Below, piece by piece: positions 1 to 64,000 of a DNA stretch of 64,000 bases. This stretch comes from Mobula hypostoma (Eukaryota). The notes under the pieces were generated by a model, which worked only from the letters and a program-made list of their open reading frames with translations, had not been told where the DNA came from and did no database searches. The position numbers and the translations under genes are program-made. Each line of letters starts with the position of its first letter. The stretch's first letter is position 1. The stretch is from the NCBI RefSeq assembly GCF_963921235.1, contig NC_086097.1:8122001-8186000 (forward strand), written 5' to 3'.

Positions 1-1599
1 TTTTTGACAGGGCAGAAAGCAAGCTGTCAATAATTTCAAGAAATGTTCGGCTTTTAAACTTCTGAGAAGGCGTTCGAGATTCACCAAGTGGATCAAGAAT
101 GCTGGAACCACTGAAATTATTACATGCGTGATTTTGCTTGTGTTTTCTTCAAGTTTGCTGTTGATAATCTTCACACTTAGTCAGGTCCTTGGCTTTTTGC
201 TCAATGTCTAAAAAAGTAGACCGCATAGCTTGAATATATCCATGCAAGGATTCATAGAGTGCACAAGCTATGTTCAAGTCTTGGCCCGAAGATTGCAAAG
301 AAGCACTGGTCATTTGAAAACGCTGTAATACTTGATCCCACAATATGACCATTATTCCTGTTTCCAACTTCATCATGGTTGAAGGTAGTCCATGAGCCTG
401 TTGTCGACACTCTGCCTTCTGATCATTGTTATTTGAAATGTCATCCAAGACTTGTTTTATTGCAGAAAAGCTGTGTAAAAGTGCTTTTGTTGCATCTGCA
501 CGAGCTGACCACCTGGTATCTGACCTTCTTTTCACAATGAGCAAATGAGCACCACCATCAGATAATGCAGCAGAAAGGAGATCCCACCGATAAGTAGAAG
601 CAGAAAAAAAATGTGTACAGGCTTTCTACAAATTGAAAGAAAATTAATGCTTTTTGACAACATTCAGCAGTACATTTTCCAACCAAATTTTGTGAATGTG
701 CAAAACATGGAATGTAATCCACAAACTCATTCAGCTCTTTAGTTCATGCTTGTAAGCCACAATACTTGCCACTCCTGTTGCTGGCATTGTCATAACTTTG
801 ACCACGGCAGTCTTTTATATCAACGTCATTTTCCTTTAAAAAGTCAAGCAAACTTTGAGCGAGCTGTTCAGCACTATGACCTTCTATAGAGTCCCCCGAC
901 ATGAAAACAACAGCGTTGCCAGATTGTCGTTGTTGTGGCCTGGATAAAATCACAAAGCATTGCGTTAGCAATAGGTACAAGGCAGTTACTTTATTCGACA
1001 AAACAAGGTTACAGCAGGCAGAGACCCCTGGCAGAACAGGTCTAATCGCCTTGTGATTGAGGCTCGGTATTTATTTGCTAAACACAAAGGACAGTTCACA
1101 GTTACAAGTATAGACAATTCTTTGAAGTTTTCACATCTTTTGATAAAATTCATTCTACTGGTGCCAGTATGCCTAAGCTGGCATTCATGGCCTTTAGGAA
1201 TGCAAGTTAAAATCAATAATACATTATTTGGTATGTTATGTGCTAACATAGAGGACAAATCATATTCAAAAACCATAGATATGGTGTCTTCGCAACTACC
1301 TGTAAACTTAGCATTCTTGTCTCAGAGGTGCCAGAGATGCATTGTTACAAATGAAACTGGGTTCACAGCTTTTAGGAAATGCACTGTTATGAACTCAATC
1401 CAAGTACTTTGTCAAAGAACAGAAAACAGATGGCTGAAGTCATTTATTTAAGTGTAAATGAATCGTCTACCCAAAACTCACTCTAACAGTTGTGAGAATA
1501 CGGTGAGATGCCGCTTTCACCAGACTGCAGCTTGCAAGCATTTAGTGCGGGTGGGGTGCGCGAAAAAGCTACTTTTGCTACGAGGTTAATCTGGCCCTG
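1..1599 (-). mobile_element. Decayed hAT DNA transposon (Tip100/ZMYM1-like transposase remnant), runs off the window start
   Basis: Minus-strand motifs CRGQSYDNASNRSGKYCGLQA, YIPCFAHSQNLVGK and KRRSDTRWSARADATKAL, broken by stops and frameshifts. The 5' terminus reads CAGGGCCAGATTAACC (1599-1584), typical of hAT TIRs. Confidence 0.85.
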
Positions 1600-1876
1600 A
1601 TACCCACCGACAGAGAAGGCATTGGGAGTAAACCCCAAGCCAAAATCCAGAGCTGGAGTCCCTAAGGCAGTCTAACAATGTTGACTGGGAACTCCTGCGA
1701 CGCTGCTGGTACTATACTGTATCAGTCTCTGCCATTTCTTTGGATTCATCAGATGCACGGAGAGAGGGAGCTTTCTACGTGGGCAAAAGCTTGCTCTCCA
1801 TTTTGTACTGCCGTGGCTTGTGTATCAGGACAGCTAGGACACAACATCCATGGTCAACTCTGAGCGACGGAGACCT
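1600..1876 (+). mobile_element. Short RTE-derived non-autonomous element (type A), 3' portion, cut by the hAT insertion
   Basis: aaatccagagctggagtccctaaggcagtc also occurs, inverted, in the RTE 5' UTR at ~32050-32080, with a similar copy at ~28678-28704. The end tccatggtc...acggagacc resembles the RTE tail tccatggtc...acggatgcc. Confidence 0.7.
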
Positions 1877-2129
1877 GACATATGTATAAGATGCTGGGAC
1901 GTGACAGGTGAGATAAGGTGAGGAAGAAGGTGGGTGGCTGAGGGGGAATATAAAAAGCATGGGAGTGATAGGTGAAAGAGGTAAAGGACTACAGCAGAAG
2001 GAATCTAAAAGGAGAGGACAATAGACCATGGAATAAAGGGAAGGGGGTAGGTAATTACTGTAACACTTGCAGAATATTCCCAATCTGTGGTTCCCTCAGA
2101 CAACAGACTTATCCTGGGAATCACCACAG

Positions 2130-2460
2130 GAAAATTCTTACCTTTGTTTGGCACTCTTTCCAACTTGATGGTGTTCCAAATAATTCAAACACAATTAAAT
2201 ATTTTTGAAATGTATTTACTGTTATAAAATGCAGCAGGCTGTTTGACACAACAAGCTTCCGAAACTCTAAGATATCATTAGTGATGTCCTTTGAAGGAAA
2301 AATATTGACCAGAATACTGAGAGTAAGACAAAATGTTACTGTTTTTTTTTTCCAGACACCTGCAAACTCAGAAGGGATGTGGTGCAGGGTTTAATGTTGC
2401 ATCCAAAAATGGCAACTATAATTAAGGTACCAGCCTAGATTTTCAAAAAAATGTCCCTCA
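2130..2460 (-). mobile_element. Highly decayed Deu-domain-like SINE
   Basis: Recognised resemblance to the SacSINE1/AmnSINE Deu core (aaaaatattgaccagaatac; gctgtttgacacaacaagcttcc). Very diverged. Confidence 0.4.
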
Positions 2461-2484
2461 GAGGGAGTGTGGAAAAAAGTCGAA

Positions 2485-3710
2485 TAGATACATAGAACGT
2501 AGAACATCAAACTTCGACCAGTACATCATAGGAACAGGCCCTTCAGCCCACAATATTGTGTCCAACCAATTAAATTAGTAACCAGTTGTCACCTAAACTA
2601 ATCCCTCTGCCTATACAATTTCCATATCCTTCCATTTTCCTTGCATTCATATGCCGATCTAAACGTCCTTGAAGAGCCTGTAATGCTTCTACCTCTATCA
2701 GGAATTCCTAGAGATGCTGCCTGGCCTGCTGCGTTCACCAGCAACTTTTATGTGTGTTGCTTGAATTTCCAGCATCTGCAGAATTCCTGTTGTTTGCAAA
2801 AACAATTTTGTGTCAAAAACTTGCCCTCACATCTCATTGAAATTACCTCCTCTCATGTTAAATGCTTTCCCTCTGGTCATTTCAATCGCTGGAAAAAGGT
2901 ATCATCTGTCTACACTATCTCTGCCTCTCATGATCTTATAAATCTCCATCAGATCTCCCTTCAGTCTCTGCCGCTCCAGAGAAAACAACCCAGGTTTGTT
3001 CAGCATCTTGTTATAGCACATGCCCTCTAATCCAGGCAGTCTCCTGATAAATCTCTTGGAGTTACAGAGTCATAAAGAGCACGGCACAGAATTAGGCCAT
3101 TTGGCCCTTCTAGACCGGGCCAAGCTATTTGAACGGTCTATTCCCATTGATCTGCACTGGCTCAATAGCCCTCCATACCCCTACTATTCATGTACCTATC
3201 TAAACTTCACACCACTTGCTGTGGCAGCTCATTCCACACTCTCATAAACCTCCGAGTGATGAAGTTTCCCCTCATGTTCCCTTTAAACTTATCACCTTTC
3301 ATCCAGTTGTAGTCCTACCCAGCCTCAGTGGAAAAAGCCTCTTCGACACTCTCTCCAGAGCCTCAACATCCTTCCTGTAATGAGGCAACCAGAACTGTAT
3401 GCAATACTCCAGGTGCAGCCTAACTAGAGTTTTATAAAGCTGAAATAAAACTTGCTAACTTTTGAATTCAATGTCTTGACTAGTAAAGGCCAACGTGCCA
3501 TATGCATTCTTAACCACCCTATCAACCTGTGAGGCACTTTCAGGGAGCTATGAACTTGGACCCCAAGCTCCCTCTGTTCATCAACACTGTTAAGGATCTT
3601 GCCCTAACAGTGTACTTTCCCTTTAGTATTCTGACCTACCAAAGGTGCGACACTTCACATTTAGCTGGTTAAACTCCATCTGCCAGTTCTCCATCCATAT
3701 CTGCAACTAA
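2485..3710 (-). mobile_element. Nested CR1 LINE 3' fragments (second CR1 tail at ~3060-3340; Penelope-like piece at ~2700-2795)
   Basis: Inverted CR1 3' UTR tails (catagaac..., ggcccttcagccc) and ORF2 C-terminal sequence (accagaactgtatgcaatactccaggtg encodes HLEYCIQFW on minus). Confidence 0.8.
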
Positions 3711-3779
3711 TATGATTGACGTCCCACAAAGTATCAACTACTCTGTTTCCTAGCATGAAGCTTCTATACTGAAGTGTCA

Positions 3780-4290
3780 GAGTCGGGATCACTTTACTGC
3801 CAGTATGTGAAACACATTAGAATTGATTGTAGTTCTCTGCCAGACATAAAACACAGAACAATTCTGAAACAGACAACACAATAGCAACTAACAATTTACA
3901 AGACAGTAACGAAAACAGCCAGGAGCAATCAAGAATTAGCAGAACGGGCACATGCACAAATGTCAAAACCGAACGTAAGTAGATGTGAACATATGAACAG
4001 AATTATCAACAGAACAAAGACAGCATGAAAGATCATTTAACGGATGTTGGGCAGGGATGGTTAGGGTATTATGCCTGAGTGAGATTTGTTGAGAAGCTGG
4101 ATAGCTAAAGGAAAGAAGCTTTGGAGGTGACATGTAGTCCTGGTGGTGACAGACTCGTAACATCTCTCTGATGGCAATCTGGTGAATAGGTGATTTGATT
4201 CGTGAGTGGAGTCGGAAGTAATTTTCTCAGCTCCTTTCTTCACTCTGGCAGTGAACAGGTCTTTTAGTGTCAGGTAAGAGGTTTTCCTCA
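3780..4290 (-). mobile_element. Rex1/Babar-type LINE 3' fragment
   Basis: ORF 4061-4243 KITSDSTHESNHLFTRLPSERCY...SFFPLAIQLLN matches the Rex1/Babar C-terminal pattern (DxxHPxxxLFxxLPSGRR...SFFPxAIRLLN). Confidence 0.75.
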
Positions 4291-4594
4291 GTTTTCATGT
4301 AAAAGCAAGGATAAGTTGTCTTAATGAAACAAAATTGAGTAAAATTTTCTTTTGTTTTACAGTAGCTGTAATAAAGCTAAAAGGGCAATACATAGAACCT
4401 AATAAAGATATGAAAATGTCGGTGGTATATTTTTATAAAGTACGTGTCATTTCCTGAGCCGCAAGTGCAGACAGTTTGTATAAACACAAAGAATTATCAT
4501 GCTTGTTTGGATAGTTAAATATTACAGCACTTCACAGTTGAGATTTAGGGCTACCAATGTGAGGAAAGAAATGTTCATGGAGAATGGGCAACTC

Positions 4595-5132
4595 ACAGAA
4601 AATACAGGAGCAACAAAACAGGCCAGGCAGCATCTATGGAAGTCAGTTATACTCTTGGTAGGCTTCAACCTGATGGCATGAACATTAATTTCTCCAACCG
4701 TCAGTAATTTTCCCCCTCTCCCTACCCTCTCCTTCAATTCTTCACTCTGGACTCTTAAATCTTCTCCTCACCTGCCTATCACCTTCCCCTGGTGCCACTC
4801 CTTCTTCCCTTTCTCCCATGGTCCACTTTCCTCTCCTATCAGATTCCTTCTTCTTCATCCCTTTGCCTTTTCCACCCATCACCTCCCAGCCTCTTACTTC
4901 ATCCCACCCCACCCTCGTGGCTTCACCTATAACCTTCCAGCTTGTACTCCATAACCTCCTGACTATCTTATTCTGTTTTCTTCCCCCTTTCTTTTCAGAC
5001 CTGAGGAAGTGCCTTGCCCCAAAACCAAGACTGCTTATTCATTTCCAGAGATGCTGCCTGACCTGCTGAGTTACTCCAGTATTTTGTGTATGTTTCTCTG
5101 GATCTCCAGCATCTGCAGAAACTCTTGTGTTC
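4595..5132 (+). mobile_element. Penelope-like element 3' fragment
   Basis: LGRLQPDGMNINFS (GIY-YIG C-terminus), pyrimidine-rich UTR, then the pLTR end gatgctgcctgacctgctgagttactccag...ccagcatctgcag. Confidence 0.7.
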
Positions 5133-5287
5133 ATGGAGAATGAACATTCTTTTTTTGTGTGTATGATTGAATCCTACAATAAATAACTCAAATTATTGCA
5201 TCAAATAGAAACAGAACTTTTTGTATTTCAATGGTGTGGGATCGCAAAACTCTCCGCAATCTTAAAAAGATGATTTTTTTAATTATG

Positions 5288-5848
5288 AAGGTGACACTTG
5301 TAAGGAAGTGTAAGGTGCTCCTTCCCTCTACTAGTCTGCAGGTCATCATTGAACAAGGTGTAGCATTTGCTTAGTCCCCCCAGTCAGGGTCATGTGAAGT
5401 CATGGGAGCAGGTGGTGGATGGTCATATGAGCAGCTGGTGTAGATCACAAATCCTGGTTATGTGGCCATTGATGCCAGGTAGACAATCTCTGAAGAGCAT
5501 TAATAATGGTTGGGGTCACCCATCTTGTAAAGTCACAGCCCAGAAGAAGGCAGAAGGGTGGGGAATTTGTGGAATTTATTACAACAGGAAGCTGTGGAGG
5601 CCAGGTCGTTGGGTGCATTTAAGGTGAAGATTTGATGGCTGAGGCATCAAAGGTTGCGGGGGGAAGGGTGGGGAGTGGGGCTGAGGAGGGTAAAAAAAAG
5701 GATCAGCCATGATTGAGTGGTGGAGCTGACTCGATGTACCAAATGGTCTAAACTACTCCTGTAGAAAAATTTGCCAGGAACAATCATGGTCATGGAAAGA
5801 CTACGATCACCCACATCACACAACATGGCACATAACGAGTGAGCGATA
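5288..5848 (+). mobile_element. Short RTE/BovB-like non-autonomous element (type B) with a CR1 tail inserted at ~5552-5760
   Basis: Aligns with copies at 18022-18380 and 52930-53305. BovB-like tail gaagaaggca...aaatttgccaggaacaatcatggtc. Confidence 0.75.
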
Positions 5849-6096
5849 TTTGTAAAATTAAGAAAAAAATTAAATAAAAATTCATACAGTAGTGTAGTGG
5901 CTTCACTAATAGTTGAGAGCATGGAGGTACCTTGATGCACAATATCCCCCTCTCCTGTCCAGGATTATCCTCTCCCATGAATATGCACTGATAGGCAACA
6001 ACCTCTTTCATGCCTGATGATATATCCTCCTCTGTAGGACTATATTATGTACTCAGTCCACACTACATCACTGCCTCTATCCACACAATTCCCTTT

Positions 6097-6146
6097 CTTT
6101 TAATATCCACTCTTTTAATATCCACTCCTTTAATATCCACTCCTTT
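6097..6146. repeat. 15-bp tandem repeat x3
   Basis: Unit (T/C)TTTAATATCCACTC, read directly. Confidence 0.9.
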
Positions 6147-6391
6147 GTCAGGACAAAATCCACTTCCACACAATATCTCTTCAGCTTTTCCAAGGGCTGG
6201 ACAATATTTCCTCTGTTGTCCCGGCAACATCATTGCCCCTATCCAAACACCAGTGTTCTTGCCACATTGGAGCTATATTTAATGATGTCACATTGTTGAA
6301 AGGCAGTAAAATATTTTGCTTATGGTGAAACCATCTGTTGGGTGGAGGGGTGGGGAGAAAGATGTTGTCTTATCTAATCTGACCTTGAGTA

Positions 6392-6640
6392 GTTCACTCA
6401 CTTACTTACTTAAGTCCGTCACTCCTACTGGGGCATAGACTGCCAATGGCAACTTGCCAGAGTCCTCTGCTTTGGGCCAGTCTTTCAAGTTGCTCCTGGG
6501 TATAGCCCAGCTTCCTCTCCCAGGGATGAGTTCCTTGGAGGTTCTGTTGACATCTCTTGAGCTCTGGGAAATTACGAGATGGGTTTGTTCACCCCATGCT
6601 CAACACCTCCTCCTTTTGCAGCCGGCTTGGGGCTGTTCAT
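6392..6640 (-). mobile_element. Short RTE-type SINE-like element (type C) with (TAAG)n tail
   Basis: Reverse complement matches 26135-26320 (gcaacttgaaagactggcc...ctatgcc). The tail appears here as cttacttacttaag. Confidence 0.65.
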
Positions 6641-7748
6641 AGTGGTGTTTTCCAAGTATCTGTCCTGCACAAAACTGATACTGTGTTTTTGTTTGCATTT
6701 AATTATCCATTCACTTTCCTTAATTGGCAGAATTGACTCTAGTTCACACTAGCTGTTTAAAGTTTTCTAATTGTGTGCGGGGGGAGGTATCAAATACATT
6801 TGTTATCAACCATCCGAACTACACATCTCCTGAATTATTTCCAGCAGTTAGATATGGTCAGCAAACTCACAATCCAAAGAAAAGAGTTACCACTGGGGCT
6901 ATGGGAGAGAGAGAAAAATGTAGCTTTTGTCTGTGATTTATAACTATGAGACACTAGCCTATCAGAGTACACAGAGCGCAGTTATGTTTCACACTGTGAG
7001 GGTGGGAAATTGGAAATTTATATTGCAATTGACCATTATGTTGACACGCACATACTCTCATGACACACTTTAGGGAAAGCATTCTATCTTGAGAATCTGA
7101 AAAGGTGGGGAATAAATGAAAAAAACACAATTTAACTTAAAGTGATATCAAGCTGCTTAATATTACCGTTAGATCCTGGTTAAACTGAGGTAATGTCTGG
7201 ATTGGAGCAGTGACATTGTCTAGGTGGAGAAGTGATGCTGTCTAGACAGAACGGGGATATTGCTATGAGATCTTGTTCCATAACAGAAGATATTGTCTGG
7301 ATGAGGGAGACAATATTGCCCCAATGGGGGAAGTGATTTTGTTGTGAAACTGGGAGGCAAGTACATAACAGACAGAGGAGGAGAGCATTTTTGGGTGGAG
7401 CTTTTGATATTGTCTTGGACAGACACAGTGATATAGAGCGCAAACATACTTGCACTTATGACAATAAATCTCGACTGACTTTGTCTTTGAAAGGGGCAGT
7501 GATGTTTTCCGGACGGTACAGTGACATAATCTGGTCCAAGAGTGTTGGCTTGACTGGGGCAATGATATCTGCAAAGAGGCAATGAATTTCTCCAGACTGG
7601 AGAGAGATTGTCCTGCCAAGAGTAGTGTCTGCTTGTGACAGTGCTGCTGCAGAGGCAGTGTAGGAACTGTGATATATCCAGATGAGAGATTATTCCAAAG
7701 CCTTTAGTGCAAGGTGTTTTCCCCTTTTGTAAATACACTGAATATAGG

Positions 7749-8372
7749 CGGGAGGAGAAGATGGCAGCGCGACCCAGCACGCGCAGCTCTCCGGTAAAAT
7801 TATATCGTATCTGTTAAATAGGGGCCATGGACAATTCAGATTTGATGAAGACAGACGTGAGAAGCAGAGGAACATCTGGAGAAATTTCTGAAATGCCTGG
7901 TTTGCTGCTGTTGTTACTGTGCAATCGTGAATCTTCGGAGGGTAGGCCAGAAAATCCCCGGCTTTGCCTGCTGCTGGCGACTGAGGCTGAGGTCGAAACG
8001 TTCGGATAGAGATGGTGCTCGGTACTCGGTGTCGGAGGGCTGATCGGAGGCTCGAAGTTTTCAGACGACTCAGAGTCGGACTGTGGGCGGGCATGGCAGG
8101 GAGCGTTTTCTTCCTTCTCCCATCTGCGTGAGATGCGGGACATTCGAGAGACTTTGAACTTTTTACTGTGCCATGGCCTGTTCTTCATCAAGTTATGGTA
8201 TTGTTGCACTGTTGTAACTATATGTTATAATTATGTGTTTTTTATTAGTTTTTCAGTCTTAGTCTGTCCTGTGTTTTTGCGATATCACACCGGAGGAATA
8301 TTGTATCATTTCTTAATACATGCATTACTAAATGACAATAAAAGAGGACTGCGTGTCCTCATAATCTAATCA
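7749..8372 (+). mobile_element. ~620-bp non-autonomous retroposon with a 3' stem-loop and (TAATC)n tail
   Basis: Starts gaagatggcagcg and ends aatgacaataaaa-GAGGAC tgcgt GTCCTC-ataatctaatc. Second copy at 43610-44248. Confidence 0.75.
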
Positions 8373-8429
8373 TTTGTTCCCTCAGTTCAACATTAAATAT
8401 GACACATTGTTTATTTTAAACGTACAATT

Positions 8430-8980
8430 TTATGGGCAGGTATTTTTGTAGGGTTTCTGATAACTGGTGGACATCTGTCTTAACCCATGATGATAACCTG
8501 TGCGGGAGAGTTTTTAAAGTGGAAAAGCCACTGCACTGGGGCGGTTCCACTCTCTCAAACTCAGAAGTCCAGGTCAAGTGGTACGAGCAGTCAACACAAA
8601 CTGGTGTCTTCTTTGCTTGACATGGATGACCATGACTTCGGTGCCTCATTATGCCCTTCCACAGAACGTTTCAGTTACCGCCTTCCTGGCCATTGGATCT
8701 CACTGTAGATCTCATCCACCCAGTCCACCAGAGCTAACTTTGCCTGCTGGAGCAGGGATCCCTCTGGCTCACCAGAATATAAAGTCCATCGGCCGCCCTC
8801 ATCTGGTTTAGCCCACCTGCCGAAGCAGTGTAGCGAGTTATGGCTGCTGTCGCATGCAAACAACTGCTTGGATCACGGGTGAGAGCTGAGTGACCGGTGG
8901 GGTCCAAAAGTGAGTAAGCTGCCCTGGAATGGACAGACAAGCCCCTTCACCAGCGGTGCAACCCCTCCCTGAACACCCCC
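8430..8980 (-). mobile_element. Probable SINE-like element derived from a non-LTR (RTE-type) 5' UTR
   Basis: GC-rich non-coding block with an RTE-leader-like start (ggtgaaggggcttgtctgtcc...cagctctcacc). Single copy here, so assignment is by resemblance only. Confidence 0.35.
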
Positions 8981-9009
8981 ATACATGCCTAACAACTAAC
9001 AAAACCTCA

Positions 9010-9828
9010 TGTCCTTCTACAGATGTGCAGTAAAGAACATCCTAACAAGCTGCGTCACTGCATCATATGGAAAAGGCACTGCAGGTGGACAGTTAGAATC
9101 CTCAGTGGGTAGTCAAAACGGCCCAACGCATCACTGGCATCAGCCTACCCGCCATCGAGGATATTTATCCAAACCCTGGTCATGAACTGCTTATCCCATT
9201 GCTATAATGGAGGAGGCTACGTAACATGCAGACCAGGACCACCAGACTCAAAAACAGTTACTTTCCCCAAGCAGTGCGGCCTCACCCATTAACTCCACCA
9301 CTACTTTATTATTTCCCATCAGTCACCCTATGTGCAGTCTAGTGCCACTTAATGGACATACAATCAATCTATGTGTAGAACCTTGTGTCTTAGTCAAACG
9401 CATATGTAACCTGGCTGCCTGAGACTTGTACAGTACTGTGTCTACTAAATATTCACCAATATCAACAAAAACCTAAGACTCACAGATACTGCTGTTTCAA
9501 AGGCAAATAAAGAGAGGATGGAGATGGATGTCTTTCCATTGCGTGCTTCAAATCAAATCAAAATTAACCCACACAGAAAATGATATAAAAAAAACAGCTT
9601 CCAGTACTGTGCAAGTCTTAGGCACCGAGGCTATATGCACATATATACACACACAGTATATGTGCCTAAGACTTTTGCACAGTGCTGTATTTATATTTAT
9701 GGTATGTTTTATTATTATTGTTGTTGCGTTCATTACTTATGTTTTTTTTGTGCTGAATCTGATACAGAATAATAATTATTTTGTTCTCCTTATACTTGTG
9801 TACAGGAAATGACATTAAACTATCTTAA
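9010..9828 (+). mobile_element. Decayed Rex1/Babar fragment and tail, containing a MITE hairpin at 9602-9687
   Basis: FYRCAVKNILTSCVTASYG...VVKTAQRITGISLPAIEDIY; tail ggaaatgacattaaac. Confidence 0.7.
9602..9687. mobile_element. Solo palindromic terminus of a Tc1/mariner-type MITE
   Basis: cagtactgtgcaagtcttaggcac ... gtgcctaagacttttgcacagtgctg-TA. Confidence 0.75.
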
Positions 9829-10704
9829 ACAAATCCAGCGTTCAAATGGTTAATGATTACTTTGAGTCCATTTGGCAATCAGACTTCCAATTGCTGTCAC
9901 AGCACTCCTGAAATATGGATTGAGTGCAAGTGCAGGGTGATGCATGTGAGCTTTGGTTTCGTAAACTTAAGGTCCTTGTGTCTGTACTTTTCCCAGACAT
10001 CAGGGCTCCCCACCCACAACTTGGCAGGAGAAAAAAGCCCTGATGTTGATACCACTGATGATTTATGGAGCTGTCAACATTCTGGCTGCTTGGTTAATTG
10101 AGCTCTATTTCATCACATAAACTATCTTAAAAGTGCAACCAATGTTCTTATCGTTAGGTAGAGCATATAATAATTTTATTAAATTCGGGTTACATTTGCG
10201 ACCGCAACACACAAAGCTCTCTGCTGCAGTAACATTTGCTGTGGTATTTCCTATTCTAGTTTCCCAGAGTTACTTTCTACTTCCAAATGTTTCGTTTGAA
10301 AAGCACATAAAACCAGGAAAAGGAGCATAAAAATGTTATTTTTCTCTCTCTCTCTAGCACTAACTCTTCTTGTAGATCAGAAGACCAGAAGATACAGGAA
10401 CAGAATTGGGCCATTCAGGCCATCGAGTCTGTTCCACCATTGTATCATGGTTGATTTATTATCCCTCTCAACCCCACTCTCCAGCCTTCTTCCCATGACC
10501 TTTAATGCTCATACTAATCAAGAACCTATCAACCTGCACTTTAGATATGTCCAATGACAATGAATTCCACAGTTTCACCACTTTCGGGCTGAAGAAATCC
10601 CTCCTCACCTCTGTTCTGAACGGATGTCTCTCTATTCTGAGGCTGTGCCCTCTGATACTAGGTTCCCTCACTATAAGAAACATCCTCTCCACATCCACTC
10701 TATT

Positions 10705-11992
10705 GTCGCCAGTACAGTCTTCTATGTGGTGGTGTGCTGGGGCAATGGCATCAACATGGGTGATGCAAACAGGCTCAATAAACTGATTAGAAAGGCTGGC
10801 TCTGCTATTGGAGTCAAACTGGACACACTGGGGGCTGTGGTAGAACAAAGGACCCTAAGGAAAATACTGGCAATTCTGGACAATGTTTCACACCCTCTGC
10901 TTGCCACCTGAGCTGGACGGAGGAGCACTTTTAGTAATAGACTAAGTCAACTGCTCTGCTCCAAAGAGCACTATAAGACCCATAAGACACTGGAACAGAA
11001 TTAGGCCATTCAGCCCACTAAGTCTGCTCCACCATTCTGTCATGGTTAATCTCAGATCCCACCTAAACCCATACACCTGCTTTCTTACCATATCCTTTGA
11101 TATCCTGACCGATCAGGAAATGATCATGTTCTCCCTTAAATATATACACGGACTTGACTTGCACTGCAGTCTGTGGCAGAGCATTCCACAGATTTGCTGT
11201 TCTCTCGCTAAAAAAAATTCCTCCTTACCTCTGTTCTGAATGGTCACCCCTCAGTTTTGAGGCTTTGCCCTCTAGTTCTGGATACCTCCACCATAGGAAA
11301 CATCCTCTCCACATCCATCCTATATAGTCCTTTCAACATTCAGTAGGTTTCAATGAGATCCCTCTGCATTTTTCTAAATTCTAGTGAGTACAGGCCTAAA
11401 GCTGCCAAATGCTCCTAATATGGTAACCCCTTCATTCCCAGAATCATCCTCACAAACCTCTTCTGAACTCTCTGCAATGACAACATATCCTTTTTGAGAT
11501 ATGGGGCCCAGAGCTCCAAAATGCAGCCTGATTAGTGCCTTATAAAGGCTCAGCATTATCTCCTTGCTTTTATATTCTATTCCTCTTGAAATAAATGCCA
11601 ACATTGCATTTGCTTTCTTTACCACAGACTCAACCTGTAAATGAACCTGCTGGGAGTCTTGCATAAGGACTCATAAGTCCCTCTGCACCTCTGATGCTTA
11701 AACCTTCTCTCTATTTATATAATAGTCCACACTATAGTACCTTTTACCGAAATGTATTATCATACATTTTCCATTTAAGAGACCAATCTTACCCTCAGCC
11801 ATTAGGCTCTATAATGAGTCAACCTATAGCTGGGGAAGTGATGATTCCCTCCTGTTAGACTTATTTTTTATTCTTTCTACTTCTCTTCCAATATTTTTAT
11901 CTGTGCACTTGTAATGCTACTGTGACACTGTAATTTCCTTTGGGATTAATAAAGTATCTATCTATCTATCTATTTATGTATGTATCTATCTA
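10705..11992 (+). mobile_element. Rex1/Babar 3' fragment with (TATC)n tail, split by a CR1
   Basis: VASTVFYVVVCWGNGINMGDANRLNKLIRKAGS...ILDNVSHPL; resumes at ~11778; ends aataaagtatctatctatc. Confidence 0.85.
10975..11775 (-). mobile_element. CR1 3' fragment nested in the Rex1
   Basis: QVESVVKKANAMLAFISRGIEYKSKEIMLSLYKALIRLH; inverted tail ataagacccataagac. Confidence 0.85.
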
Positions 11993-12256
11993 TTTTTCTA
12001 GGCCTTTCAAAATTCGATTGGTTTCAAATTCACCCTCTCCCCCCTCCTCCATTCTGTGAACTCCAGCAAGTACAGAACCCAAGCCATCAAATGCTCCTCA
12101 TATGTTAACCTTTTCATTCCCAGAACCATTCTTGAGAACCTACTTTAGACCTTCTCCAAAGCCAGCACATCTTTCCTTCAATAACGGGTCCAAAACTGCT
12201 TACTGTACTCCAAGTGTATTTTGACCAATGCCATATAAAGTCTCTACATTATATCA

Positions 12257-12471
12257 GAGCATCACATGCAAAATGTTGGAGGAACTCAGCAGGCCAGGCA
12301 CATTCATGGAAAAAGTACAGTCGACGTTTTGAGCCGAAACACTTCAGCAGGACTGGTTTCAGCCTAAAACGTCAACTGTACTTTTTTCCATAGATGTTGC
12401 CTAGCATGTTGATTTCGTTCAGTATTTTGTGTGTGTTGCTTGGATTTCCAGCATCTGCAGATCTTCTCTTG
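12257..12471. mobile_element. Short palindromic Penelope-pLTR insertion
   Basis: Inverted then direct pLTR halves; flanking direct repeat cattatatca at 12247-12256 and 12477-12486. Confidence 0.8.
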
Positions 12472-13000
12472 CTCAGCATTATATCAATGCTCTTATATTC
12501 TTTCCGCTTGAACAGAATGCGAACATTGCATTTGCCTTCCTTACCACCAACATCCTGCAAGGTAATCTTCAGGGAATCTAGTGAGTAAAGATCCCAAGCC
12601 ATCAAGGGCACTTCATACATTAACCCTTTCAATTCTGGAATCATTCTTGTGCGCCTCCCCTGGACACGCTTCCTTATATCGGGAGGCTGCTTTTCAATGC
12701 CAACACCTTCAATCAGTTTTCAACCACTTGTTAAACATAACATGAGTTGTGAATTGCTGAAAAACAAATCCCAGATGTGTTTACACCACCTCATTGATTT
12801 GTGAGAACAACAGCTGGAAACATCTGCATTTGACTGAACCTAATGTTCTAGTGACAGCTACAAATTTCAGTTATACAGCCACTTTAGTAACTTGAACGAA
12901 TTCCATGAGTTCTCATGAATACCCTCAGTGAGCAACCTACAGGGAAGATGGAAATTCTCTTATCTTCACCAATCCTTCTGTGAGTGCTGAGCTGTGCATT

Positions 13001-13500
13001 TGTTAATGAGAAATCAGTAATGCACTTGTCACCGACGTTGACTCTGCTGTGGGGTCTACACACCGCTGCAGACGGCTTGCACAACAAGCTCGGCAATTGC
13101 ACTTGTGAGTGAGCACCTTCCAGAGTGTGCACCTGTTTCATTTTGGCAATATTTAACTCCCATCCTCTTGTTGTAACCTTGTTGAGACCTGACCAAAAGC
13201 ACGGCAACATTTATCCTCACTGCTTTCCCTCGTCCCTGTCCAGGAAGGAGGACTACCATTTCGACTGACGCTGTCAAAGAGCGGTATTCATTTAGTATTG
13301 ATTATTACTTCCAGCCACGGTGTTGGTGTTAACTTTCAGTTTGAGAGTGTTAGTTAATGGCCTGTTGTCCTAGCATTTACTGTTTTACTTTTCCTTTAAA
13401 TTCTGCAATATTTTTACATTAAAGTCAATGAACTGTCAACCCGCATCAGCGACAGTCTCTCTCTCTCTCCACACTTGAGTCATATCTGAGTGCATTGACA
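13001..13500 (+). mobile_element. Solo LTR (500 bp)
   Basis: TGTTAATG...CATTGACA inverted termini; 5-bp TSD gcatt/gtatt (1 mismatch); ATTAAA ~80 bp from the 3' end. Confidence 0.7.
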
Positions 13501-13674
13501 GTATTGAAGACTTTACAGTCAAATCATTAGGGGGAAAATATCTTTGGTTTTCTCAATCCATGTGATAATTGGGGTAGTTGGTTGCATTCACCTTGATTTT
13601 CATCAGTGTGTTTTACCTTATAGGTTTTACATTTTTCTCCTCCAGAACTTTCATGTGTGGTTAAAGATGAATGA

Positions 13675-13885
13675 AGTGGTAGTATAGTGTTTAGTGTAAC
13701 TCTATAGCAGTGCAAATGACCTGGGTTCTGCTGCTATCTGTAACATTCTCCCTGTGACTATTTAATTTCAGTTTCCTCCCACTATCCAAAGACCCATACG
13801 GTTTGGTGGGTTGATTGGTTACGCGAGTGCAACTGGGTGGCTCAGGCTCTGTGATCATGCTATATCTCTACATAAATAAATAAAA
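13675..13885 (+). mobile_element. Decayed tRNA-derived V-SINE (HE1-like)
   Basis: ttctccctgtgac...cagtttcctcccac core and (TAAA)n tail, shared with other copies in the window. Confidence 0.6.
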
Positions 13886-14244
13886 CATCTGAGTGTAAAG
13901 AAATAACATAATCATTACATTCAAAATTTGATTAAATTCACAGAGTACTTTCAGCCCATCGAATCCATACTAGCCATTGAGTATTCATTAACATCAATCT
14001 TCCATAAATTTATTTTTCAATTTCCTCATGTCTTTCCATGATCTTCCCCCCCCCCAACCACCACTCCCCATGCCACACAACTGCATACACAAAGAGCACT
14101 TTACAATAGACAATGAACCTACAAATCTACACAACTTTGGGGTATAGGAGGAAGCTAGAGCACCCAGAGCAAATACATACAGTTGCAGATAATATGCATT
14201 TTCCTCATACAAAAGTCTGGAGTTCAGTATTGAACCTGGTCACT

Positions 14245-14648
14245 AGATCTAACTTTTCCCTCCTTCTCCCTTCTTCCCCTATTCCCCACTGTGGCCTTTT
14301 ACCTCTTCTCATCTCCCTATCACTTCCCCCGGGTCCCTTCCTCCTTCCAGTTCTCCGATGGTCCACTCTCCTCTCCTATCAGATTCCTTCCTCTCCAGCC
14401 CTTGACCTTTCCCAGCTACCCGGCTTCACTTATCACTTTCCAGCTAGCCTCCTTTCCCCCCGCACCCCCACCTTTTCATTCTGGCATCATCCTGTTTTCT
14501 TTCCAGTCCTGACAAAGGGTCTTGCCCTGAAACGTCAACTGTTCATTCATTTCTATAGACGCTGTTGATGCTGATGACCTGTTGAGTTCCTCCACCATTT
14601 TGTGTGTGTGCTTTGGATTTCCGGTATCTGCAGACTTTCACGTGTTTA
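14245..14648 (+). mobile_element. Penelope-like 3' UTR/pLTR with a degenerate hammerhead at 14504-14541
   Basis: CAGTC-CTGACAA-AGGGTCTTGCCCT-GAAAC-GTC-AACTG after a pyrimidine-rich tract. Confidence 0.7.
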
Positions 14649-14769
14649 GGAACTCTGCTAGCTGCCTTAATGAACATATTTGTGAATTAAGGAGAGTGAG
14701 TGGATAATTGAATGAAAACACAAATACAGTCCAGCAGAAACCTACAGAACTCAGCAATTGTCATTCAAA

Positions 14770-15125
14770 ATTCTCTCTCTCTCTCCCTCCTTACCTCACC
14801 TGCCTATTACTCACCCCCCCATGCCCCTCCTCCTTCCCTTTCTCCCATGGTCCACTCTCCTCTCTGAACAGATTCCTTCCCCTCCAGCTCCTTATCTTTC
14901 TCACCTACCTGGCTTCACCTATCACCTTCTAGTTATCCTCCTTTCCCTCCCCCCACCTTTTTATTCTAGCATCTTCCTCCTTCCTTTCCAGTCCTGGTGA
15001 GGAGTCTTGGCCTGAAACGTCGATTGTTTATTAATTTCCTTAGATTCTGCCTGACCTGCTGAGTTCCTCCAACATTTTGATTTTGTTGCTTCAGATTTCC
15101 ACACTTGCGGACTTTCTCGTGTTTA
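14770..15125 (+). mobile_element. Penelope-like 3' UTR/pLTR with a degenerate hammerhead at 14989-15026
   Basis: CAGTC-CTGGTGA-GGAGTCTTGGCCT-GAAAC-GTC-GATTG. Confidence 0.7.
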
Positions 15126-15275
15126 TTTTTGATGTAGTATTGTGTAATGTAAATGAGATAATTAATTCCCACTGTTGTATGTAAAGAGTTTGTACATATT
15201 CCCTGTGACTGTGTGGATGCCCCAGTTCCTCCCACATTCAAAAGACATACCAGTTAGTAGGTTAATTGGTCATTC

Positions 15276-16184
15276 AGCTGGAGCATCAGCCTGAAGAAGA
15301 CGAACATGTTGGGCCAAGGCGTTGAGCTCCCCCCTGCCATTGCCATCAACAACTACGAGCTGGAGATAGTTCATGAGTTTACATACCTTGGCTCCACCAT
15401 CACGGACAGTCTCTCCCTGGACCCTGAAATCAACGGACGGATTGGACAAGCAGCCTCAGCATTCGCCAGGCTGACAAAGAGAGTCTGGGAGAACAGAAAG
15501 CTGACAACGCACACCAAGGTTGCAGTCTACAGGGCCTGTGTCCTCAGCACACTGCTTTACGGCGGCGAGACCTGGAGCCTCTACTACAGACAAGAGCGGC
15601 GTCTCAACGCCTTCCACCTTCGCAGCCTGAGACACATCCTGGACATCACGTAGACTGACCGAGTCACCAACAATGAGGTCCTGGCCACGCCCAGATACCC
15701 AGCCTCTTCACCCTGCTCCAACAACGCCGTCTCCGCTTGCTGGGCCACGTACACCGCATGTCAGACGGGAGGATCCCGAAAGACCTGCTGTACGGGGAAC
15801 TGGCCTCCGGCAAGAGAGCACAAGGGCAACCCCATCTTCGTTTCAAAGATGTTTGCATGAGAGATATGAAGTCACTGAAAATGAACGTCGAGAGGTGGGA
15901 GTACATTGCAAGCAATCGCTCTCGCTGGAGGCTGGAACTACGCAGAGGTCTAAAAAGAGGAGGAGAGAAGCTGAGGCTTGCTGCTGAAGAAAAGCGCACT
16001 CGCCGGAGAAACAGCACCAAGACAACACTGGAGGACAGCGCCTTCGAGTGCAGTCGCTGTAGCCGAGACTGTCACTCCCGTGTGGGCCTCTACAGGCACA
16101 ACAGACGCTGCTCTAACACAAACTGAAGCAAGACTTTCCAGGCACAGGTCCATGGTCTCGTGAGACTAACGGATACCACCACCA
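15276..16184 (+). mobile_element. 5'-truncated RTE LINE inserted in a V-SINE (SINE pieces ~15165-15275 and 16185-16315)
   Basis: FTYLGSTIT...VYRACVLSTLLYGGETW; GHVHRMSDGRIPKDLLYGEL; C-terminal CSRCSRDCHSRVGLYRHNRRC; (CCA)n tail; TSD tggtcattc/tggtcaatc. Confidence 0.92.
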
Positions 16185-16834
16185 TGGTCAATCTAAATTA
16201 TCCCGTGATTAGATTAGGTTTAAATCAGGGGTTGCTGGGCAGCGTGGCTCAAAGTGCCGGAAGGGCCTATTCTGTGCTCTATCTCATTAAATAACTAACA
16301 TAAATAAATAAATAATCTGCTAGTTAAAGGGTCTTTAAGGAAAAATGATTGTAATATTACATTTAATAATTGAATATTATTTACTTCAATTGGAAACCAA
16401 GGGCTTAACTGTAAAGAAAGCGAACTGCAAAGTTATGAGGTGCGAGATAGTTTTGTTGGGCTGGAGAACTCAGGTAAAGGAAGTGGGAGAAGCAGACAAG
16501 CTATGGCTAACGAGGTGTTAAAGCTTTTACAGATCAAAGGAAACCGATTGCCCGAATTCTCTCAGAAATGGTCTCAAAAGGCAGTAAATCTGAAGATTGT
16601 GGAAGAATTCAGCAAAGGAGGACATTGATAAGAAAACGGAATTAGAATTTGGGAGTAATCTTGCAAAAACAAAAATTGAGCTGTGAAAATGTTGAAAATG
16701 CTCAGGAAATCAGACTACATCAGTGAGAGGAGGAAAAGAATACATGCTTTGATTTAAATCCCTTTTATGGAACAGTGGGAGCTTTCCGTGAAAATCTTTG
16801 TAGGTACAGTATGTAAGGAGCAACTGATAAGGGT

Positions 16835-17978
16835 CCTGGGGCAAGAGACAAGAGAGATTACAAGAGGGTATGGTGGGTGCGTGGAATGCACTGCCAGTGA
16901 AGGTGGTAGAGGCAGATTCAATAAGGTCTTTTAAGGGACTCTAAGGCCACGTCCACACTACGCTGGATAATTTTGAAAACAAAGCTTTTTCTCTTCGTTT
17001 TGACCCTCCGTCCACATTGAAACGGCATTTTCATCCCCCGAAAACGGAGCTTTTCTAAAACACTCTCCAGAGTGAGTAAATTTGAAAACGATTGTTGCAT
17101 GCTGCATCGTGGACAAGGTAAACGGAGATATTTTGAAACGCTGTCATGACAACACCACCACAACAATGCTTTTCCTGCTTCTGCTTGGTACTGCGCAAGC
17201 ACTGCCGGACGGCTGTTATAACGCGCAGTCGGTGGGAACGTCGTGAGGGTCAAATTATAAAGTGAGCTTTTGTGACTAGATCCCCTAAATTGATTTGATT
17301 GAGTCTATCTTTAAAAATATTAATGTCAGAAATACTGTGCAGGTCTGGCGGCAGAAGATTGCACTCTCTTGTTGATCTTGGGTAGAGGACGGCTTCATGT
17401 GTGTGTTGTTTACTTTATTGTCTACGTTAATAGCTCGTTTGGAGTTAAACATCTCCATGTTCTCCACTGCTTTGCTGACTTTGTAGTCATCTGTAACTCG
17501 CAGAAACAGCTCGACTTCATTGTCTGTCTAAACGAAGAAGTCCAGTCTGCTTTTTCCACCGGAGGTTTTCTTTGTATTCCTCGAAGATATTATTGAAAAC
17601 TTTCTTTCGCTGTTGTTGTTGGTACTCTAGTTTTTGGCCAATGGAAATAGCACAATGCCGCCGCGGAAACGTAAATATTACACCATTTCCTCTTTGCTTG
17701 TTTTCTGTAGCTGTGTCTGCGCATGCCCAGTAGGAGTAGATTCGCCCAAATATCCGTTTTAGTGTGGACAGAGATATTTTGAAAAACGCCTAGTGTGGAT
17801 GCCTGTTGTTTTTACTTGAAACAGGTGTTTTCAAAATTATCCGGTCTAGTGTGGATGTAGTCTCAGAGGAGCTTAGAAAAATAGAGGGTTTTGCAGTAGG
17901 GTAATTCTAGGCAGTTTCTGGCGTAGGTTACGTGGCTGGCACAGGGCGTAAAATGTGCTGTAGATTTCTATGTTCTAA
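16835..17978 (+). mobile_element. CR1 3' end split by a Harbinger element
   Basis: gtggaatgcactgccag...ggtcttttaagggactc | ggagcttagaaaaatagaggg...ttctatgttcta. Confidence 0.7.
16945..17862 (-). mobile_element. Internally deleted PIF/Harbinger DNA transposon with a Myb/SANT-like protein remnant
   Basis: ~36-bp imperfect TIRs ggccacgtccacactacgctggataattttgaaaac / gttttcaaaattatccggtctagtgtggatgtagtc; flanks taa/tca. Minus strand ~17548-17453 reads RLDFFV*TDNEVELFLRVTDDYKVSKAVENME. Confidence 0.82.
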
Positions 17979-18021
17979 GAAATCCTTTGGAAACAGTTGA
18001 GAAAAGGTCAAGTCAACGCTA

Positions 18022-18380
18022 TCATCACCACGTCCCAGGTCGTATGAACCATGACCATGATTGCCCTTGGCAAATTTTTCTACAGAAGTGGTTTTCCATT
18101 GCCTTCTTCTGGACAGTGTCTTTACAAAATGGGTGACCCCAGCCATTATCAACACTCTTCAGAGAATGTCTGCCTGCTGTCAGTGGTTGCATAATCAGGA
18201 CTTGTGATATACACCAGCTGCTCATATGACCATCTACCACCTGCTCCCATGGCTTCACATGATCTTGATCGGAGGCTAAGCAGGTACTGCACCTTGTCCA
18301 AGGGTGACCTGAAGGCCACTGGAGGGAAGGAGCGCCTTGCACCTCCTCTGGTAGAGATGTACCTCCATTTGGTCACCCAT
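18022..18380 (-). mobile_element. Short RTE/BovB-like non-autonomous element (type B)
   Basis: Reverse complement aligns end to end with 52930-53305 and 5288-5848. Confidence 0.8.
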
Positions 18381-18562
18381 GGAGTCAGAAGCACTGAATA
18401 GAAGTGAGCTGATTATTCCTCAGCATCTATTGAACTGCATCCCAATGACAGTGGCAACAGTAAATACACTCTCTGACAATTTTTTAAAATCCAGAATTGC
18501 TTCAACAGAGCAAATACAATCCCACTATTTTAAAGGAGGGAAGGAGAAAACAGGGAACTATA

Positions 18563-19113
18563 CAGTACTGTTCAAAAGTCAGACATATACACAGTATAAA
18601 ACTAGGGTGCTTAAGACTTCTAGTAATTATATGTATTCAACTGTACTGCTGCCGTAAAAAAAAACAAATTTCATGACATATGTGAGTGATGATAAAGCTG
18701 ATTCTGATATGGGTCTCTATTGTGGCCAGAGAGTGGGAAGGAGGTAGTGAGAGGGTTGGGAAAAGGGGGAGGCAGAGGGGAGGAAGCAGGAAGCACCAGA
18801 GAGACATTCTGACTAATGACCAATGACAGATAACCCAATTATTTGGAATCAAATAACCTTGCCTGGTGTCTCAGGGCTGGGTGTGTCTGCACCTGTGCCA
18901 CACACCCCTTGCCCTCCCTCTGGCACTCCTTCTCTGTCACCTGTTCCACAGCCCTCCCGCGATGCTCCACCCTCACCATTCCCAACATAGTTTGCTCCCG
19001 CCAGATGTACAAACTCGCTCTCTGCTCCACGTTGACTAATACCACACTGTGCAAAATTCTTAGACATCCTAGCTATATACAGTATATGTGCTGAAGACTT
19101 TTGCATAGTACTG
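18563..19113 (+). mobile_element. Tc1/mariner-type MITE with self-palindromic termini
   Basis: TA-cagtactgttcaaaagtc...gacttttgcatagtactg-TA. Partial copies at 26510-26865 and 55325-55460. Confidence 0.78.
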
Positions 19114-19619
19114 TACATGCTTTGATACTAAATGCACTCTGAGCTTTGAAAGCTGAGACTAGGTAGACTCTTGTATTTCAAACAATGGAAGGTGATCTCA
19201 TGCAAGGATGAAGAGCTCCCTTGGCTGGGTGATCCATAACCTCATAATAAAGGATCAGGCGTTCAGGAGGGAGAACTGGAACTCCTTTGGAGGGTCAATC
19301 ACTGAGTATAAATAGATAAATGGATAGATTTTTGAATATCAGTGGGTTTGGGAATGATGGAGAAAAATTCACTGCAATAAAATATCTGCCACAATGAGAC
19401 AATGTATAGGCAACTCCCTCATCAACATCTATTTTCAAATCCCACAGGGCACATAAATACTGAAGAAATTCCAACAAAAAATATTGGAAGCTAGCAGAAC
19501 AGAATCAGAATCAAAATCAAACTTATTAACACTAAGATATACTCTGAAAGTTGCTTTTACAAAAAAAAATTAGAAATATAATAAAGTACAAGTAGTGCAA
19601 AAGGAGAGCAATATCATGA

Positions 19620-19846
19620 AACACACATCAAAGTTGCTGCTGAACGCAGCAGGCCAGGCAGCATCTCTAGGAAGAGGTACAGTCGACATTTCGGGCCGAG
19701 ACTCTTTGTCAGGACTAACTGAAAGGGTCTCAGCCCGAAACATCGACTGTACCTCTTCCTAGAGATGCTGCCTGGCCTGCTGCGTTCACCAACAACTTTT
19801 ATGTATGTTGCTTGAAATTCCAGCATCTGCAGATTTCCTCGTGTTT
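19620..19846. mobile_element. Short palindromic Penelope-pLTR insertion with a 12-bp TSD
   Basis: Near-perfect ~90-bp inverted arms; TSD gcaatatcatga at 19608-19619 and 19847-19858; hammerhead-like motif on minus at 19680-19717. Confidence 0.85.
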
Positions 19847-19861
19847 GCAATATCATGAGGT

Positions 19862-21456
19862 TGTCATGGTCCGATCCGTGAAGTCCGCATTCTGGTTCAC
19901 GGTCCGGTCCATCGATCCTTGTTCTGGGTTTTCTTGTTTTCTCCCTTGTTCTGTTGGGTGCCTTAATTGAGGCACCTGATTCTCATTTTAGTCTGGTACA
20001 TAAATACCTCTGCAAACCAGGGATTGTTTGCTGGACTGTTCCCTTTCCCATCCTTCTGAAGCCTTGCCTGCATCACCGTCAAGTTCAACTGCCAGAGTGA
20101 GACCAAAGCCTTGCCACGCCAAGATAAGGACAATAGACAATAGGTGCAGGAGTAGGGTCCTTCAAGCCAGCGCCGCCATTCGCTGTGATCATGGCTAATC
20201 ATCCACAATCAGTACCCTGTTCCTGCCTTCTCCCCATATCCCTTGACTCCGCTATCATTAAGAGATCTATCTAACTCTTTCTTGAAAGCATCCAGAGAAT
20301 TGGCCTCTGTTGCCTTCTGAGGCAGAGCATTCCACAGATCCACAACTCTCTGGGTGAAAAAGTATCTCCTCAACTCCGTTCTAAATGGCCTTCTCCCTTA
20401 TTCTCAAATTATGGCCTCTGGTTCTGGACTCACCCAACATCGGGAACATGTTTCCTGCCTCTAGCGTGTCCAATCCCTTAATAATCTTATATGTTTCAAT
20501 CAAATCCCCTCTCATCCTTCTAAATTCCAGTGTATACAAAGAACTATCTATTGTTGAGTTTGGAACTATCTTTTTGTGTCCCCGTGTTTAGTGTCCGTGT
20601 CAAAGAAGAGTCCTGTCCCTAGGTTCTGTTCCCAAGGAGAGGTCCTGACTCTGTGTAAAACCCCGGCCCTAAGTCCTGTTTCCAACGACGGGTCCCTGCT
20701 CTGAGTTCTGTGTTCCAAGTTCCAGGTGCTGTGTTCCAGCCCTCTCCAAGTCTGAGCTTCGTGTCCTCATCCAGTTCTGGTGCCTCGCCCAGCCCACTGC
20801 TGGTGATTCCTCGTCCTGTGCTGGATTATCCCATCTGAATCCTTGGCAGTTTACCTCGGCAGTGGTCCCGGCCCTGCGTCCTAGGAAGAGTCCCAGCCCT
20901 GCGCTCCAAGGAGGAGTCCTGGCTCTGTACCCAAGAGCCTAAACAAGCCGATCCAAGAGCTGAGTCAAACCTTGATCAAGAGCCACGTCCTGTGCCGGAG
21001 ATTCCTCGCCCAGCCCAGGAGTACCTCGCCCAGCCCAGTGCTGGAGTTCCTTCGTCCTTTCCAAGACACAGCTTTGTGTTCTCTTCCTGTCCATGTGCCT
21101 CGTCCTGTGCAGGAGTTCCACATCCTGTCCTGTAGCCATGTCCTGTCCTTGCCGAGATCCTAGCCCCGAGTCCTTGCCTAGACCTGGGTTCTGGGTCCTT
21201 GTCCAGACTCTGGTTCCGGAGTTCCGAGTTCCTAGTCCAGTCTCCTTGTTCCTAGTTCCACGACAAGGTCCCGTGCTTCTAGCTCAAGTCCCAGCCCAGG
21301 CCCTGAATCCTAGTCTCATCCAGGGCCTGTGACAATGTCCAGCGTTGTTTCTTCCCTTGCTTTCTTGACATACCTAGTCCTGTTCCTAATACTTCAGTGT
21401 CTGTGTCTTGAATTTGGGTCCACTCCCAACGCACCCCGCCCCCCCCCCCCATAACA
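19862..21456 (+). mobile_element. Solo LTR (Gypsy-like) with a CR1 insertion at ~20128-20540
   Basis: TGTCATGG...CCATAACA termini; 5-bp TSD GAGGT (19857-19861, 21457-21461); homologous to 53327-54515. Confidence 0.85.
20128..20540 (-). mobile_element. CR1 3' fragment inside the LTR
   Basis: Inverted tail gacaatagacaataggtgcagg followed by CR1 3' ORF2/UTR sequence. Confidence 0.85.
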
Positions 21457-21589
21457 GAGGTAGTGTTCATGGGTTCATTGTCCCTACAGATATCTGATGG
21501 CTGAGACGAAGAAGCTATTCTGAAATGCTAAGTGTGTGACTTCAGGTTCCTGAGCCTTCTCCTTGATGGTAGTAATGAAAAGAGGGCTT

Positions 21590-21848
21590 CTCTCCATCTG
21601 TGATAAGACTACTGAACAGATCCTGACCCGGAAATGGGCCGTACCCTCCAAATATCCGGACCTGCCTCTCGGTTTTTTTGCACTACCTTACTTCCCATTT
21701 TTCTATTTTCTACTTATGATTTATAATTAAAATTTTTAATATTTACTACAGATTTGTACTCCAGGGAGCAGGAAGTGCAGAATCAAATATCACTGTGATG
21801 ATTGTATGTTCTAGTATCAATTGTTTGGCGACAATAAAGTATAAAGTA
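21590..21848 (+). mobile_element. Rex1/Babar 3' tail, (AAAGTAT)n type
   Basis: Matches the reverse complement of 56125-56380; a further copy lies at ~23850-24042. Confidence 0.8.
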
Positions 21849-21869
21849 TGTTGGGTGATGAGGGTCCAT

Positions 21870-24800
21870 AAGAAGGGAAAAGATGAAATATGAGGGCAAA
21901 CTAGAGCAGGATACCAGAAGTTTTATTTAGTTATATAAATAGTAAAATGGAGGTGAGAGATGATATTGGACCACTGGAAAATGATGCTAGTCACTGCTCT
22001 TATCTGTCCTTTTTCTAGAAAGGACAGATGAACTTAATTAATACTTTGCATCAGTCTTCATTGTGGAAGACACTAACAATGTATCAGAGGTCTGTGAGTG
22101 TCAGGGAACAGGAGAGAGTGTTATTGCTATTAAAAAGGAAAAAGTGCTAGACAAACTCAAAGGTCTTAAGGTGGATAAGTCACCAGGACCAGATGGACTA
22201 CATCCCTGAGACATGAGAGAGGTTGCTAAAGAGTTAACAGGTGCATTGGTCATGATCTTTCAAGAATCACTTCATTCAGGCATGGTCCTGGAAAAATGGA
22301 AAATTGCAAATGTCACTCCACTCTTTAAGAAGGGAGGAAGGCAAAAGAAAATACATTATAGACCAGTTAGCCTAGCATCAGTGGTGGGAAGGTGTTGGAG
22401 TCTATTATTATGAATGAGGTTATGAGGTACTTGGAGACTAATGATAAAATAAGTCGAAGTCATTGAGGGAAATCTTGCCTGACAGATCTGTTAGAGTTCC
22501 TCAAAGAAGTAATAAGCAGTGTGGACAAAGGAGAGGCAGTGGATGTCATTTGCTTGGATTTTCAGAAGGCATTTGATAAGATGCCACACATGAGGCTGCT
22601 TAACAAGATAAATTCCTAAGGTGTTACAGAAATGAAACTAGCATGGATAGAGGAATGGCTGACAGGCAGGAGGCAGTGAGTGGGAATAAAGGGGGCCTTT
22701 CTAGGTTGGATGCCATTAACTAGTGGTGCTCCTCAGGGGTCAGTATTGAGACCGCTACTTTTCACATCTTTTTTCACAGATTTTGATGGCTCTGTGACAA
22801 AGTTTGCAGATGATACAGAAGAACAAGCAGCTGCAGAGGACAGGTCGCTGGGTGCATTTGAGGCAGAGATTGATAGGCTGTTGAATGGACACGGCATCAA
22901 GGGTTACTGGGAGAAGATTGGGAACTGGGGTTGAGGAGGAGGTTAAAGTAAAGGATCAGCCATGATTGAATGACAGAGCAGACTCAATGGGCCAGATTGC
23001 CTAATTCTGCTGCTATGTCTTCTGGTCTTATGGTCTAACATAAGAAATAGGAGCAGGAGTGGGTTCTCTGGCCCGTCGAGCCTGCTCTACCATTCAAAAG
23101 GATCATAGCTGATTTGGCCATGGACTCATCTCCACTGACCTGGCTTTTCCTCTTAACGCTTAATTTCCCAACTATGTAAAAGTAGATGGAGGGATTGGTG
23201 GTGCTGAGGAAGCAATGTGATTGCAGCAGGACTTTGACAAATAGGAAAAATGGGCAAAAAGGTGGCAGATGGAACACAGTGTTGAGAAATGTATGATAAT
23301 GCATTTTGGTAAAAGGAACAATAGTGCAGACTATTATCTAAATGGGGAGAAAATTCAAACAAGATTCCCAGAAAGTTAATTTACAGGTTGAGACTGTGTT
23401 AAAGAAGGCAAATGCAATGTTGGCATTTATTTCAAGGGAAACAAGGAGATCATGCTGAAACTTTATAAGGCACTAGTCAGGCTGCATTTGGAGTACTGTC
23501 AACAGTTTTGGGTCCCATATCTCAGAAATGGTGTGTTGTAATTGGAGAGAGTCCAGAGGAGGTTCACAAAGATGATTCCAGGAATGAAGGGGTTAACATA
23601 ACAGCTTTTTGCAGCTTTGCGCCTGTACTCAATGGAATTTAGGAGAATGCGGGGGGATCTCACTGAAGTCGACCGAATGTTGGAAGGACTAGATAAGGTA
23701 GATGTGGACAGGATGTTTCCTATGATGGGGGTATCCAGAACTAGAAGGTACAGCCTCAAAATTGAGGGAAAACCTTTTACAGCAGAGGTAGGAAGGAATC
23801 ATTTTAGCTAGAGAGTAGTGAATAGTAGAGACTAGTAGAGAATATCCTGCATCTCGTTTTTTTTTGCACTACTTTACTTTCCATTTTTCTATTTTCTATT
23901 TATGATTTTAATCTAAATTTTTTAATATTTACTCTCGATTTGTAACCCAGGGAGCTGGAAGTGCAGAATCAAATATCGCTATGACGATTGTACATTCTAG
24001 TATCGATTGTTTGGCAACAATAAAGTATAAAGTATAAAGTATCTTTGCAATGCTCCACCAGAGTATAGTGGATGCCAGGTCCATGTTTATATTTAAAGCA
24101 GAAGTTGATGGTTTCCTGTGTAATGCTCTGGTTCATATCTTTACTGTTATGCTGTAAGTATTTCATTTAGCACTTCTGTAAGAGCTGTCTGTTCTGCTTT
24201 CAGCCTGTTTGGGTTATTGTTGAAGATAAGGGATGATAAGGAATGTGTGTCGTCCAATTAAGATGGTGGACCTGGGGTGGGGTGGTGGGGGGTTTGGTAA
24301 GGGACATTAAGGTTAATGTTGGGGCTTTTTGTTCGGCAGGAGATGAAGAGAGAAGATGCCGGGGAGAATCGGCCGTCGGATATGACTCAGTGGGAGACCG
24401 GTTTGTTTAAGATGGATTATGAGCGGCATTTGGAAGGTGCTTTCAGTGATGGCACAGACTGAGGGCCCAGCACATGAGAGACAGGGAAGTTCAAGATGAG
24501 CTCCAACTTATGCACAGTTGATGATGGGCCCTTTTTGTTTTTTCTTTTCTTTACTAACCCTTTAGTTAAATAAGTTTCATAAATATAATTCCTTTGGTTG
24601 TATACAATGTGCTGTCTATTATTTCTTGGCACTGAGCTGTAACAGGGTAACAAATCACACAGCATCCTCACAAACCGGGGTCTGGGGTGGAAGAGCCGTA
24701 TCAATCTCATGGGTTTGGCGGGACCGGAGTGGGACTTTCCTAGATTTACGCAGCCAAGGAAACCAGCAGGGTTTCACCTGATTAGTCAGGGCTTCAAACG

Positions 24801-24920
24801 TTCTGGCAAGAAGGCCAGTGTATGGGGTTGAGTGGGATATGGGATCAGCTGGGATAGAATGGCAGAACAGACTCGACGTGGTGTGCAGCCTAATTCTACT
24901 CCTATATCTTACTGTCTTAA
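21870..24920 (+). mobile_element. Decayed CR1 ORF2/3' UTR with several insertions
   Basis: VLEKWKIANVTPLFKKGGRQKKIHYRPVSLASVVG; SGAPQGSVLRPLLF; KFADDT. Interrupted at ~22818-23180 (two CR1-type tails), ~23850-24042 (Rex1 tail) and 24119-24776 (LTR). Confidence 0.88.
24119..24776. mobile_element. Solo LTR (658 bp), Gypsy-like
   Basis: TGTAATG...GTTTCA; 4-bp TSD CCTG (24115-24118, 24777-24780). The host CR1 reads through when the LTR is removed. Confidence 0.85.
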
Positions 24921-25019
24921 TGATGAATGCTGCGTAACAATGGTATCTCCCGCTTAATTCAGTCAAGTCCAAAATAGATCAGAATAGATCAAAATCAAAA
25001 TCAATTGATCAAAATAAAT

Positions 25020-25615
25020 CAAATTCCCATGCTAACATGCCGGTTCATGACCTCCTCTGCTGCCCGATGAGTCCACAATCAGGTTGGAGGAGCAACACCT
25101 CATGTTCCATCTGACTAGCCTCCAACGTGATGGCATGAGCATTGATTACCCCAATTTCAGATAAATTTTCCCCCTCTTCTTCAGTTCCTCAATCTGGCCT
25201 CCCTCTTACCTCTTCTCTTCTCCTCACCTGCCTTTCATGTTCCACTGGTACCCCTCCTCCTTTCCTTTCTCCAACGTTCCACTCTCCTCTCCTATTAGAT
25301 TTTTTCTTCTCCATTCCTTTTACCTTTCCTACCTAACACCTCCAAGCTTCTCACTTCCTTCCCCTCTCTCCCACCTCTCCAACCTGACTGGTATTACCAG
25401 CTTTCTTCTAGCTTGCATTCCATCTCCTCCAACCCCCCCCCCCCACACCTTCTTATTCTGCTTTCTTCCCCCCTTCCTGTCCAGTCCTGATGACGGGTGA
25501 CAGTCTGAAACATCGACTATTTATTCATTTCCATTGATGCTGCCAGGCCTGCTGAGTTCCTCCAGCATTTTGTATGCGTTGCTTTGGAATCCAGCATCTG
25601 CAGAATCTCTTGTCT
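25020..25615 (+). mobile_element. Penelope-like 3' fragment (GIY-YIG C-terminus, pLTR, hammerhead at 25482-25519)
   Basis: DESTIRLEEQHLMFHLTSLQRDGMSID; CAGTC-CTGATGA-CGGGTGACAGTCT-GAAAC-ATC-GACTA. Confidence 0.78.
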
Positions 25616-25779
25616 CAGTGCATCAAATACAATTTGAGAATAATAACTGCCTGAATGCTTATCAACTGCAGTCATTATGGTATAGTTTGCAAAATGATGA
25701 GGTGTACCACTGGACTGATGTGTGGTTGTGATAGAGATTAAAGAAACTGTGGAATTTTTCAACATGCAAGCATTAACCT

Positions 25780-26060
25780 GAAGTGGTTTATTGCCAGACT
25801 GGTAATCCAGAGACATGAACTAATCATCACACTGCAGCAGCTGTGGAACTTAAATTCAGTCAATTAAATAATCCTCAATTTCAAAACAAACTTTCCTCAG
25901 GAATGTAGCACAAAACTACCAGACTGATGTTAAAATAAAACTTATCTAGATCACTTCAGGAAGATTTGTCATCCATACCTGGACTGTGACTCAAACACCA
26001 GACTCCAGTTCATAACAATGCAGCTGACTCACAATTCCCCTCTGAAATAGCCTAGCAATT
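25780..26060 (+). mobile_element. Decayed SINE (older copy at ~27235-27450)
   Basis: actggtaatccagagac...aaattcagtcaattaaataa...ccctctgaaatagcctagcaa, recognised as a shark/ray SINE-like sequence. Confidence 0.45.
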
Positions 26061-26134
26061 GTTAAATGGGTTATTATTGTCACATTTTCTGAGGTGCAGT
26101 GAAAAACTTTGTTTCTCATGAAGGCCATTGACAA

Positions 26135-26320
26135 TCGCAAGCCTGTCTGTGAAAGAAGGAGGGTTGGGAATGGGCGAAGCCCTGAAGACCTCACCCTTGG
26201 GTGAGGAAGGATCTTCAAAGATGGCCTACACCTGGGGCAACTTGAAAGACTGGCCTAGGACAGAGGCCTCGGCCAGCTGCCTTCAGTGGCCTATGCCTCA
26301 GCGGGGGTGATAGGCTTACA
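26135..26320 (+). mobile_element. Short RTE-type SINE-like element (type C)
   Basis: Homologous to the reverse complement of 6392-6640. Confidence 0.65.
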
Positions 26321-26509
26321 AAGAAGAACAAAGAGCAGCTGTTGCTGGCTGCTAAGGGAAGATCTTGGAAAGTTACCTTTCCTAACTCTTTATTCATTAT
26401 TATTATTCTCTTAACTGTCTGACCTTCTAAATTCTCACATACTACTCCTTAAAACATATTGTTTGATTTCCTTTCTTTATTGCTCTTCCATCTTTCTCCT
26501 ACGTGTGTG

Positions 26510-26865
26510 GGACATGTGGCAGAGGTGGCGTGGGTGCAGACACACCCAGCCCTGGGACACCAGGCAAGGTCATTTGATTCCAAACAATTGGCTTATGGAT
26601 CATTACTGAATGTTTTTTCTGGGGCTTCTTGCTTCCTCCCCCTTTCCCAAACATGATTTCCCTCCCCCTGTCCCCTTCCCACTCTCAGTCCACAATATAG
26701 ACCCATATCAGGATCAAGTTTATCATCACTCACATATGTCATGAAATTTGTTTTTCTCACGGTAGCAGCAGAATGCAATACATAAAATTACTAAAATACT
26801 GTGCAAAAGTCTTCAGCACACTACCTGTATATACAGTTTGTGCCTAAGACTTTTGCATAGTACTG
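26510..26865 (-). mobile_element. Truncated copy of the palindromic-terminus MITE
   Basis: Reverse complement matches ~18563-18905; ends tagtactg-TA. Confidence 0.75.
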
Positions 26866-27749
26866 TATGTGTACGAGGTATCTTTTGTATTTATATATAT
26901 TGTGTTTTTTTTAGTATTGTGTTGTCTTATTGTATTTTTTGTGCTACGTCGGATACGGAGAAACAATTATTTTGTTCTGTTCTACACTTGAGTACTGGAA
27001 ATGACATTAAAAAATTTGAATCTTGAATCTTGAATCTATTGGTAAAGGAATCATGCATAAGAGGAGGAGGCAACATTATGAGAAAGTAGCATTCATTCTG
27101 AATATGCACTTTCCTTCTGTTTTGACAAAGAAGCTGATTACTGTGGATTGTACCTGATGTACTTATTAAGATAAAATCTTAGTATAATCTCCAATAAACT
27201 GTTCCGAATTGAGGGTGCGCAGCTCATATGTTTGGTATTATAGTGGTTATATTACTCACCATTAAAATACTGGTCTAGACTAACAATCATGCAAACTGTG
27301 AATTTAAATGCTGTTACAACACCTTAGAGAATTCAAACTGAGCTTTGAAACAAGTCTGCTGTTAGAAAAGAAAGTGGCTACAAATTTATTAGATTGTAAT
27401 CAAACTCTAACAATTTCACCAGCCCTTTAGGCAGCCTTCCTGGTCCATAATGAGAATTACCGTCACCAGTCCAAAGAAGCAACTCCTGAACATTGAAAGA
27501 ATTAGAAAATTATGATTAACACACCTGTAACTTCCCCAGGTGTTTCTGTCTGCTAAAGAATTGGAAAATTGTCTTTCCTAAGTCTTTAATCATTATTATT
27601 ATTCTGTTAACTATCTGATTGACTGAATTCTAACATGTTACTCCTCAAAACGTATTGTTTGATTTCCTTTCATTGTTGCTCTTCTCCTGTGTGTGCTATC
27701 TAGGTGTCATTAATTTCTCAAGTAGCTGCTTGTCTGCCTTTCGAGTAAA

Positions 27750-28375
27750 AATTAGATTAGATTAGATTAGATTCAACATTATTGTCATTGTGCCGAGTAC
27801 AGATACAAAGCCAATGAAATGCTTTTAGCAATGAGACCAGAAATTCAAAGATAGTGTTATTTACAAAATAACTGCGAATAAAAAAAAGTGCGACAGCACA
27901 CAAATATAAAAGTACTGAGACATTACAATATGGGTGCAATTCTGCTTAGCGCTGTGATGTGAGGTTCAGCAGGGTCACAGCTTCAGGGAAGAAGCTCTTC
28001 CTGTGCCTGCTGGTGCGGGAGTGGAGGCTCCTGTAGCGCCTACCGGATGGGAGGAGAGTAAAAAGTCCATGGTTAGGGTGAGATGCATCACTGATAATGC
28101 TTTTCGTCCTGTCCAGGCAGCGGTTATGGTAGATGTTCTCAATGGTGGGCAATTGGGTGCCGATAATTCGCTGGGCAGTTTTCGCCACACGCTGGAGTGC
28201 TTTGCGGTCCGATATGGGACAATTGCCATACCACACTGAGATGCAGTTGGTGAGTATGCTCTCAATGGTACAGCGGTAAAAGTCCATCAGTATCCTGGGA
28301 CAGAGGTGAGCTTTCTTCATGCTCCGCAGGAAATAAAGGCGCTTTTGTGCATTTTTGATCAGGATGGAGGAATTC
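27750..28375 (-). mobile_element. Rex1/Babar 3' fragment, (AATCT)n tail
   Basis: AQKRLYFLRSMKKAHL...FYRCTIESILTNCISVWYG...DASHPNHGLFTLLPSGRRYRSL...SFFPEAVTLLN. Confidence 0.92.
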
Positions 28376-28464
28376 AATACTAGTTTCAATCAGAATCAGA
28401 ATCAGACTTAATATCATTGGCCTACGTCATGAAATTGGTTGCTTTGTGGCAGCAGTGCAGTACA

Positions 28465-28725
28465 ATCTCCTCCTGTGGATGGGATCAAATATGGCTGTTG
28501 AGTCCCAACTGTCTACATGATATCCAAGCCAGGGCAGTATGATTGGAGGAACAAGCTGTTGCCCATGCAGCAGGCTCCACCTCTCCAGTCAGCTGATTAA
28601 CCAAAGGAATAGCAGAAACTGAGATACTATTGGCACCAGCAGTGTTGTAATTCCCAGTCAGTGTTGAACTCAGAGGATTGCCTTAAGGACTCCAGCTCTG
28701 GATTTTTCCTCAGGGTTTGCTCCTT
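28465..28725 (-). mobile_element. Type A RTE-derived short element, 3' half
   Basis: Homologous to 1600-1876 (inverted) and to the RTE leader at ~31900-32100. Broken by a CR1. Confidence 0.7.
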
Positions 28726-28729
28726 AAGA

Positions 28730-31700
28730 AGTTTACTCTTCAAGAAGGGAGCAACGCCTGTTAGTCTGTCCTCAGTGGTTGGGAAGATGCTGGAGTTGAG
28801 TATTGAGGATGAGGCACATGCAAAAATAGGCCATAGTCAGCATGGTTTCCTAAAGGAAAAATCTTGCCTTGCAAACCTGTTGGAATTCTTTGAAGAAGCA
28901 ACAAGCAGGAAAGACAAAGGAGAATCAGTTGAAGACCTTTGACAGAGCCACACATGAGGCTGCTTAACAGGCTATAAACCCATGGTGTTACAGGAAATAT
29001 CCTAGCATAGATAAAGCAGTGGCTGACTGGCAGGAGGCAAATAATGGGGATAAAAGGAGTCTTTTTCTGACTGGCTGCTGGTGACTAGTGATGTTCCACA
29101 GGGGTCTGTGTTGGAACCAATTCTTTTTACATTATATGTCAATGATTTGAATAATGGAATGGATGGGGGTTTTTTGCAAAGTTTGCAGACGATATGAAGA
29201 TAGGTGGAGCGTAAGATGGTGGCATCCGTTAGTCTCACGAGACCATGGACCTGCGCCTGGAAAGTCTTGCTTCAGTCTGTATTAGAGCAGCGTCTGTTGT
29301 GGCTGTGGAGACCCACACGGGAGTGACAGTCTCGGCTGCAGCGACTGCAGTTGAAGGCGCTGTCCTCCAGTGTTGTCTTGGTGCTGTTTCTCCGGCGAGT
29401 GTGCTTTTCTTCAACAGCCAGACTCAGCTTCTTTTCTCCTCTTTTTAGACCTCTGCGTAGTTCCAGCCTCCAGTGAGAGCGATTGCTCGCGGTGTTCTCC
29501 CACCTGTCGACATTCATTTTCAGTGACTTCATGTCTCTCTTGCAAACATTCTTTGAAACGAAGATGGGGCTGCCCTTGTGCTTTCTTGCCAGAGGCCAGT
29601 TCCCCGTACAGCAGGTCTTTCGGGATCCTCCCATCTGACATGCAGTGTACGTGGCCCAGCCAGCAGAGACGGCCTTGTTGGAGCAGGGTGAAGAGGCTGG
29701 GTATTTGGGCACGGGCCAGGACCTCATTGTTGGTGACTCGGTCAATCCACGTGGTGTCCAGGATGCGTCTCAGGCTGCGAAGGTGGAAGGCGTTGAGACG
29801 CCGCTCTTGTCTGTAGTAGAAGCTCCAGGTCTCGCTGCGTAAAGCAGTGTGCTGAGGACACAGGCCCTGTAGACTGCAACTTTGGTGTGCGTCGTCAGCT
29901 TTCTGTTCTCCCAAACTCTCTTTGTCAGCCTGGCGAATGTTGAGGCTGCTCGTCCAATCCATCTGTTGATCTCGGGGTCTAAGGAGAGGCTGTCCATGAT
30001 GGTGGAGCCAAGGCATGTAAACTCGTGAACTACCTCCAGCTCATAGTTGTTGATGCAGGGGGGTGCTCAACAACTTGGCCCTACACGTTGGTCTTCGTCA
30101 GGCTGATGGTCAAGCTGAAGTCCTGGCAGGCTCTTGAGAAGCTGTCCATGAGGCGTTGTAGTTGCTCTTCAGAGTGTGTTGCCAGTGCCACGTCGTCTGC
30201 AAACAACTTGTCCCTGATGAGTACTTCGCGAACCTTAGTTTTCAGACTGAACAAACTGAAGAGCCTCCAGTCCGATCTAGTGTGGAGGTGGACACCATCA
30301 GTTGATATTCCAAAGGCGTGCTTCAGCATGACTGTGAAGAAGATGCCAAACAAGGTGGGGGCAAGCACACAGCCCTGCTTCACACTGCTGCGGATGTTGA
30401 AGGCCTCCGAAGAAGAGCCATCGAACTGAACGACGCCCTTCATGTCTGTGTGGAATGACTGAACTCTCCTGAGGAGCCTTGGGGGACAACCAATCCTGGC
30501 AAGGATTTTGAACTTTTCTCTTGTAGCTGTCGAAGGGAGAAGATCGTGTCGATTGTGGAGCGTTCTGACCTGAAACCACACTGAGACTGGGGATATACCT
30601 TTTCGGCTATTTTCTGCAGTCTGTTCAGGACCACGCAGGCAAAGACCTTCCCAACGATGGTCAGCAAGGAGATTCCCCTGTAGCTGTTACAGTTGCTTCT
30701 GTCCCCATTGTTCTTATATATGGTGACAATGTTGCAGTCTCATGTTGCGACACTGCTCCCCCTATCCAGTACCGGCACAGTAGTTCGTGCAGGTGGTTTA
30801 GTAGGACGCCCTTTGCGCATTTGATGGTCTCTGGTGGAATGCCATCCAATCCTGGTGCCTTCCCAGTGGGCAGGCTGTCGATGGCTTTACTCAGCTCTTC
30901 GGCAGTCGGCAATGCATCCAGTTCCTCCATGACAGGCAGGCATTCCACGGCGTCTAGTGCACTGTCCGAGATGCTGTTTTCTCTGGAGAAGAGTTCAGAG
31001 TAATGGTCCACCCATCTCTCCATCTGCTTGCCTTTGTCATTGATGGTCTCGCCTGTTATGGTTTTCAATGGTGCTGTCCATATGGGAGTCGTGGTCGGCG
31101 CCCACTCTGGCGTTGAAGTCGCCAGGTAGCAGCAACTGTTCCTGACTTGGGATCTCCTGTATCATCATTGAGAGCTGGTTGCAGAACTTGTCCTTTTGTG
31201 TCTTGTGTAGAGTAGAGGGTTGGGACATAGACACTGACAAGGTTGACAGGCCCATCAGATGTGTGGAGTCGAAGTGAGAAAATCCACTCTGACCCTTTCT
31301 GGCTAGGCTCTACCATCTTCAGCAGCGAGTTCTTCACCGCAAAGCCGACACCATGCTCTCAGGTCTCGTCTGAGCCCTTCCCCTGCCAGAAGAAGGTATA
31401 GTCTCTCTCACGTAGGGTTCCCGATTCTGCGAGACGTGTCTCTTGGAGCATTGCGATGTCCACTCGGAGTCTCGACAGTTCATTGTTAATCACTGCTGTC
31501 TTGCGTGTGTCGCTGATCTCCCGAAGGTCATGTGATATACCAGTTGTCATGGTCCATATATTGCAGCATCCTAGTCTGAGTGCTGGCTTCTTTCTTTGTC
31601 TTCTAGTTGTGCTTGGTGCGGCGCTTACAGTCCGCAGTTCGGGCTGCTTGTATCCCCAAGCCCCACGCACCCAGTGGAGCGGGCGGACTGTGGAGGGACA

Positions 31701-33027
31701 GCACCTAATTGTCTGGGGGCTGCCCTGCTTGAGGCGGACGGTAGCTGTCCAGTGAGACGTGACGGTCTCTCCCTCCGTCGAAAGCAACCCCTGGCACCTT
31801 CCTCTACGCCAGTCGAGCGCAGGCTTATAACCGGTAGACTGCTCTTTTCCGTGTCACTGTGAGGTAATGCTGGAGTGTCCTCTCCAGGGCACAGGCCTGG
31901 GCAAGGTTGTAAGGAAGACCGGCAGTTGCCCATGCTGCAAGTCTCCCCTCTCCACGACACCGATGTTGCCCAGGGGAAGGGCAAGGGCCAATACAGCTTG
32001 GCACCAGTGTTATCGCAGGAGTTGCCAGAACGAGGTTGAAGGGAATGTCAGACTGCCTTAGGGACTCCAGCTCTGGATTTGTCCTCAGGGTTTACTCTTG
32101 AAGCCTTTCCTTGCCAGTAAGGAGGGTAAGGTAGTTTTGAGGAATTAGAGAGGCTACAGAGGGACTTAGACTGATTAGGAGAATGTGCAAAGAAATGGCA
32201 GATGGAACACAGCATCGAGAAGTGAATGGTTATGCACTTTGGTAGAAGAAATGAAAGGGTCAACGATTTTCTAAATGGAGAGAAAATACAAAAAAAAACT
32301 GAGGTACAAAGGGACTTGCGAGTCCTTAGGCAGGATTTCCTGAAGGTTAATTTGTAGGTTGAGTCTGTGGTGAGCAAGGCAAATGCAATGTTATCATTCA
32401 TTTCAAGAGGACTAGAATATAAAAGCAAGGAAGTAATGTGGAAACTTTATAAGTCACTGGTGAGGCCTCACTTGGAGTATTGTGAGCAGGTTTGAGTGCC
32501 TCATCTTAGAAAGGATGTGTCAAAACTGGAAAGGGTGGAAAGGAGGTTCATAAAAAGGATTCCAGGATTGAATGGCTTGTATTATGAAGAGCACTTGATG
32601 GCTCTGGGTCTGTATTCACTAGAATTCAGAAGAATGAGGGGTGACCTCATTGAAAACTATTGAATGGTTAAAGGCATTGGTAGAGTCAATGTGGAGAGGA
32701 TGCTTCCTATGGAGGGAGCATCTAAGACCAGAGGACACAGCATCAGAACACAGGGGCGTCCTTTTAGAATGACGATGAGGAGGAATTTTTTTAGCCAGGT
32801 ATTGGTGAATCTGTGGAATTCTTTGCCACAGGTAGCTGTGGAGGCCAAATCTTTGTGTATATTTAAAGCAGTGGTTGGTAGGTTCTTGATTGATCAGGGC
32901 ATGAAGGGATATGGGGAGAAGGCAGGAGATTGGGGTTGAGAGGAAAAATGGATCAGCCATGATGAAATGGCAGAGCAGACTTGATGAGCCAAGTGGTCTG
33001 ATTCTGTTCCTATATCTTACGGTCTAA
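28730..33027 (+). mobile_element. CR1 3' fragment split by an RTE insertion
   Basis: SQHGFLKEKSCLANLLEFFEE; VPQGSVLEPILF; KFADDMKIGG; resumes at 32121; tail attctgttcctatatcttacggtct. Confidence 0.88.
29216..32120 (-). mobile_element. RTE-clade LINE (APE endonuclease + RT + C-terminal zinc finger), defective
   Basis: LRLGCCNIWTM, DIAMLQETRL, LLPGDFNARVG, KAPGLDGIPPE, SQCGFRSERSTID, VKQGCVLAPTLF, LFADD, CSRCSRDCHSRVGLHSHNRRC. 10-bp TSD ggagcgtaag (29206-29215)/ggagggtaag (32121-32130). Frameshifts and internal deletions near 31080 and 30520. Confidence 0.93.
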
Positions 33028-33335
33028 CGCCTTTCTCATGAGTGGGTGTAGCCTCAAGGCAGCGGAGGTTTGAGATTGGAGTTTTCCTTCTACTTGATGA
33101 GCTGCCAACCATGAATGATGAGCCCCATCTGCCTGGAGCAGCTGGTTTGAATGTGCCACTAAGCCACCTTGCCCCTTCTCCTGTCATTAGAAAAGGTCGT
33201 ACTGGGCTTAGTAGTTAAACCCCTTGGGAAGGCCGGGACCTGGACTTGGTTGTCAGAGACTATTTGAAACACATGCCATTTGAACATTTAATAGGTAGTA
33301 GGAGCCTCTGCCCATTACAAACCCCAGCTTCATAT
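33028..33335 (-). mobile_element. Type A RTE-derived short element, 5' half
   Basis: Continues from 28725 (gggtttgctcct | gcctttctcatgagtggg). Carries an RTE-leader-like gcagctcatc...agaaggaaaactc...caaacc motif on minus. Confidence 0.65.
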
Positions 33336-34344
33336 TTAAATTACATTAAATAAGTAGCAAAAAGAGAGCAAAAAAGAAACAGTAAGGTGAAATTCATGAA
33401 ATCTGATGGCAGAGGGGAAGAAGCTGTTCCTAAAATGTTGAGTGTGTGTTTTCAGGCTCCTGTATCTCCTTCCTTATGGTACCAAAGACAAGAGGGCCTG
33501 TCCTGGGTCGTGAGGGGCTTTAATAATAGATGCTACCTTTTTGAGGCATTATCTTTTGAAGATGTCCTCAATCCAGGGGCCACCTTCAAATCCTCACTAA
33601 AAATATATCTCAGCGCTACTAATAAAGTAATGCACTGTTAGAATCGTTGATCCTTCAGCTGATATGCCAAACTGAGCCTTGTGTTTCAAAAAGACATTAA
33701 AATTCCCTGGATGTGATTACAAAAATGAGCATATGAATTTCCCTTGTTTTCTTAGCCAAAACCCATTGCTCTTTCAACCTCTATTAGTAAGAAGTTGTGT
33801 ATTCATTAACTTCCTCTATCAAGTATCACAAAGTGACTTTGTTTTAATAATATGAAAATTTGTCCAGAACTTGGGTTGATCAGAAAGTGGGCTAGAAGTT
33901 CATAAGTAAATGTAAGTCTGTTTTTTTTTTAAATTACAGATCATCTACATTTACGTACAATAACTTCACATATCTCCTATTCATTTTCATAAATAATTAA
34001 AAATCGCAACTAGTTCAGAGAATCTTTATATTCATTCGTGAAGATAGTCTTTTTTTACGTATTTCTTTGTTATCAATGCGTCCCTCTGTTGTAATCTATA
34101 GACAATTTACTAATTTCAAAGGAAATAAGAATGTAACTGGAGATCTTGATGTCTAGGTAGATAAAGGAGAAAGAAAAGTTTAACTCTGGATTCCTCTTGT
34201 ATCTTGTATTACCCGAAGTCCTGATGGAGATTTCGGGTCCCAAACATTGACTGTTTATACATTTCTGAAGATGCTACCTGACTTTCTGTTCCCCTCCAGC
34301 ATGATGAGTGTGTTGCTCTTGTGTTATTTGCCTTCTTTTTTGGT

Positions 34345-35657
34345 AGTTCTTTCTCAAATTGGAAAGGGAACATCCTGAAAGGCACTGAGCACCTTGAAGC
34401 TCTGTGGAGGCTTTATAAAACTAAGCTTTATAAGATACTGATCTGACCACTTTTGGAGTATTAGGTGCCATTTTGGGACCCTCATTTCAAATTCCTTGGT
34501 GCCCACATTTCCAAAGATCTCAGCTGGTCCCTGAACTCCTCCATCCTGCGACAGCGCCTTTATTTCCTGTGGAGCATGAAGAAAGCTCACCTCTGTCCCA
34601 GGATACTGACGGACTTTTACTGCTGTACCATTGAGAGCATACTCACCAACTGCATCCCAGTGTGGTATGGCAATTGTCCCATATCGGACCGCAAAGCACT
34701 CCAGCATGTGGTGAAAACTGCCCAGCGGATTATCGGCACCCAATTGCCCACCATTGAGAGCATCTACCCTCAAAGCTGCCTGGGCAGAGCGAAAAGCATT
34801 ATCAGGGATGCATCTCACCCTAACCATGGACTTTTTACTCTCCTCCCATTGGGTAGGTGCTACAGGAGCCTCCACTCCCGCACCAGCAGGCACAGGGAGA
34901 GTTTCTTCCCTGAGGCTGTGACCCTGCTAAACGTCACATCACAGCGCTAAGCAGTATTGCACCCATATTGTACTGTCTCAGTACTTTTATATTTGTGTGC
35001 TGTAGCACTTACTTTTTATTCACAGTTATTTTGTAAATAACACTATTCTTTGCATTGCTGGTCAGATGCTAAATGCATTTCATTGGCTATGTATCTGTAC
35101 TCGGCACAATGACAATAAAGTTGAATCTAATCTAATCTAGTCTAATCTTATTTCAGAAAGGATACGCTGGCATTGGATATGTTTCAGAGGGGTTCACAAG
35201 AATGATCCTAGGAATGTAAGGGTTAACATCTGAGGAGCGTTTAATAGCTCTGAGCCTGTACTCAATGGAATCTAGAGGAATGAGGGGAGATCTCATTGAA
35301 ACGTATCGAATATTGAAAGGGCTAGATAGATGTGGAGTGGATGTTTCCAAAAGTGGGAGATTCTAAGTCCAGAGGGACAGCCTCAGAATAGAGGGATGTC
35401 TACTTAGAACAAAGATGAGGAAATATTTCCTTCACCAGAGGGTAGTTAATCTGTTGAATTCTTTGCTACAGATGGCTATGGAGGCCAAGATATTTAGTAG
35501 ATTTAATTGGAAGTTCATTGGTTCTTGATAAGTCAGGGTGTCAAAGGTTATAGCGAGAACGCAGGAGAATAGGATTGAGAGGGATAGTAAATCAGCCATC
35601 ATGGAATGGTGGAACAGGCTAAATGGGCTGAATGGCCTAATTCTGCTCCTATCTCTT
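34345..35657 (+). mobile_element. CR1 3' fragment split by a Rex1
   Basis: ctttataagatactgatctgaccacttttggagtatt...; resumes ~35149 with CR1 C-terminal and 3' UTR sequence. Confidence 0.75.
34484..35148 (+). mobile_element. Rex1/Babar 3' fragment, (AATCT)n tail
   Basis: FKFLGAHISKDLSWSLNSS...RLYFLWSMKKAHL...SFFPEAVTLLN; closely similar to 27750-28375 inverted. Confidence 0.92.
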
Positions 35658-36681
35658 TTGGCAGGTGGCATACAGAGGTCAATCACAAACAGCGGATGAA
35701 ACACACAACAACCTAAACTACCCATCCACCTGCTCCTACAAACTCCATTGGCTTTACTTGTGGTAGAGACCAATGACCCAACGCAAGACCTTTCACATCA
35801 CACATAAAGTTCTGGAGAAACAAATTGCAGAGGTGGATGAAGTAGATTTTTTGGGTCCCACTGCAAATTCCATTTCCAATTTCCAACTATCAACATAAGA
35901 TTGTCACATTATTTTCATTTATATAGGAAAATTAAATTCTCTGCTGTATGGTGGAAATCAAAAGCATTTGACTGGGGTCATCTGAGTCAGATTCTCCCAT
36001 CTTAATGAATCCTGCCTTCATCTGAAGTACTTTCAAATAATTCATGGGAAAAGGAATTTTGCATGTGTATGACTGTTCCTAAAGCTGCAATATGTGGTCA
36101 TAACTCTCTGGTGTTAACCTATGATGTTCACCTTCACATTTGCAGCAATCAAGTCAAAATTGTTGCCAATTAAATTTGTTTTTTTTTCACAGAGCCAATT
36201 CTCGCCACCGATCTCAACTCTTAAGTAGGAATATGACATAGAAGTTCAGCCAGTTTAATGAGGGGGGCAGAGTGGGGGAGTGGGCCAATGTGTCTCTCAG
36301 ATCCCCAAGTCTTAATTACATCAAATTATTTCCAACACCAGAGAACGAATAGACTTGAATAGTAATTATGTGTTAATATAATTGCTTCCCTGCTGTGCCT
36401 GGAGAGTAACTCCTCGATTAATGAACTCCGTTCCAGAGTTTTCACAATAATACCATTGACTCTTTAAGGTAAAAGCAATAAATACTAAAAGTACACACCA
36501 GGTCAGGCAACATCTGGAGAGATAGAAGAAAACGGTATTTCAGACTTCATCTAAATTGAAATTCTGCTGCTGGCTTTGTAGCTTTGATTTACAAAGTTAC
36601 AGCAAAGTTAGAGCAGTACTATTACCAATTGGGCAGGGGGGAGATAGCCCTTCAATTATTATTGTAGCTATATACTGCACT

Positions 36682-38345
36682 ATCAAGTCTGCTTCGCCAT
36701 TTCATCATGGCTGATCCATGTTTCCTCTCATCCCCAGTCTCCTGCCTCCACATCCCCATATTCCTTCATGCCCTGAAAATATCAACTTCCACCTTAAATC
36801 TGCATAAATTCTTGGCCTCCTTAGCTGCTTGTGGCAACAAATTCCACAGATTCACCACTCTCTAGCTAAAGAAATTCCTCCTCTTCTCCATACTAAAAGG
36901 ACACCCCTATATTCTGAGGCTGAGTGCTCTGATCCTAGACTGTCCCACCATAGGAAACATTTTCTCCACATCCACTCTATCAAGGCCTTTCACCGTTCAA
37001 TAGGTTTCAATTATGTCACCCCTTATTCTTCTCAATTCCAGTGAATACAGACCTAGAGCTATCAAACACTCATCATATGACAAGCCTTTCAAATCTAGAA
37101 TCATTTCTGTGAACCTCCTCTGAACCCTCTCCAGTTTTGCAACATCTTTTCAAAGATCAGGGGCCCAAATCTGCACACAATTCTTCAAGTGAAGCCCCAC
37201 CATTGCTTTATAAAGTCTCAAAACTATATCCTTGCTTTCATAATCCAGTTCTCTTCAAATTAATATAACATCGTGTTTGCCTTCCTCACCACAGACTCAA
37301 CCTGTAAGTTAACCTTTAGAGAACCCTGCACAAGGACTCCCATGTCCCTTTGCACCTCAGATTTTTTGGATTTTCTCTCCTTTTGGAAAATAATCAATGC
37401 CTTCATTTCTTCAACCGAAATGCATGACCATACACTTCCCAAAACTGTATTCCATCTGCCACTTATTTGTCCATTCTCCCAAACCAAGTCCTCTGTAGCC
37501 TCTTTACTTCCTCAAAACTAACTGCCCCTCTACTTATCTTCATATCGTCTGCAAACTTTGCAACAAAGACATAATTCAAATCATTGACATAGAGCATAAA
37601 AAGAATCAATCCCAAATAGACCCCTGGGGAACACGGTTAGTCACCAGCAGCCAGTCTGAAAAGGTTTCCTTTATTCCCTCTCTTTGCCTCCTGCCAATCA
37701 GCCACGATTTTATCCATGTTAGAATCCTCCCTGTAACATTATGGGCTCATAGCTTGTTAAGCAACCTCATGTGTTGCACCTTGTCAAATGTTGTCTGAAA
37801 ATCCAAGTACACTACATCAACTGATTCTCCTCTGTCTGTCCCACTTGTTATTTCTTCAAAGAATTCCAACAGATTTGTCAGGCAAATTCTCCCTTGAGGA
37901 AATTCAACCTGTAAATGTACCTTTAGAGAATCCTGCACAGGGACTCCCAAGTCCCTCTGCAACTCAATTTTTGTATTTTCACTCAATTTAGAAAATAATC
38001 AACCCTATTGTATCATGTGCCTCCAAGTACCCCGAAACAGCACTCTTAACAATTGACTCCAACATCCTCCCAACCACTGAAGTCAGACTAACTGGCCTAT
38101 AACTTCCTTTCTTCTGCCTCCCTCCTTTCTTGAAGAGTGGAGTGAGATTTGTACTTTTCATCTTTTGGAACCATTCCAGAATCTAGTGATTCTTGAAAGA
38201 TCATTACTAATGCTTCATGATCTCTTCAGCCACCTCTTTCAGAACCCTGGGGTGTACACCATCTGGTCCAGGTGACTTCAGATCTTTTCACAAGAACCTT
38301 TTCTCTAGTATTGGTTCCGTCACATATTTCATGAGCCCTGACACC
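36682..38345 (-). mobile_element. CR1 ORF2/3' UTR remnant
   Basis: CLTNLLEFFEEITSGTDRGESVDVVYLDFQTTFDKVQHMRLLNKL; QVESVVRKAN. Confidence 0.88.
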
Positions 38346-38629
38346 CTGAAACTCCCACCATACTGCTGTGATGCTCTGGAAATTGTAGCAATATTTATTT
38401 TTAAACATCCCAACTGTAGACTTTGAAAAAAGAAATGTCAGCTGAAAAACAGAGAAATGAACAGACACAAGAGATGGCAGATGCTGAAGTCTGGTGCGAC
38501 ACATAGGCTGCTGGAGTAACTTAGTGGGTGAGGCAGTATTTGTGGGAGGAAAAAAATTGTCAATGTTTTGGGCCAAAATCCTGCGTTGCTACTGAGAATG
38601 GAATGGCACAAGATGGCCAGCATAGAGAG

Positions 38630-39530
38630 GTAAAGGGGATTTACAGGAAAAGGACCAGTAACATCCTGAAGGATCCCACTCACCCTGCTCATGGTCAACT
38701 TGACCCACTTCCATCAGGGAAGAGGCTGTGTAGCATCCACAACAGGACAATCAGTGACTTTCCTCAAGCAGTAAGGCTGATCAACACCCCCACTCACAAA
38801 CTCCTCTCCAGGACACCTAATGTCATTTAAGAAGGAATTGTTTTGGCCGGAGAGTAGTGAATCTGTGGAATGCTCTGCCACAGACTTCAGCGTAGGCCAA
38901 ATATGTGTGTATATTTAAGGCAGAAGTTGATCGTTTCCTGATTGGTCAGGGCACCAAAGGATGTGGTGAGAAAGCAGGTGTATTGGGTTGAGTGGGATCT
39001 GGGATCAGTCATGATGGAATGCAGAGCAGACTCGATGGGCTGAATGGCCTAATTCTGGTCCTTTGCCTTATGGTCTTATGGTCTAATGTATGAACACTCC
39101 TGTGCCTAGCATTGCTTTATGGATATGCAACCACTATGTATATAAGCTAACATTTATTTATTGCTATTTATTTAGAGACACCGCTTGGAATAAGCCATTC
39201 AAGCCCCTCGAGCCATGCCACACAGACCATTGACCATTTACAATGACCAATTAACCTACCTGGCATGTCTTTAAACTGTGGGAGGAAACTGGAGCACCCA
39301 GGGAAAACTTAGAGCTCCGACACACCGAGCTGTCATAGCATCGCGCTGACCGCTACGCTAAAATGGCACCCTACGTATTTATATTTATTGTGTTTTTTTT
39401 ATTATTGTCTTCTTTATCCTATTGTGTTTTTTATGCCGCATAGGATCCAGATCCAGGGTAATAATTATTCCATTCTCCTTCACGCTTGCATATTGGGAAA
39501 TGACATTAAACAATCTTGAATCTTGAATCT
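38630..39530 (+). mobile_element. Rex1-type 3' fragment with a CR1 tail (~38830-39085) and a V-SINE (~39165-39370, minus) nested inside
   Basis: NILKDPTHPAHGQLDPLPSGKRLCSI...FPQAVRLIN; tail aatgacattaaacaatcttgaatcttgaatct. Confidence 0.7.
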
Positions 39531-39664
39531 GGAAGAAAGGACTCCACGGAAAATGAACAGATCTCGTTGGCACCTAGGAATGTAGGTGTGCACTTACTAA
39601 GAACCTTCAGAAATGGGTGTCAGCTTCACTCTGTTATAATTGTCTAACCTCCTGTGAGTATTAT

Positions 39665-40050
39665 TTCTTTGTCATGTTGGAGAGGTTTGTGAGTTCTTGG
39701 ATTCTGAAAGTGATTCTGTCTTGAGAGCCCCTGCTTGGGTCACCCATAATGGTAATGTCAAGGGGGAGGATCCAGAAGAAGCGCTATCTAACTAAGACCT
39801 CAATGGCAGAGGGGGTGGAAGATGATGATACATCACAACTACACTGAAGGTGAAGGAACTTGTAACAGTGAAGGGTCCCCAGTCATCTTGCATTTCATGA
39901 CATTGGTCCCTGACCCTGACCAATCAAAGACCATGTAGTGACTGCAAGTGCATCAGCCTCCCCATGTTAAAGAAAGTCATGCACAGCGTTCTCCATTATA
40001 AGTTAATAACCCTGAGGAGAACATCATATTCGACTTGAGAGATTGATCTA
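39665..40050 (+). mobile_element. Orphan non-LTR retrotransposon 5' leader (Hero- or Rex3/RTE-like)
   Basis: ttgtcatgttggagaggtttgtg...gggtcacccat...gtcaagggggaggatccaga parallels the leader at ~42350-42215 (minus). Family assignment is by resemblance. Confidence 0.45.
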
Positions 40051-40402
40051 TATTACTACTTTGGTATACTGTTCCCCCACTACCTCCATACAGTTCGCTC
40101 CTTGCCTAACAAAAATGAGCAAGGCATGTTTTTATCGCCTTATTCCTTCTTGTTAGAGGCACGGAAAGAATGAGGTTTTGATTTCATGTCTATTATGAAC
40201 ATTAAAGGCTCTTCTGCAATCAGAATTGGCTGGCACAATGGGTTTACACACTTCCCTTTATCCCTTTCATCTCCAACTGTAGTTCATAATCCAACTCACT
40301 AATAGCATGAAATTCCCCTTCTCTGTCGACTGAATGAGACTGAATTGGTAGTTCTGTGACAGAGATCCAATTAAGTATTCATGTTTTAAGCGTCGCAGTG
40401 AG

Positions 40403-40895
40403 AGTATTTCAGTGCTTGAACAAACTCATTAATGTCAGCACTAATTTCAGTTACTGATATCTGCAACGGCTGTATTTTAATGGCTGGATAAGCCTTTCTT
40501 AAGTATTCACATTGATTTTAACACCATATTACTGTATTTCATTTAAAGCAATACTCAGCTTGAACCTTATTGCCAGTTCAGCAATGTCTGTATTTCAGAA
40601 CTTGTCTAAACACTGTAAATATAAGCATTACTTTTACCAGCAGCATCGGTAGTATGTGCACTTCAGGCCCTGTGCAAACATCATAAATACCGCACTATTT
40701 TCATCATGGCGCGTCTATTCTTGAGACTTTGTGTAAACATTATAAATACCGGCTCTAATTTAATACCAGCGTGTGTCATGCCTGCACTGTGTGAATGCTG
40801 AAGACGCCAACAATAATTTTAATAATAATGACATCGTTTTGATATTTCAGGGTGAAAAAAATTCAAAGAGTAGCATTTAATACTTTTGCACCATT
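40403..40895. repeat. Degenerate ~56-68-bp tandem array (~8 units)
   Basis: Recurring gtatttca...ttgt.taaaca.t.taaata...ta.ttt at ~60-bp spacing, e.g. ctgtgcaaacatcataaataccg and ttgtgtaaacattataaataccg. Confidence 0.55.
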
Positions 40896-41084
40896 ACTTC
40901 AAACAGGCAGCCAAGACCTCTCAGTGATTATCAGAGTCAGTTCGTTGTCTTCTGCACTCCAGTTCATCTTTCCTTGATCCTGCCACATAGTTACTATCAA
41001 TAGATTTGCTGAGTACGCCTGCAGGAAAGTGAATCTCATCATTTGTATGTGGTGGCATATATGCACTTAGATCATAAATTTTAT

Positions 41085-41355
41085 TTATTTATTTATTGAG
41101 ATACAGCGTGGAATTGGCCCTTGCGGACCTTCGAGCCACGCTGCCCAGCACGCCCCGATTTAGCTCTGGCCTAATCATGGGACAATTTACGTTGATAAAT
41201 TAATGTGCCAATAGGAAACCAGGAAAACTATAGGAAACAATGTGGGAGGAAATTGGAGCACCCGAAGGAAACACAAGCGGTCGTGGGATAAATGTACTTA
41301 CAGGCAGTAGCGAGCATTGAACCCGGATCTCTGGCACTGTAAACTACACTCTAAT
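41085..41355 (-). mobile_element. V-SINE (HE1-like)
   Basis: (TTTA)n tail, gtgggaggaaattggagcacccg core, B-box-like ttgaacccgg. Similar copy at ~50815-51040. Confidence 0.7.
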
Positions 41356-41951
41356 TGACTTCAAATTTGAACTTTGGAATGACTCACTTAACTCAATCTC
41401 CTTTTTCAGATTCTTGAGATGGTGAAGATTTGAAAGCTCTTCAAAGTTTTTACTTAACACATCCACAGTGAATATGATAATCAGACTTAAATTAAACAGA
41501 AACCACTTCCAAACAGAAGTTTAAAATGCCATTCTTTTTACATAACTTTACTATTTTTTCACTTTCGCTTTGGCCTATTAATGTCACGCATTAATCAACA
41601 TGGTGGGCGGATAACAGATGTCATTGTGACGAGCTGTTATTTAGATATATAACAGAGTGGTGCAGAGGTAATGTCTAGTATAATATGTATTAAACACATT
41701 GCAGCCTCTAAAATAGGCAGAATATAAGCAATATTTTCAAACTCACCAACTGAATCCTTGTAAAGCTGACTGAACAAGCTGGTCCGAGTATGTAAGCACA
41801 AGGGTAGTTTCGTAGTCTGTCCCTTGTGCTATCGGTATATAATGTAGTTCATTAGTGGTGGAGAAAGCACGTTTTTATTATTTGTCTTTTGCACACCAGT
41901 TGTTAGTCAGTCTTTGTTGTTTATTGTTTTTCATGAATTCTATTATATTCT

Positions 41952-42350
41952 TTACTTACTGCCATTTCACCACTGGCATTTAGGGCAGCAGTGAAGCTCC
42001 TCCATCTCTGGTGGTGTTCAGGGCTTCCTTCTTCATGTCAGTAGCTTCCTCTTGGTTTTCACTACTGTCGGTCATACAAGTCTTGGGTGGAGACTCAGGA
42101 ATACCGCCGCGCTCAGATCTAGAAGGAATCTTCATTGCTGTTTCCGTAATAATTTTGTTTTACCAGTCAGGGATGTTAACCCTGAGCTGAACCCCCAAAC
42201 ACGGAGGACCGGGGACCACTCTTAGTCTGGTATCCTCCCTTTCACCTGTTTGCAATGGGTGACTTTACCAAGAATCAAATCATCCAGCCAATGTAGCTCT
42301 TTGGATTATTGAGGTACACAAGCCTTCAAACAATACGACAAGGTTCTGCT
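41952..42350 (-). mobile_element. Bipartite RTE (Rex3/Expander-like) non-autonomous element (type D)
   Basis: 5' accttgtcgt...ggcttgtgtacctcaat...gtcacccattgcaaacaggt...ccagactaagagtggtcc, joined to an RTE-type tail gatggaggagcttcactgctgccctaaatgcc...(GTAA)n. Confidence 0.6.
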
Positions 42351-42934
42351 CCTCATGGGGAATTGTTTGTATTTCTTTACCTGCGAGAAAACAAGTCTCA
42401 AGATGACATATACCTACTTTAATGACAAACTTACTTTGAACTTTGTGAAATAGTTGGAAGAAATTCTAAACTGGTGATGCAGATTTGGATTTACATATGG
42501 GTATGCAGAAATATCCTGCTCCTCCAAGGGAAAAAAAAAATCATAAAAAGAAAGAGGAATAAGGGTTTTTGAACCAGATTCAGGTTTAATATCACTGTCA
42601 AGAAATTTGTTGCTTTGTGACAGCAGTACAGAGCAGCTGCATCAAGAGCACTGGCCTCTGTAGTATCTATGACATCTTCTAGGAGCAGAGCCTCAAATAG
42701 GCAACATCCATCATTAAGAACTCCCATCACACATGTCATGCCCTCTTGTCATCGCTACCATTACGGAGGAGGTTCAGAAGCCTGAAGGCACACACTCAAC
42801 GATTCAGGAAAAGTTTCACTGCAATTCATGTTTTTTCACTATTAATATGTATTGCATTTTATTGTTGCCAGGAATACAACAACTTGCATAACATATGCAG
42901 GTGATACTAAACCTGATTGTGATTCTAAGCAATA

Positions 42935-43345
42935 TAGTCAGAGTCATACTTTAGTAATCCCAGGGGAAATTGGTTTTCATTACAGTTGCTCCATAAATAA
43001 TAAATAGTAATAGAACCATAAATAGTTAGATAGTAATATGTAAATTATGCCACTAAATTATGAAATAAGTCCAGGACCAGCCTATTGGCTCAGGGTGTCT
43101 GACCCTCCAAGGGAGGAGTTGTAAAGTTTGATGGCCACAGGCAGGAATGACTTCCTATGACGCTCTGTGCTGCATCTCGGTGGAATGAGTCTCTGGCTGA
43201 ATGTGCTCCTGTGCCCAACCAGTACATTATGTAGTGGATGGGAGACATTGTTCAAGATGGCATGCAACTTGGACAGCATCCTCTTTTCAGACACCACCGT
43301 CAGAGAGTCCAGTTCCATCCCCACAACATCACTGGCCTTACGAAT
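42935..43345 (-). mobile_element. Rex1/Babar 3' fragment
   Basis: ELDSLTVVSEKRMLSKLHAILNNVSHPLH...CSTERHRKSFLPVAIKLYN. Confidence 0.85.
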
Positions 43346-43609
43346 GAATATAATAATAAAAGTAAAAATTATGTATATAATATATATAAAATAAAATCAA
43401 TAAGTAGTGTAAAAAGAGAGGAAAAAAGATAGTGAAGTAGCGTACATGAGTTCACTGTCCATTCAGAAATCTAAAGGGAGCCAAATAATTGGTTTTTGAA
43501 AAACAATAATATCCATTATTCAAGTTTACTCTGTCCAGTTCACACACTTTCTTTCAAAGAGGCAATGTCCTCCCTTTTTAATTCCCATTATGCTCCTCCC
43601 ATAATGGGA

Positions 43610-44248
43610 TGGGAAGATGGCGGCACGATGCAGCTCGCAGCGGCCACTCCGGTGGTGATGTCAGTTATTTCTCAAGTAGGGTGCCGTGCACAATTCTGAT
43701 TTGATGGAGACGGATGTGAGAGCACGGAGGAACATCTGGTGAAACTTCTGAAATGTCTGCTTCGCTGCTGCTGCTACTGTGTGGTCCAGGATCTCCAGAG
43801 GAGAAGGCCCCGAGTCCTCGGCTTTGCTTGTTGCTCGGCGGCCGGGACACGGTCAAAGTGCTTATCAGAGGATGGTGCTCGGAGAGGCTGTGTCGGAGGC
43901 TCGAAGTTTTCGGATGGACTCAGAGTCCGCTGTGGTCGGGTGCTTCCAAAAGTGCTGCATCAGCGAGTTGGCAGCATTGGAGGTTCATGGTAGGGAGAGT
44001 TTCTCCCTTCTGTCACCTGCGTGAGATGATGAGTCTATCGGGACTTTGAGACTTTTTTTTTTACCGTGCCCATGGTCTGCTCTTTATCAAATTATGGTAT
44101 TGCTTTGCACTGTTGTGACTATATGTCATGTCTTGGTCTGTCCCGTGTTTCTGTGATATCACACCGGAGGAATATTGTATCATTCCTTAATGCATGCATT
44201 ACTAAATGACAATAAAAGAGGACTGCGTGTCCTCATAATCTAATCTAA
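43610..44248 (+). mobile_element. Second copy of the ~620-bp stem-loop/(TAATC)n retroposon
   Basis: ggaagatggcggc start; 3' ~100 bp nearly identical to ~8270-8372. Confidence 0.75.
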
Positions 44249-44489
44249 AGTTCCTACAGCATTTTGTGTGTTGCTCAAGATTTCCAGCATCTGCAGAATC
44301 TCTTGTGTCTACCTCATTTTGCCTTCTAAAAGGAGTCCAATGCTGTTAGACTGGACCAGAATATTCTCTCGTCCCTCTACTAGCCAATGCTACATTACAA
44401 TGCTGACTGCATTTTAGAAGTCTTGGCCAAAGAAGGGCTTTGGGTTGGCTTGAGGTCATAAAAGGTGCAAGGTAAATAGCTGTTAATAC

Positions 44490-45045
44490 TAAACACGAGA
44501 AAGTCTGCAGATGCTGGAAATCTTGAGCAACATAAAATGCCAGAGGAACACAGCAAGTCAGGCAGCATCTACAGAAATTAATAAACAGTTGATGTTCGGG
44601 CCAAGACCCTTCTTCAGGACTAGAAAGGAAAGGGGAAGATATCCGAATAAAATGGAGGGGGTGGGGAAGGGAAAGGAGGATAGCTAGAAGATGATAGGTG
44701 AAACCAGGTGGGTAGGAAAGGTAAAGGGCTGGAGTGGAAAGAATCTGATAGGAGAGAAGAGTGGCCCACAGGAGGAAGGGAAGGAAGGGGGGCACCAGGG
44801 GCAGGTGATAGGCAGATGAGAAGAAGTAAGAGGCCAGAGTAGGGAATAGAAGAAGAGGGGAGGGGGAGGGAATTTTTTTTACCAGAGGAGAAATCAATAT
44901 TCTTGCCACAGGTTGGCGGGTACCCAGGCGGAATACAGGGTTTTGCTCCCTCACCCTGAGAGTGGCCTTATCTCAGCACAGGAGGAGGTTATGGACTGAC
45001 ATCTCAGAAAGGGAATGGAATTAAAATGTTTGCCACTGGAAAGTT
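44490..45045 (-). mobile_element. Penelope-like 3' fragment with a hammerhead-like motif at 44586-44622
   Basis: HFNS..., LRVREQNPVFRLGTRQP; TAGTC-CTGAAGA-AGGGTCTTGGCCC-GAAC-ATC-AACTG on minus. Confidence 0.78.
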
Positions 45046-46684
45046 CATTTATTTTTACTGCTAGTTGGCTTTGGGCCATACCAGGTTTAAAAGGAAACTC
45101 AAATAGCTCATTCATCACATCCACATGAAACACTGTTACGGCATCCATCATCAGGGACCCCCATCACCCAGGGCATGCTCTCTTCTTGCTGCTGCCACCT
45201 GGAAGAAGACACAGGAGCCGCAGAACCTACAGGTTCATTAACAATTATTACCCCTCAGCCATCAAGTTCTGGAAGTAGAGGGGATAACTTCACTCAACCT
45301 CACTTGCCCCATCACTGAAATGTTCTCACAATCTGTGGACTCTTCATCTCATGTTCTCTATTTTTTGCCAATTTATTTATTATTATTACTTTTTTTCTTT
45401 TTTTATTTGCACAGTTTGTTACCTTCTGCATTCCGGTTGAAAACTCAAGTTGGGTGATCTTTTGTTGATTCTGTTATGCTGATTATCCTATAGATATATT
45501 GAGTATGCCGACAAGAAAATGAATCTCAGGGTTGTATATGGTGACTTATATGTACCTTGATAATAAACTTACTTTGAACTTTGAACTATAACATGCATTG
45601 TGATTTAACCTTGCAAAGGATGCCATTAAAAAAGGTAAATACTTCCACTTTAGGTTTACAGCAAGGAGAGAAATATTCAATTGAGGAAAATAAGAGGTTG
45701 AAACATGACCACAGGAACTTAGAAGCCTAAGAAGAAATTTAGAGTTTTTGCTTAAATAATTGAATGATATCTATTGAATGAATACAGAATGCAATTTTAC
45801 CTAGTTGTCATGTCAGTGATAAATCGCGTCAAGTTAAGATAATCTCAAATAGATTGCAGAGATAGATGAGAAAAATCTCTTTACAATAGTGTTATTGCAA
45901 TATGTAGCAAGTTGTTGAGGCAAGGAATATATTATTTATCGTAACAAGACAGTCTTTTAAAGCAGAGGTATTGTCCTAAGTTATTGGCAGCAAAATGGTT
46001 CTTAATCATTACTCTATAAATCAGATTGAAACTTTGGGATTTCCAAGCATGGGAATTTTAAATTTGCTGCCTATTACTCAGTGAACCTAAATAGGCTTTT
46101 CTATAGGCAGCCTCCTCCTTCCAAATCAAGAGAAATCACTTGATTTAATTTAAAATATTTATGAGTTTGTCCTCTCAGTTCAATAACATGAAAATCCTAT
46201 GCCTTGGTACATGATGTCTAGGTAAGTTTTTAATGACATACCAAGGGATAATTACAGCTCAACAAATTCTAGCCCTAAAGAAAACTAACTTTTTCCAGAT
46301 GTATTCTCATAAACTCATAGTGGATTTTACAATCATCATCATCATCATCAGTTGCCATACATATTTTAAAATTTATTTATGATATTTGTTGCTTCAATCA
46401 CATACAGCTATTCTTTATTTGCTATTCTGTACAATGTTTGCAGCTATGATTAGAAATTGTACTCATTGCCTTGTCAATAATTGCTGAATGTGATTGGCTA
46501 CTTACAACACAGCTGCAGAAACTGAGGATTCTTTTGAATTGTAGTACAGGTGCACAGAACATTGGAAAAAATGTTTTCAACTTTAACCTCAGTATATCTT
46601 GCTTCCCTTGTGACCTATGGTGAGTACTGTTGCTTCACTACCAACTGCAACTTTTCAGCTGTTTATTTTTGGAAAAAGAAATGC

Positions 46685-46785
46685 AGCACAACACATACAA
46701 AATGCTGAAGGAACTCGGCAGGCCAAGCAGCATCTATGGAAAAGAGTGCAGTCGACGTTTCGGGCCAAGACCCTTCAGCAGCGCG
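46685..46785 (-). mobile_element. Penelope pLTR fragment with a hammerhead-like motif
   Basis: CTGCTGA-AGGGTCTTGGCCC-GAAAC-GTC-GACTG on minus, 46781-46749. Confidence 0.7.
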
Positions 46786-46792
46786 AAGGGTT

Positions 46793-47240
46793 TAGTCCTA
46801 GTGAGACGTGGAAGAAGCCTTGCCCGAAATTACCCCATGGTGCCCAGAACCTCCAAGTGCCAGAAACATCCACTACAGACAGAGTAGCAGAACACTGGCA
46901 GGTTAAGTGGCCTCCGGTAAGCTGAGGGAGGGAGTGGTTACAGTTTGAGGAAGAGCTATTGGAGCCTCTAGAGATGGGGTTTAGACATTTTGCTGGCTGC
47001 TTGCTGTATAGAACCTACTTTCTCCTTCGCATTACGGGGGACTGCAAAGAAAAGAGCCATCTGGATCATCACAGAAGCTGCTGAACAGGCCTCCAGATGG
47101 CTACGGTTCAAGACCTACGACACAGGACCTGATCAGCCCTGTCTGGGTCGCCTGGGTGAGAGTGTCAGATGTTGAAAGACCTGATGACCCCAGGTTACAT
47201 CACTGACGATGTGACCCAGTGCGTCCTAGGAGGTACCTTA
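46793..47240 (+). mobile_element. Internally deleted Hero-type non-LTR element (N-terminal piece + C-terminus + 3' UTR)
   Basis: PHGAQNLQVP...QVKWPPVS*GREWLQFEEE (compare QAKWPAANKKEWLQLDED at ~59.05 kb) joined to EPLEMGFRHFAG...TAKKRAIWIITEAAEQASRWLRFK. UTR gggtcgcctgggtgag...ggttacatcactgacgatgtg. Confidence 0.75.
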
Positions 47241-47269
47241 GCACTATATAGATAAGATGGTAGTGGGTT

Positions 47270-47452
47270 TACACACACAAAATGCTGGAGAAACTCAGCA
47301 GGTCAGGTAGTATCTATGGAGAGGATAAAGTCAGCTCCTGGCCTGAAACGATGACTGTTTATTCCCCTCCACAGATACTGCCTGACTTGCTGAGTTCCTC
47401 CAGCAAATTCTGTGTTCCTGAGAATGTCCAGCACCTACAGAATCCCTTATCT
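47270..47452. mobile_element. Short palindromic Penelope-pLTR insertion (decayed)
   Basis: tgctggagaaactcagcaggtcaggtagtatct / agatactgcctgacttgctgagttcctccagca. Confidence 0.7.
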
Positions 47453-47805
47453 TTAGGGAGTGGGGTTAATTGTCGGCCAACCTAATGCATGACCTGCAGC
47501 TAATGGGACTCCTGGATTGTCTGTGACTGGCTTCGTGGCTGTGGACCCACTTGCATGAACTTCAATTCTGAATGTTATTTGCTTACTTTTATTGTTGTAC
47601 AATTTCTTTTCCTCTGCAGATTGGGTGTTTGACAACCTTTTTTAATGGGTTTCTTTGTTTTGTGTCGGCCTGTATGGAGAGGAAGCTCAAGGTTGTATAT
47701 AGTATACATGCTTTGATAAGGTACGTTAAACTTTGAACTGTGAAAACATTGGCTCATCTCTGATAGACGAACTGGCCCCTTTCCTTGAAATAATTCATAC
47801 TTCTT

Positions 47806-48705
47806 CAGGGCAGGTAGAATTGAGGAAATAGGGAGTCTGCAGAAGGACTTGGACAGATTAGGAGAATGGGCAAAGATATGGCAGATGGAATATAGCGTGG
47901 TGAAGTGTATGGTCATGCTGTTTGGTAGAAACAATAAAAGCATTGACTATTTTCTGAACAGAGAGAAAAATTCAAAACTTAGAGGTTCAAAGGGACTTAG
48001 GAATCCTTGTGCAGGATTCCCTACAAGTTAATTTGGAGGTTGAGTGCATGGTAAGGAAGGCAATAGGAAAGCATTCATTTCAAGAGGACTAGAATATAGA
48101 AGCAAGGAAGCAATGCTGAGGCTTTAATAAGGTATTGGTCGAACCACTCAGAGTATTGTGAGATGTTTTGGACCCCTTATCTAAGAAATTATGTGTTGGC
48201 ATTGAAGAGGGTCCAGAGAAGGTTCGTGAGAATGATTCTGGGAATTAAAGGGTTAAAATATATGGAGTGTTTAATGGCTCTGACCTGTACTCACCAGAGT
48301 TCTTAAGAATGGGGGGAGGGATGGATTTCATTGAAACCTATCAAATATTGAAAGGCATAGACAGAGTGGATGTGGAGAGGATGTTTCCCATAGAGGGTGA
48401 GTCTTGGACCAGAGGATGCAGCCTCAGAATAGAGAAATATCCATTTAGGACAGAGATGAGGAGGAATATCTTTAGACAGAGGGTGGTGAATCTATTGAAC
48501 TCATTGCCATGAACGACTGTGGAGGCCAAGTCATTGAGTATATTTAAAGCAGAGGTTAATAGGCTCTTGGCTCATCAGGGTGTCAAAGGTTACAGGGAGA
48601 AGGCGGGGGAATGGGATTAAGATAGGGAAAAATCAGCTATAATGGAATGGCAGAACAGACTTGATGTACCGAGTGACCCAATTCTCCTCCTATGTCTTGT
48701 ATTGA
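47806..48705 (+). mobile_element. CR1 3' fragment
   Basis: LQKDLDRLGEWAKIWQMEYSVVKCMVMLFG; IETYQILKGIDRVDVERMFP...RRNIFRQRVVNLLNSLP. Confidence 0.88.
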
Positions 48706-51700
48706 TAGACTAAACACTGCACACCTACTAAGGAAGAAGTTCATAAAGAAATGCTCTCCAGTTGCATTCTGTTTAAATAAATAGTCAGAATGTTTAGTGG
48801 TTTTATGCATTGCTCATACCCAATTGTCCTTGATGTATTGTGCTCTAACCATCCATAGTCCCATTGCAAATTTGATGGTTTACATCTCAGGATAATTCAA
48901 TCTACTTCATTATTTTCTGTCAGATTTTATCTTCCTTCTTATGGATAACCAACACAATGTCATTGTGATTAGATGAAATAACTGGATGGAAAATGTGATA
49001 GAATCATAAGCATGCTTTGCCGCTTCAAGGCTATTTGAGCTGTTTCAGCGATAACATGCATTGCTTTGCAACTTCATTCTTGTCATACTCATGATGAATA
49101 CTTCTCTGTCTGTTTGTCATTCCTTGCTCTCAAATACGACAAGATCAGAGGCGGAGATTATTCACCAAAAGCAGTACGCGCAAAGTGCAGCTTCCCTATT
49201 GGATGCCTCTGATCCCCTTTTCCATCGGTAAATATTTGGGAGATGCAGCAGCTGTGCTGGAGATTATGTTCAATCAGCACAGGCACCTGTCTTTCTCCCC
49301 ATGTCCAATGGCATGGAATTCATTTAATTCACCTTGGAAGGATGAAAGGCTGAATTATTCCTGCACACATTGAAACAGAGAAGCTTCTGTCCCTAAATGT
49401 AACACTTGGACAACACTGGTGTTTGATCAGCGGGCTCGGACAGCTTCAAATGGAACCCATAATTCCCTACTCTTTGCTGCATTCCCCCAGCCCCCACAGT
49501 TGTTGCCAGCAGATGTATGTCACATCAATATTACAGTTTACACAACTGCGGCAACTGGACGATGACATCAGCTGCTGTTATAATAAGTAGAAATTCTAAA
49601 ACAACTTATGAAAACACCAAAACCACATGATCGCACTTTGCTGCATGTAGTGCTAAAATAGTATTCCCAGAGCTGAAGGCGTCCACCTCAAGTATTTCAG
49701 TTCTGAATTCAGCACTATTGTCCCTCAAACGTTGGCAAACAAGCTCCTACTCCTTGGTCTAAACGCACCGCTGTGCAAATGGAGCGTTGAAATTCCAAAC
49801 CAATAGATCTCACAAAGTCTGGATGTAGAACTGCTCCTCCCTCCCCATCATCCTCAACATGGGTGCTCCCCCACTTGTGTACTGGAAATGACATGGAATA
49901 ATCTTTGAAACAAGTTATTGAATCCATGAACACTCACCTCTCATCAGAGAAAGGAAGAAAAATAGAGCTACATAGGAGATAAGGGTTAAATTGACTGTAG
50001 AGTAGGTTAAATCTTCTGGAATATATTTCTTATGTTGACGTTAGTCAGTTTATTGGTGGTAATATTATTTTATATGTTGTGTGTGTGAGTTATATGTACT
50101 GTGTTGAGCACTTTGGTCCAGAGGAACATTATTTTGTTTGGCGGTATACATTTGAATGACAATAAACTTGAACTTGAACATAAACTTGTAAAGACTGGCG
50201 TAATATTGTGAGCCAAGGGGTCTGTAGTGTGCTGTATGCTCTGATTGGTGGGTTTTCCATTGTATCGGACAGTGACGGATTTGTGCAATTCAGTTGTGTG
50301 TTCATAGGTGGCTGCCGAGTCCAAGTTGTGAGTGATGTAGATGTCCACATTAAAGGCATGAAAACTCTGCTGCATCTGGAAGTCGAGCCATTGTGACTGC
50401 TTTCCTTCTTTTCTAGTCAGCAATTAGTACTGCTCGGCATCTCTCTTCTAATCAAGGCTCACCAGTTACCCCAGTCTTGTGCACTCTGTTCCAGCCATTC
50501 TGGCACAGCCCAGCGTGTGCATGTTAGCTTTCACACAGTCTTTGAATCTCTTACGGGATATGCCTTGTTTCCTTTAAATTAACTTTCCATTCTTTCCCTG
50601 CTCCCATATAATTATTTAACTTTGCATTAATGAATCTATTATTCACCTACAGTTTAATGTGGTAAATTTTAAATTCCAACCATTTCTGACTAAATAATTC
50701 CATAATTTATGGTATAATTTTATTAAATTATGATTGTATTTTACTAATAGGGTTCCTGGACTTCCTGTGAATGCCTGAAAGAAAACAAATCCCAGGGTTG
50801 TATTATTTAAAATTTTTATTTATTGAGATACAGCAGGGAACAGGCCATTCTGGCTCTTCAAACCATGCTGCCCAGGAATCCTCTGATTTAATTCTAGCCT
50901 AATCTTGGGACAATTTGCATTGAGCAATTAACCTACTAACTGGTATGTCTTTGGACTGTGGGAGGAAACCAGAGCACCCAGAGGAAACCCACACTGTCTA
51001 GAGGAGAACTTACAAAGTCCTTACAGGCAGCATTGGGAATACGGTGACATATCTGCACTTTGATAATAAATTTACTTTGAAGTTTGAACATAATATTAGC
51101 ATTATGCCCTCTATATCAGGTTTGGTCTACAAGCGTGTATCCAACCCCATCAAAGCTGTCCTAAGCAATGTGTGAAGAGGTACTGTAACTATCTAGGCTG
51201 TGTACTGTGCTATCAGTTAGTGTGACTGGATCAAATCAATCAGCACAATCGTGTAGTGTCTCCTGTTTCTTTACATCTGACCTTTCTTGATGAACTTCCC
51301 AGTGTTAATTGCAACATTTAATCAGCCCATTTTTCAAAGGATGCCTAATGCTTTTATCGCTAACTAGGAGTTAGTGAATGAAGTTTGTTGTTTGTTTGAG
51401 TGTTTTGATGCATGCAGATCTTTAACATGGAGGAATGGAAAAAAATAGAAATTTAATATCAGAAGGTCAGAAAGTGTAGAAATAGAGAAGGGCATTGAGC
51501 AGAGCAAGTGAAGTACTCTCTTTTTCAGAATTGCGTACATTGGTTAGCAATATCTTTCACTCTGTGACGTAAATGCTTATTTGTCAATCATAATTCAGTC
51601 TGAAAATGATCTGGATAAAGTATGAATTTGTAAGTGGATTTAATCAATCTCAAATGGTATCTGGATCCCAGAAGAGATGAAATTCAGTGATATATAACTT

Positions 51701-52039
51701 GTAAGTAAACTTGCACTTAATTCTAAAAACATTTAATCTTCTCCCGTCTAAGTATATCTTCCCATTTGTTTTAGTTTTCTTGACAATTTTCTCCTTTCTT
51801 ATGCTCCTTGGAGTACTGGTTCTCCAATTCCCCACCTGAATGCCTGTACATAACTCATGGATAAGTATTGACAGGGCATGTGGACAGAAATACATCATGG
51901 CAGTACCATTGTGAGAGTGCTGGATCCTCTTTTCATCCAACGGCCACACATCTAGCAGAATTTATTCGATGCAGGCCAAGAACAAGAAAGCATTTTTTCC
52001 TCTCTCTTGTGACCAGGGATTATTAAATGCATATTTGAG

Positions 52040-52390
52040 TGTTTGAGCAAGTTACTGAAGAATAACATAATTTCTATGGGTACAAAACTCAGAGTGTTGC
52101 AGCGCTACGTTCATTCCACACTAACGCATGGAAGTGAATGTTGGACAACATCAAAGCAAATTGAGGAAGACTTGAAGCTGCAGAAATATGGTTTTTGAGA
52201 AGAATGATGAAAGTATTGTGGAAGGCCAGAGTAACAAATCAGGAAGTGTCGCAAAAAGCCGAATAAGAAGAGAGCTGACATCATCAATCAGGAAAGGGCA
52301 GATGGAATTTCTGGGACGTGTACTGTTAATGGATGGACAGAACAAAGTTTTGAAGGGCTTGGTAGAGCTTCTCAGATTAAAAACAGATGG
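52040..52390 (+). mobile_element. RTE-BovB-like LINE C-terminal fragment
   Basis: LLKNNIISMGTKLRVLQRYVHSTLTHGSECWTT; RRELTSSIRKGQMEFLGRVL. Confidence 0.7.
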
Positions 52391-52527
52391 AAGACCATGA
52401 TCACCCATGTCATACTATATGACAAACAATAATGATGGTGAGGGACCTGAGTTTAATTCCAAGTCTGTTCCTGTAACCACATGAGCTTCCTTTAGGTGCC
52501 CTGTTTTTTTCATCAAATCCTAATTGA

Positions 52528-52820
52528 TGCCACAGTGGCGTCGTGGTTAGTGTGACACTGTTACAGCTTGCGATGTTCCAGAGCTCAGAGTTCAATTCCA
52601 GCAACATCTAAAGGATTTTGTGCATTCTTCCCGCGACCGTATGGATTTCTTCCGAGTGCTCCAGTTTCCTCCTACAGTCAAAAGACGTACCGGTTCGAAG
52701 GATAAATGCTCACTGTAAATTGTGCTGTGATTATGCAAGTGTTAAATCAGGGGTTGGCTGGGTGGCACGGCTCAATGTGCCAGAGGGGCCCGTTCTACGC
52801 TGTATCTCTAACGAATGATG
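52528..52820 (+). mobile_element. Near-full-length tRNA-derived V-SINE (HE1-like)
   Basis: A-box-like tggcgtcgtggttag, B-box gagttcaattcc, core cttccgagtgctccagtttcctcctacagtcaaaagacgt. Confidence 0.78.
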
Positions 52821-52929
52821 AGATGGTTTATAGGTTAATTATCGCTGTTAAGAGAAGGGGCAATGTGATCTGGTAATTGTAACACTCTACTCTGCAGTCT
52901 GTTATTGTTTCCTCCTGGTACTAATTTAC

Positions 52930-53305
52930 TTAGGTGGCAGGGTTGAGATATATCTCTACCAAAGGAAGGGTAAAAATCTCCGTCCCTCTGCTAGCCTGCG
53001 CGTCATCTTTGGGCAAGGTGTAGCATATGCTTTGACACCGATCAGGGTTGCATGAACTCATGGGAGCAGGTGGCAGATGGTTGTATCAGCAGCTGGAGCA
53101 TATCACCAGTCCTGGTTATGTGACCACTGACACCAGGCAGACAATCTCTGAAGAGTATTGATAATGGCTGGGATCACCATCTTGTAAAGACGCTGCCCAG
53201 AAGGAAATGGCAAACCACTTCTGTAAAAAACTTTGTCAAAAACAATCATGGTCATAGATAAGACCATGATCGCCCACGTCATATGACACGGTACAAAACG
53301 AACAA
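52930..53305 (+). mobile_element. Short RTE/BovB-like non-autonomous element (type B)
   Basis: Tail gaaggaaatggcaaaccacttctgta...gaccatgatcgcccacgtcatatgacacgg; two other copies in the window. Confidence 0.8.
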
Positions 53306-53326
53306 ACTATCTCAGTGCATCGATAT

Positions 53327-54515
53327 TGTCACAATGGGGGTGCTGGTAGTGAACCCAAATGCTAGACACAGACACTGAAGTACAAGGAACAGGACTTAAC
53401 TAGAGTAGGGATGTGAAAGGATACAGACAAGGAGCACAGACAAGAACACAGACTAGGGCTTGGACCTTGAGCCAGAGACTGGACAAGGACCCAGAACCTG
53501 GGTCTTGCCTCGGGCTTGGGCCCCAGAATCAGGCATGCACATGACATGACTGCAGGACTGGAGGCTGGGGTCTTGAGGCTTGAGATTGGAGACAGGCTTG
53601 GGGTCTTGGGGCTTGAGCTTGGAGACAGGCTTGGAGTCTTGGGGCTTGAGCTTGGAGACAGGCTTGGGGTCTTGGGGCTTGAGGCCTGCAGGCTGGGGTC
53701 TTGAGGGTTGGGTCCAGGGTACTTTGAGGCTTGGGTATGGACTCCAAGACAGAGACTGGGCAAGGACCCAGAACCTGGGACTTGACTCGGGCTTGGACTC
53801 CAGAACTAGGCGAGGACAAAACGAGGCTACAGGACTGGACATGGGTTGGGTGTGGGATGCTTGGGTAGGGCGAGATACAAGGACAGGTAAAGGCACATGG
53901 ACAGGACTCAAATAGGACTGGACTAGGCACGGACTGGACGAGGGCCTTCAGGAGCACAGAGCCTTGGACTAGAAGAGACAGGAGCACAAAACCAGGACCC
54001 CTCCTTGGAACAGGATGTAGGGCCAGGACTCACACAGATAACACAGAGCCAGGACCCCTCCTTGGGAACAGGATGTAGGGCCAGGATTCATACACAGAAC
54101 ACTGAACATGAAGAGATGGATCCCAACACAAGGTGGTGGCAAATGGTCAGACCTACCTAGCGAAGGCGTGGACACAGAGAGACAATGCCACACAACGAAA
54201 GACAGTTCCTTATCTTGACCTAACAAGGCTCCGGTCTTGCTCCAGCAGTAAGACTTCAGCGATACAGGCAGGGTATACAGGTGGGGTATCCAGGCTAGGT
54301 GAGCAGGCAGAGAGTCAGGCAAGGGAGGAAAGACAAGGAGCAGAACAGAACAGTCCAGCAGGGAATCCCTGGTTTGCAGAGGTATTTATGTCTCAGCCCC
54401 AAAACGAGAAACATGTGCCCACAACAGAAACTGGGGAAAACCAGAAACCCCAGAACAAGGAACCATGGACCGGACCGTGAACTGGAACACGGACTTTACG
54501 GACTGGACTATGACA
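53327..54515 (-). mobile_element. Solo LTR (1189 bp, Gypsy-like) with internal tandem repeats
   Basis: TGTCAC...ATGACA; 5-bp TSD GATAT (53322-53326, 54516-54520); inverted homologue of 19862-21456. 33-bp units at ~53567-53700 and ~57-bp units at ~53992-54100. Confidence 0.88.
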
Positions 54516-54885
54516 GATATTATGAAATGATCTGCATGGTTGGCATGCAAGCCAAAGTTTTTCACTGCATGTTCTTTCATGTGATAGTGATGAAACAATT
54601 TACTAATTTTATCAGCCAATGGGAATGTTAAGGGAATAGAATAGGATAAGTTTGGGATTAATATAAATGAGTGTTTGCCATGGGTGAAGCATTTGCTCCT
54701 GTGTAATATGACACCATGATTCAAAAGATTCCATAAAAAAAAGTATCCTGTGAGAGAATGGCAGAGAGGGTCAGTGAATTCTGGTTTTGACATAGGTCAC
54801 AGAATTCCTCAGTCACATCAAATGGAAAATGAGACCACCACCAATGGGAATATGCTGAATAGGAATAATCAGCAGAACTCGTAAG

Positions 54886-55320
54886 AAGATTCAAGATTGT
54901 TTGATGTCATTTCCAATACACAAGTGTAAAGGAGAACAAAATAATTGTTTTTCTGGATCCAATGCAGCACAATAAAACATAATAAGACAAAGAACACAAT
55001 AATAAAGTAACACAATATAAATAAATACATAGCTTATATACCATACATGGACTGATCGTATGTCCATAAGTGACACTTGGCACGCGAGTGTCTGTATATA
55101 AGGGCACTGGGAAGAAATGATAAAGCAGTGCTGACAGGGGGTGTGGAGGGGTGGAGATGTTGATCAGCATTACTACTTGAGGAAAGTAACTGTTTTTTAG
55201 TCTGGTGGTCCAGACATGGATGCTATATAGTTCCTTACTGACGGGAGTGGGCTAACCGGTCCATGAGCAGGGTGGCAGGGATCCTTCATGATGTTAATGG
55301 CCCTTTTTCTGGAACCTGTA
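54886..55320 (-). mobile_element. Rex1-type 3' fragment
   Basis: RKRAINIMKDPCHPAHGPVSPLPSVR; inverted tail aagattcaagattgtttgatgtcatttcc. Confidence 0.75.
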
Positions 55321-55472
55321 TATACAGTACTGTGCAAAAGTCTGAGGCACATATATATAGTCAGAGTGCCTTTGACTTTTGCACAGTACTGTTGTAATTG
55401 TATGTATTGCACAGTAATACTGCGCAAAAAAAATCATGACACGTGAATGATGATACACCTTTGCATTCTTTC

Positions 55473-55726
55473 CCGGCCATGTCTGCTATGCAGCCTTCCC
55501 TGCCAGTATCCTCCTCCAACCCTGCTAGGCAAGTACCTCTGACATGCCCCTGTAATTCCCTTTACTCCATTGTGATACTGATACATGAGAGTAATGCTTC
55601 TCCCTCTCAAATTTCAGTATGAATGCAATCATATTATGATCGCTGCCTCCTAAGGGTTCTTTTACATTAAGCTCCCTAATAAGATCTGAGTTAATACACA
55701 ACACTGAATGTAAGATAGCCTTTCCT
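55473..55726 (-). mobile_element. Inverted CR1 ORF2 piece (end of the APE endonuclease)
   Basis: KAILHSVLCINSDLIRELNVKEPLGGSDHNMIAFILKFEREK...WSKGNYRGMSEVLA. Confidence 0.8.
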
Positions 55727-58700
55727 CATTGGCCTCTTCAATCCGGTCTTCCCAGGAAACAGTAGGTTCCAGCAGGACCACTTGCTTCGTAGACTCCGAT
55801 ATTAACACCATGTCCTGGTGGAGCGGAGTGGCTGCGATGTTTTCTGGGAACTTGAGCGGCCTCCCTAGGTCGACTTGGAGCTGCCAGTCTCGTGCAGTGG
55901 CAAGAAGACGTCCCGAGGAGCTAGGCTGATGTCGAGCCTTCTCCCCCACTCTGTTGAAGGTGATGGACTGTTTGGGAGCATGCTGATTTTTGCTGTCTTG
56001 AATCGCTGTGCTGACTGCGTCCGCCACAGACCTCAGGACTTGGACATGACGCCAGCGGTAAGGCCCTTCCCCCAACGCCTTCGGACAGCAACTTAGGATA
56101 TGCTCCAAGGTTGCCCCTCTTCTTTATACCTTATACTTTATTGTCGCCGAACAATTGGTACTAGAACGTACAATCATCACAGCGATATTTGATTCTGCGC
56201 TTCTCGCTCCCTGGATTACAAATCGATAGTAAATATTAAAAATTTAAATTATAAAGCATAAATAGAAAATAGAAAAATGGAAAGTAAGGTAGTGCAAAAA
56301 AACAGAGAGGCAGGTCCAGATATTTGGAGGGTACGGCCCAGATCCGGGTCAGGATCCGTTCAGCAGTCTTATCACAGTTGGAAAGAAGCTGTTCCCAAAT
56401 CTGGCCGTATGAGTCTTCAAGCTCCTGAGCCTTCTCCTGGAGGGAAGAGGGACAAATAGTGTGTTGGCTGGGTGGCTCGTGTCCTTTATTATCCTGGCAG
56501 CACTGCTCCGACAGCGTGCGGTGTAAAGTGAGTCCACGGACGGAAGATTGGTTTGTGTGATGTGCTGCGCCGTGTTCACGATCTTCTGCAGCTTTTTTCG
56601 GAATTGGACGGGACAACTTCATACCAGGTTGTGATGCACCCTAGAAGAATGCTTTCTACCGTGTATCTATAAAAATTAGTGAAGGTTTTAGGGGACGGGC
56701 CAAATTTCTTTCGTTTTCTCAGGAAACTGGAGTTTTCTGGCACAGTTGGCATGCTGGAGTGTTTGCCATGCCCCACCTGTGCAGGTTGTCTGGGCTTGGG
56801 AGAACGTCATAGACTGATTGGATGAGAAACTTGATGTGCAATGGTTCGGCTCTCCAGAGCTCTGTCCGGGTTAACTTGCGAGGTTCCGCATGCTCCTATC
56901 TAGTCCAGGTGCCTTGTTTATACATGCCGGCCATCTTGCTGTATCGTTCTTCCTCCACTTCTGCTTGTATCTCCTTCTGAACCAGTTGACACTTCTCCTT
57001 TCCACGGGTTTTGTCATAGCATGGTTTGGGAAAACAGCCCGGTCCTGCCTGCCCCACCGTCACAGTGCCCACCAAACTGTTGTGCCGCAGCCGTGCCTCC
57101 GCTCTGTCGACAGCTTCCTGTGCCTGCCACTTCCTGCCGGTCCTTACACGGATTCCTGCCGAAGCAACTTTAACATCAGAGGCGTCTCAGTACATCATAA
57201 CCTCCCTGGCTCGAGTGACTCTGAATTCCTCTGATAGGCCGCTGATGGGGAGCTGCAGCTTGGCGGGATGCCCATACAGGGCAATGCTGCTTAAGGTCCG
57301 GGGGAGCCCTAGCCACCTCCGGAGAGACTGACTGATGGTCTTCTCCAGAGCCTCCACTGTTGACATTGTAGACCAGAAGGGGCCAGAGTAGCCTTGGCAG
57401 GACTCCGTGTTGGTACATCCAGGCTCTGAATTTTCCTGGAAGCCCCGATTTCTCAATCGCGCTGAGCCAGGTTATCAAGTCGCTCCTCGTTTGTTGAAGT
57501 GCGGCTGTGTCCTTCAGGGAACTGTCGAAGATCTTGCCCAGGCTCTTGACTGGTTTTTCTGTCACCATTGGAATCTGGATCCCTCCCAGGGTAAAGTGGA
57601 ACCGGTCGGCCACTCTTCCCTCCTTCGGGACCACAGACCTGGACTTGGCTGGTTTAAAGGTCATCCTTGCCCATGAGATGAGCCGTTCCAGCCCTTGAAG
57701 GAGCCATCTGCACCCAGGGACGGACGTTACCATCACCGTCAGGTCATCCATGAATGCTCGTATGGGGAGCTGCCGAGTACCAGAATCTAGACATGGGGCC
57801 TCCACATTCCACCTCCGCTGACTTGACAATCATGTTCATGGCCAGTGAGAAGAGTGATAACGAGATTGTGCAGCCAGTGATTATGCCCTTCTCCAGCCGA
57901 TGCCAGGTGGATGTTAGTGACCCTGAGGAGACTCTCAACCTGAAGTTGCTGTAATAGTCCAGAATGAGGTTTCGGATCATCTCTGGAACATGGTGTCTTG
58001 TCAGTACTGTTTCAACGAGCTTGTGTGGGATGGATCCATAAGTGTTGGTTAGGTCAAGCCAGAGTGCTGCAATGTCTCCTCTGTTTTTCCTTGCCTCCCG
58101 GATCAGCTGGGTCACCATTCCTGTGTGCTCTAGGCATCCAGGTACTCCTGGGACTCCCCCCTTCCGTACTGAGGTGTCTGTGTGTCCATTCTTCAAGAGG
58201 AACTCAGTTAAACATTGGGCCACAATCTTGAAGAAGATCTTCCCTTCAACGCTGAGCAGTGAGATAATACGAAACTGCTCGATGTTGCTTGAATCTTCTT
58301 CTTTTGGTATCCAGACACTGTCCACGTGCCTCCACTGAGCAGCGACCTTTCCTCTCCACCAGTTCACCTTTAAGATCTTCCAGAGTCACACAAGGAGCCT
58401 TGGGCCCTGCTTGTAGACTTTGTAAGGCACTCCGCTAGGACCAGGGGCGGAACTTGCTCTTGCTGCTTTGACTGCTTCTTTGACATCTTTCAGGGTGGGC
58501 TCAGAGATGTTGAATTGGGTCACCGGTTCTGGAGGTGTCACCAGTGCCTCACACAGGCTGAGGTTCGGCTCCTTCGAGATGTCATTAAAAGTGATATTGA
58601 GATGGTGGTTTATCTCCCCCACAGAACAAGTGAGGTGGCCACTTCGCTTCTGTCCTAGTATCCTCTTGGTGAAGCCAAAGGGATTGGTAATGAAAGCACT

Positions 58701-59113
58701 GCGCTTTCGGGCCCTCTCTTTGCCCTTCCTTTGGTGCCACTCAGCCCACCTGAGTGTGATGAGCCTCCTCCTCATGATATCTGTGAGGTCTGACAGGGCA
58801 GTTTTCTCCTTCTCCTTGGCCAGCTTAAATTGATGCTTCAGAGATTTGAGTTCTCATCTCTGCTGGCTGATCTTCAGTTCCCGCCAGTTTGGTCCCGCTG
58901 GATTACTTGTTTCATGCTTTTCCTTGACGCCAAACCGTTCTGAGCCTATTCTCGTTATGAGGGTGTACATAGTCCGGAGCTTCTGGTCAGCATTGCCCTT
59001 CGATATCGCCCCCAGAATCTTGTCTACATCCTCATCCAACTGGAGCCACTCCTTCTTGTTAGCGGCAGGCCACTTTGCCTGACGCTGTTCCGACTTTCTG
59101 CTTATTGGGGGAA
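55720..59113 (-). mobile_element. Hero-type (R2/NeSL group, RLE endonuclease) non-LTR retrotransposon, truncated at both ends
   Basis: FRIISLLSVEGKIFF, KGGVPGVPGCLEHT, WLDLTNTYGSIPH, GIITGCTISLSLF, AFMDD, CQLC...EHILSCC, YRWRHVQVL, DMVLISESTKQVVLLEPTVSWEDRIEEANE; frameshifted. Confidence 0.9.
56122..56732 (-). mobile_element. Rex1/Babar 3' fragment inserted in the Hero zinc knuckle
   Basis: FYRYTVESILLGCITTWY; RIIKDTSHPANTLFVPLPSRRRLRSL...SFFPTVIRLLN. Sits between CQLCQK and TLEHILSCC. Confidence 0.88.
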
Positions 59114-62037
59114 CTAGGAATAGTTCACAAGGCGCAGGATAGATATGTTCCACAGATGAAGAAGTTCTCAAATGGCAGGGGTAGGCAACCGTGGCTGACA
59201 ACAGAAGTTAAGGATGGCATAAAAGTCAAGGAAAGAGCATACAGTATAATGTAGCAAAAATGAGTGGGAAGTTGGATGATTGGGAAGCTTTTAAAATCCA
59301 ACAAAAAGCAGCTAAAAAATCAATCAGAAGATGAAATATGAGGGCAGACTAGTCAATAATATAAAGCAAGCTACCGGAAGTTTTTTTCAGTTATATAAAT
59401 AGTAAAAGAGAGGAGAGAGTTGATATTGGACCACTGGAAAATGATTCTGGTGATGTAGTAATGGGGGACAAAGAAGTGACAGATGAATTTAATGGGTACT
59501 TTGCGCTTGTCTTCACTGTGGAAGACACTAGCAGTGTGTTAAGGTTCCATGACTGTCAGGGAGAATCAGTGGGTGTTATTGCTATCACAAAGGAATAAAT
59601 GCCAGACAAACTCAGCTGTCTTAAGGTAGATAAGTCATGTGGACCAGATGGACTACGTCCCAGAGTCCAAAGAGAGATTGCTGAAGAGATAACAGATGGA
59701 TTGGTCATGATCTTTCAAGAATACTTGATTCTGGCATGATCCCAGTCCCAGAGGAGTGGAAGATTGCTAGTGTCACTTGTATCAAGTCAAGTCAAGTCAC
59801 TTTTTATTGTCATTTCAACCATAACTGCTGGTACAGTACACAGTAAAAATGAGACAACGTTTTTCAGGACCATGGTGCTACATGAACAATACAAAAACTA
59901 CACTGAACTATGTAAAACTATGTGAACTATGCAGTAGGTTGGTGTCAGTCCAGGCTCTGGGTATTGAGGAGTCTGATGTCTTGGGGGAGGAAATTGTTAC
60001 ATAGTCTGGTCGTGAGAGCCCGAATGCTTCGATGCCTTTTTCCAGATGACAGGAGGGAGAAGAGTTTGTATGAGGGGTGCGTGGGGTCCTTCATAATGCT
60101 GTTTGCTTTACGGATGCAGCGCGTGGTGTAAATGTTTGTAATGGCGGGAAGAGAGACCCTGATGATCTTCTCAGCTGACCTCACTATCCACTGCAGGGTC
60201 TTGCGATCCGAGATGGTGCAATTTCCGAACCAGGCAGTGATGCAGCTACTCAGGATGCTCTCAATACAACCTCTGTAGAATGTGGTGAGGATGGGGGGAG
60301 GGAGATGGACTGTTCTCAGCCTTCGCAGAAAGTAGAGACGCTGCTGGGCTTTCTTTGCTATGGTGTTGAGGGACCAGATGAGATTCTCCGCCAGGTGAAC
60401 ACCAAGAACTTTGGTCTCTTAACGATCTCTATGGAGGAACCGTAGATGTTCAGTGGAGAGTGGTCGTTCCGTGTCCTCCTGAAGTCAACAACCATCTCTT
60501 TTGTTTTGTTCACATTCAGAGACACGTTGTTGGCTCGGCACCAGTCCGTTAGCCGCTGCACCTCCTCTCTGTATGCTAACTCATCATTCTTGCTGATGAG
60601 TCCCACCACGGTCGTGTCATCAGCGAACTTCATGATGTGGTTCGAGCTCTGCTCTTTAAAAAGCAGGAAAGCAAAATAAAGGAAATTATAGGCCAGTTAG
60701 CCTAACTTCAGTGGTTGAAAAAGAGTTGGAGTCTATTATTAAGGACAAGGTTTCAAGGTAATTGGAAACTAATGATAAAATGATTTAAAGTCAACATGTT
60801 TCCTGTGAAGAGAAATCTTGCCTAACAAATCTGTTTGAGTTCTTTAAGGAAGTAACCAGCATCGTGGACCAAGAAGAGATAGTGAATGTCAGTTACCTGG
60901 ATTTTCAGAATACATTTAATACGGTGTCACACATGAGGGTACTTGACTAGGTAAAATCTTATGGAATTACAGGAAAGGCAATGGCATGGATAGCGGAACA
61001 GCTAACAGGCAGGAGGTAGCAAGTGGGAATAAAGGGGAACTTTTCTGGCTGGCTGCTGGTGACTAGTGGTGTTCCACTGAGGTCTCTATTGAGACTGCTA
61101 CTTTTCACATTGTTTGCAGTGATCTGAATAATGGAATTAATAGCTTTGTGGCAAAGTTTGCGGATGATATGAAGATAGGTGGAGGGGTAGGTAGTGCTGA
61201 GGAAACAATGTGATTGCAGCAGGACTTAGACAATTTGGAAGAAAGGGCAGAAAAGTGTCAGATGGAATACAGTGTTGGGAAATGTATGATAATGCATTTT
61301 GGTAAAAGGAACAATAGTGAGGACTATTATTTAAATGGGGAGATTATTTAATGGGGAGTCCTCGTGCAAGACTCCCAAAAGTTTAGTTTACAGATTGAGT
61401 CTGTGGTAAAGAAGGCAAATGTAATGTTGCCATTTATTTCAAAGGGAATCTTAATATAAAAGCAAGGAGATAATGCTGAGCTTTTAGGCCACTGGAGCTG
61501 TCAACAGTTTTGTGCCCTATATATCAGAAAAGATGTGATGTAATTGGGGAGAGTCCAGAGAAGGTTCACTAAGATGATTCCAGGAATGAAGGGGTTAATA
61601 TATGAGGAGCATTTAGCAGCTTTGTGCCTGTACTCACTGGAATTTAGAAGAATGTGGGGTGACCTCATTGAAAACTACCGAATGCTGAAAGAACTAGTTA
61701 GGGTGGATGTGGAGACGATGTTTCCTATGGTGGGGGTATCCAGAACTAACGGGCACAGCTGCAGAATTGAGGGGTGACCCTTTAGAACAGAGGTTAGGAG
61801 GAATTTTTTTAGCAAGTGAGTATTAAATCTGCGGAATGCTCTGCTGTGTTGGACGCCAGTTCCTTGCATATATCTAAGGCGGTATTTGATAATATCCTTA
61901 TCGGTCGGGGCATCATAGGATATGGCGAGAGGCAGGTCTATGGGGTTGATTGGGATCCAGAATCAGCCATGTTAGAATGGCGGACCAGACTTGATTGGCT
62001 GAATGTCCTAATTCTGCTCCTATGCCTTATGATCTTA
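59114..62037 (+). mobile_element. CR1 ORF2 (post-endonuclease through RT) and 3' UTR, split by a Rex1
   Basis: LGIVHKAQDRYVP...QPWLT; YFALVFTVED; WKIASVT | LFK; KFADDMKIGG; tail attctgctcctatgccttatgatctta. Confidence 0.9.
59779..60648 (-). mobile_element. Rex1/Babar 3' fragment including the RT core
   Basis: MKFADDTTVVGLISKNDELAYREEVQRLTDWCRANNVSLNVNKTKEMVVDFRR; IMKDPTHPSYKLFSLLSSGKR; (TTGAC)n tail. Confidence 0.92.
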
Positions 62038-63478
62038 CGAGTCCACTCCGCCATTTCATCATGGCAGATCCATTTTTCCTCTCTGCCCCAATCTCCTGCT
62101 TTCTCCCCATATCCCTTCATGCCCTGACCAATCAAGGATTATTAACCTCTGCCGTTAATATACATACAGACTTGGCAGCAACCTCCACTGATTCTCCACT
62201 CTCTGGCTAAAGAAATTCCTCCTCATTTCCACTCTATCAGGACACTCCCTCATTCTGAGGCTGTGTCCTCTGGTCTTAGACTTTCCCACTATAGAATACA
62301 TCAACTCTAACAAGGGCTTTCAATGAGATTGCCCCACATTCTTCTGCATTCCAGTGAGTAGAGGCCTCGAGGCATCAAACGTTTTTCATATGATAAGCTT
62401 TTCAAACCTGAGTTCTTTTTTGTGACATGACCATACACTTCTCAACACTGTATTGCATCTGCCACTTGTTTGTCCATTCTTCTAATCTGTCTAGGTCCTT
62501 CTGTAGCCTCTTGACTTCCTCAAAGTTACCTGCCCCTTCATCCATCCTCATACCATCTGAAAATTTTGCAACAAAGCCATCAATTCCATTATCCAAATCA
62601 TGAACATATAACATAAATAGAATCGTTTCCAACACAGACGTTTTATGGGACACCGCTAGTCACCGGCAGACAGTCAGAAAAAGGTCCCTTTATTCCCATT
62701 CTTTGCCTCCTGTCAATCAGCTACTACTTTATCCATGCTAAAATTTTCCTTGTAATACCATCGACCCGCAGCTTGTTAAGTGGTCTCATGTGTGGCAACT
62801 TGTCAAAGGCCTTCTGAAAATCCAAAGACACAACAGCAACCAATCCTCTTTTGTCTACCCTGCTTGTTATTTCTTCAAAGAGTTCCAACAGATTTGTTGG
62901 GCAAGACTTTCCCTTGAGGAAACCACACTGACTATGGCCTATTTTAGCATTTTAGCATGTGCCTCCAAATACCTCGAAACCACATCCTTAACAAGTCAGC
63001 TGCAACATCTTCCTAATCTCTGAGGTCAGGCTATCTGACCTATAGTTTCCTTTTACTTGAAGAGTGGAGTGACGTTTGCAATTTTCCAATCTTCTGGAAC
63101 CTTTCCAGAATCCATTGATTCTTGAAAGATCATTACTAATGCCTCCACAATCTCTTCAGCCATCTCTTTCAGAAACCTTGAGTGTACACCATTGGGTCCA
63201 GGTGACTTATCTACCTTCAGTCCTTTCAGTTTTCCAAGAACCTTTTCACTAGTAATGGTAACTTCACACTCTTCATGACCCCTGATACCTGGAATTTTCA
63301 CCATACTGCTAGAGTCTTCCACAGTAAAGACTGATGCAAAATACTTGTTCAATTCATCCACTATTTCCTCCATTATGACCTCTCCAGCATTGATTTTCAG
63401 TGGTCCGATATCCAATCTCATCTCTCTTTTACACTTCATGTGTCCTTCTTAATATTATTGGCTTGCTTACTTTCGTAT
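62038..63478 (-). mobile_element. CR1 remnant with an internal deletion, tail-to-tail with the preceding CR1
   Basis: LNKYFASVFTVED...KSPGPNGVHSRFLKE...VPEDWKIANVTPLFK; FVAKFSDGMR...LQKDLDRLEEW. Confidence 0.88.
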
Positions 63479-63637
63479 GGCAGCATCCATCATTAGGGAC
63501 CCTCAGCATCTAGATATGCCTGATCCTTACTAATATTTTGGGAGGAAGTACTGGAGCCTGAAGACCCACAGTTATTATTTTGGGAACAGTTTCTTCCCCT
63601 ACCCTATCAGATCGCTGAGTGGTCCATGAACACTGCC

Positions 63638-64000
63638 TCATAGAGTCATAGAAAAGCACAGCACAGGAACAGGTCCTTCAGCCCATCTAGTTCATGCTGA
63701 ACTATTTTAACTGCCTAGCCCATTAACCTGCCCTCCATACCTCTACCATCTCTGTACCTAGCCAAACTTCTCTTAAACTTTGAAATTGAGCTTGCATTCA
63801 CCACTTGCACTGGCAGTAAGCTCCACACTCTCACGACCCTCTGAATGAAGAAGTTTCCTCTCATGCTCCCTTTAAGCTTTTCACCTTTCACCCTTAACAC
63901 ATGACCTCTGGTTATAGTCCCACTCAACTTTGCTGGAAAAAGTCTGCTCGCATTTACCCTGTATTTACCCCTTATAATTTTGTATACCTCTGTAAAATCT
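63638..64000 (-). mobile_element. CR1 3' end, runs off the window
   Basis: TRGHVLRVKGEKLKGSMRGNFFIQRVVRVWSLLP; inverted tail tcatagagtcatagaaaag. Confidence 0.85.

Follow-up and report, generated by a model that had tools for sequence, protein, structure and literature searches.

The window analysed here, a stretch of 64,000 nucleotides from a ray-like fish genome, contains a 3.6-kb flipped segment made of parts of two dead retroelements from different families. One is presumably a CR1 LINE and the other presumably a Hero element, both named from their protein matches. Three further LINE pieces (54886..55314, 56112..56734 and 59778..60651) are presumably Rex/Babar-like. The features of the locus are, from left to right:

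54886..55314, minus strand: LINE 3' end belonging to the left flank, 73-82% to four window paralogues
55319..55458, plus strand: hairpin and LINE-tail repeat, cut at about 55459, left of the inversion seam; 74-75% to paralogues at 18559 and 26868
55459..55474, plus strand: unassigned spacer of 16 nt, seam J1; 15 of its letters match those at 50583
55475..55725, minus strand: CR1 piece a, endonuclease end, ORF2 residues 249-330, inverted; 2 stops in 82 codons
55725..55727, minus strand: junction J2, where Hero passes into CR1 without a change of sense; some 3 nt fit either element, by back-translation only
55728..56111, minus strand: Hero from the zinc knuckle into the restriction-like endonuclease; P0007 residues 869-1003, 70% identity, no stop or frameshift
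56112..56734, minus strand: later LINE 3' end inside Hero, 89-91% to two window paralogues
56735..59113, minus strand: Hero reverse transcriptase and the N-terminal region before it, lacking the initial ~85 codons and the 5'UTR; P0007 residues 76-870, 75% identity
59114..59777, plus strand: CR1 piece b1 (residues 334-553), opening at seam J3, where some 2 nt could equally be Hero
59778..60651, minus strand: older LINE 3' part inside CR1; RVT_1 and PF09004 matches
60652..62035, plus strand: CR1 piece b2, residues 558-997, 3'UTR and tail; 9 stops and 4 frameshifts in 422 codons; the tail aligns with those of 8 further copies in the window
62036..63442, minus strand: right flank, another CR1 on the opposite strand; it lacks its final ~45 nt, the cut coinciding precisely with the end of the focal tail

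The CR1 assignment is based on an ORF2 that is collinear with P0123 (Exo_endo_phos, RVT_1), a CR1 ORF2 of 1002 amino acids, and with a Mobula protein. This ORF2 comprises an AP-type endonuclease and a reverse transcriptase, and the window paralogues carry a short 3'UTR with a stem-loop and a repeat tail. The inverted piece (minus strand, 55725-55477) corresponds to residues 249-330 of P0123 with 55% identity (E 4e-27). A sequence-only reading of the window had placed the start of the plus-strand CR1 at about 59114 as the continuation of this piece, and P0123 is indeed matched from residue 334 onward at 59114, following on residue 330. Also as described there, the two pieces are collinear but lie on opposite strands (residues 249-330 minus, 334-997 plus), with a near-full-length Hero in between. 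The plus-strand CR1 is real from 59114, but it is split by a second insert of 0.87 kb (59778-60651), which shows 18-25 differences in 189-243 nt to three family contigs among those listed. Rfam gave 0 matches across 52000-64000.

At the DNA level, family contigs put a gap of 5-6 nt between the two CR1 pieces. The 114 family contigs matching from 59117 have a loose upstream end, and its final 21 letters correspond to the terminus of the inverted piece (16/21 alike). The frameshifted beginning of piece b matched 0 of 38 candidate proteins; a neighbouring CR1 copy was used as the protein query instead (27 of 2240 candidates). Among the 15 CR1 pieces of the window, the focal pair is the only one that is residue-adjacent on opposite strands, none of the 13 others pairing in this way.

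Hero was assigned on 70-76% identity over 927 codons to fish proteins, with RVT_1 and zf-RVT found on P0007. Its single ORF, with a reverse transcriptase followed by a zinc knuckle and a restriction-like endonuclease, agrees with the description of the clade in the available sections of PMC9004415 and PMC4640811, and fish and lancelet members are closest. The element covers residues 85-1013 of the 1097-aa relative P0003 (59111-55719, minus strand); the part at 56735..59113 has 4 stops and 2 frameshifts (RVT_1, E 3.7e-13), and at the 55728..56111 side the last ~85 codons and the 3'UTR are absent. The 3.4 kb of Hero reported earlier break off within the restriction-like endonuclease, but only about 2.76 kb belong to Hero, the rest being the later 0.62-kb insert 56112-56734. 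Hero family contigs join 56111 to 56735 in 4/4 runs and do not contain this insert. The sequence-only reading had seen no Hero 5' remainder left of 55473 and no 3' remainder after the CR1 tail; a profile search likewise found no fitting remainder of the Hero N-terminus, C-terminus or 3'UTR at the flanks or elsewhere in the window. The same profiles picked up, as a positive control, an unrelated Hero remnant at 46767-47247; this was considered as the missing part and rejected, since residues 85-118 are present in both it and the main copy and the two are just 70% alike over 66 nt. The number of Hero copies in this genome is estimated at a few dozen.

At junction J2 the relatives read on E-A-N-E-R-K-R-A-K-Y, whereas the window enters the CR1 frame right after the second E. 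About 3 nt (55725-55727) are therefore attributable to both elements, judged by back-translation of Hero proteins rather than Hero DNA across the point, and the proposed overlap of 8 nt shrinks accordingly. Metagenome searches yielded 4 Hero loci from 40 stretches (69-83% alike), none of which spans the J2 point. The exact J2 pattern had 0 matches in the metagenome contigs, a collection that hardly samples the host, so that this result carries no weight.

In the left flank of the flipped segment, the first 37 nt of the LINE 54886..55314 are present on an orthologous contig from organism C, which has 36 differences over 378 nt. The hairpin repeat next to it starts at the same letter as its paralogues at 18559 and 26868, both of which run on for about 190 nt past the focal cut, and this continuation has no further occurrence in the window, including the right flank. 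Two other paralogues, which have no hairpin, stop about 10 nt beyond the focal cut, so the end of the left repeat may be near-natural. The 45 nt absent from the right-hand CR1 were not detected at the left seam (joined-flank test p 0.09-0.18; two positive controls p<0.01). It is tempting by eye to see the J1 spacer as a decayed tail of the right-hand CR1; this was rejected at p 0.76-0.93 for the spacer alone and 0.09-0.18 when joined with the far flank. Possibly the spacer was copied as filler from 50583-50598, a weak indication as its boundaries were picked by the analyst (0.08 matches expected with at most 2 mismatches). From their sequence, the flanks are best described as two differently cut repeats and not as halves of one target site. 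No target duplication of 10-20 bp is present, the longest exact match over 99 cut pairs being 4 nt; this match between the left flank and the tail end overlaps the CR1 tail unit (chance 0.29). Inverted repeats were found neither at the seams nor flanking the flipped segment.

The comparison with read contigs covers 4 of the 24 listed read runs, and its statements apply to the matches listed (2044 joints and 555120 pieces lie beyond these). None of the contigs listed bridges J1, J2, J3 or the right junction at 62036. An uninverted CR1 between these flanks was not seen among the outgroup contigs listed; organism C showed the left flank only. An assembly error, in which a repeat-rich segment was flipped or mis-joined, would agree with three junctions that none of the listed contigs bridges. 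We regard it as very unlikely, given that the flipped segment has no flanking inverted repeats, that a mis-join is not expected to place the CR1 pieces 5-6 nt apart, and that three flanking or CR1 stretches matched same-species contigs with 0 differences. Also against it, six Hero sites in a row (58811-58861) have the same letter in one run of organism B as in the window, with a depth close to single-copy.

The two elements differ in age. Hero carries 4 stops and 2 frameshifts in 927 codons and CR1 12 and 8 in 720 (p 0.0006), which, corrected for stop opportunity and CpG, gives a CR1/Hero time ratio of 5.0 (95% interval 2.1-13.5). As CR1 is about five times more decayed than Hero, it did not land in Hero. 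Pieces a and b of CR1 are decayed alike (p 1.0). Other CR1 copies measured have 18-30 lesions per 1000 codons (6/6), Hero 6.5. Among the contigs listed, four high-depth Hero contigs of run X11 differ at 54 of 1139 nt (4.7%), two CR1 contigs at 49 of 356 (13.8%) and three contigs of the insert within CR1 by 8-10%; these are the longest pieces and not the nearest.

Twin-primed (5'-inverted) L1 insertions of mammals were reportedly described by Ostertag and Kazazian in 2001. The sequence-only reading transferred this mechanism to the locus: a chimeric Hero-CR1 RNA, from a fusion that would have arisen elsewhere, would have been retrotransposed through its CR1 3' end, by CR1 proteins, with twin priming. 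In its most far-reaching form, transcription from a Hero promoter would have continued into an old CR1, giving an RNA with the restriction-like endonuclease element ahead of the AP-endonuclease element, which CR1 proteins would have taken by its decayed 3' end. The inner geometry fits. As in twin-primed mammalian L1 (available sections of PMC2912911, PMC4245944 and PMC11702581), an inverted 5' segment is followed by a forward 3' segment ending in the intact tail of the element, and the break points are a few nucleotides apart on the element, within 1-10 nt on the RNA (residues 330 and 334; 5-6 nt on family contigs). A chimera would further derive J1 and J3 from one event and leave the CR1 tail intact, and an internal deletion of 5-6 nt would be the commonest twin-priming pattern, 1-10 bp deletions between the pieces having been found in 22 of 32 twin-primed L1 inserts (PMC11702581, available sections). 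The 4-nt match has the length of CR1 duplications, 3-5 bp (PMC4245944, available sections). The same inner geometry is expected from an in-place inversion, so the gap of 5-6 nt does not separate the readings.

Age, duplication, flanks and stem-loop argue against a retrocopy, and we consider the chimera unlikely. Its CR1 would have been mostly decayed already when mobilised (ratio 5.0), and none of the six other CR1 copies measured is near the lesion density of Hero. Of 6 CR1 3' stem-loops folded, the focal one is the least stable (-5.6 versus -7.4 to -12.2 kcal/mol) and lacks the common outer stem, damage that could be later than mobilisation. The 4-nt match, lying partly within the tail unit, is no more than chance would give. 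Twin priming preserves the target duplication (PMC11702581, available sections), whereas the locus, unlike twin-primed L1, has no 10-20 bp duplication and flanks that are not halves of one site. In further contrast to L1, the 3' end is CR1 and the inverted part is mostly an element of another clade, about five times younger. According to the available sections of PMC4245944, 5' inversions in cell assays came almost only from L1, and the L2-type ZfL2-1, with 5-bp overhangs, gave none; in the window, none of the 13 other CR1 pieces forms such a pair. If true, the chimera would be the first sign of CR1 twin priming and of CR1 moving several kb of foreign upstream cargo in a vertebrate germline, and would overturn the view that short-overhang, 3'-end-specific LINEs (CR1, L2) make no 5' inversions. 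No report of CR1 twin priming or of a Hero-CR1 chimera was found in the literature covered, outside which most subscription papers lie.

Twin priming of the old CR1 copy itself (a inverted, b forward), with a later Hero insertion at the inner junction and a deletion of the Hero 3' end, would fit the order of ages and the 5-6 nt gap, and also the fact that a and b have decayed equally. This reading is highly improbable all the same: Hero would have to strike the inner junction within a few nucleotides of a 2.5-kb element, a 5' inversion is required in a short-overhang clade (PMC4245944, available sections), and the absent 45 nt of the right-hand CR1 are not at J1. Also improbable, if less so, is an antisense insertion of Hero between CR1 residues 330 and 334, after which piece a would have been turned round, and the Hero tail and the 5' part of CR1 lost, through a deletion-inversion-deletion. 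The insertion would be of the common 5'-truncated kind, with only a few target nucleotides deleted, so that J3, the adjacency of the pieces and their order of age all follow from the most usual kind of event; CR1, which occupies 16158 of the 64,000 bases of the window, is an easy target, and the J1 spacer may be templated filler. The later break would have to hit within about 6 nt of the Hero 3' joint, however, and no Hero tail letters are present at J1.

Ordinary small inversions with deletion arise by end-joining or template switching. The age gap between Hero and CR1, together with flanks unfit for one landing site, makes a local DNA flip with losses likelier than a hybrid RNA. Probably a young Hero inserted next to an old CR1, after which the DNA was inverted in place and part of it deleted; the insertion of Hero may itself have been the cause. 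Genomic inversion plus deletion had been named as the alternative to the chimera, and on age, flank and duplication evidence it is now preferred. Like ordinary small inversions, the locus has short microhomologies, possible templated filler, loss of DNA at one break and no inverted repeats; there is no difference in kind, and the break points happen to fall in Hero and CR1.

Under the preferred reading, the focal CR1, which is decayed and nested, would have inserted first in the 3' end of another CR1 (62036), decayed and gained the insert 59778-60651. Much later Hero, the younger element, would have inserted left of CR1 residue 249 in the sense of CR1, and the stretch from the Hero 5' end to CR1 residue 330 would then have been inverted. 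Tentatively, the inversion may have taken place during the insertion (variant a): the 5' end of the Hero cDNA would have joined a second break inside CR1, and the free flank the other side of that break, so that Hero bridges one seam and the other is bare. A later inversion with deletion at the left break (variant b) is only slightly less probable. Finally, a deletion over about 3 nt of microhomology, where the Hero-CR1 junction now lies, would have taken the Hero 3' end and the DNA up to CR1 residue 249. In variant a a single deletion would explain all losses, namely the Hero tail, the CR1 residues below 249, the rest of the left repeat and the final 45 nt that the right-hand CR1 lacks. That Hero's 5' end falls on the inversion seam, as correctly noticed in the sequence-only reading, has a simple cause which that reading did not consider, as the seam can be Hero's own 5' joint. 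Two events, inversion and deletion, are needed, the 5-6 nt gap is equally compatible with twin priming, and the cut of the left repeat is read from 2 paralogues.

Variant a has a parallel in L1 retrotransposition-mediated inversions, as reported in the available sections of PMC11702581, 10.1101/2024.08.27.596794 and PMC13526784. Like these, the locus has a 5'-truncated retroelement bridging one seam, with Hero between a and b, and an insert-free reciprocal seam with few nucleotides lost, the 16-nt spacer standing alone at J1. The available sections of PMC11702581 give three L1 insertions inverting adjacent genomic DNA among 99 L1 and 235 pseudogene inserts, and also reciprocal junctions without insert for L1; those of 10.1101/2024.08.27.596794 state that L1-bridged reciprocal inversions arise from one or two events. 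In contrast to the L1 cases, the locus is germline and old rather than somatic, and its bridge belongs to a restriction-like endonuclease clade. This bridge does not keep a 3' tail at an endonuclease site, the Hero 3' end being gone and absent from the window, so the target-primed hallmark is unreadable. As a later deletion must be assumed, we do not class the locus as a retrotransposition-mediated inversion; with the mark of target-primed insertion lost, this sequence cannot demonstrate variant a.

Under the preferred reading, the locus is without function and is a record of break repair. It then merely adds to the complex rearrangements seen among dead repeats and is of little consequence, with value as a warning that adjacent break points on an element do not prove twin priming. 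If true, variant a would extend insertion-caused inversions, documented for human L1 in the available sections of the sources above, to a germline LINE of the restriction-like endonuclease type.

The DNA of the window is repeat-rich and vertebrate, and its CR1 proteins have their best named relatives in rays (Mobula, Hypanus). The labels Hero, CR1 and Rex/Babar are assigned on the basis of domain content and hits. Part of the stretch is present in 20 of 24 listed read runs, and the contigs of four runs were compared. The locus consists of the following features:

to about 55459: cut repeat of the left flank
between the cut repeat and piece a: spacer of 16 nt
55725-55475, minus strand: CR1 piece a
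59113-55728, minus strand: Hero
56112-56734: later insert inside Hero, skipped by Hero family contigs in four of four runs
59114-62035, plus strand: plus part of the focal CR1 (piece b), its tail abutting the right-hand CR1
59778-60651: insert inside the focal CR1
62036-63442, minus strand: right-hand CR1

The Hero stretch recognized in the sequence-only reading is Hero but contains the later insert, and the plus-strand CR1 does begin at 59114 but is interrupted by an insert of its own.

The two pieces of the focal CR1 lie on opposite strands and are collinear, in agreement with that reading. Aligned to a CR1 ORF2 reference of 1002 residues (P0123), piece a covers residues 249-330 and piece b runs from residue 334 onward, with the same placement on a Mobula protein as second reference; this is the sole residue-adjacent pair on opposite strands among the 15 CR1 pieces of the window. 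In run X11, the loose upstream end of 114 family contigs matching from 59117 agrees with the end of piece a, and 5-6 nt between the pieces are unaccounted for on these contigs. The 8-nt overlap claimed for Hero and CR1 shrinks to about 3 nt, because in relatives the second E is followed by R-K-R, which is not the case in the window. Elsewhere, a CR1 at 28736-32933 is interrupted by about 2.9 kb (29209-32120) with weak reverse transcriptase matches on the minus strand.

Aligned to a fish protein of 1097 residues, Hero covers residues 85-1013 and so lacks about 85 codons at either end. No Hero remainder came up near either flank, as had been read from the sequence, when 120 relatives, profiles built from 63 N-terminal and 64 C-terminal pieces, and a profile of the 3'UTR served as queries; the same searches did detect an unrelated Hero remnant at 46767-47247. 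This short, internally deleted derivative (plus strand) belongs to a different subfamily from the main Hero; its N-terminal piece (71 residues at 48% identity, E 5e-19) runs straight into the final ~60 codons and the complete 3'UTR, and it could be a member of a non-autonomous Hero family. In a metagenome contig (L001 2159-2222) a Hero has lost its endonuclease through internal deletion, so that loss of this region is not unique to the window copy; another (L004 137-241) lies directly behind a Hero 3' end.

The CR1 was in place long before Hero. Frameshift-aware alignment counted 4 stops with 2 frameshifts over the 927 Hero codons and 12 stops with 8 frameshifts over the 720 of CR1 (9 frameshifts with the second reference), a difference with p 0.0006. 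With stops corrected for codon make-up and CpG decay, the CR1/Hero time ratio is 5.0 (95% interval 2.1-13.5). Decay is equal in pieces a and b, and the number of lesions per 1000 codons is 6.5 in Hero but 18-30 in all six CR1 copies measured among the 13 other pieces. Among the matches listed, Hero contigs of run X11 differ at 54 of 1139 nt (four pieces), CR1 contigs at 49 of 356 nt (two pieces) and contigs of the CR1 insert at 8-10% (three pieces); these differences point to the same order of age but were given less weight, being the longest pieces rather than the nearest relatives and including only contigs of at least 85%. CR1 therefore did not insert into Hero.

If this were a retrocopy, its two flanks should be halves of a single target. 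On the left, the flank consists of a hairpin-plus-tail repeat; the two paralogues with the same starting letter extend about 190 nt further, a continuation found nowhere else in the window, whereas two hairpin-less paralogues stop only ~10 nt beyond the focal cut, which counts against truncation. The right-hand CR1 is cut exactly at the focal tail and lacks its last 45 nt, which a profile of nine tails did not find at the left. When the spacer was joined to the DNA beyond the intervening repeats on its left, p was 0.09-0.18 (two positive controls, p<0.01). Over 99 cut pairs the longest suffix-prefix match was 4 nt and overlaps the tail unit; 29% of random pairs reach this length by chance. A duplication of 4 nt is of CR1 length, so this match is compatible with an insertion, but it excludes a duplication of 10-20 bp, the size that accompanies 5' inversions in cells. 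The spacer, with hand-picked boundaries, has a match of 15 in 16 letters at a distance of 4.9 kb on its left side (0.08 expected), a weak hint that it may be templated filler.

A ~70-nt hairpin occurs at 55319-55392, 18559-18619, 19046-19118, 26797-26868 and 9637-9693, three of them starting at the same letter; one X11 contig extends from the end of a LINE ORF into this hairpin, which may therefore belong to a LINE 3'UTR. At 62036, 36682 and 23030-23075, CR1 3' ends either are cut at the terminal stem-loop or meet tail to tail close to it, with a similar tail-to-tail joint in contigs of two of the four runs; a CR1 preference for CR1 3' ends is possible. A purine-rich element with internal repeats has two copies in opposite orientation (53337-54515 and 19862-21437), 72-87% alike in pieces.

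The likelihoods given here for all origins are judgements, not computations. Retrotransposition of a chimeric Hero-CR1 RNA with twin priming, proposed in the sequence-only reading, would explain the left seam and the start of the plus CR1 together, and the internal geometry, with its 5-6 nt gap, fits; the flanks do not, and we consider this origin improbable. It needs target deletion, twin priming within a short-overhang clade, and recognition in trans of an already decayed CR1 end, whose stem-loop is the weakest of six folded (-5.6 kcal/mol), while such LINEs are thought to require their own 3' end (PMC3747384). 5' inversions in human cells occurred almost only with L1, once with Nimb-2 and never with ZfL2-1, and target duplications of CR1 and L2 peak at 3-5 bp (PMC4245944); among recent L1 of human and chimpanzee, 30.9% carry a 5' inversion (PMC2912911), and inverted inserts retain 12-18 bp duplications, with 1-10 bp internal deletions in 22 of 32 (PMC11702581). 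No report of CR1 twin priming or a Hero-CR1 chimera was found in the literature searched, most subscription papers lying outside it.

Every model requires a same-sense Hero-CR1 joint with the Hero 3' end lost; the models diverge on the left seam and the start of the plus CR1. With the flanks failing the twin-priming tests, we favour as most likely the alternative already named in that reading, genomic inversion with deletion, here in place among dead LINEs, which in one form or the other is the probable origin. Hero would have inserted left of CR1 residue 249, oriented like the CR1, and everything between the Hero 5' end and CR1 residue 330 would have flipped. Tentatively, the Hero insertion itself may have caused the inversion: its cDNA 5' end would have been joined to a second break within CR1 and the free flank to the other side of that break, so that a Hero 5' end at the seam would be expected and a single later deletion would account for all four missing pieces. 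Almost as likely as this form, the inversion instead followed the Hero insertion, the left break losing DNA. The sequence itself shows collinearity, the age order, the cut flanks and the missing pieces; the ancestral order, and when and why the stretch flipped, are inferred.

The locus looks like an insertion-bridged inversion, but without the tail that would prove membership. L1 cDNA intermediates recombine with distant breaks (PMC13526784), L1 bridges reciprocal inversions (10.1101/2024.08.27.596794), inverted genomic DNA accompanied three inserts and reciprocal seams sometimes had no insert (PMC11702581); Hero has a restriction-like endonuclease and mostly no target specificity (PMC4640811, PMC9004415). 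Antisense Hero insertion between CR1 residues 330 and 334, with a subsequent break no more than 6 nt from the Hero 3' joint, depends on coincidence and is quite unlikely. Coincidence is likewise needed for twin priming of CR1 alone with Hero then hitting the inner junction, which is very unlikely, and for mis-assembly, to which we give equally little credence; among the matches listed for the four runs, none bridged the left seam, the Hero-CR1 joint, the start of the plus CR1 or the right junction.

Run X3 shows 0 differences over 54500-54915, 54930-55199 and 60731-61033. Run X6 (organism B) differs at 6 of 414 positions in the left flank and agrees with the window at six Hero sites in a row at a depth of ~12.8, and this Hero copy is therefore probably common to organisms A and B; in run X9 (organism C) the left flank is present with 36 differences in 378. 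For the family of the insert in Hero, summed depth in A and B is roughly 6-13 times higher than that in C and E, a sign of a possible recent burst. Summed depth over Hero is ~80-800 against ~8 for single copy, which suggests tens of copies, roughly, as summed depth is not a copy number. The Hero reverse transcriptase (56735-59113) reaches 79-81% identity to bony-fish proteins, high for a cartilaginous host, and horizontal transfer of Hero is a possibility.
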